A stretch of 64,000 nt of DNA from NCBI GenBank assembly GCA_964433155.1, contig CAYSQE010000003.1, positions 12,061 through 76,060 on the forward strand, in the 5' to 3' direction. The notes beneath the pieces were generated by a model. That model saw nothing but the letters and a program-made list of their open reading frames with translations, made no database searches and had not been told where the DNA came from. Each line of letters starts with the position of its first letter. Positions within the stretch are counted from its first letter, which is position 1. A program made the translations under genes and the position numbers. This document shows positions 1 through 64,000 of this stretch, piece by piece. This DNA is from an uncultured Gammaproteobacteria bacterium (GTDB lineage: Bacteria; Patescibacteriota; Microgenomatia; UBA1406; GWC2-37-13).

Positions 1-975
1 CAGTATCAGCAATCTCTGCCAAAATACTTTAGGCGATACCAAATCCAGAATGTTTTTAGAGCGGATAAACCCCAAAAGGGAAGATACAGGGAATTTACAC
101 AATGCGATATAGATATTTTCAATTCTATCTTACCTGTATCTGATGCAGAAATTCTCACAACCACTTATTTTGCTTTCAAAAACGTGGGGTATCCACAAAT
201 AACTATTCTTATCAATGATCGCCAAATTCTTTTTCAATACCTCAAACCTTATGAATCTCCTAAACTTAGCATTTTTTCTCTTATTCAAAGCGTCGATAAG
301 TTAGATAAAATTGGAAAAGAAGGAATAGTCGAAGAATTAGCAAAAAAAGGCTTGAATAAAAAGAAAGCTCAAGAAGCAATTGATTCAATTTCAAATGCGC
401 AAATCTCAAAAAATCTAAAAGATATCATCGACTTTTCAGTCGCCTTGGGACTCCCAAAAAAGGATATTAGATTCTTACCAACTCTTGCAAGAGGCTTAGA
501 CTATTACACCGGTATGATCTATGAGATAGTTTTGCCTGGCTTTGACCAAGGCTCATGTGCCGGAGGCGGAAGATATGATAAATTGATTGAGCAACTTGGT
601 GGAGCCGTTATACCAGCCGTTGGCGTTGCATTCGGTTTTGATAGAATGGTCGAGGCGTTAGACTATTTTAAAATTTCAACAAAAGAAACAAAGGGGGCAC
701 AAGTTCTTGTCACCTTATTTAACCAAGAAACTATCGCACGGTCACTCCAAGTGGCTTTCAAACTTCGAACAAATGGCATTAAGACAGAAGTATTTCCAGC
801 TCTAGACAGGCTTGACAAACAACTCAAATACGCCGATAAAAGAGGAATCCCGTATGTTATAATCGTCGGCCCAGATGAGGCCAAAAAAAATTTAGTTAAA
901 CTCAAGAATATGAAGACAGGAAAGCAGAAAGAACTCTCCAAGACCGATCTTATCGATTTTCTTAGCGCCAATTAG
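1..975 (+). CDS. hisS: Histidine--tRNA ligase, C-terminal part (5' end lies outside the window)
   Basis: Frame 1 is open from nt 1. It reads QYQQSLPKYFRRYQIQNVFRADKPQKGRYREFTQCDIDIF (HisRS motif 2) and runs through the ORF-track GTG at 184. GGGRYD region and C-terminal anticodon-binding domain (KYADKRGIPYVIIVGPDE) are present. Confidence 0.9.
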   Translation, partial: QYQQSLPKYFRRYQIQNVFRADKPQKGRYREFTQCDIDIFNSILPVSDAEILTTTYFAFKNVGYPQITILINDRQILFQYLKPYESPKLSIFSLIQSVDKLDKIGKEGIVEELAKKGLNKKKAQEAIDSISNAQISKNLKDIIDFSVALGLPKKDIRFLPTLARGLDYYTGMIYEIVLPGFDQGSCAGGGRYDKLIEQLGGAVIPAVGVAFGFDRMVEALDYFKISTKETKGAQVLVTLFNQETIARSLQVAFKLRTNGIKTEVFPALDRLDKQLKYADKRGIPYVIIVGPDEAKKNLVKLKNMKTGKQKELSKTDLIDFLSAN

Positions 976-1004
976 TCTTATTAGTCTAATTAGACCTATT
1001 AGAT
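971..1004. repeat. Tandem 9-mer spacer repeat ATTAGTCTT/ATTAGTCTA/ATTAGACCT/ATTAGAT
   Basis: Read directly: attagtctt attagtcta attagacct attagat fills the whole hisS-RF spacer. It puts TAG/TAA stops in several frames. The 10-mer CTTATTAGTC recurs at 5580-5589, upstream of gyrA. Confidence 0.7.
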
Positions 1005-1691
1005 ATGACAATCAATCCCAATGTAGCCATTATCGAGGCAACACCCGGCGTCGGCGGAGATGAAGCAAAGCTCTGGATGAAAGAACTACTCTTGTCATAT
1101 ATTCGCTTTGGTCAAAAACATGCATTCAAATTTGTCTATCTTGACGATAATATTATAAAAATTACAGGCGAAAACGCATTTAAACTTTTTAGAGGCGAAA
1201 CGGGTGTCCATCGCGTACAAAGAATACCTCAAACCGAAAGAAGGGGCCGAATTCACACTTCAACTGCAGTTATTGTTGTCCTTCCTCAAATTATCCAGTC
1301 TGATGTTAGGATAAATCACTCTGATCTCGAATGGCAATTTTTCAGAAGCGGCGGCCATGGAGGTCAAAATGTCAACAAAGTTTCAACAGCAGTACGCCTG
1401 AGTCATAAACCCTCGGGAATCGTTGTAACTGCAAGCAGAGAGCGTTATCAGGAAGCAAATCGCAAAATAGCCATGGATCTACTCCTTGGGAAAATCTATC
1501 AGCTCGAGGAAGAAAAGAAAAAAGGAATGGTGCATTCATATGTCAAAGATGTAGGCACAGGTGAAAGAGCCGAGAAAATTAGAACCTATAATTTTCCTCA
1601 AAACAGGCTTACAGATCACAGAATTGGCAAGAGTTATTACAACCTTGAACAGATCATTGAAGAAGGGAAATGGGAAAAAGTTCTGGTATAA
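1005..1691 (+). CDS. prfA: Class I peptide chain release factor, RF1-like, lacking N-terminal domain 1
   Basis: GGQ motif (FRSGGHGGQNVNKVSTAVRL). The decoding region RVQRIPQTERRGRIHTSTA is of the RF1 PxT type, not the RF2 SPF type. Only 228 aa; it starts at the domain-2 segment (IEATPGVGGDEAKLW). hisS ends 30 nt upstream, so no missing exon or ORF is available. Confidence 0.8.
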   Translation: MTINPNVAIIEATPGVGGDEAKLWMKELLLSYIRFGQKHAFKFVYLDDNIIKITGENAFKLFRGETGVHRVQRIPQTERRGRIHTSTAVIVVLPQIIQSDVRINHSDLEWQFFRSGGHGGQNVNKVSTAVRLSHKPSGIVVTASRERYQEANRKIAMDLLLGKIYQLEEEKKKGMVHSYVKDVGTGERAEKIRTYNFPQNRLTDHRIGKSYYNLEQIIEEGKWEKVLV

Positions 1692-1694
1692 TAA

Positions 1695-2003
1695 ATGCCT
1701 ATGAAACCCAACATTCATCCAACTTACTATAGTAATTGTATCGTAACGTGTTCATCCTGCGGCAATACATTCACAACTGGCTCAACCAAACAATCCATTT
1801 CGGTTGAGGTGTGCTACCGATGTCATCCATTCTATACAGGTGAACATAGATTTTTGGATGTAAAGGGCAGAGTGGACACATTCCAAAAAAAACAAGAAAT
1901 TGCAAAACAATATCAAACCAGAGCGTCTTCAAAAAAACGTAAAAAAGTGCAAAAGGATGAAAAACAACCCAAAACTCTACGCGAGTTGCTAAGTGAAACC
2001 TGA
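1695..2003 (+). CDS. rpmE: 50S ribosomal protein L31 (Zn-ribbon type) with Lys-rich C-terminal tail
   Basis: MKPNIHPTYY, CSSCGNTF and CYRCHPFYTG signatures. True start may be ATG 1701. About 35 extra basic residues at the C-terminus. Confidence 0.9.
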   Translation: MPMKPNIHPTYYSNCIVTCSSCGNTFTTGSTKQSISVEVCYRCHPFYTGEHRFLDVKGRVDTFQKKQEIAKQYQTRASSKKRKKVQKDEKQPKTLRELLSET

Positions 2004-2121
2004 TGTGATAGAATAAAAAATTCACTAAGACTCTAGGCTTATCCCTATTTCGTCGGGATTGTAAGAATTTAAATTTTCCTGGAGGAGATCGCTCCGAATC
2101 GGAGGGTGAAAGTGAAAATCC
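2004..2121 (+). promoter_or_regulatory. Putative structured 5' leader of rplJ-rplL (L10-leader-like)
   Basis: 118-nt non-coding gap directly upstream of rplJ. Local stem ATCCC-N9-GGGAT (2041-2059) and palindrome CTCCGAaTCGGAG (2092-2104). The position matches known L10 autoregulatory leaders; the fold is not verified. Confidence 0.35.
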
Positions 2122-2661
2122 ATGATTTATCAAGAAAAACTTAATTTTGTTCTGAAGCTTCAAGACTTACTTTCAAAGAACCGAAATTTTGTCCTGGTTA
2201 AAATAGGAGAAACAAGTCATCAAACATTAGAGAGACTTCGTAAAGAGTTAAAGAAAACTAAGGGTTTTTTTAAAGTAACTAAAAATGCTCTCTTTGAAAA
2301 AGCAATAAATAAAATTGCCACAAAGGATAAACTATTCAGAGATATAAAAAAAACTTTTTTGCCTCTCACAGAAACTAGTGCACTCTTTATCCTTGACAAA
2401 GAGTGGAACAAGGGGCTTCATGTATTTTACGATTTTATAAAAAAAGAAACATCTCTCTCATTTAAATTTGGACTTCTGGATGGGAAATCTTATAAAAGTG
2501 ACGAACTATTACGTATAGCAAAACTACCTGCAAAAGATCAACTCATTGCCCAGATAATTGGTTCTTTCAAATCGCCAACTTCACACTTCGTTTATTCGCT
2601 GAAATACAACCTTACAAAACTTGTTTATTTATTAAATGAAAAATCAAGGAAGGGAAGGTGA
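2122..2661 (+). CDS. rplJ: 50S ribosomal protein L10
   Basis: L10-like N-terminus ([40 protein letters not shown]...[11 protein letters not shown]). Directly precedes rplL. Confidence 0.85.
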
Positions 2662-2666
2662 TAAAA

Positions 2667-3071
2667 ATGTCAGACACAAAACTATCAGAAAAACTACAAA
2701 AGCTTGCAAAAGAAATTGAAGCTCTAACCGTCGTTGATATGGCGGAATTGGCTAAATATCTAGAAGACAAATTTGGTGTCTCAGCTATGCCTGCAGTATC
2801 AGCTCCGGTAGCTGGTCAGTCCGCCTCCGCGACTGCTTCGACGGACAAGGAAGAAAAATCGACTTTTACGGTTGTACTAGCAGCATCAGGCGACAATAAA
2901 CTCGGAGTGATCAAAGCTGTGCGAGAAATTCAACCAAATCTTGGCCTTATGGAGGCTAAGAAACTGGTTGAGTCTGCTCCCAAAGAACTTCTCAAAGATG
3001 TTAAAAAGGACGAAGCAGAAGGAGCCAAGAAGAAGATTGAGGCGGCTGGGGGAAAGGTTGAATTAAAGTAA
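2667..3071 (+). CDS. rplL: 50S ribosomal protein L7/L12
   Basis: Ala/Ser-rich hinge plus C-terminal domain [42 protein letters not shown] 2667 is preceded by GGAAGGGAAGG; the ORF track starts at GTG 2658. Confidence 0.9.
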
Positions 3072-3074
3072 TAA

Positions 3075-5033
<1,959 letters not shown>

Positions 5034-5055
5034 ATTATTAATTTAAATTTTAACT

Positions 5056-5568
5056 ATGAATCTATCAAAGCTTTCCTCAGGTAAAAATCCTCCTGAAGAA
5101 ATTAATGTATTGATCGAAATACCACAGGGATCCTTTATAAAGTATGAGATGGATAAAGAAGACGGCTACATCCACGTTGACAGATTTTCCTACACATCCA
5201 TGGCCTTTCCTGGCAACTACGGCTTTATTCCTAATACTCACGGAGAAGACGGCGACCCTCTCGATGTCCTACTCATCGCAACCTATCCTGTGCAGTCAGG
5301 AACGGTTGTTCCAGCTCGTGTTATTGGCATGCTGGAGATGGAAGATGAAGCTGGTGTTGACACAAAAATTATCGCGGTTCCGACCAAAAAAGTAGACCCA
5401 TTTTATTCTCACGTCGAAGATATAGCCGACCTTGACGAAACCTTAAAGAAAAAAATACAGCATTATTTTAACCATTATAAAGAACTAGAGCCTGGAAAAT
5501 GGGTGAAAACTAGAAATTTTCTTGCCAAGGAAAAAGCTCTTGAGGCTGTAAAAAAGGCCTTCAAATAA
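5056..5568 (+). CDS. ppa: Inorganic pyrophosphatase (family I)
   Basis: NVLIEIPQGS..KYE, YGFIPNTHGEDGDPLDVLL and DTKIIAVP motifs; 170 aa. Confidence 0.9.
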   Translation: MNLSKLSSGKNPPEEINVLIEIPQGSFIKYEMDKEDGYIHVDRFSYTSMAFPGNYGFIPNTHGEDGDPLDVLLIATYPVQSGTVVPARVIGMLEMEDEAGVDTKIIAVPTKKVDPFYSHVEDIADLDETLKKKIQHYFNHYKELEPGKWVKTRNFLAKEKALEAVKKAFK

Positions 5569-5593
5569 GACTTATTTGACTTATTAGTCCAAT

Positions 5594-8071
5594 ATGACCA
5601 ACATTCAAAATACCGAGATCACTTCTGAAATGAAGCGAGCGTACCTTGATTACGCAATGAGCGTAATAGTATCTCGTGCGCTGCCTGATGTGAAAGATGG
5701 TCTAAAACCGGTTCATAGAAGGATCCTTTATGCAATGTATAAGATGGGCCTTACTTCAACTGCAAGATTTTCTAAGTCGGCAAAAGTCGTCGGTGAAGTG
5801 TTAGGTAAATACCATCCCCATGGAGATGCGCCTGTTTACGAATCATTGGTCCGCATGGCGCAGGATTTTTCTATGCGCTATCCATTGGTGCGCGGTCAAG
5901 GCAACTTTGGATCAGTAGATGGAGATCCTCCAGCAGCTATGCGCTATACCGAGGTCAAACTCACAAAAATTGCCGATGAGATGATGTTTGATATAGAAAA
6001 GGAGACAGTAGGTTGGACCGAGAATTTTGACGGAACCCTAAAAGAACCTCTGTTTTTACCTGCTAAACTCCCAAATCTTCTTCTCATGGGAGCCGAAGGT
6101 ATCGCTGTCGGCATGGCAACTAAGATTCCACCTCATAATCTAACTGAAATAGTAGATGCAACATGCGCAATTATAGACAAAATCACAACAACCTCAAAAA
6201 AAGAAATGACTGCTGAAAATCTCTTATTCAATGCTACGATAGAAGATTTATTACAGTTGGTCAAAGGGCCAGACTTCCCAACATCGGGAATAATTTACGG
6301 TGCAAATGATATAAAACAAGCCTATACCACAGGCCGAGGATCAATTCTTATCCGTGCAAAGGTCGACGACGAAGATATCGGTAAAGGAAAAACGGCAATC
6401 ATCGTAAAGGAAATTCCTTATCAAGTAAATAAATCCACATTGGTTGAAAAAATCGCTCGCTTGGCAAATGATAAAAAAATTGTCGGAATTTCAGACCTAC
6501 GCGATGAGTCTAATCGAGAAGGAATAAGAATTGTCATAGAGTTAAAACGTGACGCCTCTTACAGAAAGGTTCTTAATAACTTATTTAAATTCACCGAACT
6601 TCAGACGTCATTTCCCATTAATATGGTTGCCCTAGTCGACGGGGTTCCTCAGACTCTCTCGATTAAATCAATACTTGAACACTATGTCAGACACAGAGTG
6701 AAGATGGTTACTCTCCGATCTGAATTTGAGCTAAGACAAGCTAGAGCGCGCGCCCATATTTTAGAAGGATATCTTATTGCACTCGATCATATTGATGAGG
6801 TCATTGAAACAATCAAAAAATCAAAAGACGAGCCAGAAGCGAAACAAAAATTGGTAAAAAAATTCGGACTCAGCGAGATTCAAGCTCAGGCCATTCTAGA
6901 CATGCAACTCAAACGCCTCACTGGCCTTGAGAGGGACAAAATAGAAGATGAGTTATCAATGCTGAAAGAGACGATAGCCTATCTTGAAGGACTTTTGAAA
7001 GATATATTTAAAATTTTAAAGGTTATCAAAGATGAACTGCTCTACATAAAAAGGAAGTATGGAGATGAGAGAAAAACACAGATCATCAAAAATAAACCTG
7101 GTGAGATAACCGACGAGCAGCTCTTTGAGAATAAAGAGGTTATCATTGTTATGACACGAGAAGGCTACATCAAGCAGGTACCAAGAGAGTCATTCAAGGT
7201 TCAAAATAGAGGGGGAAAAGGTGTGAGTGGTATAGAAACGAAAGAGTCAGACAATGTATATTATATAACTTCCTCCATGACGCACGACTACATGCTTTTT
7301 TTCACCAATCAAGGAAGGATCTTCCAAACACGAGTTTGGGAAATTCCCCAGGGCTCTCGAATTTCAAAGGGAAAGGCAATTGTAAATCTCTTGACACTTC
7401 GACCCGAGGAGAAAGTCACGTCAATACTCACCTATGACCAGACTACTTTAGAAGCCGGAGAAAAATTATTTATTCTCATGGCGACTAAATTAGGCACCGT
7501 AAAAAAAACTCCATTCAACGACTTTGCCAATATTAGATCTAACGGAATAATCTCTATTAAACTCGAGCCTCAGGATGAATTGCTTTGGGTTAATCTGACT
7601 GATGGAAAGAAGAATGTCATCCTAACCTCTAGAGGTGGAAAAGCAATTGTTTTTAAGGAGCCCGAAATCAGACCTACCGGTAGATCGTCTATAGGAGTCA
7701 GAGGCATGGATTTGGAAGAGGCCGACTTTGTCACAGCCGCAGACGTTTTTTCGGATGACGAATTTAAAAAAAATATCCTGGTGCTAGGAGAAATGGGTGT
7801 GGGAAAAAAAACCAAACTCTCTTTTTTCAAGGGTCAACATCGCGGTGGTAAGGGAGTAAAGATAGCCTCTGTCGATAAAAAAATGGGTCAAATTTGTTTT
7901 GTACAGATTATTAATCCAGAAAAGACCACCGCCATCATCACCAGCTCAGAAGGACAGGTAGTCAAAATACCTGTTCAAGCTATTCCTTCACGCTCTCGAA
8001 CAGCTAAGGGAGTTATTCTCATGCGTTTTTCTCAATCTGAAGATAAGGTTGTAAGCGCAACCCTCGTGTGA
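5594..8071 (+). CDS. gyrA: DNA gyrase subunit A
   Basis: [14 protein letters not shown], catalytic region [10 protein letters not shown], GyrA-box-like [10 protein letters not shown], and C-terminal beta-pinwheel repeats. Confidence 0.95.
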
Positions 8072-8083
8072 TAAAATTATAGG

Positions 8084-8956
8084 GTGGAAATTGCCGGTAC
8101 AAAAATAGCCAAAGCGCTCGAAAAACTCCTTAAAAAAGAAGTAAAAAAACTAGGTAAAAAAAAACCGCTTAAACTTGTCACTTTTCTAGTTGGCAAGGCT
8201 AGTGATCAACTATCATATGTGAAGATCAAAGCAAAAACAGCCAGAAAGCTGGGAATTGTCTTTGAACTTATTCATTTAAGGTCGACTCCATCATTTGAAG
8301 ACTTTATGCATCATATTAAAAAAAAATCTCAGGATCCAAAAACTACTGGAATAATTATCCAACAGCCATTACCAGCCCAACTTTCATCCGATACAATCTA
8401 TGAATATATACCAACAACTAAAGAAATAGAAGGTCATAAACGTAAAACGCCATTTTTACCACCAATTGGACTGTCGGTTATGACGTTGCTTAAATATATC
8501 TTTAGTAAACCAAAAAGATCCAGCGAATTATTCGTAGATGTGGAGACAGAAAAAAGTTTATTTAAAAAAATGTTCAGAAACAAAAAAGTAGTTTTAGTAG
8601 GAAGAGGTATCACGGGTGGACACCCAATTGGAAAAACTTTAACTGAATCACGAATAAATTTTATAAATATTAACTCACAAACTCCTGAACCAGAAACATA
8701 TTTCAAAGAATCAGACATCATTATTACAGCGGTCGGTAAAAAAATCCTGAAACCAGAAATGCTCAAACCAGGAGTTGTCCTTATCAATATAGGTTTGCGA
8801 AGAGAAGGTGGGAAATTGAAAGGAGACTATGATGAAAAAGAGGTAAGGGATTTGGCTGGATTCTACACTCCAACGCCGGGAGGAATCGGTCCAATTGATA
8901 TACTCTATCTCTACAAAAATCTTATCGAGGCGGCCAAAATGCAGAAAAGTCAGTAG
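8084..8956 (+). CDS. folD: Bifunctional methylenetetrahydrofolate dehydrogenase/cyclohydrolase
   Basis: VVLVGRGITGGHPIG, INIG and TPTPGGIGPID motifs; GTG start. Confidence 0.8.
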   Translation: MEIAGTKIAKALEKLLKKEVKKLGKKKPLKLVTFLVGKASDQLSYVKIKAKTARKLGIVFELIHLRSTPSFEDFMHHIKKKSQDPKTTGIIIQQPLPAQLSSDTIYEYIPTTKEIEGHKRKTPFLPPIGLSVMTLLKYIFSKPKRSSELFVDVETEKSLFKKMFRNKKVVLVGRGITGGHPIGKTLTESRINFININSQTPEPETYFKESDIIITAVGKKILKPEMLKPGVVLINIGLRREGGKLKGDYDEKEVRDLAGFYTPTPGGIGPIDILYLYKNLIEAAKMQKSQ

Positions 8957-9035
8957 TTATTAGCTAGTAGTTCATAGTAAAAATAAAGTTGTCCGTCTAC
9001 TAACTACTCACTACAAACTACTAACTGATAAAATT

Positions 9036-9932
9036 ATGCCTAAGATTTTCATCATTACTGGTCAAACTGCAACTGGTAAAACAAAACTTGCTCTTAAGTA
9101 TGTAAAGAAGTATCGCGGAGAACTCATAAACTGCGATTCAAGACAGATTTATAAACACCTAGATATTATAACTGGAAAAGATTTGACCCATAAACACTGG
9201 CTTTACGACATGGTTGATCCTGAGGAACATTTTTCTTCTTATGACTTTAAAAGACTAGCTATGCCGCTAATAAGAGATATTTTAAAAAAAGGTAAGACAC
9301 CTATCATTGTAGGTGGGACCTATTTTTACCTTTTTCATCTCCTTTATGAGGTTGAAACTGAAGAAATTCCAGCAAATTGGAGGTTGCGCAAAAAATTAGA
9401 AAAGAATTCAGTTGTCGAGCTCCAAAATATCTATAAAACTATAAGTCTTCAATCGTTTAATCGATTAAACGCAAGCGAAAAAAATAACCCACAACGCTTA
9501 ATTAGAAAGATTGAAATTGCAATGTACTACCAAAGTCAGCCTGAACTTGTTTCAGGATCTGAAATCAGATTCCGAAATAAATTCGGAATGACATTAAATA
9601 GGAAACTCAACTTTCCCAACCTAGAAATCGGCCTTATCGGACTCAAATTCAAAGAAAAAGATGATCTGCGGAAAGCGATTGAAAAAAGAGTAGAGGAGAG
9701 ATTGCAGCTTGGCGCAATCGACGAGGTCAAAAAACTTCTAAAAATGGGCTATAAAGAGACCTCTCCTGGTCTAAAAACAATCGGTTATCAACAGCTAATA
9801 TTACACCTGAAAGGTGCAATTGATCTTGATACTGCAATCCATAAATGGATTAACAAAGAAGTCCAGTATGCCAAAAGGCAGTATACCTTTATGAAGAAGG
9901 ATAAAAACATAAATTGGCATGAGATAGAATAG
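9036..9932 (+). CDS. miaA: tRNA dimethylallyltransferase
   Basis: P-loop IITGQTATGKTKLAL followed by INCDSRQIYKHLDIITGK and PIIVGGTYFY. Confidence 0.85.
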   Translation: MPKIFIITGQTATGKTKLALKYVKKYRGELINCDSRQIYKHLDIITGKDLTHKHWLYDMVDPEEHFSSYDFKRLAMPLIRDILKKGKTPIIVGGTYFYLFHLLYEVETEEIPANWRLRKKLEKNSVVELQNIYKTISLQSFNRLNASEKNNPQRLIRKIEIAMYYQSQPELVSGSEIRFRNKFGMTLNRKLNFPNLEIGLIGLKFKEKDDLRKAIEKRVEERLQLGAIDEVKKLLKMGYKETSPGLKTIGYQQLILHLKGAIDLDTAIHKWINKEVQYAKRQYTFMKKDKNINWHEIE

Positions 9933-9941
9933 AGCATCTTG

Positions 9942-9970
9942 TTGACATATTATAAACCTATTGATATACT
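9942..9970 (+). promoter_or_regulatory. Near-consensus sigma70-type promoter (TTGACA-17 nt-TGaTATACT)
   Basis: TTGACA at 9942-9947, a 17-nt spacer, and an extended -10 TGATATACT ending at 9970. ATG 9980 lies only 10 nt after the -10, implying a leaderless or near-leaderless mRNA. Confidence 0.5.
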
Positions 9971-9979
9971 AGAGCACTT

Positions 9980-10297
9980 ATGATTGAGTCAACAAATCAA
10001 TTCGATGTTGAAGCAGAAGCAAGAAAACAAGCAGAAAATAATCTAATGACTAGAGTTGTTGTTAGATTCGGTCCGGATTTTCTTTTACGAGCAGTTCAGC
10101 ATGGTTTTAGAAAACAAGCTAATCAAGGACCAAACGGAGAAACCCTTTTAAACTACCAACAAAAATTAGAAAGAGAAAAACTTCCACATGATGTAAATAC
10201 AGTAATAGCATTATATAGCCTTGTAAACGAATATACTGCAGATAAATTAAACGCTGAACTTGGTAGAAGAGCATTTATAAGAGCTCATCGTCGCTAA
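9980..10297 (+). CDS. Hypothetical small soluble protein (105 aa)
   Basis: ORF with its own strong promoter. No recognisable motif. Ends 8 nt from the convergent lepA stop. Confidence 0.5.
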   Translation: MIESTNQFDVEAEARKQAENNLMTRVVVRFGPDFLLRAVQHGFRKQANQGPNGETLLNYQQKLEREKLPHDVNTVIALYSLVNEYTADKLNAELGRRAFIRAHRR

Positions 10298-10305
10298 TTT
10301 TGAAC

Positions 10306-12213
10306 CTATCTTCGAAACAACTTCAAAAACGCCTCTTTGGGAACTTCTACCCGGCCGATCATTTTCATCTTCTTTTTTCCCTCTTTTTGCTTATCCAATA
10401 ATTTATCTTTTCGAGTTCGATCACCTCCGTAGAGTTTTTTGGTGACATCCTTGCGAAATGGTGCTATTCGCTCTGAGGCTATGATTTTTCCCTTATATTG
10501 TGCTTGGATTTTTACTTCATACATTTGACGAGGAATTAGTTCACCCAGCCTCTTAACCAAAGATTGACCTTTTTCTTGAGCTCTGGCTTTTGCTACAACT
10601 TCTGAAAATTCCTCTATTGGATCTCCATTGATAAGGACCATTAACTTATCGGCATCAACTACTCTATATTCAAGAAACTCCCAGTCAAGTGATGCATAAC
10701 CGGAGCTCACGCTTTTTAGCTTATCGTAAAAGTCTGAAATCATCTCTGACATCGGCATTTCATAGTAAAGTACGATTTGATTTTTATTATCCATCGTTAT
10801 AAATTTAGCTCGATAACTTTGAGACAGCTGCATAACATCACCAAGATACAGTTCTGGTGTAACAATCATGATCTTAACGAAAGGCTCCATAAATTCAGTT
10901 TTAGCTTCTATTCGATTTATCCGGTATTCTACCTGAGGAGGCGTCAATACTAAACTTAAATTAAACTCTCTTTCTAACCTTTCTCTTGCAACATCTGCGT
11001 GCAGTAATCCTAAGAAACCTACTCTAAATCCAGCACCTAAAGCCTGGCTGTAAACCGCAGAAAACTCCAGCGAAGAATCGCTCAGATAAAGCTTTTCAAG
11101 TGCTTTCTTCAAATTTAAATAATCATGCGTATCAGTTGGAAATACTGAGGCAAATATCATAGGCTTAATTCGTTTATATCCAGGCAGCGAATAGGTGTTT
11201 CTATTTCTAACAATTTCGTTAATAATTGTATCTCCGACGCGGACCTTGTGAATGTCTTTAAGATTCGTAACTACATAGCCAATATCTCCCTCCGCCAATA
11301 AATCTGTAGGTTTTAGGTCAGGTGTAAAATGTCCGACCTCTTTAATCTCAAATATTTCGTCATTTATGGCTAATGCAACATGTAGGTTTTTTTTAAATTC
11401 TCCGGAAAAAACACGAACAAAAGCGATCACTCCTCGATGTGAATCATAATAGGAGTCGAAAATTAGCGATTGCAATGATGTAGAGACAAAATTTTTTCGA
11501 AAGTCAGTTGTTTGAGCAAAGGAGCGAGGAAGCGACCCCTCGGATTCCGAGGATGAGCGAGGAGCGACTGGTTCCGACGAACGTCGGAATGTGAGTTGAT
11601 CTTGAGAAAAAATTTTTGTCGATATATTATAAGGAGCCGGAATTCTCTTAACAACAGCCTTCAATAAATTTTCTACATTTTCTCCTGTTTTTGCTGAAAT
11701 CTCAAAAACATCTACTTCATTTATCCCCAAAAAATCAACCAACTGTTTTTTTGCTTTCAAAACATCTGCACTGGGAAGATCTATCTTATTAATAGCTGGA
11801 ATTATTAGCAAATTTTTTTCCAGCGCTTTATAAGCATTAGAAATGGTTTGAGCTTGTATGCCTTGAGTTGCGTCAACTAACAGAATTACTCCCTCGACAC
11901 AAGCCAATGTCCTATCAACTTCGTAGGAGAAATCTACGTGTCCTGGTGTATCTATGAGATTCAAAATATATTTTGAATCTTCAATTTGAAATTTTAAATT
12001 TGAAATTTTAAATTTAAATTCCATTCTTACCGGAGCAAGTTTTATAGTAATGCCTCTTTCTCTTGAGATTGGATTTCTGTCTAATAATTGCTCTTCATGC
12101 GCTCCTTTTACAACCACTCCTGTCAACTCTAAAAAGCGATCAGCTAACGTAGATTTACCATGATCCACATGAGCAATAATGGCAAAGTTCCTTATGTTCG
12201 ATGTTTTTAACAT
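10306..12213 (-). CDS. lepA: Elongation factor 4 (LepA) carrying two in-frame insertions
   Basis: IRNFAIIAHVDHGKSTL, DTPGHVDF and NKID GTPase motifs, plus a LepA C-terminal domain. Extra segments are present at residues about 64-79 and about 198-243. Confidence 0.95.
   Translation of the reverse strand: MLKTSNIRNFAIIAHVDHGKSTLADRFLELTGVVVKGAHEEQLLDRNPISRERGITIKLAPVRMEFKFKISNLKFQIEDSKYILNLIDTPGHVDFSYEVDRTLACVEGVILLVDATQGIQAQTISNAYKALEKNLLIIPAINKIDLPSADVLKAKKQLVDFLGINEVDVFEISAKTGENVENLLKAVVKRIPAPYNISTKIFSQDQLTFRRSSEPVAPRSSSESEGSLPRSFAQTTDFRKNFVSTSLQSLIFDSYYDSHRGVIAFVRVFSGEFKKNLHVALAINDEIFEIKEVGHFTPDLKPTDLLAEGDIGYVVTNLKDIHKVRVGDTIINEIVRNRNTYSLPGYKRIKPMIFASVFPTDTHDYLNLKKALEKLYLSDSSLEFSAVYSQALGAGFRVGFLGLLHADVARERLEREFNLSLVLTPPQVEYRINRIEAKTEFMEPFVKIMIVTPELYLGDVMQLSQSYRAKFITMDNKNQIVLYYEMPMSEMISDFYDKLKSVSSGYASLDWEFLEYRVVDADKLMVLINGDPIEEFSEVVAKARAQEKGQSLVKRLGELIPRQMYEVKIQAQYKGKIIASERIAPFRKDVTKKLYGGDRTRKDKLLDKQKEGKKKMKMIGRVEVPKEAFLKLFRR
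11485..11620. repeat. In-frame palindromic insertion element with terminal inverted repeats (RPE-like) inside lepA
   Basis: TIRs GACAAAATTTTTTC (11485-11498) and GAAAAAATTTTTGTC (11606-11620). GC-rich core with palindromes CCTCGGAtTCCGAGG (11538-11552) and TTCCGACGaaCGTCGGAA (11572-11589). A related sequence lies at 51135-51204. Confidence 0.7.
11983..12017. repeat. Heptamer-periodic repeat (AATTTGA/AATTTTA, 5 units) inside lepA
   Basis: aatttga aatttta aatttga aatttta aatttaa, read directly. It encodes the extra FKFKISNLKFQ segment. Confidence 0.7.
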
Positions 12214-12230
12214 ATTTATTGAATTTTATC

Positions 12231-12265
12231 GATTTTTGATATTTGATTTTTGATCTTTGATATTG
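12231..12265. repeat. Intergenic heptamer tandem repeat (GATTTTT GATATTT GATTTTT GATCTTT GATATTG)
   Basis: Five 7-nt units, read directly, in the divergent lepA/flippase spacer. Confidence 0.7.
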
Positions 12266-12280
12266 TCTATATAGTATACT

Positions 12281-13561
12281 GTGTCAATGCTGAAATTCTT
12301 TAAAAAAGTCTGGAAAAATGAATTTTTTTTAGGCGGGATCTTTCTTACGTCTTCATCTTATGCTGGCCACCTCATGAATTATATCTTCAGCTTTCTTACC
12401 GGTAGAACTTTAGGCCCACAGGGTTATGCTGAAATAGTTACATTATTTTCCTATACGCTTATTGCTACCGTCCCCATCTCAGTCCTTTCAACCTTTCTTA
12501 TCCAAAAAATCAGTTCAGCTCAGCGCAATCAGAATCTTTATGTTCTAACTCTGGAAAATTTATTTTGGCAAAAAATTAAAAGGTGGTGGCTTATGATAAT
12601 TCCTTTTATTGCCATAACGCCCTTTTTACCAAGTATTACAAATTTATCAGCGCTTGCTTCATGGTCGCTACTCCCACTTATTATACTTAGCTTACTGGCT
12701 ACATTTTATGGAGCTGCTTTGCAGGGTTTAAAGTTGTTTCTAGCCATTTCTCTTATTGGGATAGTTGCTACTTTTTTGAAATTAATGGGAGCCGTTTCAG
12801 TAATCCTGGGTATCGACGGCATCGCCACTATTATTTTCTTTCTAATTTTTTCTAACCTTTTTTTATTCTATGCAAGTTGCTCTGTTATCACTCGATTCTT
12901 GCAAAAAGCTACAAAAACTAAACCCAAATATATCAATAAACGAATCGTCGAAGTTTTTAAAAACAAACAATTCATTATTATTTTTGCTTCGACGTTAGCT
13001 CTCACGCTTTTTAATAATATAGATATTGTAGTAGTCAAGAAATTTTTTACATCGCATGAAGCCGGAATTTATGCCTCATGGTCGCTATTTGCAAAAATTA
13101 TTTTATATTTTTTAAGTCCACTAATATCTATTAGTTTCGTGTTTTTCGCAAGCAACAAACATTCAAATTCTCAAACAAGAACTCTTCATTTATCACTAGC
13201 TCTTCTTTTTGCTGTTGGTTTAGTCAGTTTCTTATTTTACACTTATTCTGGAACATTCATTATTAATAGTTTGTTCGGAAAAAAGTTTATAGGAGTTGTT
13301 CAATATCTTTCTCAAGCAAGTATCTTTGGCACTTTATATGCAGGTATCTCATTCATCAATAGTTATTTTCTCGCCAAAAACTCTATATTTGCACTTATTC
13401 TACCAATTTGCATCCCCATATACATCGTTTTCTTATTTTTTCTACCAAAACAGATTGATAATGTAATTCGCCTTGATATAATATTCTCCATATTTGTACT
13501 CTTGATGTATTTTTTGGGTTATCTAAAAAGTTACTCATACTCTAATTCTAAATCTTCTTAA
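12281..13561 (+). CDS. Polytopic membrane protein, MOP/Wzx-type polysaccharide flippase-like
   Basis: About 12 hydrophobic helices across 426 aa with short loops; sits at the edge of the glycan locus. The alternative ATG 12287 lies 7 nt after a TATACT box. Confidence 0.5.
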   Translation: MSMLKFFKKVWKNEFFLGGIFLTSSSYAGHLMNYIFSFLTGRTLGPQGYAEIVTLFSYTLIATVPISVLSTFLIQKISSAQRNQNLYVLTLENLFWQKIKRWWLMIIPFIAITPFLPSITNLSALASWSLLPLIILSLLATFYGAALQGLKLFLAISLIGIVATFLKLMGAVSVILGIDGIATIIFFLIFSNLFLFYASCSVITRFLQKATKTKPKYINKRIVEVFKNKQFIIIFASTLALTLFNNIDIVVVKKFFTSHEAGIYASWSLFAKIILYFLSPLISISFVFFASNKHSNSQTRTLHLSLALLFAVGLVSFLFYTYSGTFIINSLFGKKFIGVVQYLSQASIFGTLYAGISFINSYFLAKNSIFALILPICIPIYIVFLFFLPKQIDNVIRLDIIFSIFVLLMYFLGYLKSYSYSNSKSS

Positions 13562-13960
13562 TGTTTTTTTTCCATTCTGAAGTTCTGTTGTTATCTCCAA
13601 TCTCATATTGGTTATATTGCTGTGATAGCTACAAACCCCTGAAGAACATGTTCCAAAAAGCAGTTCTCGATTGGCACTGTTTCCACTCGCATTGTCGATA
13701 GAGCCACCAACTCCTTCATCTTTACCGTTTGTCTGATAAATTAAAGTGTAGCTTAGGCTTTTGCTTTTATTTAAATTAGAAAAAAATATAAGAATTGCTC
13801 TTCTATCCGCTCTCAATCTTGGTGAAACAATCAAGCCGCTCGAGGCGGCTGTAACTTTCTTACCGCCGGATCTATATCTTGGCAGTAACCTAGCTTCAAC
13901 ACTAGAAAACGAAACAAAAAATAGAAAAAATAAAACCAATAAGGAGATTCTTCTCTTCAT
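13535..13960 (-). CDS. Hypothetical secreted protein (signal peptide)
   Basis: N-terminal MKRRISLLVLFFLFFVSFSSVEA signal-like sequence; 141 aa; no known motif. Confidence 0.45.
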   Translation of the reverse strand: MKRRISLLVLFFLFFVSFSSVEARLLPRYRSGGKKVTAASSGLIVSPRLRADRRAILIFFSNLNKSKSLSYTLIYQTNGKDEGVGGSIDNASGNSANRELLFGTCSSGVCSYHSNITNMRLEITTELQNGKKTLRRFRIRV

Positions 13961-13986
13961 GCTATAATGAAGTATAGCATAAAAAC

Positions 13987-14601
13987 GTGAAAGCCAAATT
14001 TATCATTTTAACAATAGGGATTATAATCGTATTAGCCATAGCTTTGATTGTTATCTCTTCAGACAAAGGCTCAAAATTAACCTCACCGTTATCTAATAAT
14101 CCTTTTTTATCATTGAGTCCAACCGTAAAGCCAACAACGAAAAAATATAGTGATCCGTCAGGGTTCAAATTCTCTTATCAGGATGGTCTTAAAATAGAAA
14201 GAATAGATAAAAAAAACCCGGATTATTACTCATCTCTCAAAGCCACAACCAAAGACTCTGTGGGATCAATAACTATTGATGTTACATCAACCAAATACAA
14301 ATCATTAGACGAATGGGTAAAAAATAATCGATTGCTGGCAAAAAATGTTAAAGAAATCAAACTCGCTGACCTTGAAGCTTTAGAAATTGATGAAAGCGGA
14401 AAATATATGATCCTGGCTATAGATACAGAGACTTTATTTACTATCGTAGCTACGTTTAACAAGTCTGATGAAAAATATTGGAAAAAAGCGACAAATACAG
14501 TTGTCTCCACTTTTGCCCTTGAACTACCAGAAACTTCTATAAACAACGGTCAATCTTCCGATGAAGATATTGTATTTGAAGGTGAGGAAACTGTCGAGTA
14601 A
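13987..14601 (+). CDS. Hypothetical membrane-anchored extracytoplasmic protein
   Basis: Single N-terminal TM helix (FIILTIGIIIVLAIALIVI), a Ser/Pro/Thr linker, then a globular domain with an acidic tail. GTG start. Confidence 0.45.
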   Translation: MKAKFIILTIGIIIVLAIALIVISSDKGSKLTSPLSNNPFLSLSPTVKPTTKKYSDPSGFKFSYQDGLKIERIDKKNPDYYSSLKATTKDSVGSITIDVTSTKYKSLDEWVKNNRLLAKNVKEIKLADLEALEIDESGKYMILAIDTETLFTIVATFNKSDEKYWKKATNTVVSTFALELPETSINNGQSSDEDIVFEGEETVE

Positions 14602-14606
14602 TAAGT

Positions 14607-15254
14607 CTAAGTCGAGTTTCTGCTCTTGTATAGAAAATTTTTTGCTTTCTCATCATTTTTCCATTGAGCAAGTGTATAGCCATTTCTATCCTTCCTAGAT
14701 ATCAAGGGCTGATTTGATCTAACTGCATCAAAGTTTTTTTTTAAATCATCGCTACATAAAGACCAGTCTAAATCTAAGGAAAGTGGTGAAATACCAGCTT
14801 CAGAGTTTGAGTTATATTCACCAGTGCAAAAATACTCAATGATCGTCTCAGCTAAAAAAAAGTTACCATGTGCAAATCCGACCGGTATCCAGATCCACTC
14901 ATTGAAATCTCTTTGTGGTGATGCGGGCATATCATAAACTATGATCTTACCAAATGTTGGCGAATTTAATCTTATATCGAGTATCATATCTACCATATGA
15001 CCATGAACCGTTCTAACAAGCTTACCCATATATGGATTCCACTGAAAATGAAGACCCCTTATCACATTTTTACGTGAAAAACTCTCATTCACCTGAACAA
15101 ACGCGGCGTTTTTATAGAAAGATGTCTCATTGTTTTTTTGAAAGTCGCTTTGACGAAATAGTTCGCTAAAATAACCACGCTCATCGCCGAAGCGAGAGAA
15201 TTTAATAACTTTAACTTCTGGAAAAATTAATGTTTTGACTTCAAGAATCTTCAT
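14607..15254 (-). CDS. NDP-4-keto-6-deoxyhexose 3,5-epimerase family (RmlC-like cupin)
   Basis: FGDERGYFSELF, IRGLHFQ, GKLVRTVHGHMVDMILDIR and IWIPVGFAHGF-like motifs typical of RfbC/RmlC. Confidence 0.75.
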   Translation of the reverse strand: MKILEVKTLIFPEVKVIKFSRFGDERGYFSELFRQSDFQKNNETSFYKNAAFVQVNESFSRKNVIRGLHFQWNPYMGKLVRTVHGHMVDMILDIRLNSPTFGKIIVYDMPASPQRDFNEWIWIPVGFAHGNFFLAETIIEYFCTGEYNSNSEAGISPLSLDLDWSLCSDDLKKNFDAVRSNQPLISRKDRNGYTLAQWKNDEKAKNFLYKSRNST

Positions 15255-15313
15255 ATGAGCACATAAACTGCTATGTTATACTTATCGCTATAGTATACAA
15301 AATCTAAAACAGT

Positions 15314-16444
15314 ATGCATATCCCCTTCGTTGATTTGCAAGCTCAATATAAATCCAATAAGGCAGAAATTAATTCTGCCATTAATAATGTTATAAAGAAT
15401 ACTGAATTTATTTTAGGAAAGGAAGTTGAAGAGTTTGAAAAGAATTTCTCTCAGTTTTTAGGAGTAAAAAATTGCGTTACGCTTGCTTCCGGTACCGATG
15501 CTCTAATTATTGGAATGAGATCGCTTTCTCTTCCGCCCGGAAGTGAAATTTTAATACCCTCAAATACATTCATTGCAACAGCGTTGGCAGCCTCTTTCAA
15601 TGGCCATAAACCGGTATTTGTGGATGCCGATCCAAATGATCACGGCATAAACCTTTCAGATCTAGCAAAAAAAATAAATAGCCGTACAAGGGCAATTGTA
15701 GTTGTACATCTATATGGACAGTCTGACAAAATAGGTGAAATTGATGAAGTCATTAAAAAAAGCGGTAGGACTATCTATCTTATAGAGGATGCTTGCCAAG
15801 CTCATGGCGCAGAATATAAAGGAAAAAAAGTCGGGACTTTTGGAATTTTTTCTACCTTTTCGTTTTATCCTTCCAAAAATTTAGGGGCTTATGGAGACGG
15901 AGGAGCGATCTGCACAAACAACGATAAACTAGCCAACAAATTAAAGCTTCTACGACAATATGGTCAAAGAAAAAAATATTATCATGATGTATTAGGCGTT
16001 AACTCTAGGCTAGATACAATTCAGGCAGCGGTTCTAAATGTTAAACTACCATATCTTGAAAAATGGAATAAAAAAAGACAAGAAATTGCGTCTTTATATA
16101 CGGAATTAATCAAACGCTCAATTCCTCAAATCAAAACTCCTCATATTTTTACTGAAAGAAAAAGCATCTTTCATTTATATCTAATTAGAACAAAAAAAAG
16201 GAATCGACTCCAGAAATATTTAAAAAATGACGGAGTAACCACGCTAATTCATTATCCCATACCTCTTCATTTACAAAAAGCATATAAATTTTTAAAATAT
16301 AAAAGGGGAGACTTGCCCGTAAGTGAAAAATTGGCTCAAGAAATATTATCATTGCCTATTTATCCTGAATTGAAAAAAAATCAAACCCATTATGTCGTTA
16401 ATCTTTTAAAGCGATTTTATGAAAAATCCAACCCAAATAATTAA
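15314..16444 (+). CDS. DegT/DnrJ/EryC1/StrS-family PLP-dependent sugar aminotransferase
   Basis: [34 protein letters not shown], and [18 protein letters not shown] carrying the catalytic Lys. Confidence 0.85.
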
Positions 16445-16883
16445 AAACTCAAAGATTGGAAAAAATACCAAAATTTGGAATTTTGTAAACCTTTATGGTT
16501 GCACTATAGGTGCCGATTGTATGATTGGGGCTTTTGTAGAAATTCAAAAAGGAGCAACCATTGGTAATAAAGTAAAGATTCAATCGCACGCCTTTATCTG
16601 CGAAGGGGTAACCATTGAGGACGAAGTATTCATAAGTCATCACGTTGTTTTCATCAACGATAACTATCCACGGGTTGGAAGTCGTAAGTGGAAAATGTTA
16701 AAAACAGTAGTTAGACGTGGAGCAACCATCGGGTCTAATACAACGATATTAGGAGGTATTGAAATTGGGCAGAACGCGATGGTTGGTGCAGGAGCCGTCG
16801 TAACCAAAGATGTTCCAGATAATTCAATCGTTCTAGGAAATCCCGCTAAAGTAATCAGAAAAATAAAAAATTCCCCTATTTAA
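16419..16883 (+). CDS. Left-handed beta-helix (hexapeptide) sugar N-acetyltransferase
   Basis: Hexapeptide repeats ([49 protein letters not shown] ... [28 protein letters not shown]). Confidence 0.8.
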
Positions 16884-18214
16884 GGAAAATATGGCTTTTG
16901 CAAAAAAAGTGTTCTGCGAATTTTTTTTATTGCTCGGTTTAAAGAAGACAACAGGTCTTTATTTCGAAGTTCCTCTTCAGTAGGGAAAAAATCCCATCTT
17001 GGAAGTATTTTGAGTGTAACAGTATTGCTTTTTATCAATTTTTTTTCTGGGACATCATCTTTGATTCTCTCTATCCATAAGTAGAGAGTTCCTTCTTTCC
17101 AATGCAACGGTATTGTAAAGATGAGTTCTTCCTCCTGCCATTCATCCACAAAAACTGGCCCGTAGCTGCTCATTAACCTATCTTTTTTATTCACCCTCCA
17201 ACCAAAATTGTATCCTTTTAATCTTACTTTTTGCGCAAGAGTTGTCGTTTCCTGATCAACAAACATTATGGTTAAATTCTCACGTAGCTTTCTTTGATAA
17301 TCAGCATATCTATTCAACTGCCATGTCAAGAAGGCAACTATAGAAAGTACAACGATAATAAATAAGGAAACGATGGTAACTCCGACTAAGCTCATTTTAA
17401 TAAGTTTCCAAAGCAGTTCTAACGCTCTGATTAGGTATTCTTTTTTTTCAGAAAAATAGGTTATTAATTTTCTAATATTACTTAAGTAAGTTAGCCCAAA
17501 TACGCTTATCAAGTAAACCAATAAACAAGTAATAACGGTTAAAAGTATTATCTCTATGAAGTCGAATTTGCTAAAGTTGGAAAGGATTTTAAAGATCAAG
17601 ACTAAATATAAAATAATAAAAAGAAAGAAAGAAATACCCATGATTGCCAAAACAACCTTCTTCATGTTTGGCTTTATTAAATTAGAAAGAGTTCTAAATT
17701 CAGACAAGCTTAACCTTATTTCAGCAGGGGCAGTAATTATTTTTTTAAAAAAACTTAAATCTAGAAAAGAAAAAAACGAGACAAAATTAGGCAAAAGAAC
17801 CAAAAATAACAGCGTAAAAAACAAGATTAAAATATTTTCAAAGTTCTCCAATTCTAAAAAATTCTTAATAAAAAAAGTGCTAAAAAAAAATGAAGTAATT
17901 AAAGCAACAATCAGCTCATCTCTACTTTTAAAACGTAGAAATTTTACTTCAATCTTTTTTTCTCTATAACGGAAGTATATACCTACAATTGTCAAAATAA
18001 ACATCATTAAAAGGATTAGTCCCAAATCAAAATTATCAAGAGAAAGGATGGTTTTTTCACTAAACTCAACTGGAAAATCTGGGAAAAGATAGTATAAAAA
18101 AAAGCTCAAAGCTAGATAAGAAAAAAAAAGGATGGGCAAGAACCAACAAAGAAACTTGACTATCTCATAAAAAAATATTGCGATATACTTTGTAAACTTT
18201 CCTATCTGATTCAT
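16880..18214 (-). CDS. Hypothetical polytopic membrane protein with C-terminal soluble beta-rich domain
   Basis: About 8 hydrophobic helices followed by a roughly 140-aa hydrophilic C-terminus ([10 protein letters not shown]...). ATGA-coupled to the upstream membrane gene. Confidence 0.45.
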
Positions 18215-18717
18215 ATGTTATTTAATTGCTCTTTGAACGCTTTTATAACAGACCAAGTAAAGAGAAAAAATGCCAAGATGGCAAAAACTTCCTCATTTTT
18301 TGTGTATTTAAAAATTGAAAAAAACGCAGCATAAGAAATGGCGAGAATCGACATTAACACGCTTGTTGCGGAAGAAATGTTTAAAAGAATTAATAAACCA
18401 AGCATGATAAGAAAAATCAATGTAGCCTCATCAATTACTTCAAACAGCCACCCGGGCTCTCCTCCCTTCCGAGCAACAAAAATTGCTACGGCCCAGAACA
18501 AGACTAGAAGAAGTCTTTTTATCAGATCTAACTTGTCAAGGCTATAACTTCTAATATCTTGTTGAATAAAATAAAAAATCTTTTCAAATAGCCTGAAATT
18601 AACAAGCAATGCAGATACAAATAATACAAGTAGCAAAAAAGACGAGTGGCTTTCTTTCATCTGCCTTACAAGATTGTAGGCAACAATGAGAAAAATTGCA
18701 TAAAATGTTCTCGCCAT
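18211..18717 (-). CDS. Hypothetical small membrane protein (about 5 TM)
   Basis: 168 aa, mostly hydrophobic. Its stop overlaps the start of the next gene. Confidence 0.4.
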   Translation of the reverse strand: MARTFYAIFLIVAYNLVRQMKESHSSFLLLVLFVSALLVNFRLFEKIFYFIQQDIRSYSLDKLDLIKRLLLVLFWAVAIFVARKGGEPGWLFEVIDEATLIFLIMLGLLILLNISSATSVLMSILAISYAAFFSIFKYTKNEEVFAILAFFLFTWSVIKAFKEQLNNI

Positions 18718-18769
18718 TAAAATATTGTATATTATTAAAGAAAAATAGTTTTGGTTATAATATTAGCCG

Positions 18770-19537
18770 ATGGAAAAGAAAAATGCATATCATTTCTTAA
18801 GCCTAGTCATACCAGTCTATAAGCAGGAAAGAACAATTATTAACGATCTTCGACAGATTAAAAAGGCCATTGATAAAATCCGCTATCCCCATGAAATCAT
18901 TGCAGTAGTCGATGGGATAATGGATAAATCGCTAGAAAAAATTAAAAAAGCGAAGCTTATGGGTGTTAAAACTATAGGTTATATGAAAAACCAGGGTAAA
19001 AGCTATGCCGTGAGACTTGGGATGACTAAAGCCAGAGGAGATTATGTCATTTTTTTGGACGCTGGTATGGAAATTGATCCAAACGCTATCTCAATGCTTC
19101 TTGAACATATGGAATGGTACAACGCGGATATTATTGTTGGTTCAAAAAGACACCCCGCCTCTTTTGTTAAATATTCTACTATGCGTAAAATTTTAAGTTA
19201 TGGCTATTATCTACTTGTAAAATTATTATTTGGCATCAAGATACACGATACCCAAGCTGGAATAAAAATTTTTAAAAAAGAGGTCCTAGAGAAAGTCCTC
19301 CCACGACTGGTTGAAAAAAGATTTGCTGGCGACTTAGAGGTTATTGTTGTTGCAGACAGTTTAGGCTTTAAACGCATTTTCGAAGCCCCGATTAAAATGG
19401 ATTACAATTTGGCTCCATTAACTTCAGCAGCAACAATTAAATCAGTGATTGGGATTCTTAAAGATACGATGGCTATTTTCTACCGAAAAAATGTCATTCG
19501 TCATTATAATCGGCCACATCATGTTTTCCGCTTATGA
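18770..19537 (+). CDS. Glycosyltransferase family 2
   Basis: LSLVIPVYKQE...IIAVVDG...FLDAGMEID and a GT-A fold pattern. Confidence 0.8.
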   Translation: MEKKNAYHFLSLVIPVYKQERTIINDLRQIKKAIDKIRYPHEIIAVVDGIMDKSLEKIKKAKLMGVKTIGYMKNQGKSYAVRLGMTKARGDYVIFLDAGMEIDPNAISMLLEHMEWYNADIIVGSKRHPASFVKYSTMRKILSYGYYLLVKLLFGIKIHDTQAGIKIFKKEVLEKVLPRLVEKRFAGDLEVIVVADSLGFKRIFEAPIKMDYNLAPLTSAATIKSVIGILKDTMAIFYRKNVIRHYNRPHHVFRL

Positions 19538-20640
19538 AAATTATCATATTAAACTGGCGTTGTCCCAGAAATCCATTATCCGGCGGGGCCGAAAAAGTCA
19601 CACTTGAGCATGCTAAAGCTTGGGTAAAAAAAGGACAAGATGTAACTTGGATCTGCGGTAATTACCCACATGGTAAAAAGTTTGAGATCCTTGATGGTAT
19701 TAAAATCTATCGCTTCGGAAGTCCAACCACTATTTATATTCTCGCTCCTTTTATCTATTGGCTTAAATTCAAAGCTGATTTTGATTTGGTGATTGACGAA
19801 ATTCATGGCCTACCCTTTCTAATACCTATTTGGGCATATAAATCGAAAAAATTAGCCTACATCCACGAAGTCGCACAAGAAATCTGGGACGAGATGTTTT
19901 TCTTCCCTATCAATTTTGTTGGAAAACTTTATGAAAAAATTTATTTTTTATTTTACAAAAAAACATCTTTTTTAACCGGCTCTCCATCAACAAAAAAAGA
20001 TCTGATTAAATATGGGATACCGGAAAAAAATATTACTATTATTCCCCACGGCTTGTTTCTAAAATCATTAAATAATATTCCAAAAAAAAGAAAAAAATTA
20101 ACCTTGATTTTTATCTCTCGTCTGGTAAAGATGAAAGGAATAGAAGAGGCCTTAAAAATATTTTCTCTTGTTAACAGAAAAGTTAAAAAAGCCAGATTTT
20201 TCGTCGTTGGTGATGGAGAAAAAAATTATATAAATTATTTAAAACAATTAACAAGAAAATTAAAAATCGAGGACGACGTTAGGTTTTTCGGTTATATTAA
20301 CGACCAGAAAAAAACAATACTTCTTCAATCTTCCCATTTATTAATCCATACATCAGTAAGAGAAGGTTTTGGTCTGGTAGTGACAGAGGCCAATTCTCAA
20401 GGAACACCAGCGATAGTTTACGACTCACCTGGTCTTCGTGATGTAGTAATAAACAACATAAACGGACTTCAAATACCAAAAGGTGACGTCAAAAAAATGG
20501 CTTATAAAATCATCGAAGTTTTTAAAGATAAAAAAAAATATAATTATTTAGTTAAAAAATCAATCGAATACTCAAAAAGATTTGACTGGCAAAAAATTAC
20601 CGAACAAAGTTTTAATCTTATAAGATCTCTAATGCTATGA
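19534..20640 (+). CDS. Glycosyltransferase family 4 (GT-B, group 1)
   Basis: C-terminal EGFGLVVTEANSQGTPAIVYDSPGLRDVV (E-x7-E region). Confidence 0.8.
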   Translation: MKIIILNWRCPRNPLSGGAEKVTLEHAKAWVKKGQDVTWICGNYPHGKKFEILDGIKIYRFGSPTTIYILAPFIYWLKFKADFDLVIDEIHGLPFLIPIWAYKSKKLAYIHEVAQEIWDEMFFFPINFVGKLYEKIYFLFYKKTSFLTGSPSTKKDLIKYGIPEKNITIIPHGLFLKSLNNIPKKRKKLTLIFISRLVKMKGIEEALKIFSLVNRKVKKARFFVVGDGEKNYINYLKQLTRKLKIEDDVRFFGYINDQKKTILLQSSHLLIHTSVREGFGLVVTEANSQGTPAIVYDSPGLRDVVINNINGLQIPKGDVKKMAYKIIEVFKDKKKYNYLVKKSIEYSKRFDWQKITEQSFNLIRSLML

Positions 20641-21479
20641 CGTATAAAAAAATTAGTAATCTACCTTTTATTTCAGTAATAATAACGTCAAAAAACTCTG
20701 AAAAAACAATTGAAGATTGCCTTAGATCGATCAAAAAACAAAATTATTACAACTACGAAATGATTGTCATAGATAATAAAAGTAATGATAACACCATCCC
20801 AATTGCAGAAAAATACACTCACAATATATTTATCTACGGACCTGAAAGGAGCGCGCAAAGAAATTTTGGAGCTAAAAAATCTTTAGGCGATTATCTTTTG
20901 TTTATCGACTCCGACATGAAACTTTCCTCAGGCGTCATCAAAAACTGTGCCAGCCTTATTGCAAAAAGCGCTGATGTTGTAGCTATAATAATTCCCGAAG
21001 AATCCTTCGGTATTGGATTCTGGGCTAAATGCAAAAAATTGGAACGAAGCTACTACACTAATATTGACTGGATAGAAGCTGCTCGTTTTTACAAAAAAAG
21101 TGCTTTTGAAAAAGCCGGTGGTTATGACCAAAATTTGATAAGCGGTGAGGACTGGGATTTATCCCAACGGGTAAAAAGTCTTGGCAGTGTCAAAAGAATT
21201 TATGAAATAATATTTCATAATGAAGGAAATATCAGTCTGATCAATACCATTAAAAAGAAGTTTTACTATGCTCAAAAATTGCACCCATATCTATCTAAAC
21301 AACAAAATAAAAAATATTTTGAATCACAAAGGAGTATTATTCAAAGATATAAATTATTTTTATCTAACCCTAAAAAGCTTTTTCAAAATCCGATTCTTGG
21401 CTTAGGGATGTTATTCATGAAAACTTGCGAATTTGGCTTCGGCGCATTAGGATATATGCTTGGTAGAATAAAAACTTAA
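20637..21479 (+). CDS. Glycosyltransferase family 2
   Basis: ISVIITSKNSEKTIEDCLRSIKKQNYYNYEMIVIDNKSNDNT and FIDSDM (DxD). Confidence 0.8.
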   Translation: MTYKKISNLPFISVIITSKNSEKTIEDCLRSIKKQNYYNYEMIVIDNKSNDNTIPIAEKYTHNIFIYGPERSAQRNFGAKKSLGDYLLFIDSDMKLSSGVIKNCASLIAKSADVVAIIIPEESFGIGFWAKCKKLERSYYTNIDWIEAARFYKKSAFEKAGGYDQNLISGEDWDLSQRVKSLGSVKRIYEIIFHNEGNISLINTIKKKFYYAQKLHPYLSKQQNKKYFESQRSIIQRYKLFLSNPKKLFQNPILGLGMLFMKTCEFGFGALGYMLGRIKT

Positions 21480-22171
21480 TGAAAAATTTACATGCTGAAA
21501 AACCAGCCTCAGAACTCAAAGGCAGACTCAAGGCAAGCGCTGAGTTTATAGATGCTAAAGATATTAAAAATAAAAAGATTTTGGATATTGGCTGCGGATA
21601 TGGATGGTGTGAATTAAATCTTCTTAAAAGAGGAGCAAAAAAAATAATCGGCATAGAACCTGCAAAAAATGACCTAGAAACCGCAATAAAACATATTAAA
21701 AACGAAAAAATCGAATTTAAAATTGCCAGCGCGATACGATTACCATTCCCAGTAAATTTGTTTGACACAGTTGTCTGTTGGGAAGTTATCGAACATTTAC
21801 CAAAAAATACTGAACAACAATTGTTTAGGGAGGTCAAAAGAGTTTTAAAAAAAGGCGGCTCATTCTATCTCTCAACTCCTTATGATAACTTTTTCACGAA
21901 TTTATTTGATCCTGCTTACTGGCTTATTGGACATAGACATTACTCAAAGCTAAAGCTAACAGAATATGGCTTAGAAAATTCATTCATGGTCAGAAATCTT
22001 GAAGTAAAAGGTAAATTTTTCTCTTTATTGGCAATATTAAATATGTATATTATCAAGTGGCTGATTAAATTTAATCCTTTTTATCAAAAATATCTGACAA
22101 AATTAAGTGATGAAGAATATAATGTCAGAAATGGTTTTGTGAACATTTTTATTAAATACATTAAATTTTAA
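21479..22171 (+). CDS. Class I SAM-dependent methyltransferase
   Basis: Motif I ILDIGCGYGW; post-I and motif II/III pattern (FDTVVCWEVIEHL, LKKGGSFYLSTP). Confidence 0.75.
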   Translation: MKNLHAEKPASELKGRLKASAEFIDAKDIKNKKILDIGCGYGWCELNLLKRGAKKIIGIEPAKNDLETAIKHIKNEKIEFKIASAIRLPFPVNLFDTVVCWEVIEHLPKNTEQQLFREVKRVLKKGGSFYLSTPYDNFFTNLFDPAYWLIGHRHYSKLKLTEYGLENSFMVRNLEVKGKFFSLLAILNMYIIKWLIKFNPFYQKYLTKLSDEEYNVRNGFVNIFIKYIKF

Positions 22172-22179
22172 ATTTAATT

Positions 22180-22872
22180 ATGAGTCTATTGAAGACGTTT
22201 CTTCTCAATCTTTGGCTGTCGGCAGGGGCTAAAAATAATCAGAACATCTTAGATTTATGTGAGATAAATAGTAATGCCCGGTTTGTTGATCTCGGATGTA
22301 ACGACGGAAAGTGGTCAATAAAAGTTGCAAGAAAAATAGATACAAAATTAACGTTTGGATTAGATCTCTATGAGAAACAACTCAAAAAAGCCGCCAAATT
22401 AGATATTAATATTTTAAAGGGCGATCTGAATGAAAAACTATCCTATAAAAGTAACTTTTTTGACGTAGTTCACTCAAATCAAGTTATTGAACATTTGGCA
22501 AATGTAGATAATTTTGTCACCGAAATTTATCGGATATTAAAACCCGGCGGTTATGCAGTTATTTCAACCGAGAATCTGTCAAGCTGGCACAATATCATCG
22601 CTTTAATCTTTGGCTGGCAGGCATTTTCTCAACATATCAGCCAGAAATATCACATCGGTAATCCGTTTTCTCCTCATTATGGAAAAAAATTAAGAGGTGG
22701 CTGGACACATAATATCATTTTTACCTATTTTGGGCTGCAAAAAATTTTTACCAACTACGGTTTTACTGTAGAAGAAGTTAGAGGATCCGGATATTATCCG
22801 TTGCCAAACTTCTTTGCTCGCCTTGACCTCCGCCATGCGCATTTTATTGCAATAAAAGTACGAAAACCATAG
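22180..22872 (+). CDS. Class I SAM-dependent methyltransferase
   Basis: FVDLGCNDGKW, FDVVHSNQVIEHL and LKPGGYAVISTEN. Confidence 0.75.
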   Translation: MSLLKTFLLNLWLSAGAKNNQNILDLCEINSNARFVDLGCNDGKWSIKVARKIDTKLTFGLDLYEKQLKKAAKLDINILKGDLNEKLSYKSNFFDVVHSNQVIEHLANVDNFVTEIYRILKPGGYAVISTENLSSWHNIIALIFGWQAFSQHISQKYHIGNPFSPHYGKKLRGGWTHNIIFTYFGLQKIFTNYGFTVEEVRGSGYYPLPNFFARLDLRHAHFIAIKVRKP

Positions 22873-22897
22873 GAGTTATATTATATAATCTACCAAT

Positions 22898-25105
22898 ATG
22901 CGAAAAGAAGTATTTAAAGTCGTAGCTATTAATTTTTTAATTGGAATGTTTTTTTTGGGTAAATCTTTTTTAAAGGAGTATATAACCGGTGATTTTTTAG
23001 TTTTCTGGGTGGCAAACTTTCATTACGTTTTATCCTCCATTAAGTCGGGGGTCTTACCGCTTTGGCAACCTTATTCATTTTTGGGCGTTCCTGGTATTTT
23101 TCATCCGTCTTATACTTTTTTCAACCCTATCTTATGGATATTTTTTCTCTTCAATTTTATCTTTAATCCGTCATTAAACTTTGATTTCTTAGGTAAAACT
23201 ATTGAACTTTATCAATACTTACATCTTGTAATTGGCGCATCCGGTATATATCTTCTTACCAGAAAAAAATTTAATCTATCCCAAGTTGCCGCATTCACCG
23301 CAAGCTTCATTTACACTTTTTCATTATTTACCACCTCTAGCTTAGGAGATGTACAAACTTTACAAGGAAGAATGTATTTGCCTTGGATTATTTATCAGCT
23401 TATCAACTTTATTCAAAAAACAAGTTTTAAAAATTTCCTGCTTTTAGTATTGTTGAACCTGCTTGTGCTTTCTCTTGGCTATCCGCATTACATTGTCTAT
23501 TTTATATACGCGCAGCTTGGATTGGCTCTTTTTTATGGATTTAAATCCTTGATTAAGACGGGTTTAGCGCTGGCAAATTCTGTTCTCTTAGCTGGTTTTT
23601 TTTTCCTTCCCCAACAGTCGATTTTTAGTCAAACCGCCCGTTTTTCTGACTCAATTACCAATCCGAATTTTCACACACAATTTGCTGCCATAGGAACATT
23701 TATCATTAACATGCTTATGCCGCAGGGTATTTATTACGGATCAGTGCTTTTTTGGGGAACAATACCATTTATTTTTCTTATGATTGGTATATTCGGTCTC
23801 AAAAACAGTAAAATAAATAATTGGCTTATATCTATATTTTTATTAAGTTTGGTTTTAAGCCTTGGCGGCTACATCGGGATCCAAAACTTGCTTGGCGGTT
23901 TCCCTTTTTTCATAGATAAATTACGCACACACGGACAAATTTTGCTGCTTGCCTTTTTTTCTGGAACTATTTTCGTCGCTTATGGAGTAGATAAAATTCT
24001 AATCGGTCTTAAAAATAATAAAACCTATTCAACTCTTTGGCTGTTTTATATTTTCTTCATTATTAGTTTACTTCTTTTGCCATTCCTAAACAAAAATTAT
24101 ATTGTAGATCAAAAAGAACTATTAATAAACATTGGAAGAATGCTGATTTTTTTCGGAGCTGGATTAGTTCTTACTTTTCTTGCGAGTCAGCAGAAAAATA
24201 AAACTTTAATTATCATAGCCCTTGCAATAACCTTAATTGAATTTTATTTTTATTACAGCCAACTCGAATATTTTAAGTTAGGAGTATCTTATGAAAAATT
24301 TTTTACTAAAAATAGTCTTATTCTAGAAATTCCTGATAAGAACCATTTATTCCGCTATATTTTTTCTGACAATCAGTTTGCCTATAATACTTCTCGGTTT
24401 AAGGTTTTTCAGTACTTAGGTTTTGACCAAACACCTTATGCAGGAGTTTACAATATAGGTAGATTTGGCAATCCAAAGGCACATGAAATTGCCAATGTAA
24501 AATACGCAGTCAGCACAGAGTACAATCCAACTTCAGAAAATCCCAAACTTATCAAAACCATAAACCCTGCCGATTATCCAAGCGAAACATTTATCTCAAG
24601 CGCACCGGGCTATTCCGGATGGACGCCAAAATCCAAAAATATTCATTATATATACGAGTATCAAAATTTCCTCCCCAGATTTTTTGTGCCTAAAGAAGTA
24701 AGGATGTGTGAAAATGAAGATTGTTGGAAAGATGAAAATCCACCTGATCTGGTTTTTGTTAAAGCTGCGGATATTAATATGAAAAATCCAGTCTCGGAAA
24801 CGGTCAAGATAAAAATTAACTCCTATTCTCCAAATGAAATTAAAATGAATATAGCTGCACCAATGGATACGTTTATATCGTCGTCCGAGATATTCGATAA
24901 AGGCTGGAATCTGAAAATCAACGATAAAAAAACAGAAATATATAATGTCATGAATGGTTTTAGAGGTTTTATAGTACCCGAAGGGAATTCCGATATTAGC
25001 ATGTATTATGTTCCGCATAATTTAATTCCAGGAATCGCTTTGACTGTGGTTGGCCTTATAGCAATGTTTCTTATCTTCAAGAATAAAAAAATACTAGATT
25101 TATGA
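22898..25105 (+). CDS. Large polytopic membrane protein, YfhO/GT-C-like glycosyltransferase candidate
   Basis: More than 12 hydrophobic helices plus a soluble C-terminal domain of about 250 aa and a terminal TM. The N-terminal LPLWQPYSFLGVPGIFHPSYTFFNP resembles YfhO-family proteins. Confidence 0.5.
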   Translation: MRKEVFKVVAINFLIGMFFLGKSFLKEYITGDFLVFWVANFHYVLSSIKSGVLPLWQPYSFLGVPGIFHPSYTFFNPILWIFFLFNFIFNPSLNFDFLGKTIELYQYLHLVIGASGIYLLTRKKFNLSQVAAFTASFIYTFSLFTTSSLGDVQTLQGRMYLPWIIYQLINFIQKTSFKNFLLLVLLNLLVLSLGYPHYIVYFIYAQLGLALFYGFKSLIKTGLALANSVLLAGFFFLPQQSIFSQTARFSDSITNPNFHTQFAAIGTFIINMLMPQGIYYGSVLFWGTIPFIFLMIGIFGLKNSKINNWLISIFLLSLVLSLGGYIGIQNLLGGFPFFIDKLRTHGQILLLAFFSGTIFVAYGVDKILIGLKNNKTYSTLWLFYIFFIISLLLLPFLNKNYIVDQKELLINIGRMLIFFGAGLVLTFLASQQKNKTLIIIALAITLIEFYFYYSQLEYFKLGVSYEKFFTKNSLILEIPDKNHLFRYIFSDNQFAYNTSRFKVFQYLGFDQTPYAGVYNIGRFGNPKAHEIANVKYAVSTEYNPTSENPKLIKTINPADYPSETFISSAPGYSGWTPKSKNIHYIYEYQNFLPRFFVPKEVRMCENEDCWKDENPPDLVFVKAADINMKNPVSETVKIKINSYSPNEIKMNIAAPMDTFISSSEIFDKGWNLKINDKKTEIYNVMNGFRGFIVPEGNSDISMYYVPHNLIPGIALTVVGLIAMFLIFKNKKILDL

Positions 25106-26151
25106 AAATTGGCGTAAATGCTCGAGTCCTACAAAACGTAAAGACCGGTATTCCATATTTTATTCACCATTTGAAAAAAAATTTACCTAAAATAGATAAA
25201 AAGAATAAATATTTTTTTCTTCGGCCGAAAATAAATTCTTTTATTAAAGCTTTTCTGTATGACAATTTTTTGGTCAATCGAGAGATAGAGAAGAGTAAAT
25301 TAGATATTTTTTATGCACCTGCTCAAATTTTACCTTTTTTCCGAAAAGTTGGTGTCAAATATATAGTCACTGTCCACGATCTTTCCTATCTGATCTTTCC
25401 TAGTAATGCTTCAAGGATCTTTTATATTTATTACAAGTATTTTTTGGCTAGATCACTTAAAAATGCAGACATTATTGTTGCTGATTCAAATAATACTAAA
25501 AAAGACGTCATTAAATATTATCACGTTCCTGAAAATAAAATTAAGGTTATCTATTTAGGGGTCAGTGAAATTTTTTTTAAATCGGAAAAGAAAAAAAGGT
25601 TGATTAAAGATAAATATTTTTTAACTTTAACTACACACCCGCAAAGAAAAAATACGCTTTCAATATTAGAAACTATTAAAAAAAATAAAAAACTATTAGA
25701 ATATAAGATTGTCATCGCAGGCCTCATTGAAAAAAAACAGATAGACATATTAAAAGAAAAAATTCATAACCTCGAACTAAAAAATAATGTAATTCTTTGG
25801 GGTTATGCGGCAGAGGAAGATTTAGTTAGCTTATATCAACATGCCGAATTTTTCATTTATCCATCCTTTTATGAAGGATTTGGCCTGCCAGTATTGGAAG
25901 CAATGGCTAGTCGGTCTCCTGTTATTTCATCTAATACTAGCTCTCTTGTTGAAATTTTACCCAATCAAGATTTTTCCTTTGACCCCAGAAATCCTAAAGA
26001 TATGTTATCGAAGATGATAAAGATGACGGGGTTAAATCAAACAGAGAAAAAAAAATTAACCACAACTAATTACAATTTTGCCAAAAATTTTACATGGCTT
26101 AAAACTGCTAAAAAAATGATCACGCTCTTTAAAAATATAAAAGATAGCTAA
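25102..26151 (+). CDS. Glycosyltransferase family 4 (GT-B)
   Basis: YPSFYEGFGLPVLEAMASRSPVISSNTSSLVEI. Confidence 0.8.
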   Translation: MKIGVNARVLQNVKTGIPYFIHHLKKNLPKIDKKNKYFFLRPKINSFIKAFLYDNFLVNREIEKSKLDIFYAPAQILPFFRKVGVKYIVTVHDLSYLIFPSNASRIFYIYYKYFLARSLKNADIIVADSNNTKKDVIKYYHVPENKIKVIYLGVSEIFFKSEKKKRLIKDKYFLTLTTHPQRKNTLSILETIKKNKKLLEYKIVIAGLIEKKQIDILKEKIHNLELKNNVILWGYAAEEDLVSLYQHAEFFIYPSFYEGFGLPVLEAMASRSPVISSNTSSLVEILPNQDFSFDPRNPKDMLSKMIKMTGLNQTEKKKLTTTNYNFAKNFTWLKTAKKMITLFKNIKDS

Positions 26152-26156
26152 ATATT

Positions 26157-26789
26157 ATGTATAGCAAAAAATATTTTAATTCAGTAACTCAAAAATCTAA
26201 AAACAATCTTTTAAGGTATATTAATCAACTAAAAAACCTAACTATTTCATTAGAGAATAAAACTATCTGTGATATAGGTTGTGCAGAGGGTTCATTACTT
26301 GAATTATTACATACTAAAGAGAGTGTCCCTCAAAAAAAACTTTATGGTGTTGATATTTCAAAATACGCCATTGATATGGTGAAAAAAAAGGGTTTTAATG
26401 GTAAAGTTGTCAATTTTGATAAAGTATTTAATCCAATAATAAAGTTTGACATGGCTTTTGCATTAGATGTTATTGAACATATGGAAAATCCCTATGTATT
26501 CTTAAACAATATTAAGAAAATTTTAAAAAAAAATGGATATGTTATATTAACAACTCCTAATATTTCTTCTTTTTCGCACCTTATACAGAAAGATAATTGG
26601 TATGGATATTTAGATAAGACTCATAAGTTTCTTTTTGAAAAGGAAGGGTTGAAATACATATTAAAAAAAAATGGCTTTAACATTGTAAAATGCGAAACAC
26701 TATCTAATACTAACAATGTCATTTATAATGCTGTTACTGAATTGCTTAAAATTGCAAGCCAATTATTTTTTATACTTCAAAAACCATAA
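26157..26789 (+). CDS. Class I SAM-dependent methyltransferase
   Basis: ICDIGCAEGS, FDMAFALDVIEHM and LKKNGYVILTTPN. Confidence 0.75.
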   Translation: MYSKKYFNSVTQKSKNNLLRYINQLKNLTISLENKTICDIGCAEGSLLELLHTKESVPQKKLYGVDISKYAIDMVKKKGFNGKVVNFDKVFNPIIKFDMAFALDVIEHMENPYVFLNNIKKILKKNGYVILTTPNISSFSHLIQKDNWYGYLDKTHKFLFEKEGLKYILKKNGFNIVKCETLSNTNNVIYNAVTELLKIASQLFFILQKP

Positions 26790-26811
26790 TAATCGTTAAA
26801 TTTGACCTAAT

Positions 26812-27819
26812 ATGATTGTTGTTAGAGCGCCTTTGCGAGTCAGTTTTGTCGGAGGTGGTACAGACCTCTCAGATTTTTATCGTCACTATCCTGGCAAAGT
26901 AATATCAACCACGATAGATAAATATGTCTACGTTGCAATAAATAGAACGCCTCTTATTCCTAAGATATCTGCACGTTACAGAATTTCAGAAACGGTCGAA
27001 AAACCAAGCCAACTGCAGCATACTCGCATAAAGGCAGCGCTTCATGACCTCGGCATAAATAAGGGTATTGAGATAGCTTCATTTGCGAGTTTACCCGCAA
27101 AAACTGGACTAGGTTCATCTTCAAGTTTCACGGTAGCCTTACTTAAAGGTCTCTACGCCTTTCTTGACAAGAAATTACACCCCTCAGAAGTGGCTGAATT
27201 AGCTTGCCGTTTGGAGATAGAATTGGTGGGAGAACCCATCGGAAAACAGGATCAGTACGCAGCTTCATTTGGCGGACTCAATATATTTGAATTTAGTAAA
27301 CGTGGAAAAACGAATGTAAAACCTGTGCTAATTGACTATAAAAATCGTTTGGCTTTTGAAGATCACCTCCTTTTATTTTTCACCGGATTGACTAGAGATG
27401 CATCACATGTGTTAAAAGAACAAAAGTTGAATATTAAAAAGAAATTTCGCACTCTTCAAAAAATGGCTGACTCTGTTGAGGAGTTCACCAGTAGATTAAG
27501 AAACGGCGATTTTCGTATTCTTGGTAAAATGCTCCATGAAGGCTGGCTGGCAAAAAAGAGTCTGGCAAAGACTATATCAAATGCCGCAATCGACGACTTA
27601 TATATGCACGCCATAAGAGCTGGAGCTTGGGGAGGTAAAATTTTGGGAGCGGGTGGTGGCGGATGTTTACTCTTTATTGTGTCGCAAAATACAAAGGCCA
27701 ACATAAAGAAAGCCTTGAAATCCGAAGCCAAAAGAAAAAAATTAAAAGAATTTTGTGAGATTCCTTTTCGCTTTGTTCAATCAGGCGCCGAGATTTTGTT
27801 TAATGCCGACCATACCTAA
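26812..27819 (+). CDS. hddA: GHMP kinase, D-glycero-alpha-D-manno-heptose-7-phosphate kinase-like
   Basis: RAPLRVSFVGGGTDLSDFY N-terminus, PAKTGLGSSSSFTVALL (GHMP motif II) and GAGGGGCLLF. Sits beside gmhA/gmhB/hddC. Confidence 0.8.
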   Translation: MIVVRAPLRVSFVGGGTDLSDFYRHYPGKVISTTIDKYVYVAINRTPLIPKISARYRISETVEKPSQLQHTRIKAALHDLGINKGIEIASFASLPAKTGLGSSSSFTVALLKGLYAFLDKKLHPSEVAELACRLEIELVGEPIGKQDQYAASFGGLNIFEFSKRGKTNVKPVLIDYKNRLAFEDHLLLFFTGLTRDASHVLKEQKLNIKKKFRTLQKMADSVEEFTSRLRNGDFRILGKMLHEGWLAKKSLAKTISNAAIDDLYMHAIRAGAWGGKILGAGGGGCLLFIVSQNTKANIKKALKSEAKRKKLKEFCEIPFRFVQSGAEILFNADHT

Positions 27820-27825
27820 AAAAAA

Positions 27826-28419
27826 ATGGAAAAAAATATTAAGGACTTTACTCAAAAAGTAAAAACCGCTCTTGAAAACCTTCCTGTGCACGAGATTGCA
27901 AAAGCCATTAATATGCTTGAGGCGGTCTATGAGCGAGACGGAAGAATCTATGTCTTTGGCAACGGCGGTTCATTGGCTCTAGCCACCCACTGGGTAAGCG
28001 ACTTTAATAAAACTGTCTTTAGCCATCACCTAGAAGAACACTCACGCCGCTTTCAAGCAATCCGACTACCCACCACAGAGGAAGAATTGACTGCTTGGGC
28101 AAATGATGTGGGATATGACATGGTATTTGCTGGGCCGTTGCAAAATTATTTACAGGATAGTGACCTCGCCGTCGCCATATCAAGTTCAGGCAACTCTCCA
28201 AACGTCATTAAAGCCGTAAATCTTTTAAAAAAGAGAAAAATTCCGGTAATCGGTCTTTCTGGATTCGACGGCGGTAAATTGAACAAATTATCAGATGCAA
28301 AAATATTGATATCGACTCGCAAAGGCCAATATGGAATTGTTGAGAGTGTTCATGCTACCATTCTTCACCTTATAACCGAATACTTTAAAGATTACTTCAA
28401 TCTACTTTTGGAAAAATGA
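27826..28419 (+). CDS. gmhA: SIS-domain phosphoheptose isomerase
   Basis: IYVFGNGGSLALATHWVSDF and AISSSGNSPNVIKAV. Confidence 0.8.
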   Translation: MEKNIKDFTQKVKTALENLPVHEIAKAINMLEAVYERDGRIYVFGNGGSLALATHWVSDFNKTVFSHHLEEHSRRFQAIRLPTTEEELTAWANDVGYDMVFAGPLQNYLQDSDLAVAISSSGNSPNVIKAVNLLKKRKIPVIGLSGFDGGKLNKLSDAKILISTRKGQYGIVESVHATILHLITEYFKDYFNLLLEK

Positions 28420-28967
28420 AAAAGGCAGTTTTTTTGGATAGAGACGGCGTCATCAACAAGGAAGTCGACAATTTAAGAGACGTCAAACAACTTCTTCTCT
28501 TACCACACGTCTCAGAAGCTATAAAAATATTAAACCGTAACAACTTTTTAGTTATCATTATTACCAATCAGCCGGTTGTGGCAAGAGGCTGGATAAGCGA
28601 AAAAGGATTAAACGAAATCCATCAGGAATTATTACAGAGATTGAAAAAGCAAGGTGCAAAAATTGATGCAATTTATTGCTGCCCTCATCATCCAAATGCA
28701 AGTCTTGTTGAATATAGAAAAGATTGTGAAGATCGAAAACCGAATATCGGCATGATAAAAAAGGCTGGCGAAGATTTTAACATTTCGCTTAAAAATTCTT
28801 TTTTTATAGGCGATTCGACAACAGATTTGGAAACGGCAAAAAGGGCTGGATCAAAATCAATTTTGCTACAAACAGGCTACGCAGGTAAAGATGGAAAATT
28901 TAAATCCAAAGCGGATTTTGTTGTAAAAAATCTATATGAAGCGGTAAAACTAATATGCAAGCTATAA
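28416..28967 (+). CDS. gmhB: HAD-family D,D-heptose 1,7-bisphosphate phosphatase
   Basis: AVFLDRDGVIN, IITNQPVVARG, CPHHP...CEDRKPNIGM and FIGDSTTDLETAKRAG. Confidence 0.8.
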   Translation: MKKAVFLDRDGVINKEVDNLRDVKQLLLLPHVSEAIKILNRNNFLVIIITNQPVVARGWISEKGLNEIHQELLQRLKKQGAKIDAIYCCPHHPNASLVEYRKDCEDRKPNIGMIKKAGEDFNISLKNSFFIGDSTTDLETAKRAGSKSILLQTGYAGKDGKFKSKADFVVKNLYEAVKLICKL

Positions 28968-29647
28968 TTCTTTCAGCAGGGAAAGGAATTCGCCTTTATC
29001 CTTTGACAAAAAAAATCCCTAAAGTAATGGTCGAGGTTAAAGGCAAACCACTTCTTAAACATCACTTAATGCTGCTTCGTAAATATGAAATTAAGGAGAT
29101 TTTTATCAATCTTTTCACGCTGCCAGATATAATTAAAAACTATTTTGGAGACGGAAGGAGATTTGGAGTGCGGATAAAATATGCAACAGAATCAACACTT
29201 TTAGGATCAGCTGGCGCTCTACAAAATTTCAAAAAAGAGCTAAAAGATAATTTTTTTGTCTTATACGGAGATGTTTACATGCAAATTGATCTTTTGAAAA
29301 TGTTAAATTTTCACAAAAGAAAAAATTCGCTATTTACCTTAGTGATGCACGAAGCAAAACATCCTCAAGACAGCGATCTTTTAGAGATAAACTACAATCA
29401 AAGAATCACGAATTGGATCAAAACTCCTCACTCAAGAAAATCAGGGGTTAATAGTGCTGGTTTATATATTATTAACAAGAGTGTCTTGAAATATCTGCCC
29501 AAAAAAGTTCCTTTTGATTTTTCTCATGATTTTATTCCATTTCTTATGAAGAAAATTCCTATGTTTGCTTATTACACAACAGAATTAATTATGGATATAG
29601 GAACCCCAGAAAGGTATAATAAACTTTTATCTATACTTAAAAAATGA
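28955..29647 (+). CDS. hddC: Sugar-1-phosphate nucleotidyltransferase, heptose-1-phosphate guanylyltransferase-like
   Basis: MQAIILSAGKGIRLYPLTKKIPKVMVEVKGKPLL; last gene of the heptose set. Confidence 0.7.
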   Translation: MQAIILSAGKGIRLYPLTKKIPKVMVEVKGKPLLKHHLMLLRKYEIKEIFINLFTLPDIIKNYFGDGRRFGVRIKYATESTLLGSAGALQNFKKELKDNFFVLYGDVYMQIDLLKMLNFHKRKNSLFTLVMHEAKHPQDSDLLEINYNQRITNWIKTPHSRKSGVNSAGLYIINKSVLKYLPKKVPFDFSHDFIPFLMKKIPMFAYYTTELIMDIGTPERYNKLLSILKK

Positions 29648-30735
29648 ATAAACGCGTACTCGTCACCGGCGGTGCTGGTTTTATCGGCTCGCACACCGTA
29701 GACGCTTTAGTTAAAAAAGGCTACAAAATTAAAATCCTCGATTCACTTACCAAACCAGTACATCAACGAGGCAGCCCTGATTATTTAAATAAAGAAGCCG
29801 AATTTATCGACGGCGATGTGCGAAATAAAAGCGCCTGGGAAAAAGCCTTAAAGAATGTAAGCATTGTCTTTCATCTTGCAGCATATCAGGATTACCTTCC
29901 AAATTTCAGTAAATATTTTGACGTTAACGCCAAAGGAACGGCTCTTTTATATGAAATAATCGTGGAAAAAAAATTAAAAATCGAAAAAGTTATCATCGCC
30001 TCCTCGCAGGCAATCTATGGTGAAGGAAGATATGCCTGTAAAAATAATCATATCATCTATCCTACACAACGCTCGTTCAAGGATTTAAAAAAGAAAAAAT
30101 GGGATTTTAACTGTCCGCATGATAAACTTCCGCTTATCCCGCAATGGGTAAATGAAGGCGATTTTATCGACCCGCACAATCAATACGGAATTTCAAAGTA
30201 TAGTCAAGAAAAAATCGGTATTCATCTCGGCAAGCGCTATCAAATTCCGACAGTTGCTATGCGATACTCCATAGTCCAAGGACCCCGCCAGTCGCCTTTT
30301 AATCTTTACTCTGGAGTGTTGAGAATCTTTATAACGCATCTTCTAGGCAGAAAGCCGCCAACGATTTTTGAAGATGGTAATCAAATTAGAGATTTTGTCA
30401 ACATCCACGATGTAGTTTCGGCAAATATTCTTGTTCTTGAAAATAAAAAAGCAGACTATCAAGTATTTAATGTCGGCGGAGGTAAAAGGTACACAGTCAA
30501 CGAATTTTATAAGATTGTGCAGAAAATTTTGAAAACTGACATTAAACCTGTAAGAGACGGTTCATTTAGAGTAGGTGACACAAGGCATATCTTCTCTAGC
30601 ATTGAAAAAATGAAAAACCTCGGTTTCAAACCTACATATTCAATTACGGACTCTATTCATTCATATATTACCTGGTTACAAACATTAGCGAATTTTAATA
30701 ATGGAAACAGTAAAATGCATTTGTGGAAAAAATGA
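29644..30735 (+). CDS. NAD-dependent epimerase/dehydratase (extended SDR)
   Basis: VLVTGGAGFIGSH Rossmann motif and the YGISKYSQE catalytic YxxxK. Carries a Cys-containing insert (RYACKNN...FNCPHD). Confidence 0.8.
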   Translation: MNKRVLVTGGAGFIGSHTVDALVKKGYKIKILDSLTKPVHQRGSPDYLNKEAEFIDGDVRNKSAWEKALKNVSIVFHLAAYQDYLPNFSKYFDVNAKGTALLYEIIVEKKLKIEKVIIASSQAIYGEGRYACKNNHIIYPTQRSFKDLKKKKWDFNCPHDKLPLIPQWVNEGDFIDPHNQYGISKYSQEKIGIHLGKRYQIPTVAMRYSIVQGPRQSPFNLYSGVLRIFITHLLGRKPPTIFEDGNQIRDFVNIHDVVSANILVLENKKADYQVFNVGGGKRYTVNEFYKIVQKILKTDIKPVRDGSFRVGDTRHIFSSIEKMKNLGFKPTYSITDSIHSYITWLQTLANFNNGNSKMHLWKK

Positions 30736-31672
30736 TTTTAATCTTCTGCATGTGCTAAAGAAAGAAAAAATCAATTATCGGATAGTCAAATGTCGCAACT
30801 GTGATTTAGTTTATATGAATCCGCGTCCGACCGCTCCAAATATAGAAAAATTTTACAAAAAAAACTATTATTACGATGAAAGTATGTTCGATATGGAAAA
30901 TTATATAAAGGCGAAAATACTTTACCAAGATATTAAAAAATATTTGCAAAACGGATCTATCTTAGACATCGGTTGCTCAAAAGCGTTTCTCCTCAATTTT
31001 ATGAAAGAAGATAAACTATTGCTTCACGGAATAGAGCCTTCAGAAGATTCAATCCGATTTGCCTGGAACAATTTTAAAATAAAAGTCGATAAAGGATATT
31101 TTGAGTCTGTAAAAATAAAAAAAAACTCATACACTAATATAACAGCCATTGACATCATAGAGCACGTTAACAATCCTTATAATACTTTAAAAAAGATCTA
31201 TCAAATTTTAAAAAAAAACGGTGTGGTCATTGTTGAAACTCCAAATATTGATAGCCTATATTATTCAATTGGCAAAGATCGCTGGATGGGCTTTGCTTTA
31301 CCGTTTCACATTTATTATTTTGCTCCAAAAACGTTAAAAAACCTTTTTGAGCAGATTGGTTTTAGAAATATTACCGTCGAGACTTCCCATTTCAATCTAA
31401 TTTCGCGAGAAGGTTTTTTCCGAAGCAAGGGTTATGGCATTTTTCGTCTTATATTAACGCTGCTCAACTTTTTAGGCATCAATCCTGATATTGTAGCCAA
31501 CAGAGTAAATCAAAGTTTTTTAGATAGCGCCATGAAGACTAAGAAAAAAATTAATCTTCCAAATCTCAGCTTTTTAGACAAAATAGAAATTTTTATTAAT
31601 CAGCCGCTAAATTATTTGTTTTCAAAAAAATTATTATTCGGAGATGGTGTACGAGTTATTGCCTATAAATGA
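30701..31672 (+). CDS. SAM-dependent methyltransferase with N-terminal Cys4 zinc-ribbon-like motif
   Basis: CICGKN...CRNCDLVYMNP, then ILDIGCSKAF, ITAIDIIEHV and LKKNGVVIVETPN. Confidence 0.7.
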   Translation: METVKCICGKNDFNLLHVLKKEKINYRIVKCRNCDLVYMNPRPTAPNIEKFYKKNYYYDESMFDMENYIKAKILYQDIKKYLQNGSILDIGCSKAFLLNFMKEDKLLLHGIEPSEDSIRFAWNNFKIKVDKGYFESVKIKKNSYTNITAIDIIEHVNNPYNTLKKIYQILKKNGVVIVETPNIDSLYYSIGKDRWMGFALPFHIYYFAPKTLKNLFEQIGFRNITVETSHFNLISREGFFRSKGYGIFRLILTLLNFLGINPDIVANRVNQSFLDSAMKTKKKINLPNLSFLDKIEIFINQPLNYLFSKKLLFGDGVRVIAYK

Positions 31673-32784
31673 AAATTCTTTTTTATTCACCGGTGAAACT
31701 AATTACAGGAGGAGGTTGTGGAAGATGGCATAGTGACATTACCAACTCCCTAAAAAATCTTTTTGGTTTTGAAATAGAAATAATAAGCGGCAATCTGGGT
31801 TACAATCATTGGAGTAAACAATATCTAAGACAACAACTCCAATCCGTTGAGTATGTTCAACTTAACTTTATAATTTTTTTTGGCCTCCTTATTCCTACTC
31901 CTTCGATTTTCTTTTTTCTTTTAAAAAAATTTAAAGACGCTGATGTAGTTCACTTTATTCATGGATTTTTAGGGCAAGATATTTTAATCCTTATTTTAAA
32001 ACTTCTTACTCGGAAAAAAGTTGTCGTCGGACATCATGCTCCAATCTTTCATTCTTCTAAGATTCACAACTTTTATATGAAGTATATATCACGCTTTATT
32101 TTAAAATTTTTTGATTATCATCAGGCTCTAAATAAACATGACAAAGCATTTTTAGAGAAAGAATGGGGTTTAAAAAATGTATTTTTTATCCCAAGCGGCG
32201 TTAGAGTTGAAAAATTTCTCAAAATCGAGCCCATAAAACATAATAATTTAGTTTTTATTTCTGTTGGCAGATACGCTCTTCAGAAAGGTTATGATTTGCT
32301 TCTTCTAGCGATAGGAAAATTTAATCATATATTTCCCAATAATCGAGCCGAGTTTTGGTTTGTTGGAGATGGAGAACTAAAACGGCTAATCCAATCTTAT
32401 TGTGAGAAATATAAAAATATTAAGGATCTTGGTTATGTCAAATACGAAGCTATGCCAGGAATATATGCTAAAAGTGACGTCTACCTCTTACCATCGCGCG
32501 AAGAGCCTTTTGGTCTGGTTCTGATTGAAAGCTGGGCTTGCGGATTACCCACTCTAGCAACAAAAACCGAAGGGCCTAAAGATATGCTGAAGGAAAGTAA
32601 AAACGGTTGGTTTATCCATAAAATATCAAGTGAGGAAATATGTAACAGCTTGTCAACTCTTTATAACATGTACCTTAGTGATGAAAACTGTTTTAATAAA
32701 ATTGAAAAAAACTGCCGGGAAACAGCCGCAATGTTCAGCATAGATACTACAGCTAAGAGGATGACAAAAGCATTTTTTTCTTGA
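31669..32784 (+). CDS. Glycosyltransferase family 4 (GT-B)
   Basis: LLPSREEPFGLVLIESWACGLPTLATKTEGPKDML. Confidence 0.8.
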   Translation: MKILFYSPVKLITGGGCGRWHSDITNSLKNLFGFEIEIISGNLGYNHWSKQYLRQQLQSVEYVQLNFIIFFGLLIPTPSIFFFLLKKFKDADVVHFIHGFLGQDILILILKLLTRKKVVVGHHAPIFHSSKIHNFYMKYISRFILKFFDYHQALNKHDKAFLEKEWGLKNVFFIPSGVRVEKFLKIEPIKHNNLVFISVGRYALQKGYDLLLLAIGKFNHIFPNNRAEFWFVGDGELKRLIQSYCEKYKNIKDLGYVKYEAMPGIYAKSDVYLLPSREEPFGLVLIESWACGLPTLATKTEGPKDMLKESKNGWFIHKISSEEICNSLSTLYNMYLSDENCFNKIEKNCRETAAMFSIDTTAKRMTKAFFS

Positions 32785-32788
32785 AAAC

Positions 32789-33736
32789 TCATTTTCTAAA
32801 TTTATACCATTTATGTAGTCTTGAAACCATGAGCATAATTATGTATGCCCAAACTTTTCTAAAAATGCTTGATTTTGGTGAAGAAATAAGCATTTTTTCT
32901 TTAGCTATCCTATATTTTTTCTCCATAGAATCCCAAGTTATATCGTTCTTTAGCTCCCAAGCTTTTGTTGATATCATATAAGTATAAAACATTGATTGCA
33001 TCGCTACGATAAATCCTTTGATGCCTCGCATCCAAGCTCCTTGAAGAATGTAAACTGTAAAAAATAAAAAAAGGGGGTTAAATACTATTTTTAAGTTTGA
33101 TATATTGTTTGCTAAAGTTTTCGCGTGAGCAAGATAGTAGGAACTAATAGTTTTTATTTGAGTTTCTGTAGTAAAAGGCGAAAAATGATAAACAGAATAT
33201 TCATCTAATGGTGACAGGTAAAGTATTTCTTGTGGCCTCACATGGTGAGCGAATCTTCCCGATTGATGAATTGTATTATTACTGTAGTCCATAGAGCCTT
33301 TCTTGTAGAACTTTATCTCAACACTGCCAATAGCTGGGAAAAATTCGCTCTCACCGTCATACATCAAAGTTTTTCTCTTTTGGACAACGACTTTATATTT
33401 ATTTTCTTGTGCAATTTTTTTATAAATATTCAGACACGTTTTTGGTACCATTTCGTCGGCAAATCCCCAAAAGACCCAATCGGTCTTGACATGACTTAGG
33501 ACAAAGTCGGATTCTGCTTTGGTCTCAACAAAAGAAGCTCCGTGATGCCCGCGCTTTATTACCCTAGCGCCTAATTTTTCCGCAATCTTCACCGTGTTAT
33601 CAATGCTTGAATCATCAGAAATTAGAACATCTCCATAGGGTAAATAACACTTTATAGGATATGCTATTCTTTTTTCCTCATTATAGGTAAAAATAACAAA
33701 AGTGATATTAGATTTTTTTAATCTGTTTTTTTTCAT
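32789..33736 (-). CDS. Glycosyltransferase family 2 with C-terminal membrane segment
   Basis: ITFVIFTYNEEKRI...VLISDDSSIDNTVKIAEKLGARV; hydrophobic C-terminus. Confidence 0.75.
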   Translation of the reverse strand: MKKNRLKKSNITFVIFTYNEEKRIAYPIKCYLPYGDVLISDDSSIDNTVKIAEKLGARVIKRGHHGASFVETKAESDFVLSHVKTDWVFWGFADEMVPKTCLNIYKKIAQENKYKVVVQKRKTLMYDGESEFFPAIGSVEIKFYKKGSMDYSNNTIHQSGRFAHHVRPQEILYLSPLDEYSVYHFSPFTTETQIKTISSYYLAHAKTLANNISNLKIVFNPLFLFFTVYILQGAWMRGIKGFIVAMQSMFYTYMISTKAWELKNDITWDSMEKKYRIAKEKMLISSPKSSIFRKVWAYIIMLMVSRLHKWYKFRK

Positions 33737-33784
33737 TATTTATCTTACAATTAATTAGCAGATATTTTATCATAACAATTCACA

Positions 33785-35908
33785 ATGAAGAAATTAACCT
33801 CGCATCTTCTGCCAATTTTTTTTCTCGTCATATTATCTATCGCTGTCCATCATACTTGGTTTACCAATTTATCTCCAATAACTTCTGGCGATTGGTATGT
33901 CGATTACTCTGAAAAATTAAATGAATATTTCTCTTTTCCAATCATGTGGAACTCTGATTATTCTTTCGGAACACCAAATTTAGGCGTTTCGTTCTGGCCA
34001 TTTCTATCATTTGTTGGGTTTTTATCGAATTTAAATTTTTCTCCTTACCTTATTGAAAGAATTGTTTTTTTATGGCCTATTGCAATATTACTTCCTTTGG
34101 GCGCTTATTTTCTTTCTTATTATCTTTTTCGGTCAACAATAGCCTCAATTGTTAGCGCTCTTATTTTCGAATTCAATACCTATATGATTATTTTACAAGG
34201 CGGCCATCTGACACTACTTATGGCGATATCTCTTACTCCGTTTTTTTTGCTCTTTTTCCTAAAAACTCTATCAAGCAGTAAACTTTTTTTAGCAGTGATC
34301 ACATCTCTTATTGGATTTATGATAAGTTTCTATGAGTTTAGAATTTTTTACCTCGCCGTCTGGATGGTATTTTTTTATCTGATTTATCACTTAACTATTC
34401 TCAGAGAGTTCAAGGGATTAATAGATTTTGTAAAAAAATTGGCTTTATCTTTAACTATCATAATCATAATTTTACTTCTCAATTTCTATTTTTTTTTCGG
34501 CATATATGGTATGCAATCCTTAGCAGATAATGCATTATTCAACCGCAGTCTTTTTGGCGCTTGGTATATTACTCTCTCTAAAACCATGACTATTTTTCAC
34601 TTCGGATGGACAGGCGGTGTAATTGTACCATGGAAAATTCAACCGCTGCTTGTCAGATTTTTTTTCATTCCCATACTTGCGCTCTTGGGTTTTATTGTTG
34701 GAAAAAAAGATAAAAGGCTCCCATTTTTTGCACTTCTTGGAGTCTTAGGAATCTTTTTAGCCAAACAAAATACGCCTCCGTTCCCGGATATTTATCAGTG
34801 GCTCTTTGACCACGTTCCTGGTTTTAATGCTTTTAGAGAATCAGGCAAATTTTTATTGTATGTAGCTATATCATACAGTGTACTAATCGGAGCATTTATC
34901 TCTTGGTTCTGGGATAAATCAGAACTAAAGATAAACAGATCGCTTAAGATTCTTACTGTCTTTCTTATTGCGTTTCTTATTATTTGGAATTCAAAACCCA
35001 TAATTACTGGTGAACTCGGAGCGCTCTTTGTCCAAAGAAAAATTCCCAATGACTATTTGATACTAAACGAATATCTCACGGCGCAAAAAGAATATTTCAG
35101 AACATTTTGGACTCCGGACTACTCTCGATGGGGTCATTATTTGAGTATTCACCCGCGAACCAGTGTACTCTATCTTAATCTCTTTGAATGGTTGGATTTT
35201 GCTAAAAAAGGCAATCCTATCGGCAGCATTTACTTCAATCAACTTCTTGACCTATCTTCCATTAGATATGTGATCGTTCCAATACAGGATAAAAGTAACG
35301 ATGATGATTTTTTTCCCCAGACAAACAAACGGATTAACTTCATTTCAGAACTTGAAAGATTACCTTACCTTAAGAAAATTAATGTTGGATTTAAGGAATT
35401 GGTAATGTTCGAAAATTTTAATTACCGTCCCCATATTTATTCAACACAAAAAAAAGAAAGAATTTACTCATATGTGCCTTACCAAAAAATTAAATATTCC
35501 ATGGTAAACCCAACACAGTATAAAATCATTTTAAAAAATGTTAAAGAAGCGGTTTATTTAAATTTTTCTGAAAATTATAATCCGAATTGGAAGATAAGAG
35601 TTGGGAAATTTAGTTGGTTTGCTACACTTACAGGTAAAAATTATTTTCTCTCAGATGATATTCACTTCAAAAATGAGGCGAAATTAAATTCTTTTATTAT
35701 CGACGTCCAACAAATTTGCAAAAAACAAGACGCGTGCATAAGCAATTCTGATGGAAGCTATGATATAAATCTAACAGTTTATTTCTCACCACAATCGTAT
35801 CTTTACATCGGACTAATAATCAGCGCAGTTGCATTTTTTACCTGTATAGGTTATTTAATTATAACTTTAATCAAAATTGGTTTAAAAACTAACTATTTAG
35901 TTACATGA
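33785..35908 (+). CDS. Large polytopic membrane protein, GT-C-like glycosyltransferase candidate
   Basis: About 13 hydrophobic helices, a soluble domain of about 230 aa, and a terminal TM; 707 aa. Confidence 0.45.
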   Translation: MKKLTSHLLPIFFLVILSIAVHHTWFTNLSPITSGDWYVDYSEKLNEYFSFPIMWNSDYSFGTPNLGVSFWPFLSFVGFLSNLNFSPYLIERIVFLWPIAILLPLGAYFLSYYLFRSTIASIVSALIFEFNTYMIILQGGHLTLLMAISLTPFFLLFFLKTLSSSKLFLAVITSLIGFMISFYEFRIFYLAVWMVFFYLIYHLTILREFKGLIDFVKKLALSLTIIIIILLLNFYFFFGIYGMQSLADNALFNRSLFGAWYITLSKTMTIFHFGWTGGVIVPWKIQPLLVRFFFIPILALLGFIVGKKDKRLPFFALLGVLGIFLAKQNTPPFPDIYQWLFDHVPGFNAFRESGKFLLYVAISYSVLIGAFISWFWDKSELKINRSLKILTVFLIAFLIIWNSKPIITGELGALFVQRKIPNDYLILNEYLTAQKEYFRTFWTPDYSRWGHYLSIHPRTSVLYLNLFEWLDFAKKGNPIGSIYFNQLLDLSSIRYVIVPIQDKSNDDDFFPQTNKRINFISELERLPYLKKINVGFKELVMFENFNYRPHIYSTQKKERIYSYVPYQKIKYSMVNPTQYKIILKNVKEAVYLNFSENYNPNWKIRVGKFSWFATLTGKNYFLSDDIHFKNEAKLNSFIIDVQQICKKQDACISNSDGSYDINLTVYFSPQSYLYIGLIISAVAFFTCIGYLIITLIKIGLKTNYLVT

Positions 35909-37464
35909 TTAAAAAAAATACTCTTATAACCATTTTTATGGGCGCTATTTTCCTTGTATCTTTACTTTATCGACTATATGGGCTTTCCACGAATAATCCG
36001 CCTTTTTGGGTAGATGAATTTGCCTCTGCCAATCAAGGAAAACTGCTATTTCAGCAGGGTTTTGGAGTTTTTTTTAATCCCAATACAGTTCTTGAGCATT
36101 ACAATATCACAACTCATCTCTTGATTGCAGCCTCGTATAAATTCTTTGGTGTGAATGAATTTGCTGCACGATTTCCTCCGGTTGTCATTGGTTCATTTAT
36201 ACCTGTGGCAGTTTTCTACCTAGCAAGACACCTTACCAATATCTCAACCTCAATATCAGCGAGTCTCCTGGTTGCCTTTTCCTATTTCGAGATTACCTGG
36301 TCGCGCCAGGCTAGAGGATACATTATCGTCCAGTTTTTAGTACTCTTGGGTTTTCTTCTTTATCTGAAACTAGTTGATATAAAAAAACCAAATATTATTT
36401 TATCTGTAATCTTCTTCCTAACAATTTTTTTGGGGGTAATAACTCATCCTCTCTACTACATTTTTCTAATTAGCCTTGCTTTTCATTTTCTCCTTACCAA
36501 TCATAAACGCGTCATTGAACTATTAAAAAAACCTTGGCTCTACCTTCTAGCTTCTTTTTTATTTCTTATTATTTATAAAATTGGTTTTATTAATGCTCTG
36601 ATTCGCATGTTTAATTCTGGAACTTTCCTCACAGATAACTTTTGGTATTACCATCCCTTCTTGTGGAGAGAGTATGGGCTTGTCTCCTTTTTAGCTATAC
36701 TTGGATTCTTGTTTTTGTTTTTTAAAAAAAACAAGATGATTCTTCCCATACTTATCTATATTGGAGTCCATCTTATCTTTATAACCTTTATCTTCAAACC
36801 CTACGTCTCTCGCTATCTTCTTCCCGTCTTCCCTTTTTTTATTATTGGAACTTCTTACTTATTGTCTGAGGTCTCAAAAATACTTAGTAACCATCTTGGT
36901 GCCGACCGAGCCAAGTTGGTATTTACTTTAGGTCTGACTTTTTTTATTATTGTAAACGGCCATAAGTTTGTAAATAAGCCGAAAAAATACTACTCGCTCA
37001 ATCATGATTTTAGAGAGATTGCCAATATAGACTATCATCAAGTCTACAATATCATCAAGAAGAACTCGGAAATTGACAACAATAAATTAGTTATCATCGA
37101 AACTTGGTGGGATCGCGCGCATTGGTACTTGGGAGACGATTTTAAAAACATTGTAGCATTTCGCTGGTTAGACGAAGGCTTTGTAAACGGCATCTCAAAA
37201 AAAATCAACTACTTTGTAAATGAAAAGGGAGAAAAGATACTTAAAGGCGACAGTTTGCACCTGGTTCTGGAAAAAAAAGATCTTCAACTATATATGGAAA
37301 GATATCCGCGGGGATTTATTTTTATCGACGATTCATCACTACCAAACGACGTTATAAAATTTGCTGAAAAAAATCTCAAGAAGGAACTCTATCTTGATCA
37401 CTATCCATTCGATGATAACCCTTATTCCATCTGGCCTGCAACGCTCTACAGCTGGGGGATATAA
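35905..37464 (+). CDS. GT-C fold glycosyltransferase (ArnT/PMT, GT39/GT83-like)
   Basis: First-loop acidic motif PPFWVDEFASANQG, followed by more than 10 TM helices and a soluble C-terminal domain. Confidence 0.6.
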   Translation: MIKKNTLITIFMGAIFLVSLLYRLYGLSTNNPPFWVDEFASANQGKLLFQQGFGVFFNPNTVLEHYNITTHLLIAASYKFFGVNEFAARFPPVVIGSFIPVAVFYLARHLTNISTSISASLLVAFSYFEITWSRQARGYIIVQFLVLLGFLLYLKLVDIKKPNIILSVIFFLTIFLGVITHPLYYIFLISLAFHFLLTNHKRVIELLKKPWLYLLASFLFLIIYKIGFINALIRMFNSGTFLTDNFWYYHPFLWREYGLVSFLAILGFLFLFFKKNKMILPILIYIGVHLIFITFIFKPYVSRYLLPVFPFFIIGTSYLLSEVSKILSNHLGADRAKLVFTLGLTFFIIVNGHKFVNKPKKYYSLNHDFREIANIDYHQVYNIIKKNSEIDNNKLVIIETWWDRAHWYLGDDFKNIVAFRWLDEGFVNGISKKINYFVNEKGEKILKGDSLHLVLEKKDLQLYMERYPRGFIFIDDSSLPNDVIKFAEKNLKKELYLDHYPFDDNPYSIWPATLYSWGI

Positions 37465-38114
37465 GTCATCTTCAAAAAGTATTTTTCAGCCTTTTTTAAC
37501 CCCCTCTCTTCTTCCCAGCTAACCATACCTGGTTTTTCATGCTTTTTTAGAGGTATCTTGTATAGATCCTTAAACCCATTTCTTCTGTAAAAATCGATTG
37601 CTCTTTTGTTATCGTCCAAAACGCGAAGATATAGATGCTTTGGTTTAAGTTTTTTGGCAGACCAATTTATAAGAGATTTTAATGCAAATGACATTACTCC
37701 TTTTAGGTTTTCCTTATCGCCTCGGACGACATTATCTATCTCGCACGAATTACTCCTGAAGTTAAAAGTAAAAAGCCCTATGTGACCGATGAGTCTTGAT
37801 TTTTTTTCCTTACTCTCGATGAAAAATAATATTCTGGTTGGATTTTCGATTAATCCCTTGGTCCATTTTTTTGTGCCGCCAAAGGTCACCTTAAATTGAG
37901 AAGCAAAAGCAAAAGAATTCTCATCTCTCCACTTAGCAAGTAATTTTATTTCTCCATCTTTTCTTAAAATGCTTTTGGTTATTGGTTTTAAGAATGCAAT
38001 TATATCACCCTGGCTATTGTAGATAGGCAATTTATTGGGAAGGTCCTCGCTGAATCGTTCATCTTTCCAATTCTTGAAGGTATTTAATACATTGGTTTTA
38101 AATTTTCTGATCAT
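37446..38114 (-). CDS. GNAT-family N-acyltransferase
   Basis: LRVLDDNKRAIDFYRRNGFKD (GNAT motif A region). Last gene of the CDP-sugar operon. Confidence 0.6.
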   Translation of the reverse strand: MIRKFKTNVLNTFKNWKDERFSEDLPNKLPIYNSQGDIIAFLKPITKSILRKDGEIKLLAKWRDENSFAFASQFKVTFGGTKKWTKGLIENPTRILFFIESKEKKSRLIGHIGLFTFNFRSNSCEIDNVVRGDKENLKGVMSFALKSLINWSAKKLKPKHLYLRVLDDNKRAIDFYRRNGFKDLYKIPLKKHEKPGMVSWEEERGLKKAEKYFLKMTYIPQL

Positions 38115-38115
38115 G

Positions 38116-39225
38116 TCATACTTTGAGAACTTTCCTCAACATTTTGGCTACATAATCAATTTCCTCTTCAGTTCGCATTAGGCCACTTGGCAGGTTAATT
38201 CCGTTGAAAGAAATGTGATGAGCAACATGAGTATTTTGTTCTTTAAATATGGGAAACATGCTTATTGGCCAGAAAAAGGGACGGGAATCAATCATTTTTT
38301 CTTTAAGTTTTTTTATGATCTCATTTCTTGATATGCCAAAATCCTTATCTAGGATGATCGAACTCATCCAACGATTGCTTTTTGTGTATGGTCGTTCATA
38401 GTTCATCGAGATTCCTTTGATGTCTTTCAAGCGTTTATGATACCAATCAAATATCTTTCTTTTTTTATTGACAAAGCTTTCGATTCTTTCCAACTGCGCA
38501 AGAGCGAAAGCAGCTTGAAGATTAGACATTTCATGTGAATATCCCACCTCAATCTGCCAAAACTTTTTGCCATGAAGTTCACCGTGGCCGTTTAAAAACT
38601 TAGCTCTATCGTATAACTTTCTATCATTTGTAACAAGCATTCCGCCAAATCCTGTCACCATAATTTTGGCTCCTTGGAAACTAAATGCTCCAAAATCGCC
38701 AAAACTTCCTGGTCTTTTTCTCTTATAAATGCTTCCTACAGCAGGACAGGCATCTTCAACCACAGAAAGATTATATCCTCTTGCAATCTGTATGATTTCA
38801 TCCATGTCTGCAGGATTGCCATAGATATGAACCGGCATAATGGCCTTAGTCCGTTTAGTTATTGCTTTTTTAATTTTTTCCGGATCTATACACCATGTAT
38901 CTTTTAGGATATCGACAAATACCGGTTTGGCGCCAAGATAGAAGATGACGTCAGAACAGGAAAAATAAGTTATATCGGGCAATATCACTTCGTCTCCTTT
39001 GCCAACTCCTAAACTGGCAAGCGCCAGATGAAGCGCACCAGTCCCTCCACAAGTTGAAATTGCATATTTAACGCCAATATATTTGGCAAATTCTTCTTCA
39101 AATCTGTGTACATAATCCGCGTAATGCTCATTCCAGCCATTTTTTGCCGCATCCATGACGTAATCAACTTCTTTTTGGCTAACCCAAGGTCCTGCGGTTA
39201 AAATCATCCTTTTAGGCTTATACAT
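38116..39225 (-). CDS. DegT/DnrJ/EryC1-family sugar aminotransferase
   Basis: CGGTGALHLALASLG, VEDACPAVGS, and FSFQGAKIMVTGFGGMLVTN, which retains the Lys. Confidence 0.85.
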   Translation of the reverse strand: MYKPKRMILTAGPWVSQKEVDYVMDAAKNGWNEHYADYVHRFEEEFAKYIGVKYAISTCGGTGALHLALASLGVGKGDEVILPDITYFSCSDVIFYLGAKPVFVDILKDTWCIDPEKIKKAITKRTKAIMPVHIYGNPADMDEIIQIARGYNLSVVEDACPAVGSIYKRKRPGSFGDFGAFSFQGAKIMVTGFGGMLVTNDRKLYDRAKFLNGHGELHGKKFWQIEVGYSHEMSNLQAAFALAQLERIESFVNKKRKIFDWYHKRLKDIKGISMNYERPYTKSNRWMSSIILDKDFGISRNEIIKKLKEKMIDSRPFFWPISMFPIFKEQNTHVAHHISFNGINLPSGLMRTEEEIDYVAKMLRKVLKV

Positions 39226-39245
39226 ATGTAAAACGATATTGATTT

Positions 39246-40499
39246 TTATTTCTTGAATTGCACAATAAATCGTTCAATAATAGTTTTCACATATGCAATC
39301 CGCTCACTGTCTATCTCTGGAAAAACGCCTAGCCAAAATGCGCTATTCATCACATAGTCTGCATTTTTTAGATTATCAATAATTTTATACGATATATCTT
39401 TATATGCAGGATGCCTGAGTAAATTGCCAGAAAAAACATTTCTTGTCCCAATTTTTTTAGCTTCGAGATATTCGGTCAATTGATTACGCGTAAAAGGAGC
39501 CTCACCTCTTACTACGATGGGAAATCCAAACCAGCAAGGGTCTTCCTTCGGTGTAGTTTTCATAAGGATAAAATATTTTTGTAACTTTTTAAAAAATTCA
39601 TAGTATTTCTTAAAGTTTTCTTTTCTTTTTTTGCTGAAGTAGGGGAGCTTCTTAAGTTGAGCCACACCAATAGCCGCCTGAAAATCAGTCAGTTTCAGAT
39701 TGAATCCGATCTGCGAATAACTGTATTTATGGTCATAGCCAAAAGGAAGATCTCCAAGCTTCCAGCCAAAACGGCGCCTGCAAGTATCATCTTTGCCAGT
39801 ATCGCACCAACAGTCTCGTCCCCAATCACGAAACTGCCTTATTGCCATATGAACCAAAGGATTATTTGTGATCACTGCACCGCCCTCGCCCATAGTGATT
39901 TGATGTGCAGGATAAAAACTAAATGTAGCAATATGTCCATATGTACCTACCAATTTCCCGTCATATCGAGAACCCAGAGCATCGCAACAGTCTTCTATAA
40001 GCCATAAATTATATTTTTTAACGAGCTTCATTACTACATCCAGATTAAAAGGCTTACCAAGTGTATGAGCCATCATGATCAACTTTGTTTTTTTTGTCAC
40101 TGCTCTCTCGAGCTGCTGAATGTTTGCATTTAATGTATCAATATCTGAATCGACAAAAACCGGTTTTAGACCGTAAATAATTCCCGGATTTACAGTCGTT
40201 GGAAAAGCAACTGCTGTAGTGATAAACTCGTCTCCGGGCTTTAAACGTCTTTCTCCAAAAACTATTGACGTGAGAGAAGCAAGTGCGACCAGATTTGCCG
40301 AAGATCCAGAATTAACCAGTGATACATACCTTACCCCCATAAATTTTTTGAAGTCTGACTCGAATTGTTTCCCAAACTCTCCTTCCGTCCACCAGCCGTC
40401 CTTAGCCGCTTTAATTAGATTTTTTATTTCTGCTTGGTCGTAGACTTTTCCTGAAACCCGTACGTATGTCTCACCAGGAATAAATTTTGAATTTTTCAT
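39246..40499 (-). CDS. rfbH: CDP-6-deoxy-4-keto-hexose 3-dehydrase (E1, RfbH/DdhC type)
   Basis: FSFYPAHQITMGEGG has His where aminotransferases carry the PLP Lys. The Cys pattern EDCC-x57-C-W-C-x7-C (RDCWCDTGKDDTC) matches the E1 [2Fe-2S] motif. ATG 40499 overlaps the upstream stop as ATGA; the ORF track begins at GTG 40517. Confidence 0.85.
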   Translation of the reverse strand: MKNSKFIPGETYVRVSGKVYDQAEIKNLIKAAKDGWWTEGEFGKQFESDFKKFMGVRYVSLVNSGSSANLVALASLTSIVFGERRLKPGDEFITTAVAFPTTVNPGIIYGLKPVFVDSDIDTLNANIQQLERAVTKKTKLIMMAHTLGKPFNLDVVMKLVKKYNLWLIEDCCDALGSRYDGKLVGTYGHIATFSFYPAHQITMGEGGAVITNNPLVHMAIRQFRDWGRDCWCDTGKDDTCRRRFGWKLGDLPFGYDHKYSYSQIGFNLKLTDFQAAIGVAQLKKLPYFSKKRKENFKKYYEFFKKLQKYFILMKTTPKEDPCWFGFPIVVRGEAPFTRNQLTEYLEAKKIGTRNVFSGNLLRHPAYKDISYKIIDNLKNADYVMNSAFWLGVFPEIDSERIAYVKTIIERFIVQFKK

Positions 40500-41449
40500 G
40501 ATATTTTTTTGTACCACTTATATATTTTCTCTGCAGTTTTTTTAAAATTATATTTTGGTTTCCAGCCTAATTTTTTTTTAATTTTCGAGTAATCGAGGGA
40601 TTGATAGGGTATCTCATTTTTTGCTGCATCTAAAATTTTATACCTGAGCTTCTTTTTCAGCAATCTCTGGATATGTTGAATAACTTCAAGGACAGACAAC
40701 GTCTCATCAGATCCAAAATTAAAGGGCTCACCTTTAAGTTTGTCAATATTGTCCGCAAGCAACATATAACCGTCAACCACGTCTTTCACATATAGATAAT
40801 CTCTCACATATTTCCCGTTGCTTCTAACCTCCAGCGTCTCACCAGTAACCATCGACCTCATGATTCCGGGTACGATCCTTGAATAATTTAGATCTCCTTC
40901 ACCGTAAATATTTCCAAAACGTGTTGTGCAAACCGGAAGTTGATACGTTTTAAAATATGAGTTAGCAATAATATCTGCGGCTGATTTGGAAGATTCGTAG
41001 GGATGGTCACCTTTTAGTGAATCTTCTTCAACATATTTGTCTTTTTTTAATTTACCATAGGCTTTATCAGACGAAGCAACAATCGCTCCTTTTATCCTGG
41101 GATAGAGACGAACGCTTTCCATTACATTTACTGTTCCCATAACATTGGTTGCGAATGTTCTTTGCGGATTGTAATAAGCTGTTCCAACAAGAGCCTGAGC
41201 TGCAAGATGAAATATGTAATCAACTTCATATTTGGTCACGACGTCAAATAGTTCGTTAAAATCATTCACATCAACATGCGTCATTCTCACCTTTTTATGG
41301 AGTTTCTGAGAGAAAAAATATGACTTAGGATTGGTTGTAATGAATGTGGTTGTAACATTAGCCTCACGTCTTACCAGCTCCTCGACAAGATGCGAGCCTA
41401 CAAATCCCGTCCCACCAGTAACTAAGACATTTTGATCTTTTATCTCCAT
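40496..41449 (-). CDS. rfbG: NDP-sugar 4,6-dehydratase (probable CDP-glucose 4,6-dehydratase)
   Basis: VLVTGGTGFVGSH and the YESSKSAAD catalytic YxxxK; located between rfbF and rfbH. ATG 41449 is preferred over the TTG at 41458. Confidence 0.7.
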   Translation of the reverse strand: MEIKDQNVLVTGGTGFVGSHLVEELVRREANVTTTFITTNPKSYFFSQKLHKKVRMTHVDVNDFNELFDVVTKYEVDYIFHLAAQALVGTAYYNPQRTFATNVMGTVNVMESVRLYPRIKGAIVASSDKAYGKLKKDKYVEEDSLKGDHPYESSKSAADIIANSYFKTYQLPVCTTRFGNIYGEGDLNYSRIVPGIMRSMVTGETLEVRSNGKYVRDYLYVKDVVDGYMLLADNIDKLKGEPFNFGSDETLSVLEVIQHIQRLLKKKLRYKILDAAKNEIPYQSLDYSKIKKKLGWKPKYNFKKTAEKIYKWYKKIS

Positions 41450-42219
41450 ACTTCCCAAGGGGGATTACCAGCTTGCCAAATTTTGTTTAATTCTTCATAC
41501 TCTTTGTGTGTGTCTACTGAAAACCAAAATCCGTTGTGGCGATACAAAGAAAGTTCCTTCTCTTTGGCCAATCTTACAAGCGCCGGGTGTTCTGTCTCTC
41601 CTGGTCGTAAATAATTAAATACCCTTTTGTCAAAAACCATATAACCTCCATTCACCCAGTCTTTCAATACGGGTTTTTCTGTAAATCTTTCCACTTTGTT
41701 TCTTCTGTTAACCCAAACCAAACCATATCTTGAACGTGGATGCACTCCGGTTATCGTTCCGATAGTTTTTTGCCGTTTTTGGAACTTAACAAGAGAGTCT
41801 ATATTCAAATCTGTAAGTCCATCTCCGTAAGTTACCATAAAATATTTATCTTTGGCGGATATATATTTTTGGCAGCGAAGAATTCGCTCACCTGGTTGAG
41901 TCTCTAGTCCTGTGTCTACAAAGGTTATTTTGTACTCATCTACTTGCTCTCTATCATCAAGATAAAATTTGGTTTTGTGACTACGAGTATTAAGACTAAA
42001 ATCTGCAGTGAAAGCTTTTTGATTCAAAAAAAAGTCCTTTATATAGTCTGCCTTATAGCCCAAAGCGAGAATAAATTCATTGAATCCATAATAGGAGTAA
42101 ATCTTCATGATGTGCCAAATAATGGGTTTTTTCCCTATGTAGACCATCGGCTTTGGCTTAAATTCCGTCTCTTCTTTTAAACGTGTTCCCAAACCTCCAC
42201 AAAGAATGATGACTTTCAT
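41440..42219 (-). CDS. rfbF: Glucose-1-phosphate cytidylyltransferase
   Basis: MKVIILCGGLGTRLKEETEFKPKPMVYIGKKPIIWHIMKIYSYYGFNEFILALGYK and a C-terminal GNPPWEVW, typical of RfbF/DdhA. Confidence 0.85.
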   Translation of the reverse strand: MKVIILCGGLGTRLKEETEFKPKPMVYIGKKPIIWHIMKIYSYYGFNEFILALGYKADYIKDFFLNQKAFTADFSLNTRSHKTKFYLDDREQVDEYKITFVDTGLETQPGERILRCQKYISAKDKYFMVTYGDGLTDLNIDSLVKFQKRQKTIGTITGVHPRSRYGLVWVNRRNKVERFTEKPVLKDWVNGGYMVFDKRVFNYLRPGETEHPALVRLAKEKELSLYRHNGFWFSVDTHKEYEELNKIWQAGNPPWEVWR

Positions 42220-43133
42220 AAAGATGAAGTTATTTTATTATAAATTCCAGCTGCGTCAAGACCTAAAACTTTTCGCAAGTAAGACCTTGTTCCGACATTT
42301 TTAATGACTTTGTGTTGAGTTCCGATTCTGATCACCCGTGTTCCTGGGACATATTCTGAAACAACCTCGGATACGACAGAACCTAATCCGCCAATCATCC
42401 CATGTTCCTCTATGACAAATAGAGTTTTAAAGCGTTTTGCTTGATTTATGATTAAATCTTTGTCAATGGGTTCCACCGTATGAATGTTAATGACGCCTGC
42501 CTCTATTTTTTTATTTTTTTTAAGCATATCTGCAGCTTTTATGACTTCCTCCATTATTACCCCAGTTGAAAATAAGACTGTATCAATACCGATTTTTAAA
42601 ACCACGCCTTTGCCAAAACGAAATGAGTAAGAGTAAGCATTTATAATTGGTTCCTGTCTTCCACCGACTCTTATATAGACTGGCCTATGATAGTTTGCTA
42701 AATATTTAAGACCTTTGACAGCTTCTATTTCATCCACCGGAGAAAAAATGGACATATTTGGCAACGGCCTAAGAATTGCTATATCTTCCAGCGCAAAGTG
42801 CGTGCTACTCAAGATTCCGTATGATAGTCCAGACCCGATGCCTAGAAGCGTGATATCAAGATCATGGTAGCAGACGTCGTTACGAATCTGTTCAAAACAT
42901 CGCATGATAAGAAATGGGATGATGGAGTAGATAAAGACTTTTTTACCAGATAGAGCAAGGCCTGATGCGATGCCTATCATATTTTGCTCAGCTACTCCAA
43001 CGTTGATAAATCTTCCATGAAAATCGCTTTCTATCTTTTCAACCGCGCGATAACCAAGATCACCTGTCAAAAAATAACTATTCTTATTAGATTTCATAAT
43101 GTTATAGATTTCTTGTATTATTGCGGTTCTCAC
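42216..43133 (-). CDS. Transketolase, C-terminal (pyrimidine-binding) subunit
   Basis: FINVGVAEQNMIGIASGLALSGK and a C-terminal domain; pairs with the N-terminal subunit upstream. Confidence 0.85.
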   Translation of the reverse strand: MRTAIIQEIYNIMKSNKNSYFLTGDLGYRAVEKIESDFHGRFINVGVAEQNMIGIASGLALSGKKVFIYSIIPFLIMRCFEQIRNDVCYHDLDITLLGIGSGLSYGILSSTHFALEDIAILRPLPNMSIFSPVDEIEAVKGLKYLANYHRPVYIRVGGRQEPIINAYSYSFRFGKGVVLKIGIDTVLFSTGVIMEEVIKAADMLKKNKKIEAGVINIHTVEPIDKDLIINQAKRFKTLFVIEEHGMIGGLGSVVSEVVSEYVPGTRVIRIGTQHKVIKNVGTRSYLRKVLGLDAAGIYNKITSSL

Positions 43134-43152
43134 TTTTTAAACTTTAAAAAAT

Positions 43153-43968
43153 TTATAAACTTTCAAGTAATTGTTTTTTTGTCTCTTCATCAAGTGATAT
43201 ATAGTGTGCCTCAAATTTCCCCTCAAATCCCGGCAAACCCCAGCCTTTGACTGTTTTTGCAATTATAAAATGGGGGGAAGAATTTTTTGTTTTAGCTTTT
43301 TGAGTAAATACTTTATCTAAACTTTCAAAGTCGTGACCATTTGCCTCATAGACATTCCAATGAAAATCTCTAATTTTTTGGGGAAGAGGTGAGAGATCTA
43401 ACACTTCTTCAGTTGAACCATATCCTTGAAAATGGTTGTTGTCGACAATTACCGTCAGATTATGAATTTTGTGATGTGCGGCGTACATAATGGCTTCCCA
43501 ATTAGATCCTTCGTTAAGTTCACCGTCAGACATCAATACATAGACTTTGTTATTTTTTTTATCATTCAAAAATGAGGTGGCAAAACCAATTCCAATTGGC
43601 AGTCCGTGACCAAGAGATCCAGTAGAAATCTCAATTCCAGGTGCGACTCTGCTTGAATGCTCGGGTAAAATACCGCCGTCTTTATCATAACTGAGTAAGA
43701 CTTCTTTAGTGAAAAAACCTCGCTCATATAGAACCGTATACAATGCCAATCCCGCATGTCCTTTGCTCAAGATGAATATATCCCTGTCTGAATTTGTGGG
43801 TTGCTTTGGGTCGACATGTAGAACTCGATAATAAAGATAGGTGAGAATCTCAACTATCGAGTAAGAACAACCAATATGGTGGCTTTCTTTAGGCCTTATT
43901 GCTTGCATCATATCTCTTCTCACTTGTTTAGATATTTTTTTAAGCTCGGCGAAGTTTTTTTTCATCAC
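43153..43968 (-). CDS. Transketolase, N-terminal (ThDP-binding) subunit
   Basis: HIGCSYSIVEIL, ILSKGHAGLALY, GSLGHGLPIGIG and the ThDP motif MSDGELNEGSNWEA. Confidence 0.85.
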   Translation of the reverse strand: MMKKNFAELKKISKQVRRDMMQAIRPKESHHIGCSYSIVEILTYLYYRVLHVDPKQPTNSDRDIFILSKGHAGLALYTVLYERGFFTKEVLLSYDKDGGILPEHSSRVAPGIEISTGSLGHGLPIGIGFATSFLNDKKNNKVYVLMSDGELNEGSNWEAIMYAAHHKIHNLTVIVDNNHFQGYGSTEEVLDLSPLPQKIRDFHWNVYEANGHDFESLDKVFTQKAKTKNSSPHFIIAKTVKGWGLPGFEGKFEAHYISLDEETKKQLLESL

Positions 43969-44012
43969 TAATAGCTGATAGTATATAATATTTTAACTAA
44001 TGTCAAAACAGT

Positions 44013-44891
44013 ATGAGTGATAAAACAAAAGCAATAATTGCAATTCTTATTGCTTCACTTATTAGTGGGGGTGCTTCAGCATTCACAAAAATTGGTTTAA
44101 TAAAAATTCCTCCATTTACTTTCTCATTTCTTCGCTTTTTAATAGCATCAATAGCCATCTTGCCAATATTTTTAAAATCAAAACCAAAAATAAATAAGTC
44201 TTTGGTTCCATTAATTTTCTTTTCAGTTCTTCCAATTGTCAATGTAGCTTTTTTTGTAGCGGGAGTTAAGCTTACTACGGCTTCTATTAGCCAAATGTTA
44301 TATGCAGCAACGCCTATTTTGGCTGGTATTCTTTCCTATTTTATTCTTCGGCACAAACTCTCAATTAAAAGGTGGCTCTTTATTTTACTTGGACTCGTTG
44401 GCGTAATTTTTGTAGTCGCTCTCCCAATCTTTGAAAAAGATACTTTGTTTGGAGGTGATCTTAAAGGAAATTTGTTCATCAGCTTTGCAGTTGCAGTATG
44501 GTCCTTATACGTTGTTTTATCTAAGAAATTTCAGAAACAATTTTCTCCGCTCGTCATAACATCCATTTTTATTTTCCTTGCAACCTTGATTTTTTTCTTT
44601 CTCTCTCTTACAGAACTTAAAGGAAATGCTAATCTGTGGCAGAAAATAAATTCATCATCGACTGTTGCAATCATTTATGTGGCTGTCTTTGTGACTGTTG
44701 GAGGTTATTTGCTTAATCAATATGCTATTAAATTTGCTGGCCCAATTGCGGCCTCACTTACGTTTTATATCCTACCAATTTCAGGATATTTTTTTGCCTT
44801 TTTTTTGCTCGGAGAAAAAATCACGGAGGGGCTTGTTATTGGAACTATGCTTGTATTTATAAGTATAGCTTTAACCACTTACTCGAAGTAG
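44013..44891 (+). CDS. EamA/DMT-superfamily transporter
   Basis: 10 hydrophobic helices in two homologous halves; 292 aa. Confidence 0.7.
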   Translation: MSDKTKAIIAILIASLISGGASAFTKIGLIKIPPFTFSFLRFLIASIAILPIFLKSKPKINKSLVPLIFFSVLPIVNVAFFVAGVKLTTASISQMLYAATPILAGILSYFILRHKLSIKRWLFILLGLVGVIFVVALPIFEKDTLFGGDLKGNLFISFAVAVWSLYVVLSKKFQKQFSPLVITSIFIFLATLIFFFLSLTELKGNANLWQKINSSSTVAIIYVAVFVTVGGYLLNQYAIKFAGPIAASLTFYILPISGYFFAFFLLGEKITEGLVIGTMLVFISIALTTYSK

Positions 44892-44914
44892 TATCAGAGA
44901 AATTCTACCAGAGC

Positions 44915-45103
44915 TTAAGCGTGGTCATGTTTTTCACCCTCTTTGTAATATTCACCACAGACATGACACTTCATCCTCTTCTCAAATGTATGACCAAAAT
45001 GAGTGCAACCCTGCGTGCCGCATTTAGTCAATCCATTTTTAAACTCTTGCTCTGAGATCTCTGCCTTACAGGTACCTATACAAATGTATACAACTTTGTC
45101 CAT
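44915..45103 (-). CDS. Small Cys/His-rich (metal-binding-like) protein, 62 aa
   Basis: MDKVVYICIGTCKAEISEQEFKNGLTKCGTQGCTHFGHTFEKRMKCHVCGEYYKEGEKHDHA has 7 Cys and 5 His. The longer 103-aa ORF-track version would overlap the next gene. Confidence 0.4.
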   Translation of the reverse strand: MDKVVYICIGTCKAEISEQEFKNGLTKCGTQGCTHFGHTFEKRMKCHVCGEYYKEGEKHDHA

Positions 45104-45143
45104 ATACGTTATTCTAACGAAAGCTGTGATAAAATCAAGAGTA

Positions 45144-46331
45144 ATGTTGCATTCTCTATTCAAGAGATCTGGCATATATTTTTTAGGTCTAAGCTTAGGT
45201 AAAATTTTGAGCCTACTCGTCTTCATTTTATTTGCCCGTACTTTGTTGCCCGAAAGATTTGGAGACTTTGTGCTTTTTGTTACGCTTATTCAGATTGTAA
45301 CTTTCTTCTCAGATTTTGGTTTAAACCAATGGTATCAGAAACAAGCAGACTCACAGGACAGAACAACTTTATTTAGTAAAATGATCTCTGCAAGATTTGT
45401 CACTCTTATTGTCTCTCTTCTTATATCTTCGATCTTTCTCTTTTTTAGTTCTACTTTCCAATTTTTAACTTCAATCTTCTTTTTGTTAACACTCTTACCA
45501 GAAGCTTTCCTTTCTGTAATAGACGGATATTACTTAGAGAAAAAACAATCACTGAAAGTATCATTAAAGGTGACAAGCAGGATGATGATCCTTTTTTTTG
45601 CTTATATATTTTTTAGACACACATTCAACTTTGAAACTGCAGTAGAATGGTATTTCCTATCTTCAGTTATCACTCTCGTCTGGTTCTTTCCTTGGAAACA
45701 GTTAAAATATTTTCATCTACTGCCATCACTTCAATATATTAATATATTAAAGTCATCATCGTCCTATGCCTTTTTAGTTTTTTCTTCCTTCTTATATGCA
45801 AGAGGCGATTCATTGGTTATTCGTTATGTTTTAAATAGCTCTGCGCTGGGTTTATATGGGGCTGCTTATCGATATTTAGAATCTTTGAGTCTATTACCAA
45901 CTGCTATATCACACAATCTTTTTCCTCTGTCTGCAAAAAAAGAAGGAGTGAGCCTTGATCAGTTTAAAAAAATAGTACTAGTTTCAATTTTAACTGGTGT
46001 AATTTTTTCCTTAATTATTCTTATCTTTTCTGACGTATTGATTATAGAATTGTTAGGCGAATCTTATGAACAGGCAATACCAATACTCAAAATATTTTCT
46101 TTTGTATTGTTCCTGTTTTTTCTCAACGCGCCTTTTGCAACGGTGGTTCAAAGCTCAAAACTTATAAATAGATTTCTACCTTATGGATTTCTTAACACCT
46201 TAGCAAATATTGGCCTAAACCTAATTTTTATTCCAATATATGGTATTTCCGCAGCTGCATGGATAATGTTAATTACAGAACTCAGTGGACTTTTGATTAA
46301 TGTTTATTTTATAAAGAAGATATATTCTTAG
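45144..46331 (+). CDS. MOP/Wzx-type polysaccharide flippase-like membrane protein
   Basis: About 12 TM helices. ATG 45144 (MLHSLFKRSGIYFLGLSLGKIL) avoids overlap with the Cys-rich ORF; the ORF track starts at 45003. Confidence 0.55.
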   Translation: MLHSLFKRSGIYFLGLSLGKILSLLVFILFARTLLPERFGDFVLFVTLIQIVTFFSDFGLNQWYQKQADSQDRTTLFSKMISARFVTLIVSLLISSIFLFFSSTFQFLTSIFFLLTLLPEAFLSVIDGYYLEKKQSLKVSLKVTSRMMILFFAYIFFRHTFNFETAVEWYFLSSVITLVWFFPWKQLKYFHLLPSLQYINILKSSSSYAFLVFSSFLYARGDSLVIRYVLNSSALGLYGAAYRYLESLSLLPTAISHNLFPLSAKKEGVSLDQFKKIVLVSILTGVIFSLIILIFSDVLIIELLGESYEQAIPILKIFSFVLFLFFLNAPFATVVQSSKLINRFLPYGFLNTLANIGLNLIFIPIYGISAAAWIMLITELSGLLINVYFIKKIYS

Positions 46332-46391
46332 ACTTAATATGATTTCGACTTAAACTTCAATCGATTAAACGATTAAACACTTTCCAATTTT

Positions 46392-47939
46392 ATGGAAAAA
46401 AATGTTTCAATAATAATAATTCATTGGAATACGCCTGAACTTCTGCGAAAACAACTCATTTCATTAACTTCAAATATTAAGACAAGCGAGTTAATAGTGA
46501 TAGATAATGCCTCAAAAGAATCATTAGATTGGATTAATAAAGATTTTTCTCAAGTTCAACTTATTCAAAATAAATTAAATAGAGGCTATGCCTTTGCTTG
46601 TAATCAAGGAACGATACAAAGTAGAGGAGAGTGGCTTCTTTTTTTAAATCCCGATGTTGAGATTTCTAACCGTCAAATCAAGCAACTTGTTGAATACGCA
46701 AAAAAAAATAATTTAGACGCTTGTTCGCCAAAAACTACCCATTCATATCAAAAACCACTTCCGACGTGGTTTTCTCTACTTAGTGAATTTACGCCATTAG
46801 TCAAACTGGTACCGTTAAACTTATTCGCACAAAAAACGCTTTTTGGCGGATGTCTGCTAATAAAGGCTGAGGTTTTGAAAACTTTGGGAGGTTGGGATGA
46901 GCGTTTTTTTCTCTGGTTTGAGGATAGTGACCTTACGGTTAGATTGACAAAGAACGGATATAGAATTGGCTGGTTTTCTGCCCCTATTAAACATCTAGGA
47001 GGAACGTCTTTTAAAACCCTTGATAACCAACTACAACGAGATATTTTTTTTCAGTCTATGGATATCTTTGCTAGAAAACATTTCTCCTTATTTGGAAAAT
47101 TTATAGTTTCTTTGATTAAAAAGCGTTATTCAAAACGAAAACTTCTGCCAAAATTATCTAAGGAAACAAACATAACTATTCCAAACCTCAAATTAAACCT
47201 TCTTAAGTATTTTTTTGAAAAAAACAAAAATATTTTACACACCTCCGGAGTGTGTTGGACAGTCATAACAAGCTCTTTAAATAATATGACTATTTGGCAA
47301 TGGAGAAAAAGATACCCAGATATTAGATTTATTCCAATTGAAGAAAATAAAGGGTTTGCATCAACTGTAAATATCGGATTTAGAGTTTCAGCCGGAAACT
47401 GGCTCGGAACGGTAAACGACGATATTATTTTGTCAAGAAATTGGTTGACGAATTTATTATTCTGTAAAAAAGACGAAACGGGTTCAATAAATTCCACAAT
47501 ATATAAAGAAAGTGGAGATATCGAATCTGCAGGAATTACTGTCAGACCAAATGGTAAAGCCTATCCTCTCAAAAAATTAACTAGTGAGTCCTGTTTTGAG
47601 GTAGATGCCACAAACGCTGCTGCTGTAATCTATTCCCAAGAAGCAATAAATAAGGTCGGACTGTTTGATGAAAAATTCGGGTCTTATCTTGAAGATATTG
47701 ACTTATCTTTACGCTTAAAAAGAATGGGTTATAACAATCTTGTATCCTTGAAATCAACAGTCACTCATCTAGGCCAAGAAACATCTAAAGAGTTGGGTTG
47801 GAAAAAACAATACTATGATTTTAAAAACTGGATTTTGGTAATTTTGAAAAATTGGGGAATAAGACAATTAGTCCTAAACTTTCCAGCGATATTTATTGAA
47901 AGATTGAGAAATCTCTCAGGAGTTTTTAAATCGTTTTAA
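46392..47939 (+). CDS. Tandem double-domain family 2 glycosyltransferase
   Basis: Domain 1: VSIIIIHWNT...VIDNASKE...NRGYAFACNQG...FLNPDVEI...WFEDSDLTVRL. Domain 2: ENKGFASTVNIG...VNDDIIL...YLEDIDLSLRL. Confidence 0.75.
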   Translation: MEKNVSIIIIHWNTPELLRKQLISLTSNIKTSELIVIDNASKESLDWINKDFSQVQLIQNKLNRGYAFACNQGTIQSRGEWLLFLNPDVEISNRQIKQLVEYAKKNNLDACSPKTTHSYQKPLPTWFSLLSEFTPLVKLVPLNLFAQKTLFGGCLLIKAEVLKTLGGWDERFFLWFEDSDLTVRLTKNGYRIGWFSAPIKHLGGTSFKTLDNQLQRDIFFQSMDIFARKHFSLFGKFIVSLIKKRYSKRKLLPKLSKETNITIPNLKLNLLKYFFEKNKNILHTSGVCWTVITSSLNNMTIWQWRKRYPDIRFIPIEENKGFASTVNIGFRVSAGNWLGTVNDDIILSRNWLTNLLFCKKDETGSINSTIYKESGDIESAGITVRPNGKAYPLKKLTSESCFEVDATNAAAVIYSQEAINKVGLFDEKFGSYLEDIDLSLRLKRMGYNNLVSLKSTVTHLGQETSKELGWKKQYYDFKNWILVILKNWGIRQLVLNFPAIFIERLRNLSGVFKSF

Positions 47940-48893
47940 ATCTGCATCAACCATCATTTTTACTAGCACTTCAAAGCTTACTTTCGATTTCCAGCCAAGA
48001 ATTTTCTTAGCTTTGCTGGGTCTTGCTCTAAGAGCATGAACTTCTGCAGGTCTCTTAAATCTCGCATCACTTATTACGTATTTTTTCCAATTATCAATCT
48101 TAGCATATTTGAAAGCCAAATCAACAAACTCCTTCACATTATGATTTTCTCCTGTTCCAACAACAAAATCATCTGGTTTTTCCAGCTGAAGCATCAAATG
48201 CATCGCTTCAACATAATCACCGGCAAACCCCCAATCTCGCTTAGCCTCCAGATTACCAAGGTATAATTTGTCAGTTAAACCCATTTTTATTTTAGCCACA
48301 CCGTTGGTAATTTTGCGAGTGACAAACTGTATACCTCTTATGGGTGACTCATGATTAAAAAGTATACCGCTGCAGGTAAAAAGCCCATAGCTTTCTCTGT
48401 AGTTTACCGTCATCCAATGGGCATATACTTTTGAAATCCCGTATGGACTCCTGGGATGAAATGGCGTATTTTCGTCTTGAAAACCGTTGTCGTGTTGAAG
48501 ACCAAACATCTCTGAGGTTGATGCCTGGTAAAATTTAGCAGTCGGGCAAAATGACTTTATCGCATTCAAAAGATATAACACACCTATAGCGTTGATTTCT
48601 GAAGTAAGCTTTGCCATCTCCCATGAACTGCCAACAAACGATTGAGCTGCAAGATTGTATACCTCATCCGGTCTAACGTTTTTAATTACAGAGTATAACG
48701 AAGATTCGTCGGTCAGATCACCATCTACATATTCAATTTTATCAGTTAGATTTAGGAAATCTAAATTTTCAAAATTAGGATTCGAGTATCTCCTAGTCAT
48801 TCCATACACTTTATATCCTTTGGATAAAAGGAGTTTGGCTAAATAAGGCCCATCCTGCCCAAGTATCCCTGTGATTAAAGCCGTTTTTGCCAT
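47916..48893 (-). CDS. gmd: GDP-mannose 4,6-dehydratase
   Basis: ALITGILGQDGPYLAKLLLSKGYKVYGM, SPYGISKVYAHW and NHESPIRG. Confidence 0.9.
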   Translation of the reverse strand: MAKTALITGILGQDGPYLAKLLLSKGYKVYGMTRRYSNPNFENLDFLNLTDKIEYVDGDLTDESSLYSVIKNVRPDEVYNLAAQSFVGSSWEMAKLTSEINAIGVLYLLNAIKSFCPTAKFYQASTSEMFGLQHDNGFQDENTPFHPRSPYGISKVYAHWMTVNYRESYGLFTCSGILFNHESPIRGIQFVTRKITNGVAKIKMGLTDKLYLGNLEAKRDWGFAGDYVEAMHLMLQLEKPDDFVVGTGENHNVKEFVDLAFKYAKIDNWKKYVISDARFKRPAEVHALRARPSKAKKILGWKSKVSFEVLVKMMVDADLKRFKNS

Positions 48894-48956
48894 TTTTTAT
48901 ATTATACCTCAATGTTTTCTAAATGTTACGTGTTTCATGTTTTATGTTATATGCTT

Positions 48957-48965
48957 TGCTACAAT
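48957..48965 (+). promoter_or_regulatory. Extended -10 element (TGcTACAAT) 8 nt before ATG 48973
   Basis: Read directly. No room for a leader or SD, which suggests a leaderless transcript for the flippase gene. Confidence 0.35.
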
Positions 48966-48972
48966 ATTCCTT

Positions 48973-50271
48973 ATGATCCCCAGGTTGATTAATTTCGCAA
49001 AACGACCGACAAGTGTTAATGTCATTATCAATACCTTCGGAAACTACCTAAATGTATTTTTTACAGCTCTTTTCGCTCTCATTCTTGTCCGCATTTTGAC
49101 TCCTCCACAATATGGAGTTCTAAGCGTGCTTCTAGGTATCGCATATGTTCTAGCAAACATTCTCGACTTTGGCACAACAGCTACAATTTATTCTTATCTA
49201 CCAAATTTATATGAAAAAAAGACATACGAGCTTTATCGATTTATCAAAAGTACTTTCTATTATCAATCCATTTTTTCTTTTTTTGTTATCGCAGTTTTGT
49301 TAATATCTTTTCCCTTCTTAGATAAAGTTTTTTTCAAAACAGATGCTCCCTGGTCAGAGCTTGCTTTAACTTCGATCTCAGTTTTATTTTTAATCTGGCA
49401 AAATTTTCTGCAAAATATACTTTTTGCCGCAAAAAAATTTGTCAAGACAAATGTATATTTGAATATCGCCAACATCATTAAAACGCTTATTGTTTTTCTT
49501 ATGATTTATTTGAAAATTATCACAGTAGGATCGGTGATTTTTGTCTTTGGAATTTTAGGACCCGTCATATTTTTTTTCTTGCTTTTTTTAGAGAAGAAAG
49601 ATCTTGTCTCGATTTTTCTTAAGTCCGAAGTTAAACGAAGCGAATTTAGGTTTGGCTACACTTTGACATATTTCTTAGCTTCTCAATTTTTTAACCTGGG
49701 ACTTCGCATGGATCTTTTTCTTCTATCTTATTTCAGATCTAAAACCGAGGTAGGATATTATGGACTTTCACAAAAAATTATTTTAACGATTATTACTACC
49801 ATAGTTAGTATCACGCAAGTCTTATCGCCCTCATTTTCTAAGATAACCAGAAAATCAGAAGCGTTATCTCAACTTAAGACTGGATTCATGTATCTTTTAC
49901 TCCCTTCGGCACTCTTTTTTATTCTTTTTTTCACACCAAAGGAAGTCTATGATCTTTTTTTTACCGACAAATTTGTACAAACTGCACCTATAACACGGGC
50001 CCTAAGCTTACCTTTTGTGCTATATGCTCTCGGCAGCCTTCCTGTCTTATTTCTTTTATATACGGTCAAAAAACCCGTTTATATTTTAATCTCAAATGTT
50101 GTTTTCTTTATCATTTTAACCCTAGGATGTTATTTTTTAATTCCGAAGATGGGCGTCTTTGGCCCACCATACGCTATAGCTTTAGCCCTCATCGTTGCAA
50201 CAGGTATTCAAATAGTCGCCAGCATCAAGGAGTTTAAGAAAATGTTCTCACCCCGCTCCCAGACTTCATAA
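48973..50271 (+). CDS. MOP/Wzx-type polysaccharide flippase-like membrane protein
   Basis: About 12 TM helices. ATG 48973 is chosen because the ORF-track GTG 48871 would overlap the gmd start. Confidence 0.55.
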   Translation: MIPRLINFAKRPTSVNVIINTFGNYLNVFFTALFALILVRILTPPQYGVLSVLLGIAYVLANILDFGTTATIYSYLPNLYEKKTYELYRFIKSTFYYQSIFSFFVIAVLLISFPFLDKVFFKTDAPWSELALTSISVLFLIWQNFLQNILFAAKKFVKTNVYLNIANIIKTLIVFLMIYLKIITVGSVIFVFGILGPVIFFFLLFLEKKDLVSIFLKSEVKRSEFRFGYTLTYFLASQFFNLGLRMDLFLLSYFRSKTEVGYYGLSQKIILTIITTIVSITQVLSPSFSKITRKSEALSQLKTGFMYLLLPSALFFILFFTPKEVYDLFFTDKFVQTAPITRALSLPFVLYALGSLPVLFLLYTVKKPVYILISNVVFFIILTLGCYFLIPKMGVFGPPYAIALALIVATGIQIVASIKEFKKMFSPRSQTS

Positions 50272-51626
50272 TATATCCCCCTAAAATTTCTTGTTTTTTT
50301 CTTATTATAATTACTTTGTCGCAAAATCTTCGCATAGTCCAAACCATAAATTTCTGAGGTATAAGGAATAATAATTATTTCTCGATACTTTAATTTGGTT
50401 AAATCCAAAGCTCGTAAATCTCCAAGATTCAAATCGCTTCGATAATATTGAATTGGGTCAGAAGAGGAATAGATCATATAAATTTTCTTATCTGAAGGAA
50501 GGCTGTTTGCCAAGGACTTCCAATCCTCACGATGAAAGCCAGGAAATAAGAGATATAACAAAGAAAAACTGATAAAACCAAAAAATATGATTAATCGATA
50601 AATCGTATTTTTTTGTGCAAATGAAATCAAGACTGAAATAAGCGGAATAAGATAAATAAACCTAAAATATTGAAGTAGGGGAGTAAAAAAAGAAAATAAA
50701 ATGCCAAAACCCATTGAACCGATGATAAAAAATAAGATAGACCTCTGTTTCAATCCGCCTTTTAGGACAAAAAACCAGACGAATGCTGTCCAAATCCCAG
50801 CAACAGCCCAATACAGCAATTTGGGCTGAAAGCTGATTCGTCCAAAGGCAAATTTTAACGGGATGAGGAAAAGATTTTTTAGATTCGTAGTACCTAAAAC
50901 TTGTGTCCAATTTGGTACCAAGAGTAACTGTTGTTGAGCATTGACAAACTGCCGATAGACTAATGGCAGAAGAACTAATAACGAAGAAGAAAGCATTAAA
51001 AATGAAACAAAAAAAAATCTATATTGCTTTTTGTAAAGTAAATACAAAAACATAGGAATAATTAAAAAAATCGAGCCGTAAAATGTTAAAAAAGCCAACG
51101 AAATGAAGATGTTAAAAAATAAAATAGGTGAGGAGCCAAAATTTTTCGAGACTTTCTGTTTGAGGAGCGGAAGCGACGAGTTAAGTCGAGATAAAATTTC
51201 TGGCGACAAACCTAAATAATAATAGAGTGCGACAGTTAAAAAAAATGTAGCCATCATATACATTCTCGCCTCCTGTGAATAATAAATAATCAATGGATTA
51301 AAAAGAAAAAATGCCACAGCCCAAAAACTAAACTTTTCATTTTTTATTTTTTTACCAATCAGGTAGACAATCCAACCCGTAAGAAGTGAAAAAATAATTG
51401 ATGGAAATCGCAGGGCAATTTCAGAATAACCAAATAAATTTGTCCAAAATTTCATAGATAGATAATAGAGTGGGGGATGAAAATCATGAGGAGAGAATTT
51501 TGTGGCGACATCTAAAAAACTGTACTGTTGAACCACTCGTGCTGTGGTTGCCTCATCTAACCATAAAGATTGATTTAAAGATATAAGACGAATTAAAAAA
51601 GCGAAGACCAATAGAAGATATATCAT
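50208..51626 (-). CDS. GT-C fold glycosyltransferase (ArnT/PMT_2-like)
   Basis: First-loop motif SLWLDEATTA, then more than 10 TM helices. Start moved to ATG 51626 because the ORF-track N-terminus (to 51683) is the translated tRNA-Gly gene. Confidence 0.6.
   Translation of the reverse strand: MIYLLLVFAFLIRLISLNQSLWLDEATTARVVQQYSFLDVATKFSPHDFHPPLYYLSMKFWTNLFGYSEIALRFPSIIFSLLTGWIVYLIGKKIKNEKFSFWAVAFFLFNPLIIYYSQEARMYMMATFFLTVALYYYLGLSPEILSRLNSSLPLLKQKVSKNFGSSPILFFNIFISLAFLTFYGSIFLIIPMFLYLLYKKQYRFFFVSFLMLSSSLLVLLPLVYRQFVNAQQQLLLVPNWTQVLGTTNLKNLFLIPLKFAFGRISFQPKLLYWAVAGIWTAFVWFFVLKGGLKQRSILFFIIGSMGFGILFSFFTPLLQYFRFIYLIPLISVLISFAQKNTIYRLIIFFGFISFSLLYLLFPGFHREDWKSLANSLPSDKKIYMIYSSSDPIQYYRSDLNLGDLRALDLTKLKYREIIIIPYTSEIYGLDYAKILRQSNYNKKKTRNFRGIYYEVWERGENIFLNSLMLATI
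51135..51204. repeat. Second, shorter copy of the in-frame palindromic element (inside the GT-C gene)
   Basis: GCCAAAATTTTTCGAGACTTTCTGTTTGAGGAGCGGAAGCGAC aligns with lepA 11487-11536 (AAAATTTTTTCGAAAGTCAGTTGTTTGAGCAAAGGAGCGAGGAAGCGAC). The right end AAAATTTCTGGC is inverted relative to the left end. Confidence 0.6.
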
Positions 51627-51633
51627 AAATTTG

Positions 51634-51705
51634 AGCGGTGGAGGGGATTTGAACCCCTGACCTTCTCCTTGGAAGGGAGACATTCTACCGCTGAACTACC
51701 ACCGC
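51634..51705 (-). tRNA. tRNA-Gly (anticodon UCC)
   Basis: Reverse complement GCGGTGG-TA-GTTC-AGCGGTA-GAAT-G-TCTCC-CTTCCAA-GGAGA-AGGTC-AGGGG-TTCAAAT-CCCCT-CCACCGC-T folds as a cloverleaf. Anticodon loop is CT-TCC-AA. No encoded CCA. Confidence 0.9.
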
Positions 51706-51926
51706 AATCTCAAATATTCTGCCAATCTTTTTTTTAAATAACCCCTACCAAATCCTGTCTTAAGCTGCAATTCTCTTTTTCTTGCATCGGTTTTATTTAA
51801 ACAACCTTCAAAATATACAAGTTCAATTTTAGAATATTTACTTGTTGTAAATATTTCTTTCTTAAGATGTGTTTTCAATCTAACCCTTAAATCTTGACAA
51901 AAACCTACATAAAACTTTCTATTACC
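51696..51926 (-). pseudogene. GIY-YIG nuclease mini-gene remnant (N-terminally truncated)
   Basis: The open frame reads GNRKFYVGFCQDLRVRLKTHLKK...ELVYFEGCLNKTDARKRELQLKTGFGRGYLKK. This is the YVG-to-C-terminus part of small GIY-YIG proteins. The first beta-strand (GIY) and an ATG are missing. The 3' end overlaps tRNA-Gly by 10 nt. Confidence 0.5.
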
Positions 51927-51945
51927 TTATATATATTATATTTCA

Positions 51946-52821
51946 TTACCCTATAAAATCAATTATATGATTTGCTACCAAGTGTGGTTGGGTTATCACA
52001 ACATCATGACCTACTTTGGGAATTTCGATAAACTCTCCTTTTACCAAGAGATTAGCCAGCCTTTTTGAGTCTTTTGCAGAAACTGCGTGATCATTTTCAG
52101 CTGCTATCACAAGCGTTTCCTTTTTTAAGTTATGTGCTAGCTTATCAAACTCTGAGAGGCTAAGATGTAATACATTGTCAAAAATTGCCTTAGCATTAAA
52201 ATTACATGTATCAATTAAAATTGCTTGAACAAACTCCCTGTCTAGGCTAGCTATATCTGGATAGCGCTTTATATAGAAAAGCTTAAATAACCAGTTTGCG
52301 ATAAAATATCTGATTTTCTTAGGCTGGAATAGATAAATTAATCGTGGCCATTTTTTAAGCGCATAAAAAAGGTAGATTGCGCTCTTATACTGCTTTGCTG
52401 TTTTTTCAAGCTGTTCAACGCCATTAAATGGGGGAGAAAAAATTATCAGCTTATTTAGACTATTGGCATAATTTAGAGCATAATTAAGTCCGTGAACGCC
52501 TCCGGTCGAATGACCAAAAAAATTGACTTTTTTTGTCTGTAAAACCTGTTCCTTAAACTTTTGAATGAATTCTGAATAAAAATCAAAACTGTGAAAATGC
52601 TTAGAGTTTGTTTCTGAACTACCATAGCCCGGCAAATTTAAAGCGATACACCAAAACTTTAAACCCAATAATTTCATCAGCGGTAATAATGAGATTACCG
52701 ATATTGGCCAACCAGGAATCATCAACAAAGGACTTTTCCCATTGCGTTTTCCTGTCTCAATATAGGTTATTTTCTTACCTTTGAGTCTAACGTTTGCAAC
52801 TAGATACTGTCTCTTTCTCAT
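51946..52821 (-). CDS. Alpha/beta-fold hydrolase (esterase/lipase-like)
   Basis: Nucleophile elbow GHSTGG, an oxyanion region (LLMIPGWP) and a C-terminal GHDV His. ATG 52821 is preferred over the TTG at 52851. Confidence 0.7.
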   Translation of the reverse strand: MRKRQYLVANVRLKGKKITYIETGKRNGKSPLLMIPGWPISVISLLPLMKLLGLKFWCIALNLPGYGSSETNSKHFHSFDFYSEFIQKFKEQVLQTKKVNFFGHSTGGVHGLNYALNYANSLNKLIIFSPPFNGVEQLEKTAKQYKSAIYLFYALKKWPRLIYLFQPKKIRYFIANWLFKLFYIKRYPDIASLDREFVQAILIDTCNFNAKAIFDNVLHLSLSEFDKLAHNLKKETLVIAAENDHAVSAKDSKRLANLLVKGEFIEIPKVGHDVVITQPHLVANHIIDFIG

Positions 52822-52861
52822 AATTGTAATTTTAACTATGCTCCTATACAATGTACACGAT

Positions 52862-53185
52862 ATGAAGCAAAATTTAAAGATAGGAATCGACTTAGTCTAT
52901 ATTCCTGACTTTGAAGCAAAAATAAAAAAACGAGGAAAGCTATTTATTAAGAGAATTTTTAGCAGTAGAGAAATAAGTGAAACAAAAAAGATAGCATCTT
53001 TAGCCGGTAAATATGCTTGTAAGGAAGCATTTATAAAAACTCTGGGCAAAAAAATGTATCGATTGAATGAAATTGAAATATTAAAGCTGCAGGACAGACC
53101 CTACGTGCTTTTTAAAGGCAAGAAATTCTTTGGAGTTAGCATATCTCATGCTGGTTCGTATGCTGCGGCGGCCATTGCTATATGA
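52862..53185 (+). CDS. acpS: Holo-[acyl-carrier-protein] synthase (4'-phosphopantetheinyl transferase)
   Basis: IGIDLVYIPDF, FSSREI, AGKYACKEAFIKTLG and VSISHAGSYAAAAIAI. ATG 52862; the ORF track begins at 52781. Confidence 0.8.
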   Translation: MKQNLKIGIDLVYIPDFEAKIKKRGKLFIKRIFSSREISETKKIASLAGKYACKEAFIKTLGKKMYRLNEIEILKLQDRPYVLFKGKKFFGVSISHAGSYAAAAIAI

Positions 53186-53193
53186 TCTAATCT

Positions 53194-55755
53194 ATGAATC
53201 GCCCCAACTTCGAAAAATTAAAAGATCTGCGTGCGTTGATAAGTGCTAGCTTTACCAAACATAGCTCACGGATATTTTTTAAGACTAGGGGGAAATTTCG
53301 GAACAAAAAATTTTCTTACAGTGAAATATATTCATATATTAAATCTTCGGGAGTTTTTTTTCCAGATATTGGCGTATATAAAAATGATAAAGTAATGCTG
53401 ATTGGTCCAAATTCTCCAGAACTCGCCACCCTCATTTTATCCTGTTTTTATCACAATAGAGTTGTTGTACTTGCGGATGTCCGTTCATCCAAAGAACTGT
53501 TACAAAGATACATAAAACTGACAGACCCAAAAATCATATTTACCACCAGATTTAGAACCAGGGATATCTCAGAAATAACAAAAAAGTATCTTGTGATCGA
53601 AGATTTTTTTGATTATCTAAAAGAATATAATGGCAAATCAGATGAAAAGATCTCTAAACTCAAATCTGATGCTCTTGCAGAAATTATTTTCACCTCAGGT
53701 ACGACCGGCAAACCTAAAGGCGTGATGCTTACCCATAAAAATATCGTCTCAAACCTAGAATCGATCTCACATCTAATTCCAGACACGGACCAGTTTGAAG
53801 CTCTATCTCTTCTACCGCTGAGCCATATGTATGAACAAATTATCGGACTACTTGTCCCGCTCTCTGTTGGAGCAAGAGTGTGTTATGTTAAAAAAGTAAG
53901 TTCGGTAGCAATAAAAAAAGCGCTGGAAGATTGGAACATAACTCATCTTGCCATAGTCCCACAGGTCCTAAAAAATCTTTATAAAAATATTGAAAATGAA
54001 GCTGAAAAAGAAAATAAAAAAAATATTCTGGAATTTGTTAACTCAATTAATAAACATCTACCTTATGCTTTGCGAAAATTTATTTTCAGAAAAGTTCATA
54101 AAGAACTCGGTGGGAGAATTCAATTTATTATAACTGGAGGGGCTAAACTAGATTATGACGTTGGTCAAAAGTGGGAAAATATGGGTTTTCCAGTGATTGA
54201 AGGGTATGGCGCAACCGAGGTAACAGCCGGAGCAACCGGAAATAGGCTTGAGAACAGAAAGTTGGGTTCGGTTGGATACGCGCTTCCAAAGGTTGAGATA
54301 AAGATAGATAAAAATGATGAAGTTCTTATAAAGGGTAAAAATGTATCTCTCGGCTATTACCAAAATAAAGTGAAAACCAGAGCGGTTTTTACTAAAGACG
54401 GTTGGTATAGATCGGGTGACATGGGTAAGATGATCGACGGTAGACTGTACCTTTTAGGTAGGGACGATTTCAAGATTGTACTAAGTAGTGGTGAAAATGT
54501 CTATGTCGAAGATCTGGAGAGTCAACTAAATCAGGAAAAAGAAATCTGGGAGTCTTGCGTAATCAATCTAGAGGTAGATGGTCGAGAAAAAGTCCATGCG
54601 GTGATTATACCTGCTCAAGGGTTTTCCAGAAATGATGTGGAGAATGGGCTAAAGCGAGTTAATAATCGACTTGAACAACATCAGCAGATAGTCTCACATT
54701 CTTTCTGGACTGAAGAGGACTTCCCCAGAACGCACACTCTGAAAACAGATCGAAGATATATTAAAGCTAAAGTTGAAGCTGAATATACAGGAAAAAAAAT
54801 GTTTGAGAACAAAACAGAGATTAAAGAACAAGCTGATAGACTAATTTCAATGATTGCTGAAGTTTCAGGAACACTTGGTCAAAGCATTTCGGATAAAACT
54901 AATTTAGGTGCGGATCTAAATATGGACTCGATCGATAGAGTGGAGTTGATAGCCTTACTTGAAGATGAATTTAACGTAACAATAGATGATTATGCAATAA
55001 GCGCTCAAACCAATGTTAAAGATCTTAGGCAGCTAATCAATGCATCAACCATGGAGATACCGCGTGATAAAATTTTTCAGCTACAGTATTTCAAACCTCC
55101 TTTTTCGATCTTGAGAACTCTTTTCTTTAAATTTTTCTTGTTACCGCTGCACTCAGTGTTTGTAAAAACAGAGATCGAAGGAAAAGAAAATCTTCCAAAT
55201 CATTTGTCTCCTGTCATCTACGCTTTCAACCATATTGGCCCGCTTGACTTGCTGTCTTTTTTGCGCTATTTACCAACCAATCAGCTTCTTCAGACTGCCA
55301 GCGCTGGCCAGGAAAATCTTTGGAACAATAAGTCTAACTTTTTTGGCTTTCTTCTACAGTTTTTAGGCGGCGCCTTTCCTGTATCACCAGATCAAGCGGC
55401 CGGCGCTCGTTCTGGCCTGGAAAGGATCGGAAAACTTTTAGATAACAACATATCTATCACACTGGCCCCAGAAGGTAGGATGACAAGAACGGGTAAAATG
55501 CAGAAATTTAAACGCGGGATAGGTGTGATCGCTTCAGAAATGGACGCCCCAATCATCCCAATTAAATTGGAGGGCGACTACACAGATGTCTTTAGAGTCC
55601 CGCAAAAAGCCTCTGATCAGGTCCCAATCACATATTTCCTGCCAAAATTGACCCAAACTAATATCAAAGTAAAAATCGGTAAACCCTTGCATTTGACTGG
55701 AATCTCATATAATCTAGCAACAGAAATTGTTGAAGATGCGATACGAAAACTATGA
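53194..55755 (+). CDS. Tri-domain fusion: acyl-AMP ligase / phosphopantetheine carrier domain / PlsC-type acyltransferase
   Basis: Adenylation cores FTSGTTGKPKGVMLTH, EGYGATEV, YRSGDMG and GRDDFKIVLSSGENV. Carrier motif LGADLNMDSIDRVEL with Ser579 (nt 54928). Acyltransferase HX4D as FNHIGPLD with His680 (nt 55231), and APEGRMTRTG. Confidence 0.8.
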   Translation: MNRPNFEKLKDLRALISASFTKHSSRIFFKTRGKFRNKKFSYSEIYSYIKSSGVFFPDIGVYKNDKVMLIGPNSPELATLILSCFYHNRVVVLADVRSSKELLQRYIKLTDPKIIFTTRFRTRDISEITKKYLVIEDFFDYLKEYNGKSDEKISKLKSDALAEIIFTSGTTGKPKGVMLTHKNIVSNLESISHLIPDTDQFEALSLLPLSHMYEQIIGLLVPLSVGARVCYVKKVSSVAIKKALEDWNITHLAIVPQVLKNLYKNIENEAEKENKKNILEFVNSINKHLPYALRKFIFRKVHKELGGRIQFIITGGAKLDYDVGQKWENMGFPVIEGYGATEVTAGATGNRLENRKLGSVGYALPKVEIKIDKNDEVLIKGKNVSLGYYQNKVKTRAVFTKDGWYRSGDMGKMIDGRLYLLGRDDFKIVLSSGENVYVEDLESQLNQEKEIWESCVINLEVDGREKVHAVIIPAQGFSRNDVENGLKRVNNRLEQHQQIVSHSFWTEEDFPRTHTLKTDRRYIKAKVEAEYTGKKMFENKTEIKEQADRLISMIAEVSGTLGQSISDKTNLGADLNMDSIDRVELIALLEDEFNVTIDDYAISAQTNVKDLRQLINASTMEIPRDKIFQLQYFKPPFSILRTLFFKFFLLPLHSVFVKTEIEGKENLPNHLSPVIYAFNHIGPLDLLSFLRYLPTNQLLQTASAGQENLWNNKSNFFGFLLQFLGGAFPVSPDQAAGARSGLERIGKLLDNNISITLAPEGRMTRTGKMQKFKRGIGVIASEMDAPIIPIKLEGDYTDVFRVPQKASDQVPITYFLPKLTQTNIKVKIGKPLHLTGISYNLATEIVEDAIRKL

Positions 55756-56825
55756 ATAAAAATCTGCCGCTTAGCGGATTAAAGATAATCGACATGACGC
55801 AGTACCTGCCCGGACCTCTAGCCACTAAAATATTGAGCGATCTGGGGGCAGAAGTCATCAAAGTCGAGTTCGGAGAAGGTGATTTTTTGCGGATAATCCC
55901 TCCTTTTTCCCAAAAAATGAGTCTACTTTTTCAAACCCTCAATGCAGGGAAAAAAAGCCTTGGGCTAAATGTGCAAAAAAATGAAGGGTACGAAATATTG
56001 TCGAAACTTTTGCAACAATCAGACATCCTTATTCATTCCTTTCGAACTAGAAGAGCCGCGAAGTTGAAGATAACTTTCGACCAACTGAGAAAGATTCAAC
56101 CTCAGATCATCCTTTGTGAAATGCTTGCGGACTTTGAGATTGAGGCGGGACATGACCTAAACTTTCTTTCCTTATCTGGAATACTTTCCCTACGGTCCAA
56201 ACAAACTGGCGACCTGCCATACTTTCAGATAGGGGACCTGATGGGAGGAACACTCAGCGTAGTTTCTAGTTTACTTGCCACTATCATTATGCGAGAAAAA
56301 ACTAGAAGACCTCAACATTTGCAGATCTCAATGTTGGAAGGGACAAAATATTTTCTTAACTTTTATTTTAAGTCCGTCCAAAAAAATGGTATTGACACTC
56401 TTGATATCCTGAGAGGAAAGGCTCCTTGTTATAACATCTACAGGTGCAAGGATGGAAAAAAAATAGCCATGGCTGCTTTAGAGCCAATTTTTTGGGCAAA
56501 TATCTGTGAAGTCATCAAGCATAAAGACTTGCTAGACAAACAGTTTGACGAAAACTATATTCCTGAACTTAAAAATATATTTAGCCAAAAAAACCGGGGG
56601 GAGTGGCTGAAAATGTTTAATTCTTCAGATACAACTGTTAGTCCTTTATTAGATCGTGCCGAAGTCTCTGTCAATAAACAATTTCCAGCTAAATTCAACG
56701 ATCAAAGTTTTAATCTTGCAAAAAAAGCTCCTTTACTTGGCGAAGACACTAAAAATATTTTAGAAAATCTTGGCTACTCTAAAGTAGAAATCCTGCGTTT
56801 GCGTTCCGAAAGAATAGTTTTATAA
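55752..56825 (+). CDS. Family III CoA-transferase (CaiB/BaiF-like)
   Basis: LSGLKIIDMTQYLPGPLATKILSDLGAEVIKVE N-terminus. ATGA-coupled to the fusion gene. Confidence 0.8.
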   Translation: MNKNLPLSGLKIIDMTQYLPGPLATKILSDLGAEVIKVEFGEGDFLRIIPPFSQKMSLLFQTLNAGKKSLGLNVQKNEGYEILSKLLQQSDILIHSFRTRRAAKLKITFDQLRKIQPQIILCEMLADFEIEAGHDLNFLSLSGILSLRSKQTGDLPYFQIGDLMGGTLSVVSSLLATIIMREKTRRPQHLQISMLEGTKYFLNFYFKSVQKNGIDTLDILRGKAPCYNIYRCKDGKKIAMAALEPIFWANICEVIKHKDLLDKQFDENYIPELKNIFSQKNRGEWLKMFNSSDTTVSPLLDRAEVSVNKQFPAKFNDQSFNLAKKAPLLGEDTKNILENLGYSKVEILRLRSERIVL

Positions 56826-56837
56826 GCTAATTTTTTT

Positions 56838-57866
56838 TCAAGCGTCTAAGAAAGATTTGGGAGTGAAAAAAGTCCTTCCATCGGCATCTATAAATCTAAA
56901 CAAAGCGCCTCTTATAACTTTTTGCGGCACTTCTTCTGGCCGCATCGTAGTGTTTCCACTTCGAGTGATGATATGTGTTACTGTCGACGAAAGTTTTTGG
57001 ATATCGCCTTCTCTCAACAAACTCATAATTTCTGGTAATGAATGATTTGAATTAAGCGCTCTCACAAGTAATTGGATGAAGGCAATTTCGAAATTGGGAC
57101 TACGGGAATCTGATCCTGTAGTAGAATCATGTATTTCTCCAATGGTCAATCCTTGCAGATTAGTAACAAATTCTGAATAAGCTCTTTCATAGCTATCGTC
57201 GCTCTGGAGTTCTAAATTGCTAATTTGTGACAGCAATCTTCGTGTAATGATTGTTAGTGCCCTTGGATAATATTCTTTCATTCCATCGAGCCCCCACATA
57301 ATTGATTGTTCATCTCCAAATATATTTCTTGCCGTTTCTTCATGTTTTTCTTCCACTCCAGGCATAACCGACACCATTAATCCCTCATAAAATATTCTCG
57401 TTGCAAATCCTCTTTGAGCTGCAGTAATTTGATTAAGATCAATTTTAACTCTAAAAAGTTGTTCCAATTGTTGAGCAAACATTCTTTTTTTTGCAAGTGT
57501 AAGATTAACCGGAACTTCTGCAGACTGTCTAGCTAAGGCATACCAGACAAGTTGCCTTCTTCTTTCATCAGGAAAGGTGAAAATTTCGTCTGAGATGGTC
57601 ATTGCTTGAGTTGTCGGTTCAACTACCCAATATTGATCGCTGACAGATTGTTTAACACCAGTGAGTTTAATGAACAGGGGGTGGGCAGGTGTTGATTGCC
57701 GAGAAACAGGACCAACATCAATGGTTGGAATCCAACTTTCGGCTTGATCTGCAAGCCGTGGGTCAAACAATTTCCAAAGAGGAACTGCGATCTTAATATC
57801 GTCTCTCAACATCCCTAATTGGTGTTCTTTTGCAGCGTTTGGATTGGGTGGAAGATCTAAAACCAT
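56838..57866 (-). CDS. Hypothetical soluble protein (342 aa), no recognisable domain
   Basis: Long uninterrupted ORF with no TM or signal sequence. Noticeably less Lys/Ile-rich and more Gln/Arg/Ala-rich than its neighbours. Confidence 0.5.
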   Translation of the reverse strand: MVLDLPPNPNAAKEHQLGMLRDDIKIAVPLWKLFDPRLADQAESWIPTIDVGPVSRQSTPAHPLFIKLTGVKQSVSDQYWVVEPTTQAMTISDEIFTFPDERRRQLVWYALARQSAEVPVNLTLAKKRMFAQQLEQLFRVKIDLNQITAAQRGFATRIFYEGLMVSVMPGVEEKHEETARNIFGDEQSIMWGLDGMKEYYPRALTIITRRLLSQISNLELQSDDSYERAYSEFVTNLQGLTIGEIHDSTTGSDSRSPNFEIAFIQLLVRALNSNHSLPEIMSLLREGDIQKLSSTVTHIITRSGNTTMRPEEVPQKVIRGALFRFIDADGRTFFTPKSFLDA

Positions 57867-57903
57867 CGCAGCATTATAGAATATTTCAAGTCAATATTCA
57901 ACT

Positions 57904-58911
57904 TTATCTTTGCCACCCATTTGGATGATCTTTATACCAGGTGAGTAATGATTCTATACTATCCTTACTTGTTCTTGTAGGTTTCCAAGCCAAAACTTTA
58001 TTTGCTTTTTCGATCGAGGCAATCATTTTTGCGTATTCTCCTTGACGTGGAGTTGTTTTTTTTAAATTTACTTTTTTTCCAGTGACTTCTTCAACGATTT
58101 TTGCTACCTCAAGGACAGAACTCCCAGACCCAGTACCAATATTAATAACCTCACTATTTCCGCCGTTAAATAAATATTCAAGAGCCTTTAGGTGTGCACG
58201 ATTTAGATCAACAACATTGACATAATCTCTTATCGGGGTTTTATCTGGAGTATCAACTTGGGGACAGGTGAGATAAAATTTTTCAATCTCCAAAACTCCT
58301 CTAACCAAATTCTGAGTTAAAAGTGACGATGGCTTTTTTGAGTCACCGATCAACCCATCATCTGAAGCGCCGGTAACGTTAAAATAACGGAGGATACAGT
58401 ACTGTATCCTCTTTAATTTTCCAAACCATGCTATGATTTTTTCAGCCATTAATTTTGACTCTCCATAGGGATTGCTTGGTTTTGTGGGATGTTTTTCGTC
58501 AACTGGCACATGCTTTGCGTCTCCATAGACAGCGCAGGTAGAGGAAAAAACAATATTTTTAATACCAAACTCTGTCATCTTCTCAAGCAGATTAAGTGTT
58601 CCGATGATGTTATTTTTAAAATATTTTTCTGGCTTTTTCATCGATTCATCAACCAAGCAGGAAGCCGCAAAGTGGATTACGGCTTGAATATCTTTTTCGG
58701 TAGTAAACAACGAACCGAGATCATGTCGCAGATCCTTTTCATAAAAGCGAAGCTTTTCCTTGCCAAATTTTTTCTGGAGCAATTCAAGCGGCACTCTATA
58801 ACCTGTAGAATAATTATCAACCCCCACAACCTCATATCCCTTTTGCAGAAATAGATACGTTGCTACAGATCCTATATAACCTCCAGCGCCAGTTATCAAA
58901 ATCTTACGCAT
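57904..58911 (-). CDS. galE: UDP-glucose 4-epimerase
   Basis: ILITGAGGYIGS, STCAVYGD, YGESKLMAE and the typical GalE length. Confidence 0.85.
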   Translation of the reverse strand: MRKILITGAGGYIGSVATYLFLQKGYEVVGVDNYSTGYRVPLELLQKKFGKEKLRFYEKDLRHDLGSLFTTEKDIQAVIHFAASCLVDESMKKPEKYFKNNIIGTLNLLEKMTEFGIKNIVFSSTCAVYGDAKHVPVDEKHPTKPSNPYGESKLMAEKIIAWFGKLKRIQYCILRYFNVTGASDDGLIGDSKKPSSLLTQNLVRGVLEIEKFYLTCPQVDTPDKTPIRDYVNVVDLNRAHLKALEYLFNGGNSEVINIGTGSGSSVLEVAKIVEEVTGKKVNLKKTTPRQGEYAKMIASIEKANKVLAWKPTRTSKDSIESLLTWYKDHPNGWQR

Positions 58912-58968
58912 AATGCTATTTTAGCAAGTTTAAAGGTAAAAGGTTAGGATGCCCGTGTAGAATAAAGG

Positions 58969-59379
58969 TTATGAAGCTGGTCGTTTAAAATTATCCCAAG
59001 CTTTTGAAAGATTATACAACTGTCTGCCGGAAATGTCGTATGTTTTAATTAGATTATCAATTTGCTCTATATTAATGCTGTAAAGATCTTTACATTGCTC
59101 TAGGCTTACGATTGTTTCGTTACACTCTCCCATTGCGTCATCTAAGTATTTTTGAAATCCAGCTTTTTGATGACGTTTACCGTAGCCTTCAGCAATTAAT
59201 CTTGGAATTGACTTACATGATCTACTAAGTTGATCTTTCAAATCATACTTTTCACTTGCTGGAAGTAATGGAATAATTTTTTTCATCACAATTAACATTG
59301 CTTTATATGTATTTTGAAAAACGTTTAAATCTCTAAATGACGTAATTGGTTTTTTATTTATTTGATTATCCATACTCAT
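58969..59379 (-). CDS. Four-helix-bundle protein (23S rRNA intervening-sequence protein / Avd-like family)
   Basis: FRDLNVFQNTYKAMLIVMKKI...EKYDLKDQLSRSCKSIPRLIAEGYGKRHQKAGFQKYLDDAMGECNETIVSLEQC matches the family pattern. Confidence 0.7.
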   Translation of the reverse strand: MSMDNQINKKPITSFRDLNVFQNTYKAMLIVMKKIIPLLPASEKYDLKDQLSRSCKSIPRLIAEGYGKRHQKAGFQKYLDDAMGECNETIVSLEQCKDLYSINIEQIDNLIKTYDISGRQLYNLSKAWDNFKRPAS

Positions 59380-59409
59380 GTAAGTCCTAACCCCTAAACC
59401 AAACCGGCT

Positions 59410-60318
59410 TCATAACCATTTACCCCTTAACCTATGTAATGGATGCCAGTTAATCCTTCTCTCCGCCAAATATATCCCTCCAAAAACAAGCACTGAACCG
59501 AAGAAAAAATGAATCGTAGGATACTCACTAAGTAGAGGAGCTGCAATAAGTACCGCGACTACCGGATCGATATAGGTAAAAAGTCCAACCTCCTGCGTAT
59601 CAATCTTTGAAATACCATAATTAAACAAAAAATACGCCAAAGCAGAAGATAAAAATACCCCAAATAATATGCCGGTCCAACCTCTGATATCAAGGCTTGA
59701 AAAAGACCACGATTGTGTCTCAAACAAAAACATAGGAAAGAAACTTACGGCTCCTATTAAAAAACTGATAAAAGTTACCATGGCTGAACCTACCTTAGCG
59801 ATTACATTTTTTTGTAACAGTGGGTGAAGTACTGCTCCTAAGGTAGCCAGCAAAAAGAAAAGGTTTCCTTGCAATTCTCCTAAAGCCAAAGTCTCTCCAT
59901 CAAATATGACGGGGGATAGAATTATGAGTAAAACCCCAAGCAGTGCAATAAGCATTCCTATAAAAACCTTCGAATGGGCTTTTTCCTTTAAAAAAAGTAT
60001 GGACAAAAAATACAAGAAAACCGGGCCAGAAGAAGCAATTATTGGCGCGTTGATACTCTGAGATCTTTGTAAGCCCCAAAAGAAAAATGTGATATTGACG
60101 CTGATCCCAAAAAAAGCCCCCAAAATCAGTTCTAACCATTCTTTACGTGATAGTTTTACTTCCCATTTTTTAATTAAAGGAATAAATAGAGATGCAGCAA
60201 AGAAGAAACGAATAAAGGCTAGTGTGAATGGAGGAATGTTCTCAAGAGCAAACTTGAAAATAGGCGAGGCTGCACCCCAGATAATATTTGCTATGACGAG
60301 AGCCAAAATTGGATTCAT
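59410..60318 (-). CDS. EamA/DMT-superfamily transporter
   Basis: 10 TM helices in two halves. Stop/start overlaps the upstream GT2. Confidence 0.7.
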   Translation of the reverse strand: MNPILALVIANIIWGAASPIFKFALENIPPFTLAFIRFFFAASLFIPLIKKWEVKLSRKEWLELILGAFFGISVNITFFFWGLQRSQSINAPIIASSGPVFLYFLSILFLKEKAHSKVFIGMLIALLGVLLIILSPVIFDGETLALGELQGNLFFLLATLGAVLHPLLQKNVIAKVGSAMVTFISFLIGAVSFFPMFLFETQSWSFSSLDIRGWTGILFGVFLSSALAYFLFNYGISKIDTQEVGLFTYIDPVVAVLIAAPLLSEYPTIHFFFGSVLVFGGIYLAERRINWHPLHRLRGKWL

Positions 60319-61244
60319 TTTTTCTTTTTGTTTAAATAGACAATAAGCTCACCAATTATTCCTGTGGTGATAATCTGTATTCCTACAATAAGAAGAACTA
60401 CGCCTAATAAAAGAGCTGGCCTTCGATAAAGTAAAACTCCAAAAAATAATCTTTCAATTGTCAAATAAAGGCTTACTAAAAAACCTGCTACAAACAAAGC
60501 GCCCCCAACGATTCCAAAAAAATGAAGGGGTCTTTCGGAAAATTTATAAATAAAATAGGCAGTTAATGTGTCCAATAAACCAACAAAAACTTTTTCAATT
60601 CCATACTTTGATTTTCCGTGTAACCTCGGGTTGTTCTTTACCGGTATTTCTGTCACTCTATATCCATTGTAATACACCGCAAGTGGAAAGAAACGGAAAT
60701 TATTGCCATAAAAAGTAAAGTCAGACAAAACCTCTCTCCTAAAGGCTTTAAAACCACAATTTATATCGCTGAACGGAGAATGTAAAAAAATCTGCAAAAA
60801 ATATCGTGCTAATGTAGAGTAAATTTTTATTATGGTGTTATCTTTTCTACCGATTCTAATCCCGTTGACGAAATCATATCCAGCTTCAATTTTCTTCACG
60901 AATTTAGGCAAGTCTTCGGGATCATCCTGCAAATCTGCATCCATAAATATGATTACATCACCGTTTGCTTCCTGTAAACCGGAAAATAATGCCTGTCCCT
61001 TTCCTAATTTTTTTTTATGATGAATTATCTTAATTCTTGAATTTCTGAGGTCAAACATTGATATAGAACCATCCGTGGAACCATCATTTACAAGAATAAT
61101 TTCGTACTCTTGTTTTAGTTTATTGCACTGATGAACTAATTGACCTGCCTCGCCGGCAGGCGGGTTAATCAAAGCGGGTAAATTGTCTTTTTCGTTATAA
61201 AAAGGAATAATAATTGAAATCATATATTTGTACGGACAGAACAT
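60315..61244 (-). CDS. Polyprenol-phosphate glycosyltransferase (GT2, GtrB/ArnC/DPM1-like) with two C-terminal TM helices
   Basis: ISIIIPFYNE...YEIILVNDGSTDGS...FMDADLQDDPEDL, plus a hydrophobic C-terminus. Alternative start ATG 61223. Confidence 0.8.
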   Translation of the reverse strand: MFCPYKYMISIIIPFYNEKDNLPALINPPAGEAGQLVHQCNKLKQEYEIILVNDGSTDGSISMFDLRNSRIKIIHHKKKLGKGQALFSGLQEANGDVIIFMDADLQDDPEDLPKFVKKIEAGYDFVNGIRIGRKDNTIIKIYSTLARYFLQIFLHSPFSDINCGFKAFRREVLSDFTFYGNNFRFFPLAVYYNGYRVTEIPVKNNPRLHGKSKYGIEKVFVGLLDTLTAYFIYKFSERPLHFFGIVGGALFVAGFLVSLYLTIERLFFGVLLYRRPALLLGVVLLIVGIQIITTGIIGELIVYLNKKKK

Positions 61245-61254
61245 TGTTCTGTCG

Positions 61255-62802
61255 CTACATTATAATTCTTTTATATACTTCGAAATTTTTTTTCTGATAT
61301 ATTAATTCAAAATTAGTATCTTTTTTTAAATTTTCGTAAACAGGAATCATCTCTTCTTTTTGATAATACGTATAGATTTCGTTAAGTCTTACGATGACGT
61401 AGTCTGCTAAATTATAGTAACGCGAGAAAGTATAAAAATAACGCCTCGAAGTAAAAAATGGCGAGAGTTGGCCGGTCGACGAGATCTTCAGACTCTCATC
61501 TTTTAGTGTCTTTGCCCAAAAGGCTGTATCTTTTGCCTCCACCTGAGGATACTTCATGGGGTGAATATTTTGATTTAAAGCACCAGGCAAGGGCCCCATC
61601 CAATAAGCAAACACTATCGATGATATCAAAATGTAAAGTCCCAAAGGCAAATAAAATGATTTTCGCTCAAAAAATGAATTATTTAATATTTTATATAGAT
61701 TCCTAGCAGCGTAAATCGCAGAAATGAATACAAATGGAGTAATGACAGCAGCATAGTGATAATAAATATTACGCATACTTGGATCTTTAGAGAGGATATT
61801 AATGGCCAACTCCGGGAATGAGATCAAAAACGCTAAAGGTGAGAGGAGAGAAAGAAAGCCTAAAGGACCAAGGAGTGTCAAATAATATGTAAGGGATTGC
61901 TGGCTTAAAAATATTTTTAATATACTATATGGTCGAGTTATGATACCTATAATGATTCCTATAGGTGAATTGCCGAAATCCCCATATTTTCCAATTGCAA
62001 AATGTTCACTCCCTCGAGTCAGCGGGATAATGTAAAAGATAGAAAGTATGAACCAGATTATACTCATAGCCACTATAACTGCTAGGAATATTTTTTGCCT
62101 CTTAGACACTTTATTTGGCAAGCGATTCTCATTTAGGTTATTTTGACTTCGCCAAAAAGTCCAAAATCCATACAGTCCAAAGATCATTGTTGTCAATACG
62201 ACCTGCTCTTTAGAAATTATCGATAAGGCAAAAAATAATAAACTCAACCAATATCGTTTAACTAACCAGAAATAATACATAAAAAGAAGTGTTGTCGTGG
62301 CCAAAGTTACCGCATGAAAATCAAAGATATTTCCCTTCTGTAAAGGCGGATAAAGAAGATATGATAGAGAAAAGATGAGAGATAAAAAATAAGAGTTAGG
62401 AGTCCTTCCCAATACGTGTAATGCTATTTTATAGACAGCAAGCGCTCCGAGCGCAACCACGACAACTTGAATAACTAGAAGTGTTTCGACGCCTGAATGA
62501 ATAAAGTAGAACGGTGAAATGAGTGCTAGTAATATATCGTTATGTATAGCCATTCGCTTAATCTGATCAGGACCATATGGATCTGTAAGTTCTAGGATTC
62601 TTGATAAGTCGCCAGCTTGAAGTCCTTTATAGGTATTAAAAACAGTCTGTTGCATTATCCCTAAGTCAAAGTAAGAAGCGTAAAGCGTTTTATAACGAAG
62701 AATTGTAAAGTAGGAAAAATAAACAATATAGGATAAGATGAAAACCCAAAGCAATAGTTGGTATTTATACTTACCTATAATGGTAAAGATATGTAAAAAC
62801 AT
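61255..62802 (-). CDS. DUF2079-like polytopic membrane protein (GT-C-like)
   Basis: YFDLGIMQQTVFNT near the N-terminus and about 13 TM helices, as in DUF2079 proteins. Confidence 0.55.
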   Translation of the reverse strand: MFLHIFTIIGKYKYQLLLWVFILSYIVYFSYFTILRYKTLYASYFDLGIMQQTVFNTYKGLQAGDLSRILELTDPYGPDQIKRMAIHNDILLALISPFYFIHSGVETLLVIQVVVVALGALAVYKIALHVLGRTPNSYFLSLIFSLSYLLYPPLQKGNIFDFHAVTLATTTLLFMYYFWLVKRYWLSLLFFALSIISKEQVVLTTMIFGLYGFWTFWRSQNNLNENRLPNKVSKRQKIFLAVIVAMSIIWFILSIFYIIPLTRGSEHFAIGKYGDFGNSPIGIIIGIITRPYSILKIFLSQQSLTYYLTLLGPLGFLSLLSPLAFLISFPELAINILSKDPSMRNIYYHYAAVITPFVFISAIYAARNLYKILNNSFFERKSFYLPLGLYILISSIVFAYWMGPLPGALNQNIHPMKYPQVEAKDTAFWAKTLKDESLKISSTGQLSPFFTSRRYFYTFSRYYNLADYVIVRLNEIYTYYQKEEMIPVYENLKKDTNFELIYQKKNFEVYKRIIM

Positions 62803-62850
62803 GGTTATATTGTTATATGGCTAAATGGCTAATTAGTTAACAATATATCC
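62803..62850. repeat. Inverted repeat TATATTGTTA (62806-62815) / TAACAATATA (62838-62847) enclosing the direct repeat ATGGCTAA x2
   Basis: Read directly. A 10-bp perfect stem (12 of 13 with flanks) abuts the start codon of the DUF2079 gene. Confidence 0.6.
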
Positions 62851-62880
62851 ATGTAGCTATTTAACCATGTAGCTATTTTA
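62849..62880. repeat. Direct 16-mer repeat CCATGTAGCTATTTAA / CCATGTAGCTATTTTA
   Basis: Read directly. The second copy contains the xer stop codon. Confidence 0.7.
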
Positions 62881-63834
62881 TTTATTCCCCGAGTGAAACT
62901 TCTCGTGTATCTCTTTCAATCTCGTATTTGTGACATGTGTATAGATCTGAGTAGTCGAAATGTTTTTGTGACCCAACATTTCTTGTACAGACCGTAAATC
63001 TGCTCCATGCGACAAAAGATCGGTCGCGTATGAATGTCTGAGAACGTGGGGGCCTATACGAAATAAAATTCCAGCCTTTTTTCTGTACTTATCAATTAGC
63101 CGTTCTATAGACCGTGCAGACAATCTTTGTTTCTCATCGGTCAGTCCTTCTTGACCTTTCGGTCCCGAGTATCTAATAAAAAGAGCTCTATATGGATCTT
63201 TGCGATTTTGCAGATACTTAGTCAGCCACTCTTTAGCTTTTTTTGAAAGAAACACAACGCGAGCCTTACCTCCCTTGCCAATTACCCCAAACTCGCCAGA
63301 ATCCATATTGACCTGCTCACGGTTTAAGGAAACAAGCTCAGAGACACGAAGACCTGTGGAGAATAAAACTTCCAATATTGTTCTATCACGTATGCCTAAT
63401 ATTTCTTTCGTATCGACTACTTTAAAAAGCTTATCTAATTCTTCTTCTTGCAAAAACTTGATATTCCTGTCTCGTTGTTTACCAAGTTCGATCATCTCGG
63501 GAGAGATTGTATTTATTCTTTGCTTGATTAGGTATCTGAAAAATGATCGAAGAGCAACCAAAAAATAATTTTGCGTCTGACGTTTTAGTTCTCCCTTGAA
63601 TTTATTTTTATACTGGTGAGAAAGAAATAGTCGAAAATCTCTTATTATGTCTTCTGTTATATCTTCAACTTTAAAGTCTCCATTTTGAACTTTGAACTTT
63701 GAACTTTGAACTTTTAATAGCCAGTCTTGGAAGAAGTGAAGATAATAACCATACATGCGAACAGTTTTTAAGGATAGATTGCGATCGAGTTCAGAGTATT
63801 CCAAAAATCTTAAGATTGCTTCTTTTATACCCAT
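62878..63834 (-). CDS. Tyrosine site-specific recombinase, XerC/XerD family
   Basis: Catalytic region ARSIERLI...HVLRHSYATDLLSHGADLRSVQEMLGHKNISTTQIYTHV (R..HxxR..Y). The N-terminal SAM-like domain carries an extra KVQSSKFKVQNGDFKVED segment. Confidence 0.85.
   Translation of the reverse strand: MGIKEAILRFLEYSELDRNLSLKTVRMYGYYLHFFQDWLLKVQSSKFKVQNGDFKVEDITEDIIRDFRLFLSHQYKNKFKGELKRQTQNYFLVALRSFFRYLIKQRINTISPEMIELGKQRDRNIKFLQEEELDKLFKVVDTKEILGIRDRTILEVLFSTGLRVSELVSLNREQVNMDSGEFGVIGKGGKARVVFLSKKAKEWLTKYLQNRKDPYRALFIRYSGPKGQEGLTDEKQRLSARSIERLIDKYRKKAGILFRIGPHVLRHSYATDLLSHGADLRSVQEMLGHKNISTTQIYTHVTNTRLKEIHEKFHSGNK
63684..63711. repeat. Perfect heptamer tandem repeat (TTTGAAC x4) inside the xer coding region
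   Basis: tttgaac tttgaac tttgaac tttgaac, read directly. Confidence 0.8.
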
Positions 63835-63873
63835 GCTCTTATATTATACGACGTCAGTTTATAATTCAACAGG

Positions 63874-63882
63874 TGATATAAT
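63874..63882 (+). promoter_or_regulatory. Extended -10 element TGaTATAAT upstream of tRNA-Leu
   Basis: Ends 8 nt before the first tRNA nucleotide (63891). Confidence 0.4.
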
Positions 63883-63890
63883 ATACTAAT

Positions 63891-63973
63891 GCCGCAGTGG
63901 CGGAATGGCAGACGCGCAAGGTTTAGGACCTTGTACCCGCAAGGGCGTAGGGGTTCAACTCCTCTCTGCGGCA
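63891..63973 (+). tRNA. tRNA-Leu (anticodon UAG), class II with long variable arm
   Basis: GCCGCAG acceptor pairs with CTGCGGC. Anticodon stem-loop is CAAGG-TT-TAG-GA-CCTTG. Variable arm is CCCGCAAGGG. T-loop is GGTTCAACTCC. Discriminator is A. Confidence 0.9.
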
Positions 63974-64000
63974 CAATAGTTAGAAATTAATCGTAAATTG

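Follow-up and report, generated by a model that had tools for sequence, protein, structure and literature searches.

The lepA gene of the stretch of DNA analysed (64,000 nucleotides, hereafter the window) carries, in frame, a palindromic element of ~141 nt, here termed W-type, at positions 11483-11623 of the minus strand (LepA residues ~197-243). It is very probably one copy of a small, non-autonomous palindromic repeat family, MITE-like and with behaviour like that of Rickettsia palindromic elements (RPEs), that populates Roizmanbacteria/Microgenomates genomes. It is a new family of a known kind of repeat (MITE/RPE-like). The likeness to RPEs, already remarked on in the initial annotation, holds as an analogy of behaviour; that annotation also knew of no such case in a CPR-like genome, and the literature searched on palindromic or MITE elements in CPR/Patescibacteria yielded no relevant description.

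The host gene, lepA (elongation factor 4, EF4; 10306-12213, minus strand, 635 aa), was recognized from its ORF call and from full-length similarity to the EF4 structure 2ywe (E = 3e-168, residues 4-633). It has the GTP_EFTU G domain, domain II, EFG_C, and LepA_C in that order, and PF00009, PF03144, PF00679, and PF06421 are present in close LepA homologues (P0002 onwards). The top database matches are Roizmanbacteria EF4 proteins (63-70% identity), and the host is a Roizmanbacteria-like CPR bacterium. Residues 3-186 of the Aquifex LepA chain (2ywe) align with query residues 4-195, and chain residues 192-597 with query residues 246-633, leaving a gap in which the window LepA has ~50 residues in place of ~5. 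The insertion thus falls, as had been proposed, in the linker between the G domain and domain II, and the canonical linker is indeed short: 7 residues in all outgroup LepA genes and in many Roizmanbacteria LepA genes. The AlphaFold model of LepA falls below pLDDT 50 only at residues 55-57 and 205-243, with confidently folded domains on both sides; the insert is predicted to be a ~46-residue disordered segment, placed where, on this prediction, the LepA fold would tolerate insertion.

Distant LepA proteins do not have the segment, and at least 12 closer ones, with 76-78% identity to the window LepA, are element-free. The sole other LepA with a W-type element, P0014, is 72% identical to the window LepA, below these element-free relatives, and the two W-type lepA copies fall in different clades of a neighbour-joining tree of LepA, which carries no support values. 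The lepA site is filled in L111 and empty in L112 (LepA 79% identical), a pair in which a clean duplication is not readable. At exactly the same linker, other relatives (L003, L017, L019, L036, L002) have unrelated hairpins with near-perfect stems; insertion into the lepA linker has happened repeatedly, and by many different palindromic families.

The element's ends read GACAAAAATTTT..., and the LepA peptide at the insert junctions reads ...IPAPYNISTK / ...NFVSTSLQSLIF. In gene orientation (minus strand), a terminal stem is formed by the 5' arm GACAAAAATTTTTTC (11606-11620; forward-strand letters GAAAAAATTTTTGTC) and the 3' arm GAAAAAATTTTGTC (11485-11498; forward-strand letters GACAAAATTTTTTC). 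Inside it lie hairpin 1, TTCCGACG-TT-CGTCGGAA (11572-11589, the perfect palindrome TTCCGACGAACGTCGGAA), and hairpin 2, CCTCGGAATCCGAGG (11538-11552, palindrome CCTCGGATTCCGAGG), the latter flanked by a direct repeat, GAGCGAGGA(A)GCGAC (11522-11536 and 11555-11568), located by repeat search and by reading of the sequence. The two internal palindromes and the direct repeat stand where the initial annotation had put them. Both terminal inverted repeats are likewise at their given positions, except that their A/T part is a AAAATTTT-type palindrome which at one related locus is duplicated target, not element sequence. The element itself, first delimited as 11485-11620, is real, with its bounds shifted to 11483-11623 by the family nhmmer profile (11623-11483, E = 1.8e-42) and to 11479-11628, flanks included, by a covariance model (168.7 bits). 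The GC-rich patch reported within the AT-rich gene is the GC maximum of the 64 kb: the 72 nt at 11516-11587 have a GC content of 0.639, compared with a mean of 0.353, and exceed both tRNA genes. Folding, which had been suggested as a check, gave a predicted RNA structure for the 136-nt element of -38.9 kcal/mol versus -24.6 ± 3.1 for 200 dinucleotide shuffles (z = -4.6, 0/200 as good). Open frames on the element are those of the host genes only, and there is no internal transposase gene in its 84-141 nt.

Copies related beyond chance occur in other metagenomic contigs, where the W-type element lies in the same frame inside trxB, gdh, tatD, tsaD, and a coaD-like/DUF359 gene and, in the opposite orientation, inside fmt. 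With lepA, at least seven unrelated housekeeping gene families therefore hold the ~141-nt element, in both orientations. Every copy is stop-free and in frame with its host gene, and all forward copies share one frame; in the Fmt copy, the reverse-frame stop of the window copy is replaced by Arg. From these open frames, translational read-through of the element seems probable. Mean column identity is 82% across 12 copies in the 7 genes. A six-frame peptide query retrieved TrxB proteins with STKIFSQDQLASRLSSGSVAPRSSSPNEGSLRRSLAQTTDFRKNFVSS (65-79% identity) and one Fmt with the reverse-strand reading; TrxB proteins with the element have ~45 residues more than solved TrxB structures. A metagenome scan with the hairpin-2 19-mer, which is made on DNA and is blind to coding status, returned 5 true copies, in tatD, tsaD, and the coaD-like/DUF359 gene, and all 5 are within ORFs. 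Of the 13 metagenome matches to TCATCCTCGGAATCCGAGG, 8 were rejected as chance, coding SSSESE or DSEDE in unrelated genomes.

With the 48-aa peptide, phmmer against 1.84 billion cluster representatives gave a single match, P0133; other carriers are probably concealed behind element-free cluster representatives. P0133 is an ORF with a chimeric look, joined at the element. A profile built from an 11-peptide alignment found one 61-aa protein only and missed known carriers, and was thus uninformative. The covariance model found no new loci in 1.07 Mb of relatives' loci, and viral contigs gave 0 matches for the hairpin block and 5 for TTTTCTCAAGATCAACTC, the latter to the bare 18-mer only.

The window also holds an 84-nt version of the element without the two GC hairpins (51129-51213, minus strand), in frame in a PMT_2 glycosyltransferase ORF (50208-51683) and read as the peptide SPEILSRLNSSLPLLKQKVSKNFGSS. 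This relative has a single copy of the GAGCGAGGA(A)GCGAC block and no hairpin 2, and the Pfam PMT_2 match ends at residue 156, immediately before it. It is the sole strong second match of the covariance model in the window (30.9 bits, E ~5e-5), has 94% identity over 84 nt with the L109/L110 copy at the lepA linker, and also matches L111 by nhmmer. It was detected by the family covariance model and not by single-sequence search; blastn and nhmmer with the lepA element as sole query found no second copy in the window. Judged from these 64 kb of the source genome, with one W-type copy and one 84-nt relative, copy number per genome looks low.

The structure of the element is conserved among copies. 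In the alignment of 12 copies (A1), 94.9% of cells form pairs, with 15 pairs changed on both sides versus 4.9 ± 1.5 in shuffles (0/500 as many) and 0-6 in slid controls. Helix 1, the terminal stem, is kept in all 12 copies (12 pairs, 8 changed on both sides, 95% of cells paired), and helix 2, which is hairpin 1, has double changes in 3 of 5 pairs; its stem varies among copies but is still paired (CCGAC/GTCGG, CCCGCC/GGCGGG, CCCGC/GCGGG). The hairpin 2 stem is CCTCG/CGAGG in 11 of 12 copies and CCGCG/CGCGG in L101. The stems are thus maintained via compensatory changes. Almost all base pairs are Watson-Crick, and either strand can therefore form the structure equally well, as expected of a DNA palindrome. 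Between the window and L081, the element is 81% identical at the nucleotide level and 76% at third positions, versus 68% and 43% for the remainder of lepA (binomial P = 5e-6); such conservation of synonymous sites reflects either nucleotide-level constraint or the youth of the element.

Selection in place for a functional RNA or DNA structure, such as a ribosome-pausing hairpin between the G domain and domain II, a transcript stabiliser, or a processing site, could account for the strong fold (z = -4.6), the compensatory changes, and the conserved synonymous sites, and also for the many unrelated hairpins at exactly this linker. We nevertheless consider it unlikely, because the same sequence sits in seven unrelated genes, in both orientations and at insertion sites that have no common type of domain boundary, while most LepA genes surveyed, the closest relatives included, are without any hairpin at the linker. 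The near-exclusive Watson-Crick pairing, which makes both strands equal, also speaks against this explanation, as does Rfam 15, which at E ≤ 1 matches nothing on the element and at gathering score gives only two tRNAs in the whole window. With no Rfam match, its short length, and all copies in frame and stop-free, an intein, an intron, and translational bypass were ruled out.

Compensatory-looking changes can also arise without selection, since quasipalindrome mutagenesis by template switching mimics them. The element might accordingly have originated in situ without transposition, through fold-back priming or intrastrand template switching that makes and 'corrects' inverted repeats at tolerant sites. 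The outermost inverted repeats do vary by locus (GCAATC/GATTGC in the coaD-like gene, TCAGA/TCTGA in tsaD, GTCAAC/GTTGAC in fmt), and near-perfect stems of unrelated sequence share the lepA site, both as this process would have it. As an origin for the element it is very unlikely, because it cannot yield the same 84-141-nt sequence across genes and genomes (94% identity between the PMT_2 and lepA copies, 82% mean identity over the 12 copies); it may contribute to arm extension.

A lineage-specific protein feature of LepA, with the linker expanded for a function and under amino-acid-level selection, would be in keeping with the open frame and with an insert peptide ~72% conserved between the window and P0014. 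Third positions that are 76% identical in the element versus 43% in the rest of the gene are the reverse of what protein-level selection gives, however, and the peptide is predicted to be disordered, recurs in unrelated enzymes (read from the reverse strand in Fmt), and is missing from the closest LepA relatives, all of which makes this explanation highly improbable. An assembly or amplification artefact (a hairpin chimera) is scarcely credible, for although MDA or assembler errors can create palindromes and P0133 looks chimeric, the insert is internal and in frame, a contig assembled separately (P0001) has it in identical form, and many independent studies and assemblers (JGI, ENA, NCBI, Logan) have yielded related copies.

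Evidence of mobility of the repeat family comes from gdh, which is filled in L103 and empty in the orthologues of L096 and L099. The L103 gdh copy has a 9-bp duplication (AAAAATTTT / GAAAATTTT) of a AAAATTTT-centred palindromic target, seen at this one locus; the AAAATTTT core of the 3' arm in lepA agrees with this duplicated target. Part of the outer arms derives from target or shell sequence, and the element is modular, its outer arms and GC core not always travelling together. L103 has copies in the adjacent genes trxB and gdh on one 4-kb contig, and their high similarity within a genome could reflect gene conversion instead of recent transposition. The window has no orthologue of trxB, fmt, tsaD, tatD, or gdh and hence offers no empty sites of its own. 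A scan of 50 window ORFs gave neither transposase or recombinase Pfam domains nor a RAYT-like domain or gene, and no autonomous element whose ends match came to light; because no transposase was found, the mobilising mechanism is one that we infer.

The element would be moved in trans, now or formerly, by an enzyme encoded elsewhere, possibly a transposase or recombinase that makes a staggered cut at symmetric AAAATTTT sites or recombines at the AAAATTTT core. Selection would spare only insertions that are in frame, stop-free, and in tolerant surface linkers, so that the copies observed would be translated, disordered loops rich in Ser, Arg, and Glu. One such tolerant site would be the lepA linker, struck repeatedly by different palindromic families, and cores and outer arms may be swapped via nested insertion at the centre of an older palindrome or via gene conversion between copies. 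The element would have no function for LepA. More broadly, and with a little less than even confidence, we propose that Roizmanbacteria and related Microgenomates host undescribed modular palindromic mobile elements that insert at the centres of AAAATTTT-type palindromes, those of older elements included. Their arms and GC cores would nest and recombine, and essential proteins, EF4, TrxB, Fmt, TsaD, TatD, and Gdh among them, would accommodate the elements as disordered loops that are translated. Such elements would be one source of the many lineage-specific protein insertions in CPR bacteria, and their mobilising enzyme would be one with no known connection to MITEs so far.

RPEs are ~100-150-bp palindromic repeats of modest, dispersed copy number, many of them in frame in unrelated housekeeping genes, that encode a conserved peptide compatible with the host protein fold and have no known transposase (PMC10969869). 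The W-type element is like them in its size, conserved secondary structure, dispersed in-frame copies, conserved peptide, tolerated site, and lack of a known transposase. Unlike them, it shows evidence of a palindromic AAAATTTT target with a 9-bp duplication (one locus), and it has modular outer arms and GC core and a single lepA linker reused by many families; its host belongs to CPR/Microgenomates instead of Alphaproteobacteria. The likeness is one of behaviour, and no sequence relatedness is expected. Its host being outside the genus Rickettsia, we set the element apart from RPEs proper (RPE-1 to RPE-10). Intragenic ERIC, large BOX elements, QMITE1 of Coxiella, and Anabaena MITEs are also small, with terminal inverted repeats and no transposase, and have intergenic as well as intragenic copies whose open frames are sometimes fused to host ORFs (PMC10969869). 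The W-type element shares their small size, lack of transposase, and terminal inverted repeats (here a 12-pair helix, part of it possibly duplicated target), but differs in that all 5 true matches of the DNA scan are inside ORFs, no IS sharing its ends is known as a parent, and target duplication is seen at one locus only.

REP/BIME sequences are mobilised by RAYT (HUH) transposases; REPs are extragenic, 20-40 bp long, and have a GTAG or CGTC head. REP/BIME are GC-rich, imperfect, hairpin-forming palindromes; they are dispersed, can be clustered or nested, and act as targets for other elements (PMC3733652). The W-type element is likewise GC-rich, imperfectly palindromic, hairpin-forming, and dispersed; unlike REP/BIME, it is 84-141 nt long, mostly intragenic, and probably translated, and the window has no RAYT-like gene. 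The GC-rich palindromic clusters and 'byp' elements of yeast mitochondrial genes are GC-rich hairpins scattered in an AT-rich genome, protein-coding genes included, as here. Byp elements break the reading frame, and the ribosome skips them, whereas every copy of the W-type element is in frame and stop-free, pointing to ordinary read-through.

To our knowledge, the RPEs are essentially the only textbook case of selfish repeats lying in frame within essential genes. If our reading is right, the W-type element is a second, independent case of RPE type, in small reduced CPR genomes, which extends the phenomenon beyond Rickettsia; it may recur in small AT-rich genomes poor in classical transposons. 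Such elements would enlarge and diversify housekeeping proteins (565-663 aa for LepA and 382-414 aa for TrxB among the sequences compared). They can seed assembly chimeras (P0133) and, for CPR marker genes, make domain annotation, alignment, and phylogenomics misleading. As natural markers, they would also show where EF4, TrxB, and other enzymes tolerate insertions, and the single clean empty/filled pair with a duplicated AAAATTTT target gives a handle on the mobilising enzyme.

A separate 68-nt family is present in L021, where 21 kb contain 4 copies: two between genes and two within lepA. An nhmmer profile of this family has no match to the window element; any kinship between the two is suggested by similar arms and the same site only.

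The lepA ORF (10306..12213, minus strand, 635 codons) carries in its interdomain linker a palindromic element of ~141 nt (11483-11623, minus strand). Its terminal arms (11485-11498 and 11606-11620), palindromes (11538-11552 and 11572-11589) and direct repeat (11522-11536 and 11555-11568) all lie where the initial annotation had placed them, and the GC-rich patch it described is borne out, GC at 11516-11587 being 0.639 versus 0.353 overall, the peak among all 72-nt stretches of the 64 kb. The folding energy of the 136-nt element was -38.9 kcal/mol, versus -24.6 ± 3.1 for shuffles (z = -4.6); given this value and the GC peak, the features of the element lie beyond chance. The solved Aquifex LepA chain (3-186 and 192-597) corresponds to residues 4-195 and 246-633 of the window LepA, which therefore has ~50 residues in place of ~5, in keeping with the claimed insertion.

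LepA was compared across 185,579 species representatives, a set from which the window's own genome is absent. The top matches were from Candidatus Roizmanbacteria/Microgenomates (63-70% identity), and an identical partial LepA (P0001) came from a separately assembled contig. The linker, from 'IPxPxx' to 'ALIFDSYY', is 7 residues in all outgroups and many relatives, as short as had been claimed for canonical LepA; among the Roizmanbacteria loci it runs from 7 to 52 residues, and in the protein database to more than 60. The added DNA is almost always a near-perfect palindrome, with sequences differing between relatives: a 15-bp stem at locus L003 (AACCCTCAGGGTTCC/GGAACCCTGAGGGTT), a palindrome common to L017, L020, L031 and L059 (AGGGTCGGACCCTCC.GGAGGGTCCGACCCT), nested palindromes in L027 and L036 (-60 kcal/mol), and a separate 68-nt palindromic family in L009, L012, L013 and L021 (AAGCTCGATACCGAAATTTTTTGACGGAAAACAACAAACCGCAAAAAATTTGATATCTTCGCTTT). 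L021 has four members of this family in 21 kb, two in lepA and two in spacers right behind stop codons. Because unrelated palindromes occupy the linker and another G-domain loop of lepA behaves in the same way, the linker is a recurrent landing site, not one element's home. This second hot spot (11950-12025, from LAPVRM to LNLIDTPGH) encodes 28 residues in the window versus a baseline of 15, and up to 53 in relatives. Its added DNA comprises AT-rich repeats and a perfect 24-nt palindrome, AGATTCAAAATATATTTTGAATCT (11957-11980); in L021 and L059 the loop holds a 68-nt family element.

Related copies, for which the initial annotation had advised a search, were found in trxB, fmt, tatD, tsaD, a cytidylyltransferase-like/DUF359 gene and gdh, and an 84-nt relative lies in the window itself. 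Six-frame queries with the window element detected STKIFSQDQLASRLSSGSVAPRSSSPNEGSLRRSLAQTTDFRKNFVSS in thioredoxin reductases of 382-414 aa (65-79% identity), a stretch absent from solved TrxB structures, and NFRGSQLFEQVSAEATPRIPRMNEARTVPTNVGMRVDLPRKF, the reverse-strand reading, in a formyltransferase. An exact-match scan of metagenome contigs with the hairpin-2 block gave 13 matches, five of them true copies; all five were within ORFs (TatD, TsaD and the cytidylyltransferase-like/DUF359 protein). Further copies were present on the trxB contigs, L103 having one in trxB and another in the adjoining gdh. Twelve copies were used to build a covariance model, which, run without filters across the whole window, returned one further strong match, the 84-nt relative (51129-51212; 30.9 bits, E about 5e-5), which is without the two GC hairpins and lies in frame in a PMT_2 glycosyltransferase ORF (50208..51683). 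Over 84 nt, this relative shares 94% identity with the lepA-linker element of L109/L110, whose LepA (P0077) is ~65% identical to that of the window, and by nhmmer also matches the lepA-linker element of L111 (P0096).

RNAalifold analysis of the 12-copy alignment gave a terminal stem, two hairpins and two short helices, with standard pairs in 94.9% of cells. Both sides had changed in 15 of the 28 pairs, versus 4.9 ± 1.5 in shuffles (0 of 500 as high) and 0-6 in controls whose 3′ partner was shifted by 1-3 columns; the folding check raised earlier came out in favor of conserved stems. Hairpin 1 occurs as CCGAC/GTCGG, CCCGCC/GGCGGG or CCCGC/GCGGG, and switches even among orthologous trxB copies. 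Almost all pairs are Watson-Crick, so the palindrome is good on either strand. Insertion in both orientations agrees with this, and an RNA role and a DNA role are equally compatible with it. An Rfam search found no family matching the element.

One sign of movement comes from gdh, where L103 has the element and L096 and L099 have an empty site. On these contigs the Gdh proteins are 77% and the TrxB proteins 86-90% identical, and all three carry the element in trxB. The empty site reads GGA GAAAATTTT TCT and the filled site GGT AAAAATTTT [element] GAAAATTTT TCC, which we read as a 9-bp duplication of a palindromic target centered on AAAATTTT. The near-identical cores but different arm subtypes of the two L103 copies point to core exchange between copies or nested insertion. 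At lepA, L111 is filled and L112 empty (LepA identity 79%). In a neighbor-joining tree with variable sites masked and without support values, the window LepA grouped with element-free P0002, and P0014, the only other LepA with this element, fell within the 68-nt-family clade. A lineage-specific insertion, as the initial annotation had envisaged, agrees with the 7-residue outgroup linkers and with at least 12 element-free LepA proteins nearer to the window LepA than P0014. In the comparison of the window with the P0014 contig, nucleotide identity is 81% within the element and 68% over the remainder of lepA, and identity at third codon positions is 76% and 43%, respectively (binomial P = 5e-6).

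One frame, reading ...PRSSSESE..., is common to all forward copies and without stops in 12 of 12. In the reverse frame, which Fmt uses, a stop of the window copy corresponds to Arg in the Fmt copy, and for this reason selection appears to maintain open host frames. In an AlphaFold model of LepA (81-sequence alignment, mean pLDDT 79), pLDDT fell below 50 only at residues 55-57 and 205-243, and was 85-96 in the flanking G domain and domain II. The simplest reading is that the element is translated through as a predicted disordered loop.

Fold-back or template-switch processes would suit the outermost inverted repeats, which are specific to each locus, but cannot explain the element sequence, since the same 84-141-nt sequence is found in different genes; because those outermost repeats differ locus by locus, such processes may extend the arms. 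More likely, a non-autonomous element was moved in trans into symmetric AAAATTTT sites, with selection then retaining only stop-free, in-frame insertions in tolerant loops. As is generally known of such enzymes, a dimeric transposase making a staggered cut could yield the observed duplication, and so could recombination at a shared core. Domain scans of 50 window ORFs found no transposase or recombinase, and a scan of viral contigs found no copy of the element.

Rickettsia palindromic elements (RPEs) are about 150 bp long and number in the tens of copies; many of these lie in frame within unrelated genes, and they encode a conserved peptide compatible with the host protein fold (PMC10969869). 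The present element behaves in like manner, as originally proposed, the likeness being one of behavior and not a claim of homology. It has the structure that defines a MITE, save that target duplication was seen at one locus and the parent IS is not known; it is not a REP. A full-text literature search, whose partial coverage makes absence no proof, found no such elements described in CPR/Patescibacteria, and we rate this one as a new family within a known kind of repeat. A more ambitious reading, a modular, nesting element set that shapes CPR proteins, is conceivable, and we lean slightly against it.

Several other features were seen. TrxB proteins with the element (P0121-P0132) have an extra ~35-residue, KSKNEKIKMTIENEKLEK-like insertion (about 303-343 of P0123), AT-rich in coding and missing from solved TrxB structures. 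P0133 (477 aa) has the N-terminus of a flavoprotein and the C-terminus of a leucyl-tRNA synthetase (KMSKS motif), joined precisely at an element copy. This ORF is either an assembly chimera across the repeat or the outcome of recombination, and has in addition a ARYHVSRFNRNTPPQINGSLKSAKQVSS segment resembling the inserts that P0047 and P0086 have in the lepA linker. In miaA (ORF 9036..9932), three small palindromes, CCTGAACTTGTTTCAGG, ATCTGAAATCAGAT and TTCCGAAATAAATTCGGAA, lie side by side at 9540-9600, where MiaA has ~11 residues more than the solved homologue 3d3q; they may be another decayed in-frame element. The folD-miaA spacer (8957-9035) forms a long AT-rich hairpin of AGTAGTTAGTAGTT / ACTAACTACT units, and a similar motif with a 14-bp stem occurs in another genome (L004, 18490-18532), probably as a family of intergenic palindromic repeats or terminators. 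In L012, L017 and L026 the spacer 5′ of lepA is empty; other genomes have varied palindromes there, namely the 68-nt family, GGGTCGGGTAACCCGACCC and ATGTAGGGAACAAAAATTTTTGTTCCGTACAT; spacer or dispersed palindromes lie at L021 9918-9985, directly upstream of lepA in L013 and L059, and at L022 2149-2180 and L026 5255-5286 and 8146-8175. ATGTAGGGAACAAAAATTTTTGTTCCGTACAT is also dispersed, and its center is AAAAATTTTT, as in the arms of the window element.

The left 10 kb of the window is syntenic to L109 (release factor, L31, L10, L7/L12, gyrB, ppa, gyrA, folD, miaA, lepA). The region of about 12300-62800 is mostly taken up by a single large cluster of glycosylation and polysaccharide genes, with GT2, GT4 and PMT_2 transferases, DegT aminotransferases, epimerases/dehydratases, methyltransferases and flippase-like proteins. 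A gene of the 23S rRNA intervening-sequence protein family (PF05635; 58969-59379, minus strand) stands alone among sugar-metabolism genes, and a member of this family also adjoins trxB in L099.

Follow-up and report, generated by a model that had tools for sequence, protein, structure and literature searches.

The question raised by this locus is what a two-gene transketolase does inside a CDP-sugar operon that lacks an E3 reductase gene, and which sugar such an operon would make. The operon lies in a glycan island of about 49 kb in the genome of an uncultivated CPR bacterium, Candidatus Roizmanbacteria. In the ORF list of the window, the whole 64-kb stretch of DNA that was analysed, seven co-directional genes fill 37446-43968, all on the minus strand, with spacings of -22 to +20 bp. 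All seven ORFs of the operon described in the earlier note were found where it had placed them, and Pfam and NCBIfam profile searches matched their families:

43153..43968, minus strand: TK-N, split transketolase-like ThDP/PP-domain subunit (PF00456, Transketolase_N, 3e-40)
42216..43133, minus strand: TK-C, Pyr plus C-terminal domain subunit (PF02779, Transket_pyr, and PF02780, Transketolase_C)
41440..42219, minus strand: glucose-1-phosphate cytidylyltransferase, RfbF/DdhA-like (TIGR02623, 264 bits)
40496..41458, minus strand: NDP-hexose 4,6-dehydratase, CDP-glucose type, RfbG/DdhB-like (TIGR02622, 222 bits)
39246..40517, minus strand: E1-type CDP-4-keto-6-deoxyglucose 3-dehydrase, RfbH/DdhC/AscC (NF011936, 632 bits)
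38116..39225, minus strand: DegT-family sugar aminotransferase (PF01041, 1e-108)
37446..38114, minus strand: GNAT N-acyltransferase, distantly PseH-like (PF00583/PF13302)

This set is best explained as an operon with which the CPR bacterium would make a CDP-linked 3,6-dideoxy sugar for its cell envelope. The assignments of the CDP nucleotide and of the 4,6-dehydratase both come from matches just below the NCBIfam cutoffs. The RfbF-like protein matches TIGR02623 over its full length (cutoff 300 bits; the next family scores 82 bits), and homologues 67-73% identical to it adjoin the transketolase pair at L003, L009, L012, L013 and L018. The dehydratase, whose start codon is uncertain, falls under the TIGR02622 cutoff of 278 bits and matches the CDP-glucose 4,6-dehydratase structures 1RKX/1WVG as well as 6BI4. 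In the alignment it carries SSDKAYG, with Asp-Lys in place of the Asp-Glu of dTDP enzymes, which we take to be a mark of the CDP type. The 3-dehydrase, judged by its sequence, is a true E1. It exceeds the NF011936 cutoff of 423 bits, matches the Yersinia pseudotuberculosis E1 structures 3BCX/3BB8 (E=4e-143), has His205 at the Schiff-base lysine position (SFYPAH), and keeps Cys178-X57-Cys236-X-Cys238-X7-Cys246, a spacing (CX57CXCX7C) that is presumably the E1 [2Fe-2S] signature.

The earlier note had made much of the missing E3. Pfam searches of the large ORFs and a six-frame motif scan indeed found no E3-like gene (plant-type ferredoxin plus FNR) in the 64-kb window, and none was seen at any transketolase locus examined. 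This absence is not distinguishing, however, because 78 of 80 environmental E1 loci likewise have no E3-like ORF nearby; only two do. SpnQ, from spinosyn forosamine biosynthesis, is an E1 dehydrase with no known dedicated E3. Like SpnQ, the E1 of the window is an Fe-S/PMP 3-dehydrase in a cluster without a cognate E3, with electrons presumably drawn from general ferredoxin/flavodoxin reductase systems. The substrate of SpnQ, an actinomycete enzyme, is a TDP-2,6-dideoxy sugar, whereas the window enzyme shares about 60% identity with the Yersinia CDP-specific E1. With no E3 gene of its own close by, the window enzyme would probably receive its electrons from a ferredoxin- or flavodoxin-type reductase of general cellular use.

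The two transketolase subunits most resemble the split transketolase of C. hydrogenoformans, the nearest structure for both. TK-N (270 aa from a likely genuine ATG at 43965) matches 6YAK, the N-subunit, at E=1.6e-53; a protein of 100% identity to it bears the label 'transketolase [Candidatus Roizmanbacteria bacterium]'. TK-N shares with the C. hydrogenoformans subunit the SDG...DNN ThDP motif and the histidines that correspond to E. coli His26, His66, His100 and His261 (SHHIG, KGHA, PEHS, EAHY), all invariant across four relatives. TK-C (6YAJ, E=3.3e-49) retains Arg2, Glu49 and His112, which correspond to Arg358, the cofactor glutamate Glu411 and His473 in E. coli numbering and do not vary among close relatives. 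In the same numbering, His461 has become Gly100, Glu468 has become Ile107 and Asp469 has become Leu108. The motif reads GSGLSYGILSSTHFALED against the canonical THAGxxVGEDGxxHQxxED; where the C. hydrogenoformans enzyme has THAG...GEDG..HQ, with His461 and Asp469, the window protein has IGSG...GILS..HF. Both residues have equivalents in 16 of 16 canonical split transketolases, whose neighbours are housekeeping genes. The substrate pocket of TK-C appears remodelled: it lacks residues by which ordinary sugar phosphates are held, and the pair does not look like the pentose-phosphate enzyme.

The family keeps matching company. RfbF and RfbG occur together within 10 kb of 15 non-canonical transketolase loci and of none of the 16 canonical ones (Fisher p=0.014). 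A further 23 non-canonical loci are flanked by Epimerase, GDP_Man_Dehyd, DegT, methyltransferase, radical-SAM and GT2 genes. The seven-gene set recurs in other genomes with its order shuffled; shuffled forms of the cassette stand at L009, L013, L032 and in arrangements such as these:

L136: NTP-DH-GNAT-DegT-TKN-TKC-E1
L155: NTP-DH-E1-GNAT-DegT-TKN-TKC
L152: NTP-DH-E1-DegT-TKN-TKC
L171: NTP-DH-SDR-TKN-TKC-E1

The cassette is found in Roizmanbacteria, Doudnabacteria, Liptonbacteria, Sungbacteria, Margulisiibacteriota, Omnitrophota, Nostoc, Rickettsiella, Babeliales and Actinobacteria. Far from never being linked to rfb genes elsewhere, as the earlier note had allowed, the pair is so linked in many genomes and gene orders. 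Its changed substrate-binding residues and its association with RfbF, RfbG, E1, DegT and GNAT homologues bear out the suggestion that it is a dedicated member of a sugar cassette. Beside it stands either a second SDR gene or DegT plus GNAT.

Our best reading, which we hold at about an even chance, is by analogy with YerE: the pair would add a two-carbon unit to CDP-4-keto-3,6-dideoxyglucose, and the product would then be aminated and N-acylated. From their sequences, RfbF would make CDP-glucose and the 4,6-dehydratase would convert it to CDP-4-keto-6-deoxyglucose, from which E1, the Fe-S/PMP enzyme, would remove the 3-hydroxyl. The transketolase pair, with ThDP chemistry retained and a pocket rebuilt for a substrate other than a sugar phosphate, may then transfer a two-carbon unit in activated form, with glycolaldehyde (hydroxyacetyl) the likeliest candidate, to the C4 ketone, leaving a tertiary alcohol and a new side-chain ketone. 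DegT would aminate that ketone and GNAT would acylate the amine, giving CDP-3,6-dideoxy-4-C-(1-acylamino-2-hydroxyethyl)hexose. The branching step rests on analogy because no transketolase-type sugar brancher has any enzymology (PMC12247030).

A close parallel is the yersiniose A pathway of Y. pseudotuberculosis (DdhA-D, YerE, YerF), in which YerE attaches a C2 unit to CDP-3,6-dideoxy-4-keto-glucose (PMC12247030, ChemBioChem 2025 review). The two share the glucose-1-phosphate cytidylyltransferase, the CDP-glucose 4,6-dehydratase, E1 and a ThDP enzyme in the cluster, and in relatives of the operon an SDR comes after the ThDP enzyme, in the way that YerF comes after YerE. The operon differs in lacking E3, in placing DegT and GNAT where a YerF-type reductase would stand, in having a two-gene transketolase fold instead of the decarboxylase fold of YerE (TPP_enzyme_N/M/C), and probably in using a ketol rather than pyruvate as donor. 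By description, the pair also resembles the split-gene transketolases of miharamycin and amipurimycin, proposed to move hydroxyacetyl onto a keto sugar and uncharacterised in vitro; genome mining has found 13 Streptomyces clusters with such genes (PMC12247030, section 2.3). Those enzymes belong to actinomycete nucleoside-antibiotic clusters and their substrates are not CDP-hexoses, whereas the pair described here sits in an envelope-glycan CDP-3,6-dideoxyhexose cassette of many phyla. AviB1/B2 and the KbDH-alpha/beta of kibdelomycin, both of the alpha-keto acid dehydrogenase type, are also two-subunit ThDP enzymes that put a C2 branch on a deoxy-keto sugar, but they have an E1-alpha/beta (PDH-like) fold and a pyruvate donor and act on TDP-sugars in secondary-metabolite clusters. 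In kibdelomycin the branch ketone is transaminated (PMC12247030), which parallels the proposed order of transketolase, DegT and GNAT.

The same window holds other features that may matter here:

44013..44891, plus strand: EamA/DMT membrane transporter, divergent neighbour (PF00892, 2e-40)
35905..37464, plus strand: PMT_2 (ArnT-like GT-C) glycosyltransferase, convergent neighbour (PF13231)
43978..44006, minus strand: promoter-like site upstream of TK-N (TTGACA-17-TACTAT, 10/12 matches)
29644-30735, 47916-48893 and 57904-58911: SDR epimerase/reductase-family genes
14607-15254: RmlC-like cupin

The promoter-like site, in the 44 bp divergent spacer between TK-N and the EamA gene, is no more than a consensus match, and such sites are not more frequent in the region than shuffling would lead one to expect; no minus-strand terminator-like site was seen inside the operon. 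The three further SDR genes and the cupin contradict the claim that no reductase or epimerase lies anywhere in the window, and a terminal reductase or epimerase may therefore be encoded there.

Direct C4 amination is the strongest competitor, although we consider it unlikely on balance. DegT would aminate the E1 product at C4, GNAT would acylate it to CDP-4-acylamino-3,4,6-trideoxyhexose, and the transketolase would either turn some of the same 4-keto intermediate into another, branched sugar or play some other accessory role. DegT keeps its catalytic lysine (SFQGAK187) and has a LegC/PseC-like best NCBIfam match (LegC-like, 324 bits, below cutoff). Its nearest solved relatives, 7B0M and the perosamine synthetase 3BN1, are C4 aminotransferases on 4-keto-6-deoxyhexoses; this counts against our best reading, since it suits direct amination of C4 no less than amination of the side chain. 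GNAT weakly matches PseH, a C4-amine acetyltransferase (TIGR03585, 35 bits; 4XPK), and its orthologue adjoins that of DegT at L003, L009, L013, L032, L136, L155 and L173. Also counting against our reading, L092 has E1, DegT and GNAT with no transketolase in the 3.9 kb before them or the 10 kb downstream, and L003 and L173 encode a YerE/ErwE-like ThDP enzyme besides the pair, so the transketolase may not be the C4 brancher in those two loci. Yet direct amination leaves the most conserved cassette member roleless, and DegT orthologues (at least 300 bits) are nearly confined to transketolase-positive E1 loci (3/6 against 1/73 transketolase-negative ones, p=0.001). The exchange of a second SDR for DegT plus GNAT beside the pair also mirrors YerE/YerF logic. 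Both products proposed in the earlier note, the 4-acylamino-3,4,6-trideoxyhexose and the C-branched CDP sugar, remain live.

We think it very unlikely that the pair is an ordinary pentose-phosphate transketolase, in the island by chance or supplying sedoheptulose-7-P to heptose genes. Its plain annotation would suit that role, as would the existence of split transketolases that are real metabolic enzymes (6YAK/6YAJ), the lack of a second transketolase within the 64 kb, and heptose-type GHMP-kinase, SIS, HAD and NTP-transferase genes in the same island (heptose genes at 26.8-29.6 kb). The replaced His461 and Asp469, kept by every canonical enzyme compared, argue against it, as do the 4 bp overlap of the TK-C stop with the rfbF start and the fact that in more than 15 genomes the pair is linked to RfbF, RfbG and E1 instead of heptose genes. 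It is extremely unlikely that the pair substitutes for E3, the oxidised ThDP-bound dihydroxyethyl carbanion feeding electrons to the [2Fe-2S] cluster of E1 in place of the NADH-dependent reductase. The uniform lack of E3 at transketolase loci would fit, and the two enzymes are adjacent or nearly so at L012, L015, L016, L018, L032, L171 and L173. But the cassette occurs without E1 at L003, L007, L017, L025, L034, L035, L041 and L076, E1 loci for the most part lack both an E3-like ORF and a transketolase (present in 0 and 1, respectively, of the 24 with 5 kb or more on each side), and Pfam found no redox cofactor domain in the subunits.

The EamA transporter, whose gene also adjoins the cassette at L003 and L004, might flip or export the sugar carrier. 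The PMT_2 glycosyltransferase, with orthologues near the cassette at L003, L007 and L012, possibly uses the lipid-linked sugar; together they might bring it to the cell surface. As residues that hold sugar phosphates are lost and the pair is linked to sugar genes across many phyla, it most likely decorates a sugar rather than serving central metabolism, and by analogy that decoration is probably a two-carbon branch.

The split transketolase of this operon is very probably a dedicated sugar-pathway enzyme and not a pentose-phosphate transketolase. It belongs to a series of seven minus-strand ORFs, which lie exactly where the earlier note had placed them:

43153-43968, minus strand: Transketolase_N (TK-N), 271-aa ORF (Pfam/NCBIfam)
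42216-43133, minus strand: Transket_pyr + Transketolase_C (TK-C), 305 aa (Pfam/NCBIfam)
41440-42219, minus strand: glucose-1-phosphate cytidylyltransferase, 259 aa (TIGR02623, 264 bits, cutoff 300)
40496-41458, minus strand: CDP-glucose 4,6-dehydratase type, 320 aa (TIGR02622, 222 bits, cutoff 278)
39246-40517, minus strand: RfbH/E1, 423 aa (NF011936, 631.7 bits, cutoff 423)
38116-39225, minus strand: DegT aminotransferase, 369 aa (Pfam/NCBIfam)
37446-38114, minus strand: GNAT, 222 aa (Pfam/NCBIfam)

These genes overlap or abut, with 4 bp shared by the TK-C stop and the rfbF start. Immediately upstream of TK-N there is a promoter-like site (TTGACA-17-TACTAT), and inside the operon no terminator-like site was seen on the minus strand, a pattern that is at most suggestive. 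TK-N is 100% identical to a protein named for Candidatus Roizmanbacteria (CPR), and its database copy begins one codon downstream of the 271-aa ORF start. Contig JACQHW010000104.1 of GCA_016198855.1 matches window positions 31441-51652 at 99.96%. The public gene list of that contig has no call for the intact E1 gene. The contig also carries one extra T at window position 34498, from population variation or misassembly, which turns a 707-aa ORF (33785-35908), with a family-less, membrane-region product, into genes of 465 and 248 aa.

The operon is part of a glycan island of about 49 kb (about 13.9-62.8 kb of the window) that holds glycosyltransferases, methyltransferases, flippase-like proteins, PMT_2/GT-C proteins and GDP-heptose-type genes. 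It is flanked on one side by the housekeeping genes gyrB, gyrA, ppa, folD, miaA and lepA, and on the other by an integrase and a tRNA-Leu. This tyrosine recombinase/integrase gene (62878-63974) adjoins tRNA-Leu(TAG) at the island edge, which is compatible with mobility of the island, whole or in part. A GDP-heptose-type module at 26812-30735 comprises a GHMP kinase (HddA-like), a SIS isomerase (GmhA-like), a HAD phosphatase (GmhB-like) and an NTP transferase (HddC-like), followed by an SDR, with several methyltransferases near. The SDR and methyltransferases suggest that the same glycan holds a modified heptose, possibly 6-deoxy or methylated. At 53194-56825, an 853-aa fusion of AMP-binding adenylation, phosphopantetheine carrier and PlsC-type acyltransferase regions precedes a family III CoA-transferase; this is an acyl-activation and acyl-transfer unit, unusual inside a CPR glycan island. 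A further EamA gene, a GT2 and a gene for a large membrane protein (DUF2079) form a trio at 59410-62802 that resembles a lipid-carrier glycosylation module. The island also contains a '23S rRNA intervening sequence protein' gene (PF05635, 58969-59379), and a gene of this family adjoins the cassette in a Roizmanbacteria relative (L003 16494-16772). The mechanically called PMT_2 ORF at 50208-51683 overlaps tRNA-Gly(TCC) (51633-51705) on the same strand, so the real start codon must lie further downstream, and the publicly annotated protein has 472 aa.

For both transketolase subunits, the nearest solved and characterised relative is the Carboxydothermus hydrogenoformans split transketolase (6YAK/6YAJ). 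We took as marks of a metabolic transketolase (EC 2.2.1.1) the ThDP/Mg motif GDG-X25-30-N, His26, His66, His100, His261, Glu411 and His473 (E. coli numbering). TK-N carries the cofactor motif as SDGELNEG...DNN and keeps all four catalytic histidines (SHHIG, KGHA, PEHS, EAHY); motif and histidines are invariant in four close relatives. TK-C keeps the cofactor-activating Glu411 (Glu49, AEQN) and His473 (His112), and these residues and Arg358 are unchanged across close relatives. His461, Glu468 and Asp469 anchor the phosphate and C2-hydroxyl of sugar-phosphate substrates. The set of residues that binds sugar phosphate and hydroxyls (His461, Asp469, Ser385, Arg520) is missing from TK-C, where His461 has become Gly100, Glu468 Ile107, Asp469 Leu108 and Ser385 Arg29, and where the Arg520 position is shifted or variable. 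These substitutions are conserved in relatives, whereas H..ED..H is kept in 16 canonical split transketolases. Judged from these residues, retention of the donor-side histidines with loss of the phosphate and hydroxyl anchors fits a ketol carrier that would accept a bulky, 6-deoxy, nucleotide-linked ketone.

The genomic context of the pair agrees with a role in sugar-nucleotide metabolism. A TK-C profile scan, with one genome per species, yielded 80 loci. The canonical H...ED..H pattern occurred in 16 of the 80 TK-C proteins; these were flanked by housekeeping genes, and none of the 16 had RfbF/RfbG neighbours. In the remaining proteins the His461 position is taken by Gly or, now and then, by a different small residue, and at 15 of these non-canonical loci both RfbF and RfbG lie within 10 kb (Fisher p=0.014). 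Another 23 non-canonical loci have Epimerase/GDP_Man_Dehyd, DegT, methyltransferase, radical-SAM, GT2 or Bac_transf neighbours. In this genome and in more than 15 others, the pair is part of a sugar-nucleotide operon. The earlier note had asked whether a transketolase is ever linked to rfb genes elsewhere; it is, in many phyla. The pair is very probably a dedicated member of the cassette. Every cassette has an NTP transferase and a 4,6-dehydratase, which would supply an NDP-4-keto-6-deoxyhexose, and often an E1, so that a ThDP enzyme is found inside an NDP-4-keto-deoxyhexose cluster. Gene content is conserved and order is variable, as in the following relatives (NTP, NTP transferase; DH, 4,6-dehydratase; TKN and TKC, the two transketolase subunits):

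L003: NTP-DH-TKN-TKC
L009: NTP-DH-TKN-TKC, DegT and GNAT on the other strand, followed by E1 and GT2
L136: NTP-DH-GNAT-DegT-TKN-TKC-E1
L155: NTP-DH-E1-GNAT-DegT-TKN-TKC
L152: NTP-DH-E1-DegT-TKN-TKC
L171: NTP-DH-SDR-TKN-TKC-E1
Nostoc (L022) and an actinobacterium (L081): NTP-DH-E1-SDR-TKN-TKC

The hosts include Roizmanbacteria, Doudnabacteria, Liptonbacteria, Sungbacteria, Margulisiibacteriota, Omnitrophota, Nostoc, Rickettsiella, Babeliales, Pelagibacteraceae and Actinobacteria.

Several cassettes carry additional genes. Sugar C-methyltransferases (PF08421/PF08484, TylC3-like; cluster c13) adjoin the pair at three loci (L015, L016, L017), and cassettes bearing them occur in Margulisiibacteriota, Omnitrophota and Doudnabacteria; some cassettes may therefore make doubly C-modified sugars. 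In a Patescibacteria relative (L018 4838-5566), a histidine-phosphatase-superfamily gene lies between TK-C and E1, which hints that a phosphorylated donor or intermediate is perhaps involved in that cassette. Close relatives of the cassette in CPR genomes (L003/L004 10079-13373 and L173 1-2285) encode an acetaldehyde dehydrogenase (DmpF/ErwJ-like) and a 4-hydroxy-2-oxovalerate aldolase (DmpG/ErwI-like), together with a decarboxylase-type ThDP enzyme, which L173 encodes as one 597-aa protein and L003 in split form. This combination is the toolkit of erwiniose-type long-branch sugars (PMC9306805), here side by side with the transketolase pair. A GT2 family follows the cassette in eight relatives, and its best match in the window is the GT2 at 60315-61244, from the trio at 59410-62802, with 26-28% identity. 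An Arn-like lipid-carrier route (GT2 + EamA + PMT_2) found little support, as no gene next to the window operon is a clear orthologue of the cassette-following GT2.

Three enzymes would prepare the acceptor. For the cytidylyltransferase and the dehydratase, the DdhA and DdhB equivalogs are by far the best families, matched over the full length at scores below the cutoffs. The dehydratase is equally similar to CDP- and dTDP-glucose 4,6-dehydratases, and has Asp-Lys at the position of the Asp-Glu of dTDP enzymes, a dyad that we take to mark the CDP type. The third enzyme is a bona fide E1, since it matches the Yersinia pseudotuberculosis E1 structures 3BCX/3BB8 (E=4e-143, residues 8-417), has His205 (SFYPAH) in place of the Schiff-base, PLP-binding lysine, and shows Cys178-X57-Cys236-X-Cys238-X7-Cys246, a spacing that is presumably the defining iron-sulfur motif of E1.

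The E3 reductase that serves E1 was a focus of the earlier note, which reported it missing. A ferredoxin/FNR-type E3 (DdhD/AscD) was indeed not found in the 64-kb window (Pfam of large ORFs and a six-frame motif scan), nor in 19 related transketolase loci, but this absence is not distinctive. Among 80 environmental loci gathered around E1 homologues, an E3-like ORF was in view at only two, as judged by a motif regex that found two positives of about 346 aa and may miss variants. Of the 24 loci where E1 had 5 kb or more of sequence on each side, none showed an E3-like ORF and 21 had rfbF. An E1 with no clustered E3 is therefore common in these lineages, and SpnQ is a biochemical precedent. We accordingly do not regard the missing E3 as the key novelty. 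The earlier claim that the window has no reductase or epimerase anywhere does not hold, given SDR genes at 29644-30735, 47916-48893 and 57904-58911 and an RmlC-like gene at 14607-15254. Within the seven-gene operon the only SDR is the dehydratase, and no terminal 4-reductase or epimerase (Abe, Prt, Tyv) was found there; the three other SDR genes of the window could conceivably fill that role.

Two other roles for the transketolase are disfavoured. A housekeeping transketolase, or a supplier of sedoheptulose, would be at odds with the active-site changes and with the context controls, in which canonical pairs, unlike those of the cassettes, lie among housekeeping genes. Provision of sedoheptulose-7-phosphate to the heptose genes of the island was rejected on the evidence of the active site and of co-occurrence: the conserved neighbour clusters examined were GT2, RmlC-like, RmlD-like and sugar C-methyltransferase, and heptose genes were not among them. 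Transketolase might instead donate electrons to E1 in place of E3, but some transketolase cassettes lack E1, and at most E1 loci both E3 and transketolase are missing, so we reject this substitution.

What, then, might the transketolase do? The first two steps follow from strong homology: CDP-glucose would be converted to its 4-keto-6-deoxy sugar, and loss of the 3-hydroxyl by E1 would give the 3,6-dideoxy-4-keto sugar. Transketolase may then add a two-carbon ketol to C4, DegT may aminate the side-chain ketone, and GNAT may acylate the amine. We consider this specific order (CDP-glucose, E1, transketolase, DegT, GNAT) an even prospect, and favour it because of parallels with yersiniose and kibdelomycin, the retained donor-side histidines and the co-occurrence of DegT with transketolase. 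YerE adds a two-carbon unit to CDP-3,6-dideoxy-4-keto-glucose and YerF reduces the side-chain ketone (PMC12247030); in the cassettes, transketolase would be followed by an SDR or by DegT and GNAT. In kibdelomycin the branch ketone is transaminated rather than reduced (PMC12247030). Nearly every cassette has either a second SDR or a DegT and GNAT pair beside transketolase. Orthologues of the window DegT occur at 3 of 6 transketolase-positive E1 loci versus 1 of 73 transketolase-negative ones (p=0.001), a distribution that speaks for a link of DegT and GNAT with transketolase and not just with E1.

DegT could also aminate C4 directly, giving a 4-acylamino-3,4,6-trideoxyhexose, with transketolase making a parallel product or serving another role. 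DegT retains its catalytic lysine and, among solved structures, is closest to C4 aminotransferases (for example perosamine synthetase), so direct amination is plausible; the GNAT is only distantly like PseH. A YerE/ErwE-like ThDP enzyme with ErwI/ErwJ-like partners is present besides transketolase in L003 and L173, and one locus has E1, DegT and GNAT with no transketolase in view.

YerE-type and PDH-E1-type enzymes are established catalysts of ThDP-dependent deoxysugar branching; for the transketolase type, of which no member has been characterised, such branching is only a proposal (PMC12247030). Split-gene transketolases have been proposed, not shown, to donate hydroxyacetyl units to a keto sugar for two nucleoside antibiotics, miharamycin and amipurimycin, and the other predicted transketolase-type branchers are only 13 Streptomyces sequences, from as many clusters (PMC12247030). 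In the literature searched, we found no account of a transketolase in a CDP-hexose or O-antigen-type cassette, or tied to rfbF/G/H or cytidylyltransferase genes. New here are the loss of His461 and Asp469 as a sequence signature by which glycan-cluster transketolase pairs can be told from metabolic transketolases; a conserved seven-gene cassette that leads to a defined, obtainable acceptor, CDP-4-keto-3,6-dideoxyglucose; and the phylogenetic breadth of the glycan-cluster family, of which the window holds one member.

We tentatively suggest, as a possibility rather short of probable, that the non-canonical split transketolases of glycan clusters form a large and so far overlooked family of C-branching enzymes for NDP-keto-sugars, which transfer hydroxyacetyl to a ring ketone, and that this operon makes a 3,6-dideoxy-4-C-(1-acylamino-2-hydroxyethyl)hexose. 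Hosts of such a family would be CPR bacteria, Omnitrophota, cyanobacteria, Rickettsiella, SAR11 and many others. If true, the product would be a branched amino sugar not described before, destined for the surface of the CPR cell. Confirmation would bring to light branched envelope sugars of a new class and supply biocatalysts for alpha-hydroxymethyl tertiary alcohols. In metabolic reconstructions of CPR bacteria, a part of the 'transketolase' calls would then assign a pentose-phosphate step wrongly, which would counsel caution in scoring glycan-cluster transketolases as pentose-phosphate enzymes in such models.

What the first reader, a model, noticed from the sequence alone, without database searches (positions are those of the whole stretch)
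51135..51204. Second, shorter copy of the same element in-frame in an unrelated GT-C glycosyltransferase gene
51135-51177 (GCCAAAATTTTTCGAGACTTTCTGTTTGAGGAGCGGAAGCGAC) aligns with lepA 11487-11536 (AAAATTTTTTCGAAAGTCAGTTGTTTGAGCAAAGGAGCGAGGAAGCGAC) at about 80% identity, in the same orientation. Its right end (GATAAAATTTCTGGC) is inverted relative to its left end. Both host genes are on the minus strand. The encoded peptides are alignable: SLPLLKQKVSKNFG versus SLPRSFAQTTDFRKNFV. A possible degenerate third copy lies at about 62087-62148 in the DUF2079 gene (…AGACACTTTATTTGGCAAGCGA…, peptide NRLPNKVSKRQKIF). Shared DNA in loops of unrelated proteins argues for a mobile or duplicative repeat family rather than convergent protein evolution.
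Basis: seen in the sequence. Interest (0 to 1): 0.65.

Follow-up and report, generated by a model that had tools for sequence, protein, structure and literature searches.

The report
In-frame palindromic repeats in CPR genes
The 70-bp stretch inside the membrane glycosyltransferase gene is a real copy of a small palindromic, probably mobile, DNA element; nearly identical copies sit in frame in unrelated housekeeping genes of related Candidate Phyla Radiation (CPR) bacteria, much like the "protein-coding palindromes" of Rickettsia.

Summary
Window 51135-51204 (- strand) is a 70-bp imperfect palindrome, in frame in a GT-C/PMT_2 glycosyltransferase gene. Window 11485-11620 is a 136-bp relative, in frame in lepA. 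Their pairwise similarity alone is marginal. However, a covariance model built only from long-type copies finds every short-type copy end to end, including the GT-C copy (E=0.021).

The short element recurs at 94-99% DNA identity in lepA of two other Roizmanbacteria and in a glutamate dehydrogenase gene. The lepA DNA flanking it is only 60-69% identical. The long element recurs in another lepA, at two sites of a thioredoxin reductase gene, and once between genes.

Thirteen of 28 stem pairs show compensatory changes, so the fold is conserved and the peptide is not. Structure models put both window inserts in low-confidence regions between well-predicted parts of the host proteins. Orthologues lack them or carry other palindromes at the same site.

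The proposed third copy (62087-62148) is not supported.

Best reading: a new family of MITE-like or Rickettsia-palindromic-element-like selfish elements in CPR bacteria, translated as tolerated loops. How they move is unknown. No transposase lies in the window, and a TC dinucleotide flanks all nine genic copies. This is a new member of a known kind, and moderately interesting.

The parts
51135..51204 (-). Short-type palindromic element, 70 bp, in frame in the GT-C gene. It encodes roughly PEILSRLNSSLPLLKQKVSKNFG. Terminal inverted repeats are GCCAGAAATTTTATC / GAAAAATTTTGGC on the coding strand.
   Evidence: Sequence. Fold z -3.1 on the + strand. nhmmer E about 1e-27 to the short family. Long-family covariance model hit E=0.021. 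DNA 94-97% identical to copies in lepA and gdh of other genomes.
51133..51134 (-). TC dinucleotide (GA on the + strand) directly flanking the element on its 3' side in coding orientation. Candidate target-site duplication.
   Evidence: The same TC flank is present on both sides of all 9 genic copies examined.
51205..51206 (-). TC dinucleotide directly flanking the element on its 5' side in coding orientation.
50208..51626 (-). Host gene: GT-C-fold membrane glycosyltransferase (Pfam PMT_2), 472 aa from the M at 51626. The longer ORF running to 51683 overlaps tRNA-Gly.
   Evidence: The Pfam match breaks at residue 137, just before the insert (residues 141-165). The AlphaFold model has mean pLDDT 92; the 10-residue blocks covering 141-170 average 68, 57 and 71, and the insert forms two short helices between long helices 123-139 and 166-181. 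Representative orthologues lack it.
11485..11620 (-). Long-type palindromic element, 136 bp, in frame in lepA. It encodes TKIFSQDQLTFRRSSEPVAPRSSSESEGSLPRSFAQTTDFRKNFV. Terminal inverted repeats are GACAAAAATTTTTTC / GAAAAAATTTTGTC.
   Evidence: fold z -4.6 and -5.0; 153.6 bits.
11572..11589 (-). Internal hairpin 1 of the long element (TTCCGAC...GTCGGAA).
   Evidence: Compensatory variants in other copies: TCCCGAC/GTCGGGA, TCCCCGCC/GGCGGGA and ATCCCGC/GCGGGAC.
11538..11552 (-). Internal hairpin 2 of the long element (CCTCGG AAT CCGAGG).
   Evidence: Variant CCTCGT CAG ACGAGG in the trxB copies. Pair 85-89 of alignment A6 reads GC in 3 copies and UA in 3.
11483..11484 (-). TC flank (GA on the + strand) on the 3' side of the lepA element.
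11621..11622 (-). TC flank on the 5' side of the lepA element.
10306..12213 (-). Host gene lepA (elongation factor 4), 635 aa. The insert occupies residues 198-244, in the linker between the G domain and domain II.
   Evidence: Pfam GTP_EFTU ends at residue 192 and EF-G_D2 starts at 248. AlphaFold pLDDT is below 50 for residues 199-244. Orthologues are 565-663 aa, with no insert or other inserts in the G-domain/domain II linker.

Best explanation
The GT-C insert and the lepA insert are two members, one short and one long, of a single family of small non-coding imperfect palindromes. These elements have AT-rich terminal inverted repeats and GC-rich internal hairpins. They behave as selfish, MITE-like or Rickettsia-palindromic-element-like DNA in Roizmanbacteria/Microgenomates (CPR).

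Proposed mechanism:
- The element is copied or moved into new sites. This is inferred, probably by an enzyme supplied from elsewhere, and possibly with duplication of a TC dinucleotide.
- Insertions into genes survive only where three conditions hold: the length keeps the reading frame, the element lies in its stop-free frame, and the extra 24-46 residues fall in a tolerated surface loop or inter-domain linker. There it is translated as a disordered or helical excursion.
- The short type is most simply an internal-deletion derivative of the long type.

Shown: family membership, in-frame genic and intergenic copies, DNA-level conservation far above that of the host genes, conservation of base pairing, and low-confidence placement between well-predicted parts of the two window host proteins.

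Inferred: actual transposition, the TC duplication, translation of the insert, and neutrality of the insert for the host.
For: - Family membership: nhmmer and covariance-model results.
- Unrelated hosts. The short type is in GT-C (window), lepA (L001/L007, L003) and glutamate dehydrogenase (L006 plus ten JGI metagenome contigs). The long type is in lepA (window, L005), trxB site 1 (L016, L013), trxB site 2 (L013, L008) and the dnaJ-efp spacer (L021). Host identities were confirmed by Pfam.
- Element identity far exceeds flank identity: 98.7% against 60-69% for L001/L003, and 80% against 60-63% for window/L005. Similarity drops within about 10 nt of the element ends.
- Base pairing is conserved. 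On seven long copies 94.4% of cells are paired and 13 of 28 pairs changed on both sides, against 0-2 in slid controls; 0 of 500 shuffles reach the observed score.
- Presence and absence vary. Many LepA and GT-C orthologues lack any insert. trxB site 2 is filled in L013 and L008, reduced to a 24-bp right end in L011, and absent in L016, L009, L012 and L014.
- All nine genic copies use the same stop-free frame, although other frames are also open.
- TC flanks both ends in 9 of 9 genic copies, and element plus TC is a multiple of 3 in 8 of 9.
- Both window inserts lie in low-confidence regions of the models.
Against: - No transposase domain occurs in any of the 61 window ORFs; there is only a XerC/D-type recombinase.
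- Copy number looks low. There are two related copies in 64 kb, and a single exact 20-mer match in a complete 1.23-Mb Roizmanbacteria genome.
- No clean empty site in a near-identical strain was found, so the TC duplication and the exact boundaries are unproven. The intergenic copy in L021 lacks TC flanks.
- Compensatory changes in palindromes can also arise without selection, through intrastrand template switching.
- Translation of the insert is not demonstrated.
Confidence: 0.78

Rival explanations
1. Patch-wise homologous recombination or gene conversion. In this view the elements do not transpose. Alleles of loop regions that happen to contain palindromes are exchanged between co-occurring Microgenomates strains, and the rare jump between genes is an illegitimate recombination event.
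For: - Closely related hot-spring strains, whose TrxB N-terminal ~90 residues are 88-98% identical, carry three or four unrelated palindromic inserts at exactly the same trxB site. The host residues next to the insert also differ between these alleles.
- The lepA linker is occupied by at least five insert families across the clade.
- Copy number is low.
- No transposase is present in the window.
Against: - Identity collapses within about 10 nt outside the element in L001 against L003, and in the lepA copies against the gdh copy. This is not expected if larger gene patches are exchanged.
- The same element is found in four unrelated genes and one spacer.
- The termini are conserved inverted repeats with the same TC flanks in every genic copy.
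Confidence: 0.12
2. A functional nucleic-acid structure. The conserved hairpin would be selected for a role in the mRNA or DNA of the host gene, for example a translational pause at a domain boundary, mRNA stability, a protein-binding site, or a recoding or bypass signal. The peptide would be a by-product.
For: - Covariation is strong.
- Folding z-scores are -3.1 to -5.0.
- The lepA insert lies exactly between two domains.
- DNA conservation exceeds that of the host gene.
Against: - The same structure occurs at unrelated positions: a membrane-protein loop, beta-hairpin turns of TrxB, and an intergenic spacer.
- Most orthologues do without it.
- Unrelated palindromes replace it at the same site.
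- All genic copies are open in frame, so bypass is not needed.
- No Rfam family matches.
Confidence: 0.06
3. A selected peptide module: a linker or interaction motif that is conserved because the protein needs it, and that spreads as a small domain.
For: The encoded peptide is recognisably conserved (ILSRLNSSLxLLKQKVSKNF). The same frame is used in all nine genic copies although other frames are open.
Against: - Hairpin-preserving double substitutions change the peptide freely.
- Synonymous sites are as conserved as the rest, with 94-99% DNA identity.
- An intergenic copy exists.
- Model confidence in the inserts is low.
- The host proteins have unrelated functions and locations.
Confidence: 0.03
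4. Chance resemblance of two AT-rich, low-complexity loop-coding stretches.
For: The pairwise score is only 3 points above the next-best window tile. nhmmer E-values between the two families are 0.03-1.2.
Against: - The two families are each other's best hits, and the matches are collinear.
- All sub-threshold hits in 330 kb are cross-family.
- The long-only covariance model recovers all short copies end to end.
- Each family has independent near-identical copies elsewhere.
Confidence: 0.01

Closest known systems
Rickettsia palindromic elements (RPEs; 'protein-coding palindromes', Ogata et al. 2000/2002, as summarised in PMC10969869 and PMC3733652)
   Same: - Palindromic repeats of about 100-150 bp with several families.
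- Found both between genes and in frame inside unrelated housekeeping genes.
- Each family encodes a conserved peptide.
- The inserts appear compatible with the host protein fold.
- The host has a small, AT-rich, reduced genome.
- The mobilising enzyme is unknown.
   Different: - The phylum is unrelated (CPR/Patescibacteria, not Alphaproteobacteria), and no sequence relationship is claimed.
- Apparent copy number is much lower.
- Copies are near-identical across genomes whose LepA proteins are only about 65% identical, which suggests recent or horizontal spread rather than ancient insertions.
- TC flanks are present.
- The same loop is occupied by unrelated palindromes in near-identical strains.
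Bacterial MITEs that make in-frame fusions (e.g. Coxiella QMITE1, intragenic ERIC, Correia/NEMIS; PMC5896051, PMC10969869, PMC2229807)
   Same: - Size of 70-150 bp.
- Terminal inverted repeats.
- No coding capacity for a transposase.
- Short flanking direct repeat.
- Occasional in-frame insertion.
- Internal-deletion derivatives.
   Different: - No cognate insertion sequence with the same ends has been found.
- A putative TC duplication is not the usual TA of IS630-type MITEs.
- In the copies seen here, genic in-frame insertion is the rule (nine genic, one intergenic) rather than the exception.
REP/BIME elements mobilised by RAYT (Y1) transposases, including intragenic GTAG/CGTC REPs (PMC3733652)
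   Same: GC-rich stem-loops with compensatory changes. Some copies lie inside coding regions. They may be recognised as single-stranded hairpins.
   Different: - No conserved GTAG or CGTC tag across copies.
- The elements are longer and composite, with an outer AT-rich stem and two inner hairpins.
- They are not high-copy.
- No RAYT gene lies in the window.
GC-cluster or 'byp' mobile hairpins in AT-rich yeast mitochondrial genes (recalled from the literature, not tested here)
   Same: GC-rich palindromic mini-elements that invade coding sequences of an AT-rich compact genome.
   Different: Byp elements interrupt the frame and are skipped by the ribosome. Here every genic copy is open and in frame, so ordinary translation suffices.

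Membership tests
Rickettsia palindromic elements (RPE) | Imperfect palindrome of roughly 100-150 bp that folds into a long hairpin | tested here: met
   The long copy is 136 bp with fold z -4.6 and -5.0; the short copy is 70 bp with z -3.1. The consensus structure has 28 pairs, 94% of cells paired.
Rickettsia palindromic elements (RPE) | In-frame insertion in unrelated protein-coding genes, with a family-specific conserved peptide | tested here: met
   Hosts are GT-C, LepA, GDH and TrxB (two sites). All nine genic copies use the same frame.
Rickettsia palindromic elements (RPE) | Copies also present in intergenic DNA | tested here: met
   L021 935-1085 lies between dnaJ and efp.
Rickettsia palindromic elements (RPE) | Insert located at the surface of the host protein and compatible with its fold | tested here: inconclusive
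   The models support tolerance, but exposure was not measured. LepA residues 199-244 have pLDDT below 50, between the G domain and domain II. The 10-residue blocks covering GT-C residues 141-170 average pLDDT 57-71, in a helical excursion between two long helices of a model with mean pLDDT 92. No solvent accessibility or membrane topology was computed.
Rickettsia palindromic elements (RPE) | Sequence homology to RPE-1 to RPE-10, and occurrence in Rickettsiales | not tested
   No RPE consensus library was available. The host is Roizmanbacteria/Microgenomates. The element is therefore filed as 'works like an RPE', not as a member of the RPE sequence families.
MITE (miniature inverted-repeat transposable element) | Terminal inverted repeats, small size, no transposase ORF | tested here: met
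   Terminal inverted repeats of about 12-15 bp: G(A/C)CA(A/G)AAATTTT... / ...AAAATTTTG(G/T)C. Size 70-139 bp.
MITE (miniature inverted-repeat transposable element) | Target-site duplication flanking each copy | tested here: inconclusive
   TC lies on both sides in 9 of 9 genic copies. No true empty site was recovered, because L011 keeps a 24-bp remnant, and the intergenic L021 copy lacks the TC.
MITE (miniature inverted-repeat transposable element) | Multiple dispersed copies per genome | tested here: inconclusive
   There are two related copies in the 64-kb window and three (two long, one short) in the 4.6-kb L013. Only one exact 20-mer match occurs in a complete 1.23-Mb genome. No whole genome could be scanned with the profile.
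MITE (miniature inverted-repeat transposable element) | A cognate autonomous insertion sequence or transposase sharing the same terminal repeats | tested here: not met
   No transposase Pfam domain occurs in the 61 window ORFs. The terminal-repeat motif occurs only at the two elements. The rest of the genome could not be tested.
REP/BIME (RAYT-associated) | Stem-loop of 20-40 bp tagged by a conserved GTAG or CGTC tetranucleotide | tested here: not met
   Checked by eye only. The copies aligned in A6 share no GTAG or CGTC tag at a fixed position; CGTC appears in some hairpin-1 variants but not in L013 or L021.
REP/BIME (RAYT-associated) | Associated Y1 (RAYT) transposase gene; high-copy extragenic distribution | tested here: not met
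   No Y1_Tnp domain occurs in the window. The copies seen are mostly genic and few.
Translational bypass / recoding elements (byp-like) | The insert breaks the reading frame or contains stop codons, so it must be skipped | tested here: not met
   The host-gene frame is open in all nine genic copies. Under the TC-flank boundaries, element plus TC is a multiple of 3 in 8 of 9 copies.

The most novel reading that the evidence does not exclude
CPR/Microgenomates may carry a horizontally circulating pool of unrelated palindromic 'loop cassettes'. These would repeatedly target, replace and nest into the same few permissive loops of essential genes (the LepA linker and the TrxB beta-turns). They might do so by a hairpin- or palindrome-directed insertion mechanism that needs no element-encoded transposase. 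The result would be strain-level hypervariability in housekeeping proteins. This would be a more dynamic and mechanistically different process than the 'ancient insertions' picture of Rickettsia RPEs.
Probability: 0.18. Interest if true: 0.8.

Novelty: new member of a known kind. Interest (0 to 1): 0.58.

Why it matters
In-frame 'protein-coding palindromes' have been treated largely as a peculiarity of Rickettsia. Finding the same behaviour in CPR bacteria shows that it recurs in compact, AT-rich genomes. It does so with several families, near-identical copies across distant genomes, and strain-level turnover in lepA, trxB, gdh and a glycosyltransferase.

There are practical consequences:
- The inserts inflate and diversify CPR protein lengths.
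- They break domain-model alignments; the PMT_2 match stops at the insert.
- They could mislead orthology calls and phylogenies built on LepA-like markers.

The hot-spring population contigs offer a natural system for catching insertion, replacement and decay of such elements. Full and remnant trxB site-2 alleles and three different fillings of trxB site 1 are already present.

Tried and rejected
- Third copy in DUF2079 (62087-62148): rejected. It gives no profile or covariance-model hit and the Pfam alignment is continuous. The 24-nt inverted repeat found there (I4) is ordinary for AT-rich DNA.
- Exact look-up of the window's LepA and GT-C proteins: not on record, so the source genome could not be extended.
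A tandem peptide gave 28 word-sharing candidates, none at E<=1. A profile of long peptides gave 152 candidates and only one hit, possibly because the peptides are short and S-rich. That one hit did lead to the intergenic copy L021.
- Genome and metagenome scans with exact 20- to 23-mers: these found only the lepA and gdh loci. Exact matching under-samples diverged copies.
- Viral contigs, phage records, plasmid records and Rfam: no matches.
- Transposase in the window: none.
- Other copies in the window: the terminal-repeat motif search and a scan for GC-rich islands found only the two elements and one unrelated mini-palindrome.
- Intein, intron and bypass readings: set aside. The elements are 70-139 bp, open in frame and non-coding for any enzyme.
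- L019 17347-17405 (covariance-model E=0.16): inspected and judged to be AT-rich noise.
Full report
**What is at the coordinates**

The window is 35% GC. Its LepA is closest to Candidatus Roizmanbacteria (Microgenomates, CPR) proteins, at 63-70% identity.

On the + strand, 51135-51204 reads GCCAAAATTTTTCGAGACTTTCTGTTTGAGGAGCGGAAGCGACGAGTTAAGTCGAGATAAAATTTCTGGC. It is 70 bp and 43% GC, and its two ends are inverted repeats. It lies in frame in a - strand ORF that matches Pfam PMT_2, a GT-C-fold glycosyltransferase family. The first 19 codons of the listed ORF overlap tRNA-Gly(tcc) at 51633-51705, so the real start is probably the M at 51626.

The lepA element is 11485-11620. It is 136 bp and 47% GC, ends in GACAAAATTTTTTC.../...GAAAAAATTTTTGTC, and has two internal GC-rich hairpins. 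Both segments fold better than their shuffles:
- lepA element: z -4.6 on the + strand and -5.0 on the - strand.
- GT-C element: z -3.1 on the + strand and -1.3 on the - strand.

**Is the similarity more than chance?**

The direct pairwise test gives a score of 31 against 17.0 +/- 2.6 in 2000 dinucleotide shuffles, with none as high. The next-best 200-nt tile of the window scores 28, so this test alone is weak. Independent copies from elsewhere settle the question.
- A profile built only from short-type copies has the lepA element as its best other hit in the window (E=0.026; next 2.1).
- A profile built only from long-type copies has the two halves of the GT-C element as its best other hits. 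They are collinear and on the same strand (E=0.19 and 1.2).
- Over about 330 kb of window plus loci, all five sub-threshold hits of the short profile are long-type copies.
- Covariance model R1, built from seven long-type copies only, recovers every short-type copy across model positions 1-148 at E=0.002-0.12. This includes window 51129-51209(-), at 23.4 bits and E=0.021. Almost nothing else is recovered.

The alignment suggests that the short type is the long type minus about 68 internal bases.

The proposed third copy at 62087-62148 never appears in these searches. The DUF2079 protein also matches its Pfam model in one continuous stretch. I reject it.

**Copies elsewhere**

Aligning 120 LepA homologues shows lengths of 565-663 aa. 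In the region examined, the length variation lies in the linker between the G domain and domain II. Many have no insert there.
- P0014 carries the window's long-type insert.
- P0077 and P0096 carry SSEILSRLNSSLPLLKQKVSKNF, which is the peptide of the window's GT-C insert.

Their DNA shows the short element at 95-96% identity over 78 nt to the window copy (96-97% over the 68-nt core).

An exact 20-mer scan of one genome per species found the element in only two records. One is the 1.23-Mb Roizmanbacteria genome, where it lies in lepA. The other is a Microgenomates MAG, where it lies in frame in a Glu/Leu/Phe/Val dehydrogenase gene just before the GxGxxG strand. Ten JGI metagenome contigs carry that same gdh locus.

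On those contigs the long type appears in frame in the neighbouring thioredoxin-reductase-like gene (Pyr_redox_2):
- at site 1 in L016 and L013;
- at site 2 in L013 and L008.

The one hit of a peptide-profile search led to an intergenic long-type copy between dnaJ and efp (L021). Together this makes six gene sites in four unrelated host proteins, plus one spacer.

**DNA conservation, not protein conservation**

Between L001 and L003 the short element is 77/78 identical, while 450 nt of lepA on either side is 60% and 69% identical. Between the window and L005 the long element is 80% identical, against 60-63% for the flanks. Similarity falls off within about 10 nt of the element ends, although the lepA and gdh copies also share a short downstream 'SFNN...SNN' module.

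On the seven long copies:
- 94.4% of pair cells are Watson-Crick or G-U pairs.
- 13 of 28 pairs show changes on both sides, against 0-2 when the 3' partner is slid by 1-3 columns.
- No shuffle out of 500 reaches the observed covariation.

Hairpin 1 exists in four mutually compensated versions: TTCCGAC/GTCGGAA, TCCCGAC/GTCGGGA, TCCCCGCC/GGCGGGA and ATCCCGC/GCGGGAC. These change the peptide from FRRSSE to SRLSSG to SPPQSAG. Convergent protein evolution and a selected peptide module are therefore excluded in practice.

One caution applies. Compensatory change in quasi-palindromes can also come from intrastrand template switching, not only from selection. This rests on established knowledge and was not tested here.

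**Position in the host proteins**

- LepA: Pfam GTP_EFTU ends at residue 192 and EF-G_D2 begins at 248. The insert is residues 198-244. AlphaFold gives pLDDT below 50 for exactly 199-244.
- GT-C: the model is confident (mean pLDDT 92). The 10-residue blocks covering 141-170 average 57-71, and the insert (residues 141-165) forms two short helices between long helices 123-139 and 166-181. The PMT_2 match stops at residue 137. Among the 50 closest representatives, the closest (56% identity) lacks the insert. Most have a much shorter loop there, and a few carry other inserts.

**Ends and possible mechanism**

All nine genic copies are bounded by TC on both sides of the inverted repeats: TC|G(A/C)CA...TTTTG(N)C|TC. 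Element plus one TC is a multiple of three in eight of nine. This looks like a 2-bp target duplication.

I could not find a clean empty site. At trxB site 2, L011 keeps the right-hand 24 bp of the element. This looks like a microhomology deletion, the kind of event that could also have produced the short type. The diverged intergenic copy has longer inverted repeats and no TC.

All nine genic copies use one frame and one orientation, although one other frame is open in every short copy and further frames are open in some copies of both types. With only six independent sites this is suggestive, not decisive.

No transposase domain is present in any of the 61 window ORFs. The only recombinase is a XerC/D-like protein at 62878-63834. 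The terminal-repeat motif occurs nowhere else in the window. Nothing similar is present in viral contigs, phage records, plasmid records or Rfam.

**Wider phenomenon**

The same loops attract other palindromes.

In the hot-spring population the TrxB N-terminal ~90 residues are 88-98% identical between contigs. Even so, trxB site 1 holds three different fillings:
- the long type;
- an unrelated GC-rich palindrome (TGPVVPFPPASAPLRIGG...), once with a further AT-rich palindrome nested in its centre;
- a third element (IISPASSGSVVIGQSQSE...).

Across Roizmanbacteria the LepA linker holds at least five recognisable insert families. Two that I fetched are palindromes. One of these has a second, intergenic copy in another genome.

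**Comparison with what is known**

The behaviour matches Rickettsia palindromic elements as described in PMC10969869 and PMC3733652, and intragenic MITEs such as those of Coxiella (PMC5896051).

I do not claim membership of the RPE sequence families, because that was not tested and the phylum is different. Three MITE criteria are unmet or open:
- the cognate insertion sequence was not found;
- the target duplication is inconclusive;
- copy number is inconclusive.

The REP/RAYT criteria are not met.

Searches of the held literature found no description of such elements in CPR/Patescibacteria. This is absence from that library only.

**Verdict**

It is a new family of a known kind of selfish element in a new lineage. 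It has unusually dynamic site occupancy and an unknown mobilisation mechanism.

Noticed in passing
window 61140-61172 (- strand, GT2 gene 60315-61244): A GC-rich mini-palindrome, CCGCCTGCCGGCGAGGCAGGTC, encodes 'NPPAGEAGQ' in frame in an otherwise AT-rich glycosyltransferase gene. It may be another, tiny, protein-coding palindrome.
   Followed up: no
L008-L016, trxB site 1 (e.g. L015 2175-2272, L014 1519-1629, L011 4385-4548): Strains whose TrxB N-terminal ~90 residues are 88-98% identical carry three unrelated palindromic inserts at the same codon position. In L011 one of them has a further palindrome nested in its centre.
   Followed up: partly
L011 around 4900-4930 (trxB site 2) compared with L013 1288-1436: L011 retains only the right-hand 24 bp of the long element (ATCCACTTACGGCGAAAATTTGCC). 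This looks like a microhomology-mediated internal deletion, that is, element decay rather than an empty site.
   Followed up: partly
LepA orthologues P0001-P0120; L018 10643-10711, L019 10592-10675 and 6043-6086: The linker between the LepA G domain and domain II in Roizmanbacteria holds at least five different insert families. The L018 mini-palindrome (AAATTTTTTGACGG...CCGCAAAAAATTT) has an 89%-identical intergenic copy between the AdoHcyase and SAM-synthetase genes in L019.
   Followed up: partly
L001 10642-10690, L003 7119-7160, L006 813-860: A second short module encoding 'S(S/P)SFNN...(K/Q)(Q/S)(Y/S)NN' follows the short element in the lepA and gdh copies. It also occurs alone in other LepA linkers (P0081, P0101, P0108). 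It could be part of a composite element or a separate repeat.
   Followed up: no
window 51633-51705 and 50208-51683: The longest ORF of the GT-C gene runs 19 codons into tRNA-Gly(tcc) on the same strand. Its 'GFKSPPP' is the tRNA T-arm translated, so the true start is probably the M at 51626.
   Followed up: yes
window 58969-59379 (- strand): A free-standing gene matches Pfam 23S_rRNA_IVP (23S rRNA intervening-sequence protein) and sits inside a glycan-biosynthesis cluster. A similar 122-aa ORF lies between trxB and gdh in L016 (1994-2362), by eye and not scanned.
   Followed up: no
P0129 (GT-C representative), loop aligned to window GT-C residues ~140-170: This orthologue carries a different insert containing 'WIPAFAGMT...AGMT', which looks like a translated GC-rich repeat. 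The GT-C loop is therefore also a recurrent insertion site.
   Followed up: no

Follow-up and report, generated by a model that had tools for sequence, protein, structure and literature searches.

The window analysed here, a stretch of DNA of 64,000 nucleotides, contains a compact group of four genes (Table 1): an α/β hydrolase gene on the minus strand, followed on the plus strand by an AcpS gene, a gene for a tri-domain fusion protein and a CoA_transf_3 gene. All four open reading frames are as first described in an earlier note on this sequence, which had also recognized the divergent hydrolase and the phosphopantetheinyl transferase gene immediately upstream of the fusion. The group lies in a large glycan-biosynthesis region, with PMT_2 and Polysacc_synt genes directly upstream and epimerase, GT2, DUF2079 and EamA genes downstream. 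The ORF at 56838-57866 matched nothing in Pfam, NCBIfam or PHROGs, and the four-gene group in the window includes no transporter gene. The fusion protein is identical to a database entry named "AMP-binding protein [Candidatus Roizmanbacteria bacterium]".

Table 1. Genes and protein domains at the locus, with the profile matches that define them
Feature	Coordinates	Strand	Basis
Cytoplasmic α/β-fold serine hydrolase, 291 aa from ATG 52821	51946..52821	-	Abhydrolase_1 3.8e-20; Hydrolase_4 1e-14
AcpS-type (group I) 4'-phosphopantetheinyl transferase, 107 aa	52862..53185	+	PF01648; TIGR00556
Tri-domain fusion, 853 aa	53194..55755	+	Pfam AMP-binding, PP-binding, Acyltransferase
Adenylation (acyl-AMP-forming) domain	53194..54783	+	AMP-binding, residues 26-389, E 6e-62
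Built-in acyl carrier domain	54835..55035	+	PP-binding, residues 548-614, E 5.7e-9
PlsC/Aas-type (LPLAT) acyltransferase	55081..55752	+	PF01553, residues 659-791, E 5.5e-17
Family III CoA-transferase-fold protein, racemase-like, 357 aa	55752..56825	+	PF02515

The fusion joins an ANL adenylation domain (residues 1-530), an ACP domain (about 548-614) and a PlsC/Aas-type acyltransferase (about 630-853), and AlphaFold modeled the whole chain with a pLDDT of 84.5 and a pTM of 0.82. The adenylation domain carries the core motifs TSGTTGKPKG (167-176), GYGATE (337-342), SGD (407-409) and GR (422-423) and the A10 lysine, Lys517, and the acyltransferase carries N679-H680-x4-D685, F728-P729, P759-E-G-R762 and P786-x-x-P789. 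By aligning 19 sequences that share 28-52% identity with the window fusion, we found that T167-S-G-x-x-G-x-P-K-G176, Y338-G-x-x-E342, D409, R423 and K517 (A10) are invariant, and so are D578-S579, N679-H680-x4-D685 and P759-x-G761; the last of these are the columns in which the APEGR motif of the window fusion lies. These observations confirm the proposal of the earlier note that a single 853-residue protein combines adenylation, carrier and acyltransferase domains, since the Pfam domains are present and all the motifs that it named fall on invariant columns, and its placing of Ser579, His680 and PEGR is correct.

The adenylation domain is homologous to the synthetase part of E. coli Aas, at 24% identity across 412 aligned columns (E 3e-22), and its fold matches many ANL enzymes with a TM on target of about 0.8. 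Its nearest solved relatives, by sequence as well as by fold, are the malonyl- (MatB), oxalyl- and succinylbenzoyl-CoA (MenE) synthetases alongside fatty-acyl ligases; the resemblance is of a generic ANL kind (about 23% identity), and the M. tuberculosis fatty acyl-CoA synthetase and the Thermus LC-FACS score almost equally. Reading the acid substrate from the nearest solved structures was uninformative on both counts. Because generic ANL ligases rank as near as fatty-acyl ligases, we can only infer a specificity for fatty acids from the sequence.

The carrier domain shares 31% identity with E. coli AcpP (E 1e-9) and superposes on FAS-type ACPs with a TM on target of about 0.8; judged from this similarity and the model, it is a FAS-type ACP domain. 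Its phosphopantetheine attachment residue is Ser579 (codon 54928-54930), within LNMDSIDRVEL. The stop codon of the AcpS gene lies 8 nt ahead of the fusion gene. AcpS scores above the cut-offs of PF01648 (E 1.8e-10, 41.3 versus 25) and TIGR00556 (68.3 versus 45.35 bits) but below that of the AcpS equivalog TIGR00516 (38.5 versus 59.8 bits), as a divergent member. The gene probably starts at ATG 52862, the start that NCBI assigns in contig L001, and not at TTG 52781.

In the acyltransferase, a hydrophobic helix (residues 637-656, FSILRTLFFKFFLLPLHSVF) precedes the core and probably keeps the domain at the membrane. [quoted passage not shown] Thermotoga PlsC (5kym) was found both by the profile search against the PDB (5.8e-11) and as the first Foldseek hit (E 1.3e-9, TM on target 0.59), followed there by GPAT1 and PatA. 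The general model TIGR00530 (AGP_acyltrn) stayed below its cut-off (51.6 versus 102.95 bits) and E. coli PlsC barely matched (E 0.022). Taken together, PlsC, GPAT1 and Aas lead the structure and profile matches, with PatA well behind.

The divergent hydrolase has a predicted triad of Ser in GHSTGG, Asp in ENDHA and His in VGHD, a cap insertion of about 70 residues and no transmembrane segment. Its longest ORF begins at TTG 52851, and the likely start codons of this gene and of AcpS are 40 nt apart. Its solved relatives are weak and mixed, including a PHB depolymerase (1.7e-7), the monoacylglycerol lipase ABHD6 (6.9e-6), 6i8w (1.8e-5) and C-C hydrolases, and the homologue search returned one relative beyond the window's own protein. 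We also considered a type II thioesterase, and rejected it: there was no PF00975 match, and Palm_thioest matched below threshold (E 0.0087).

The start of the last gene overlaps the fusion stop codon as ATGA (AAACTATGAATAAA, checked in the sequence), and its product matches PF02515 with an E of 3e-64 (217.9 bits versus 23.3). The earlier note had called it a family III CoA-transferase coupled to the fusion by this overlap; the fold and the overlap stand, but a racemase is the closer match. The top solved relative is the M. tuberculosis α-methylacyl-CoA racemase (MCR; 8e-30 over residues 6-306), and H134, D162 and E244 align with MCR His126, Asp156 and Glu241. In sequence, length and active-site residues, the protein thus looks more like the α-methylacyl-CoA racemases. 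It missed every NCBIfam equivalog cut-off, and the Woesebacteria copy in L006 has lost the equivalent of the racemase His. Some of its wider relatives are fused to the lipid-binding SCP2 domain.

The same four genes were found again in four other Roizmanbacteria- or Woesebacteria-like lineages (L170, L169, the P0265 contig and L006, the last with a different gene order). The hydrolase triad is kept in the L170 and L006 counterparts, the P0265 contig also has a hydrolase, and all four close orthologues of the racemase-like protein that could be placed on contigs adjoin a fusion gene. Meanwhile, the flanking genes change from locus to locus, being RNase J/FtsK, TsaD/GNAT or SecA/NUDIX elsewhere. 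The four genes therefore form a real conserved module, as recurrence amid differing flanks shows, in support of the earlier note, which had treated them as a module. The glycan genes of the window were considered as further members, and this is weakened because the orthologous loci all have other flanks.

Outside these lineages, the fusion belongs to a large family. Clustering at 50% identity leaves at least 150 representatives that align with it over the full length; the family is abundant in Chloroflexota, including Tepidiforma and Ktedonobacteria with an 8.9-Mb genome, and also occurs in Acidobacteriota, Bacteroidales and others. The window fusion shares 35-39% identity with the Chloroflexota and Margulisiibacteriota forms and 25-28% with the Acidobacteriota homologues. 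In the scan of genome contigs, which used a full-length alignment, generic AMP-binding motifs dominated, and only about 8 of 80 loci held genuine relatives with all three domains, none of them close; for the metagenome scan we used a C-terminal alignment, which picks the family-specific motif DFPRTxTLK. The fusion family is thus not CPR-specific. Chloroflexota are expected to be FAS competent, and the commonness of the fusion among them means that it is not a specific adaptation to the loss of FAS.

What differs between lineages is the company that the fusion keeps. AcpS adjoins it in 21 of 27 low-GC loci, which are CPR/Margulisiibacteriota-like, versus 2 of 29 high-GC, Chloroflexota-like loci (Fisher p=5e-8), where the fusion stands alone. 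This supports a linkage of AcpS to the fusion that is specific to low-GC, CPR-like lineages. The racemase-like gene is linked to the fusion in a narrow clade only and is absent from most family contexts. In a sister clade, the loci consist of AcpS, a GPH transporter, a TM-anchored (surface) hydrolase and the fusion; in loci of the Microgenomates and Margulisiibacteriota types, the transporter gene, with a product of about 435 residues, has AcpS on one side and the fusion on the other. Among solved relatives of the transporter, MFSD2A lysophosphatidylcholine symporters take the first four places (2e-20 to 1e-16), ahead of MelB at 3e-14. MFSD2A transports lysolipids (PMC10013850). A transporter resembling it, together with a surface-anchored hydrolase, fits lipid salvage. 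An identification of this transporter as LplT was rejected (E 0.22), as it belongs to the GPH/MFS_2 family.

The scan for fab, acc, pls and acpP genes was run on the window together with some 0.85 Mb of flanking sequence; in the 64-kb window and 374 kb of low-GC flanks it found no homologue of FAS II, PlsX, PlsC or free ACP. According to one report (PMC7242380), CPR bacteria lack enzymes that use ACP and show an enrichment in lysolipids. A literature search for CPR or Patescibacteria with acyl-ACP synthetase, AcpS, LPLAT or acyl-CoA synthetase found nothing relevant.

We consider it fairly probable that the module uses ATP to build a free acid into glycerolipid with no need for free ACP or acyl-CoA; the acid would most likely be a long-chain fatty acid that the cell has scavenged. 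In this scheme, AcpS, recognized by its domain and motifs, would move 4'-phosphopantetheine from CoA onto Ser579. The ANL domain, whose motifs are in place, would adenylate the acid and attach it to the fusion's own carrier through a thioester bond. The acyltransferase, through His680 and Asp685, would then move the acyl group to a free hydroxyl of a lyso-glycerolipid, or possibly of LPA or glycerol 3-phosphate. The net scheme would be that of Aas with the domain order swapped and an intramolecular ACP step. Additionally, the cytoplasmic hydrolase probably feeds the module with free fatty acid or a lyso-acceptor through ester hydrolysis. The racemase-like protein may act on an acyl-thioester, either epimerizing 2-substituted chains or shuttling acyl groups from CoA to the carrier or back; in the sister lineages the MFSD2A-like, lysolipid-type transporter and the surface-anchored hydrolase take the place of its gene. 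The module would bring its own AcpS in lineages that are probably without a housekeeping ACP system. Several points count against this scheme: the racemase-like gene has no obvious slot in it, and its Woesebacteria copy lacks the His; the adenylation domain is as near to other ANL ligases as to fatty-acyl ones; the fusion falls far short of all NCBIfam equivalog cut-offs, those of Aas and AGPAT included; the related ElbD showed no acyltransferase activity in vitro; the family is common in Chloroflexota; and the four-gene group in the window includes no transporter.

We regard it as unlikely that the fusion serves cell-surface biosynthesis by acylating a non-phospholipid envelope acceptor (a glycolipid, lipoglycan anchor, polysaccharide or aminolipid), as PatA, OlsA and GlsA of the PlsC superfamily do. 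PatA does appear among the structural matches, and OlsF and GlsA among the weak NCBIfam ones, yet PlsC, GPAT1 and Aas match well ahead of PatA. Glycan-biosynthesis genes surround the window copy over a large region, and GT2, ABC-2 and Wzy genes lie near the L004 and L006 copies too, but the flanks are not conserved, as described above. GPH transporters classically carry glycosides, whereas that of the sister clade is nearer MFSD2A than MelB.

The acid itself could also be of another kind. A substrate that is short, dicarboxylic or 2-branched, giving an unusual acyl-thioester for a small or lipid acceptor, would agree with MatB, oxalyl-CoA synthetase and MenE being the nearest solved relatives of the adenylation domain, but this similarity is generic to ANL enzymes. 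A partner gene in the formyl-CoA:oxalate transferase/2-methylacyl-CoA racemase superfamily points the same way; against this, the gene is missing from most family contexts, and some of its wider relatives are the SCP2 fusions mentioned above. PlsC-type transferases, moreover, generally take long acyl donors. We hold a short, dicarboxylic or 2-branched acid to be quite improbable. The chance seems slighter still that the fusion works in the making of alkyl-ether lipids as an ElbD-type enzyme with its reductase in trans, as in the documented split elbD variants, in which the reductase is in a separate gene. Myxococcus xanthus ElbD, an ether-lipid enzyme, shares the ACS-ACP-AGPAT core, identically ordered, and has a reductase besides; work in vitro confirmed its ACS and ACP activities but could detect no acyltransferase activity, and "ElbD-like homologues lacking FAR1" have already been noted in other phyla (PMC9131029). 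The A-ACP-AT core is thus an architecture already catalogued as reductase-less ElbD-like, and one of the distant Acidobacteriota relatives has an adjacent HAD (ElbB-like) gene. Membership in ElbD nevertheless fails on the missing reductase, fused or adjacent: no FAR-type reductase was found in the 853-residue ORF or among the conserved neighbours in L001, L169, L170, the P0265 contig and L006. Sister loci do not share the window's gene for an NAD-dependent epimerase (57904-58911; NAD_binding_4 2e-11), and the window fusion is closer to the Chloroflexota and Margulisiibacteriota forms than to the Acidobacteriota homologues.

The proposed incorporation of scavenged acyl chains into glycerolipid bears on how CPR/Patescibacteria obtain membrane lipids without making fatty acids, and gives a testable answer. 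A compact and conserved unit brings together an ACP domain, its priming enzyme, acyl activation and a lysolipid-type acyltransferase, with AcpS tied in specifically in small-genome lineages. It is tempting to go further, although we would sooner doubt than assert it: in CPR without FAS II and free ACP, the AcpS-primed fusion might be the main route from scavenged fatty acids and lysolipids to membrane diacyl-glycerolipids. This route would have lineage-specific front ends: Microgenomates and Margulisiibacteriota would use an MFSD2A-like importer with a surface lipase, and Roizmanbacteria and Woesebacteria a cytoplasmic hydrolase with a racemase-like enzyme acting on carrier-bound chains. If true, it would explain the origin of CPR membranes and show that prokaryotes have their own counterpart to lysolipid transport of the MFSD2A type. 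Two understudied items also emerge, the bacterial MFSD2A-like transporters beside a lipid acyltransferase and a racemase-like member of family III that is associated with a carrier-protein system.

Among known systems, Aas offers the closest parallel. Both proteins hold an ANL acyl-activating domain and a PlsC-type HX4D acyltransferase in one polypeptide, with both halves homologous, and the sister clusters pair the fusion with an MFS transporter as lplT-aas does. No LplT homologue was found in the window. E. coli Aas has its transferase N-terminal and its synthetase C-terminal, and has no carrier domain (PMC11416262), in accord with our BLASTP layout and with the earlier note, which had pointed out the opposite order and the lack of a built-in carrier. 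In the fusion, by contrast, the adenylation half comes first, a PP-binding domain lies between the two halves and a dedicated AcpS is encoded alongside; with the carrier inserted, free ACP would not be needed, unlike in Aas. The fusion missed the Aas equivalog cut-offs (PRK08633, 180 versus 1221 bits; PRK06814, 139 versus 1349; PRK08043, 28 versus 886). The best reading of the fusion is an Aas-like enzyme of acyl activation and lysolipid acylation, with swapped order, an in-cis carrier and priming by AcpS.

The other comparisons concern the parts and partners of the fusion. The locus differs from that of ElbD in having no elbB or elbE partners, with AcpS, the hydrolase and the racemase-like gene instead. 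The racemase-like protein shares with MCR the PF02515 fold, a similar length (357 versus 360 residues), a full-length alignment and equivalents of His126, Asp156 and Glu241, but the identity is low and its gene context of AcpS and a carrier-containing acyltransferase is unlike β-oxidation; its substrate could be carrier bound rather than a CoA thioester. MFSD2A is a eukaryotic Na+-dependent symporter, whereas the sister-clade transporter, which is not encoded in the window, is bacterial and MFSD2A-like by sequence. Thermotoga maritima PlsC (5KYM) has the closest fold to the acyltransferase domain, and the two have in common their HX4D and PEG blocks and, ahead of the core, a hydrophobic helix at the N-terminus; the difference from 5KYM and from the GPAT/AGPAT enzymes is that in the fusion the acyl donor would be tethered in cis.

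All four open reading frames described in the earlier note are present in the window, with AcpS immediately upstream of the fusion on the same strand, and the ATGA overlap that had been read as coupling the fusion to a family III CoA-transferase gene was confirmed in the sequence. The likely divergent starts of AcpS and the hydrolase lie 40 nt apart, and the fusion has exactly the sequence of the "AMP-binding protein [Candidatus Roizmanbacteria bacterium]" of GCA_016198855.1. Because the set recurs with unrelated flanks, the four genes are a real, conserved module. Close relatives of the CoA_transf_3 protein number only four (56-64% identity); identity then falls to 37% or less, and each close relative that can be placed on a contig adjoins a fusion gene.

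Genes of the module and other open reading frames near it in the window
Feature	Position	Strand	Remarks
60-aa ORF	51696-51878	-	between PMT_2 gene and hydrolase
alpha/beta hydrolase	51946-52851	-	start most likely ATG 52821
AcpS	52781-53185	+	start most likely ATG 52862
853-aa fusion	53194-55755	+	three Pfam domains
CoA_transf_3 protein	55752-56825	+	ATGA overlap with fusion
342-aa ORF	56838-57866	-	convergent with module
23S rRNA-intervening-sequence protein family gene	58969-59379	-	PF05635, 1e-20
tyrosine recombinase/integrase	62881-63834	-	PF00589, 1e-45

Contigs with relatives of the module
Contig	Identity to window	Gene order	Flanks
L170	fusion 67%, CoAT 64%	two hydrolases (-), AcpS - fusion - CoA_transf_3	contig ends
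contig of protein P0265	fusion 52%, CoAT 57%	hydrolase (-), AcpS - fusion - CoA_transf_3	RNase J, FtsK
L169	fusion 57%, CoAT 58%	AcpS - fusion - CoA_transf_3	TsaD, a GNAT
L006 (Woesebacteria)	fusion 35%	hydrolase - hydrolase - AcpS - CoA_transf_3 - fusion	PBP, flavodoxin
L003	fusion 57%	AcpS - fusion only	SecA, NUDIX

In the fusion, Pfam places an AMP-binding domain at residues 26-389 (6e-62), a PP-binding domain at 548-614 (5.7e-9) and Acyltransferase PF01553 at 659-791 (5.5e-17). The adenylation, carrier (Ser579) and HX4D/PEGR (His680) motifs noticed earlier are in place, on columns invariant in an alignment of 19 homologues with 28-52% identity to the query: the P-loop T167-S-G-x-x-G-x-P-K-G176, Y338-G-x-x-E342, D409, R423, the A10 lysine K517, carrier D578-S579, and the transferase blocks N679-H680-x4-D685 and P759-x-G761, the window protein reading APEGR. 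The carrier domain is a FAS-type ACP, with 31% identity to AcpP (E 1e-9) and, in model comparison, a TM of about 0.8 to many ACPs. When the isolated transferase domain was compared with NCBIfam, Aas-type models ranked top (PRK08633, 2.4e-18), followed by generic AGPAT (7.5e-14) and E. coli PlsC (0.022), none of them reaching its curated cut-off, and the family profile of the transferase picked up Thermotoga PlsC 5KYM (5.8e-11). The structure predicted by AlphaFold for the last 357 residues (pLDDT 74.8) also has 5KYM as its top match (E 1.3e-9, TM on target 0.59, 220 columns on a 241-residue target), then human GPAT1 and PatA. The full-length model is confident (pLDDT 84.5, pTM 0.82), and no solved structure compared with it spans more than the adenylation part. 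A strongly hydrophobic helix (residues 637-656, FSILRTLFFKFFLLPLHSVF) just N-terminal to the acyltransferase core sits at the position that membrane-embedded N-terminal helices occupy in PlsC.

The downstream gene and its overlap stand as first described, but its product appears closest to alpha-methylacyl-CoA racemase, not to bona fide CoA-transferases, and we label it racemase-like because of its MCR match, length and active-site residues. Its best solved relatives are the M. tuberculosis racemase (8e-30, aligned over residues 6-306 of its 357) and another protein named "fatty-acid-CoA racemase," whereas bona fide CoA-transferases, of 400-430 aa, mostly match it over the first ~200 residues only. 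H134, D162 and E244 correspond to His126, Asp156 and Glu241 of the MCR active site (PMC10967716) and are kept in the Roizmanbacteria-clade copies. The shorter Woesebacteria copy (L006:7091-8008, 305 aa) keeps the Asp and Glu equivalents but lost the His (AMRD versus AGHD), and may be functionally diverged or inactive. Some wider relatives (P0333, P0348, P0375; about 32-33% identity) are fused to the SCP2 lipid-binding domain PF02036, a hint that this subfamily may act on lipidic acyl-thioesters. The hydrolase evolves fast, only one relative passing 1e-10, and its matches among solved structures are weak and of mixed type; its Ser-Asp-His triad is kept in all linked copies.

The module is embedded in a large envelope-glycan region (window 44013-51683 and 57904-62802; by eye about 14600-51700, the 14.6-44 kb stretch being assessed by reading translations only). 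Pfam confirmed two EamA transporters, two Polysacc_synt flippases, GT2 enzymes, a GDP-mannose 4,6-dehydratase, an epimerase, a PMT_2 glycosyltransferase and DUF2079 at 44-51.7 and 57.9-62.8 kb. The 60-aa ORF, also gene-called in the NCBI counterpart (L001:10-192), resembles the C-terminal part of the GIY-YIG nuclease domain below threshold (E 1.1e-3) and may be a nuclease remnant. The 342-aa ORF had zero matches in Pfam, NCBIfam and PHROGs, and it is missing beside the module in sister loci.

From the observed domains, motifs, folds and gene linkage, we propose that AcpS would prime Ser579, the ANL domain would adenylate a free acid and load it onto the in-cis carrier, and at the membrane the PlsC/Aas-type domain would pass this acyl group on to a lyso-glycerolipid; that the acid is a long-chain fatty acid, which acceptor is used and how the hydrolase and racemase-like protein take part are inferred. 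E. coli PlsX, FabH, FabD, FabG, AcpP, FabF, PlsC, LplT and Aas as queries matched only the fusion itself in the 64-kb window, nothing in 374 kb of low-GC flanks, and two FabG-like sequences in the high-GC flanks. Read from window and flanks rather than a whole genome, this absence of FAS II/Pls genes is weak evidence.

The wealth of glycan genes around the module would suit a fusion that acylates a glycoconjugate, which we consider unlikely since this genomic setting is not conserved. A short or branched acid as substrate seems less probable again, even with generic ANL ligases as the nearest solved relatives of the A domain, and ElbD-type ether-lipid synthesis is very improbable, the reductase being neither present nor conserved nearby.

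For a lyso-glycerolipid as acceptor, the sister clade is informative. Its loci carry AcpS, a transporter assigned to the GPH/MFS_2 family, usually a TM-anchored alpha/beta hydrolase, and the fusion (L004:6336-10487, L007:6329-10478, L089:1037-6059; also L090, L093, L094, L096 and L155). The four best solved relatives of the transporter are all MFSD2A lysophosphatidylcholine symporters (2.3e-20 to 1.3e-16), with MelB behind (2.8e-14); identity with LplT was ruled out (E 0.22). MFSD2A moves lysolipids in a flippase-like manner (PMC10013850), and MFS_2 transporters range from bacteria to mammals (PMC8329300). Judged by sequence, the transporter is a candidate bacterial lysolipid importer, and its MFSD2A likeness is, of the independent evidence, the strongest indication that lysolipids serve the family as acceptor.

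The tri-domain layout is not rare, and since members also occur outside CPR it is not CPR-specific. Of 8,000 scored candidates, 2,887 pass E 1e-10, and the best 150 representatives of 50%-identity clusters nearly all align end to end (about 820-850 aa). The family has named members in Microgenomates, Woesebacteria, Margulisiibacteriota, Ktedonobacteria (8.9 Mb chromosome), Anaerolineales and Tepidiforma, and remoter full-length ones in Acidobacteriota, Bacteroidales, one Gammaproteobacterium and one Methanosarcinales MAG; databases call them "AMP-binding protein" or "long-chain acyl-CoA synthetase." The contig binned as "uncultured Methanosarcinales archaeon" (L008:910-3812, GC 0.54) carries AcpS and a complete 812-aa fusion; an ester-lipid acyltransferase of bacterial type under an archaeal label points to mis-binning or horizontal transfer.

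The AcpS linkage was surveyed in 80 metagenomic loci chosen by the family-specific A10 motif, whose ORFs were searched with HMMs built from neighbour genes. With the count limited to loci whose flank upstream of the fusion reaches at least 1.5 kb, AcpS adjoins the fusion in 21/27 low-GC (<0.46) versus 2/29 high-GC loci (Fisher p = 5e-8). In the high-GC loci, which cluster with Tepidiforma and other Chloroflexota, the fusion gene stands alone. The low-GC clades differ in accessory genes: the Roizmanbacteria/Woesebacteria type has the hydrolase and CoA_transf_3, the Microgenomates/Margulisiibacteriota type has AcpS, MFS transporter, hydrolase (about 290 aa, N-terminal TM helix, GFSLGG elbow) and then the fusion, and a third has AcpS - fusion only. 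Such a distribution would be consistent with small-genome lineages retaining AcpS solely for the fusion; FAS II lineages would use their housekeeping PPTase.

As the earlier note held, Aas has the opposite domain order and uses free ACP: the adenylation half of the fusion aligns with E. coli Aas at 24% identity (E 3e-22) and its transferase half matches the N-terminal Aas-T domain (E 3e-9), whereas Aas has no carrier domain and works with free holo-ACP and the partner LplT (PMC11416262). In vitro work on the related ElbD confirmed its ACS and ACP activities but detected no transferase activity, and the A-ACP-AT core is already on record as "ElbD-like homologues lacking FAR1" (PMC9131029); the literature also has it in split elbD variants. 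In one Terriglobia genome, a convergent HAD-family hydrolase (L012:10677-11393, -) follows a distant three-domain homologue, recalling the elbD-elbB pairing of ether-lipid clusters. We found no paper linking the fusion, a dedicated AcpS, an MFSD2A-like transporter or a racemase-like partner to CPR lipid acquisition, and Probst et al. did not find ACP-dependent enzymes in the CPR genomes they studied (PMC7242380). We conclude that the module opens the origin of CPR membranes to testing, and that it is of the Aas / ElbD-like kind in a new form.
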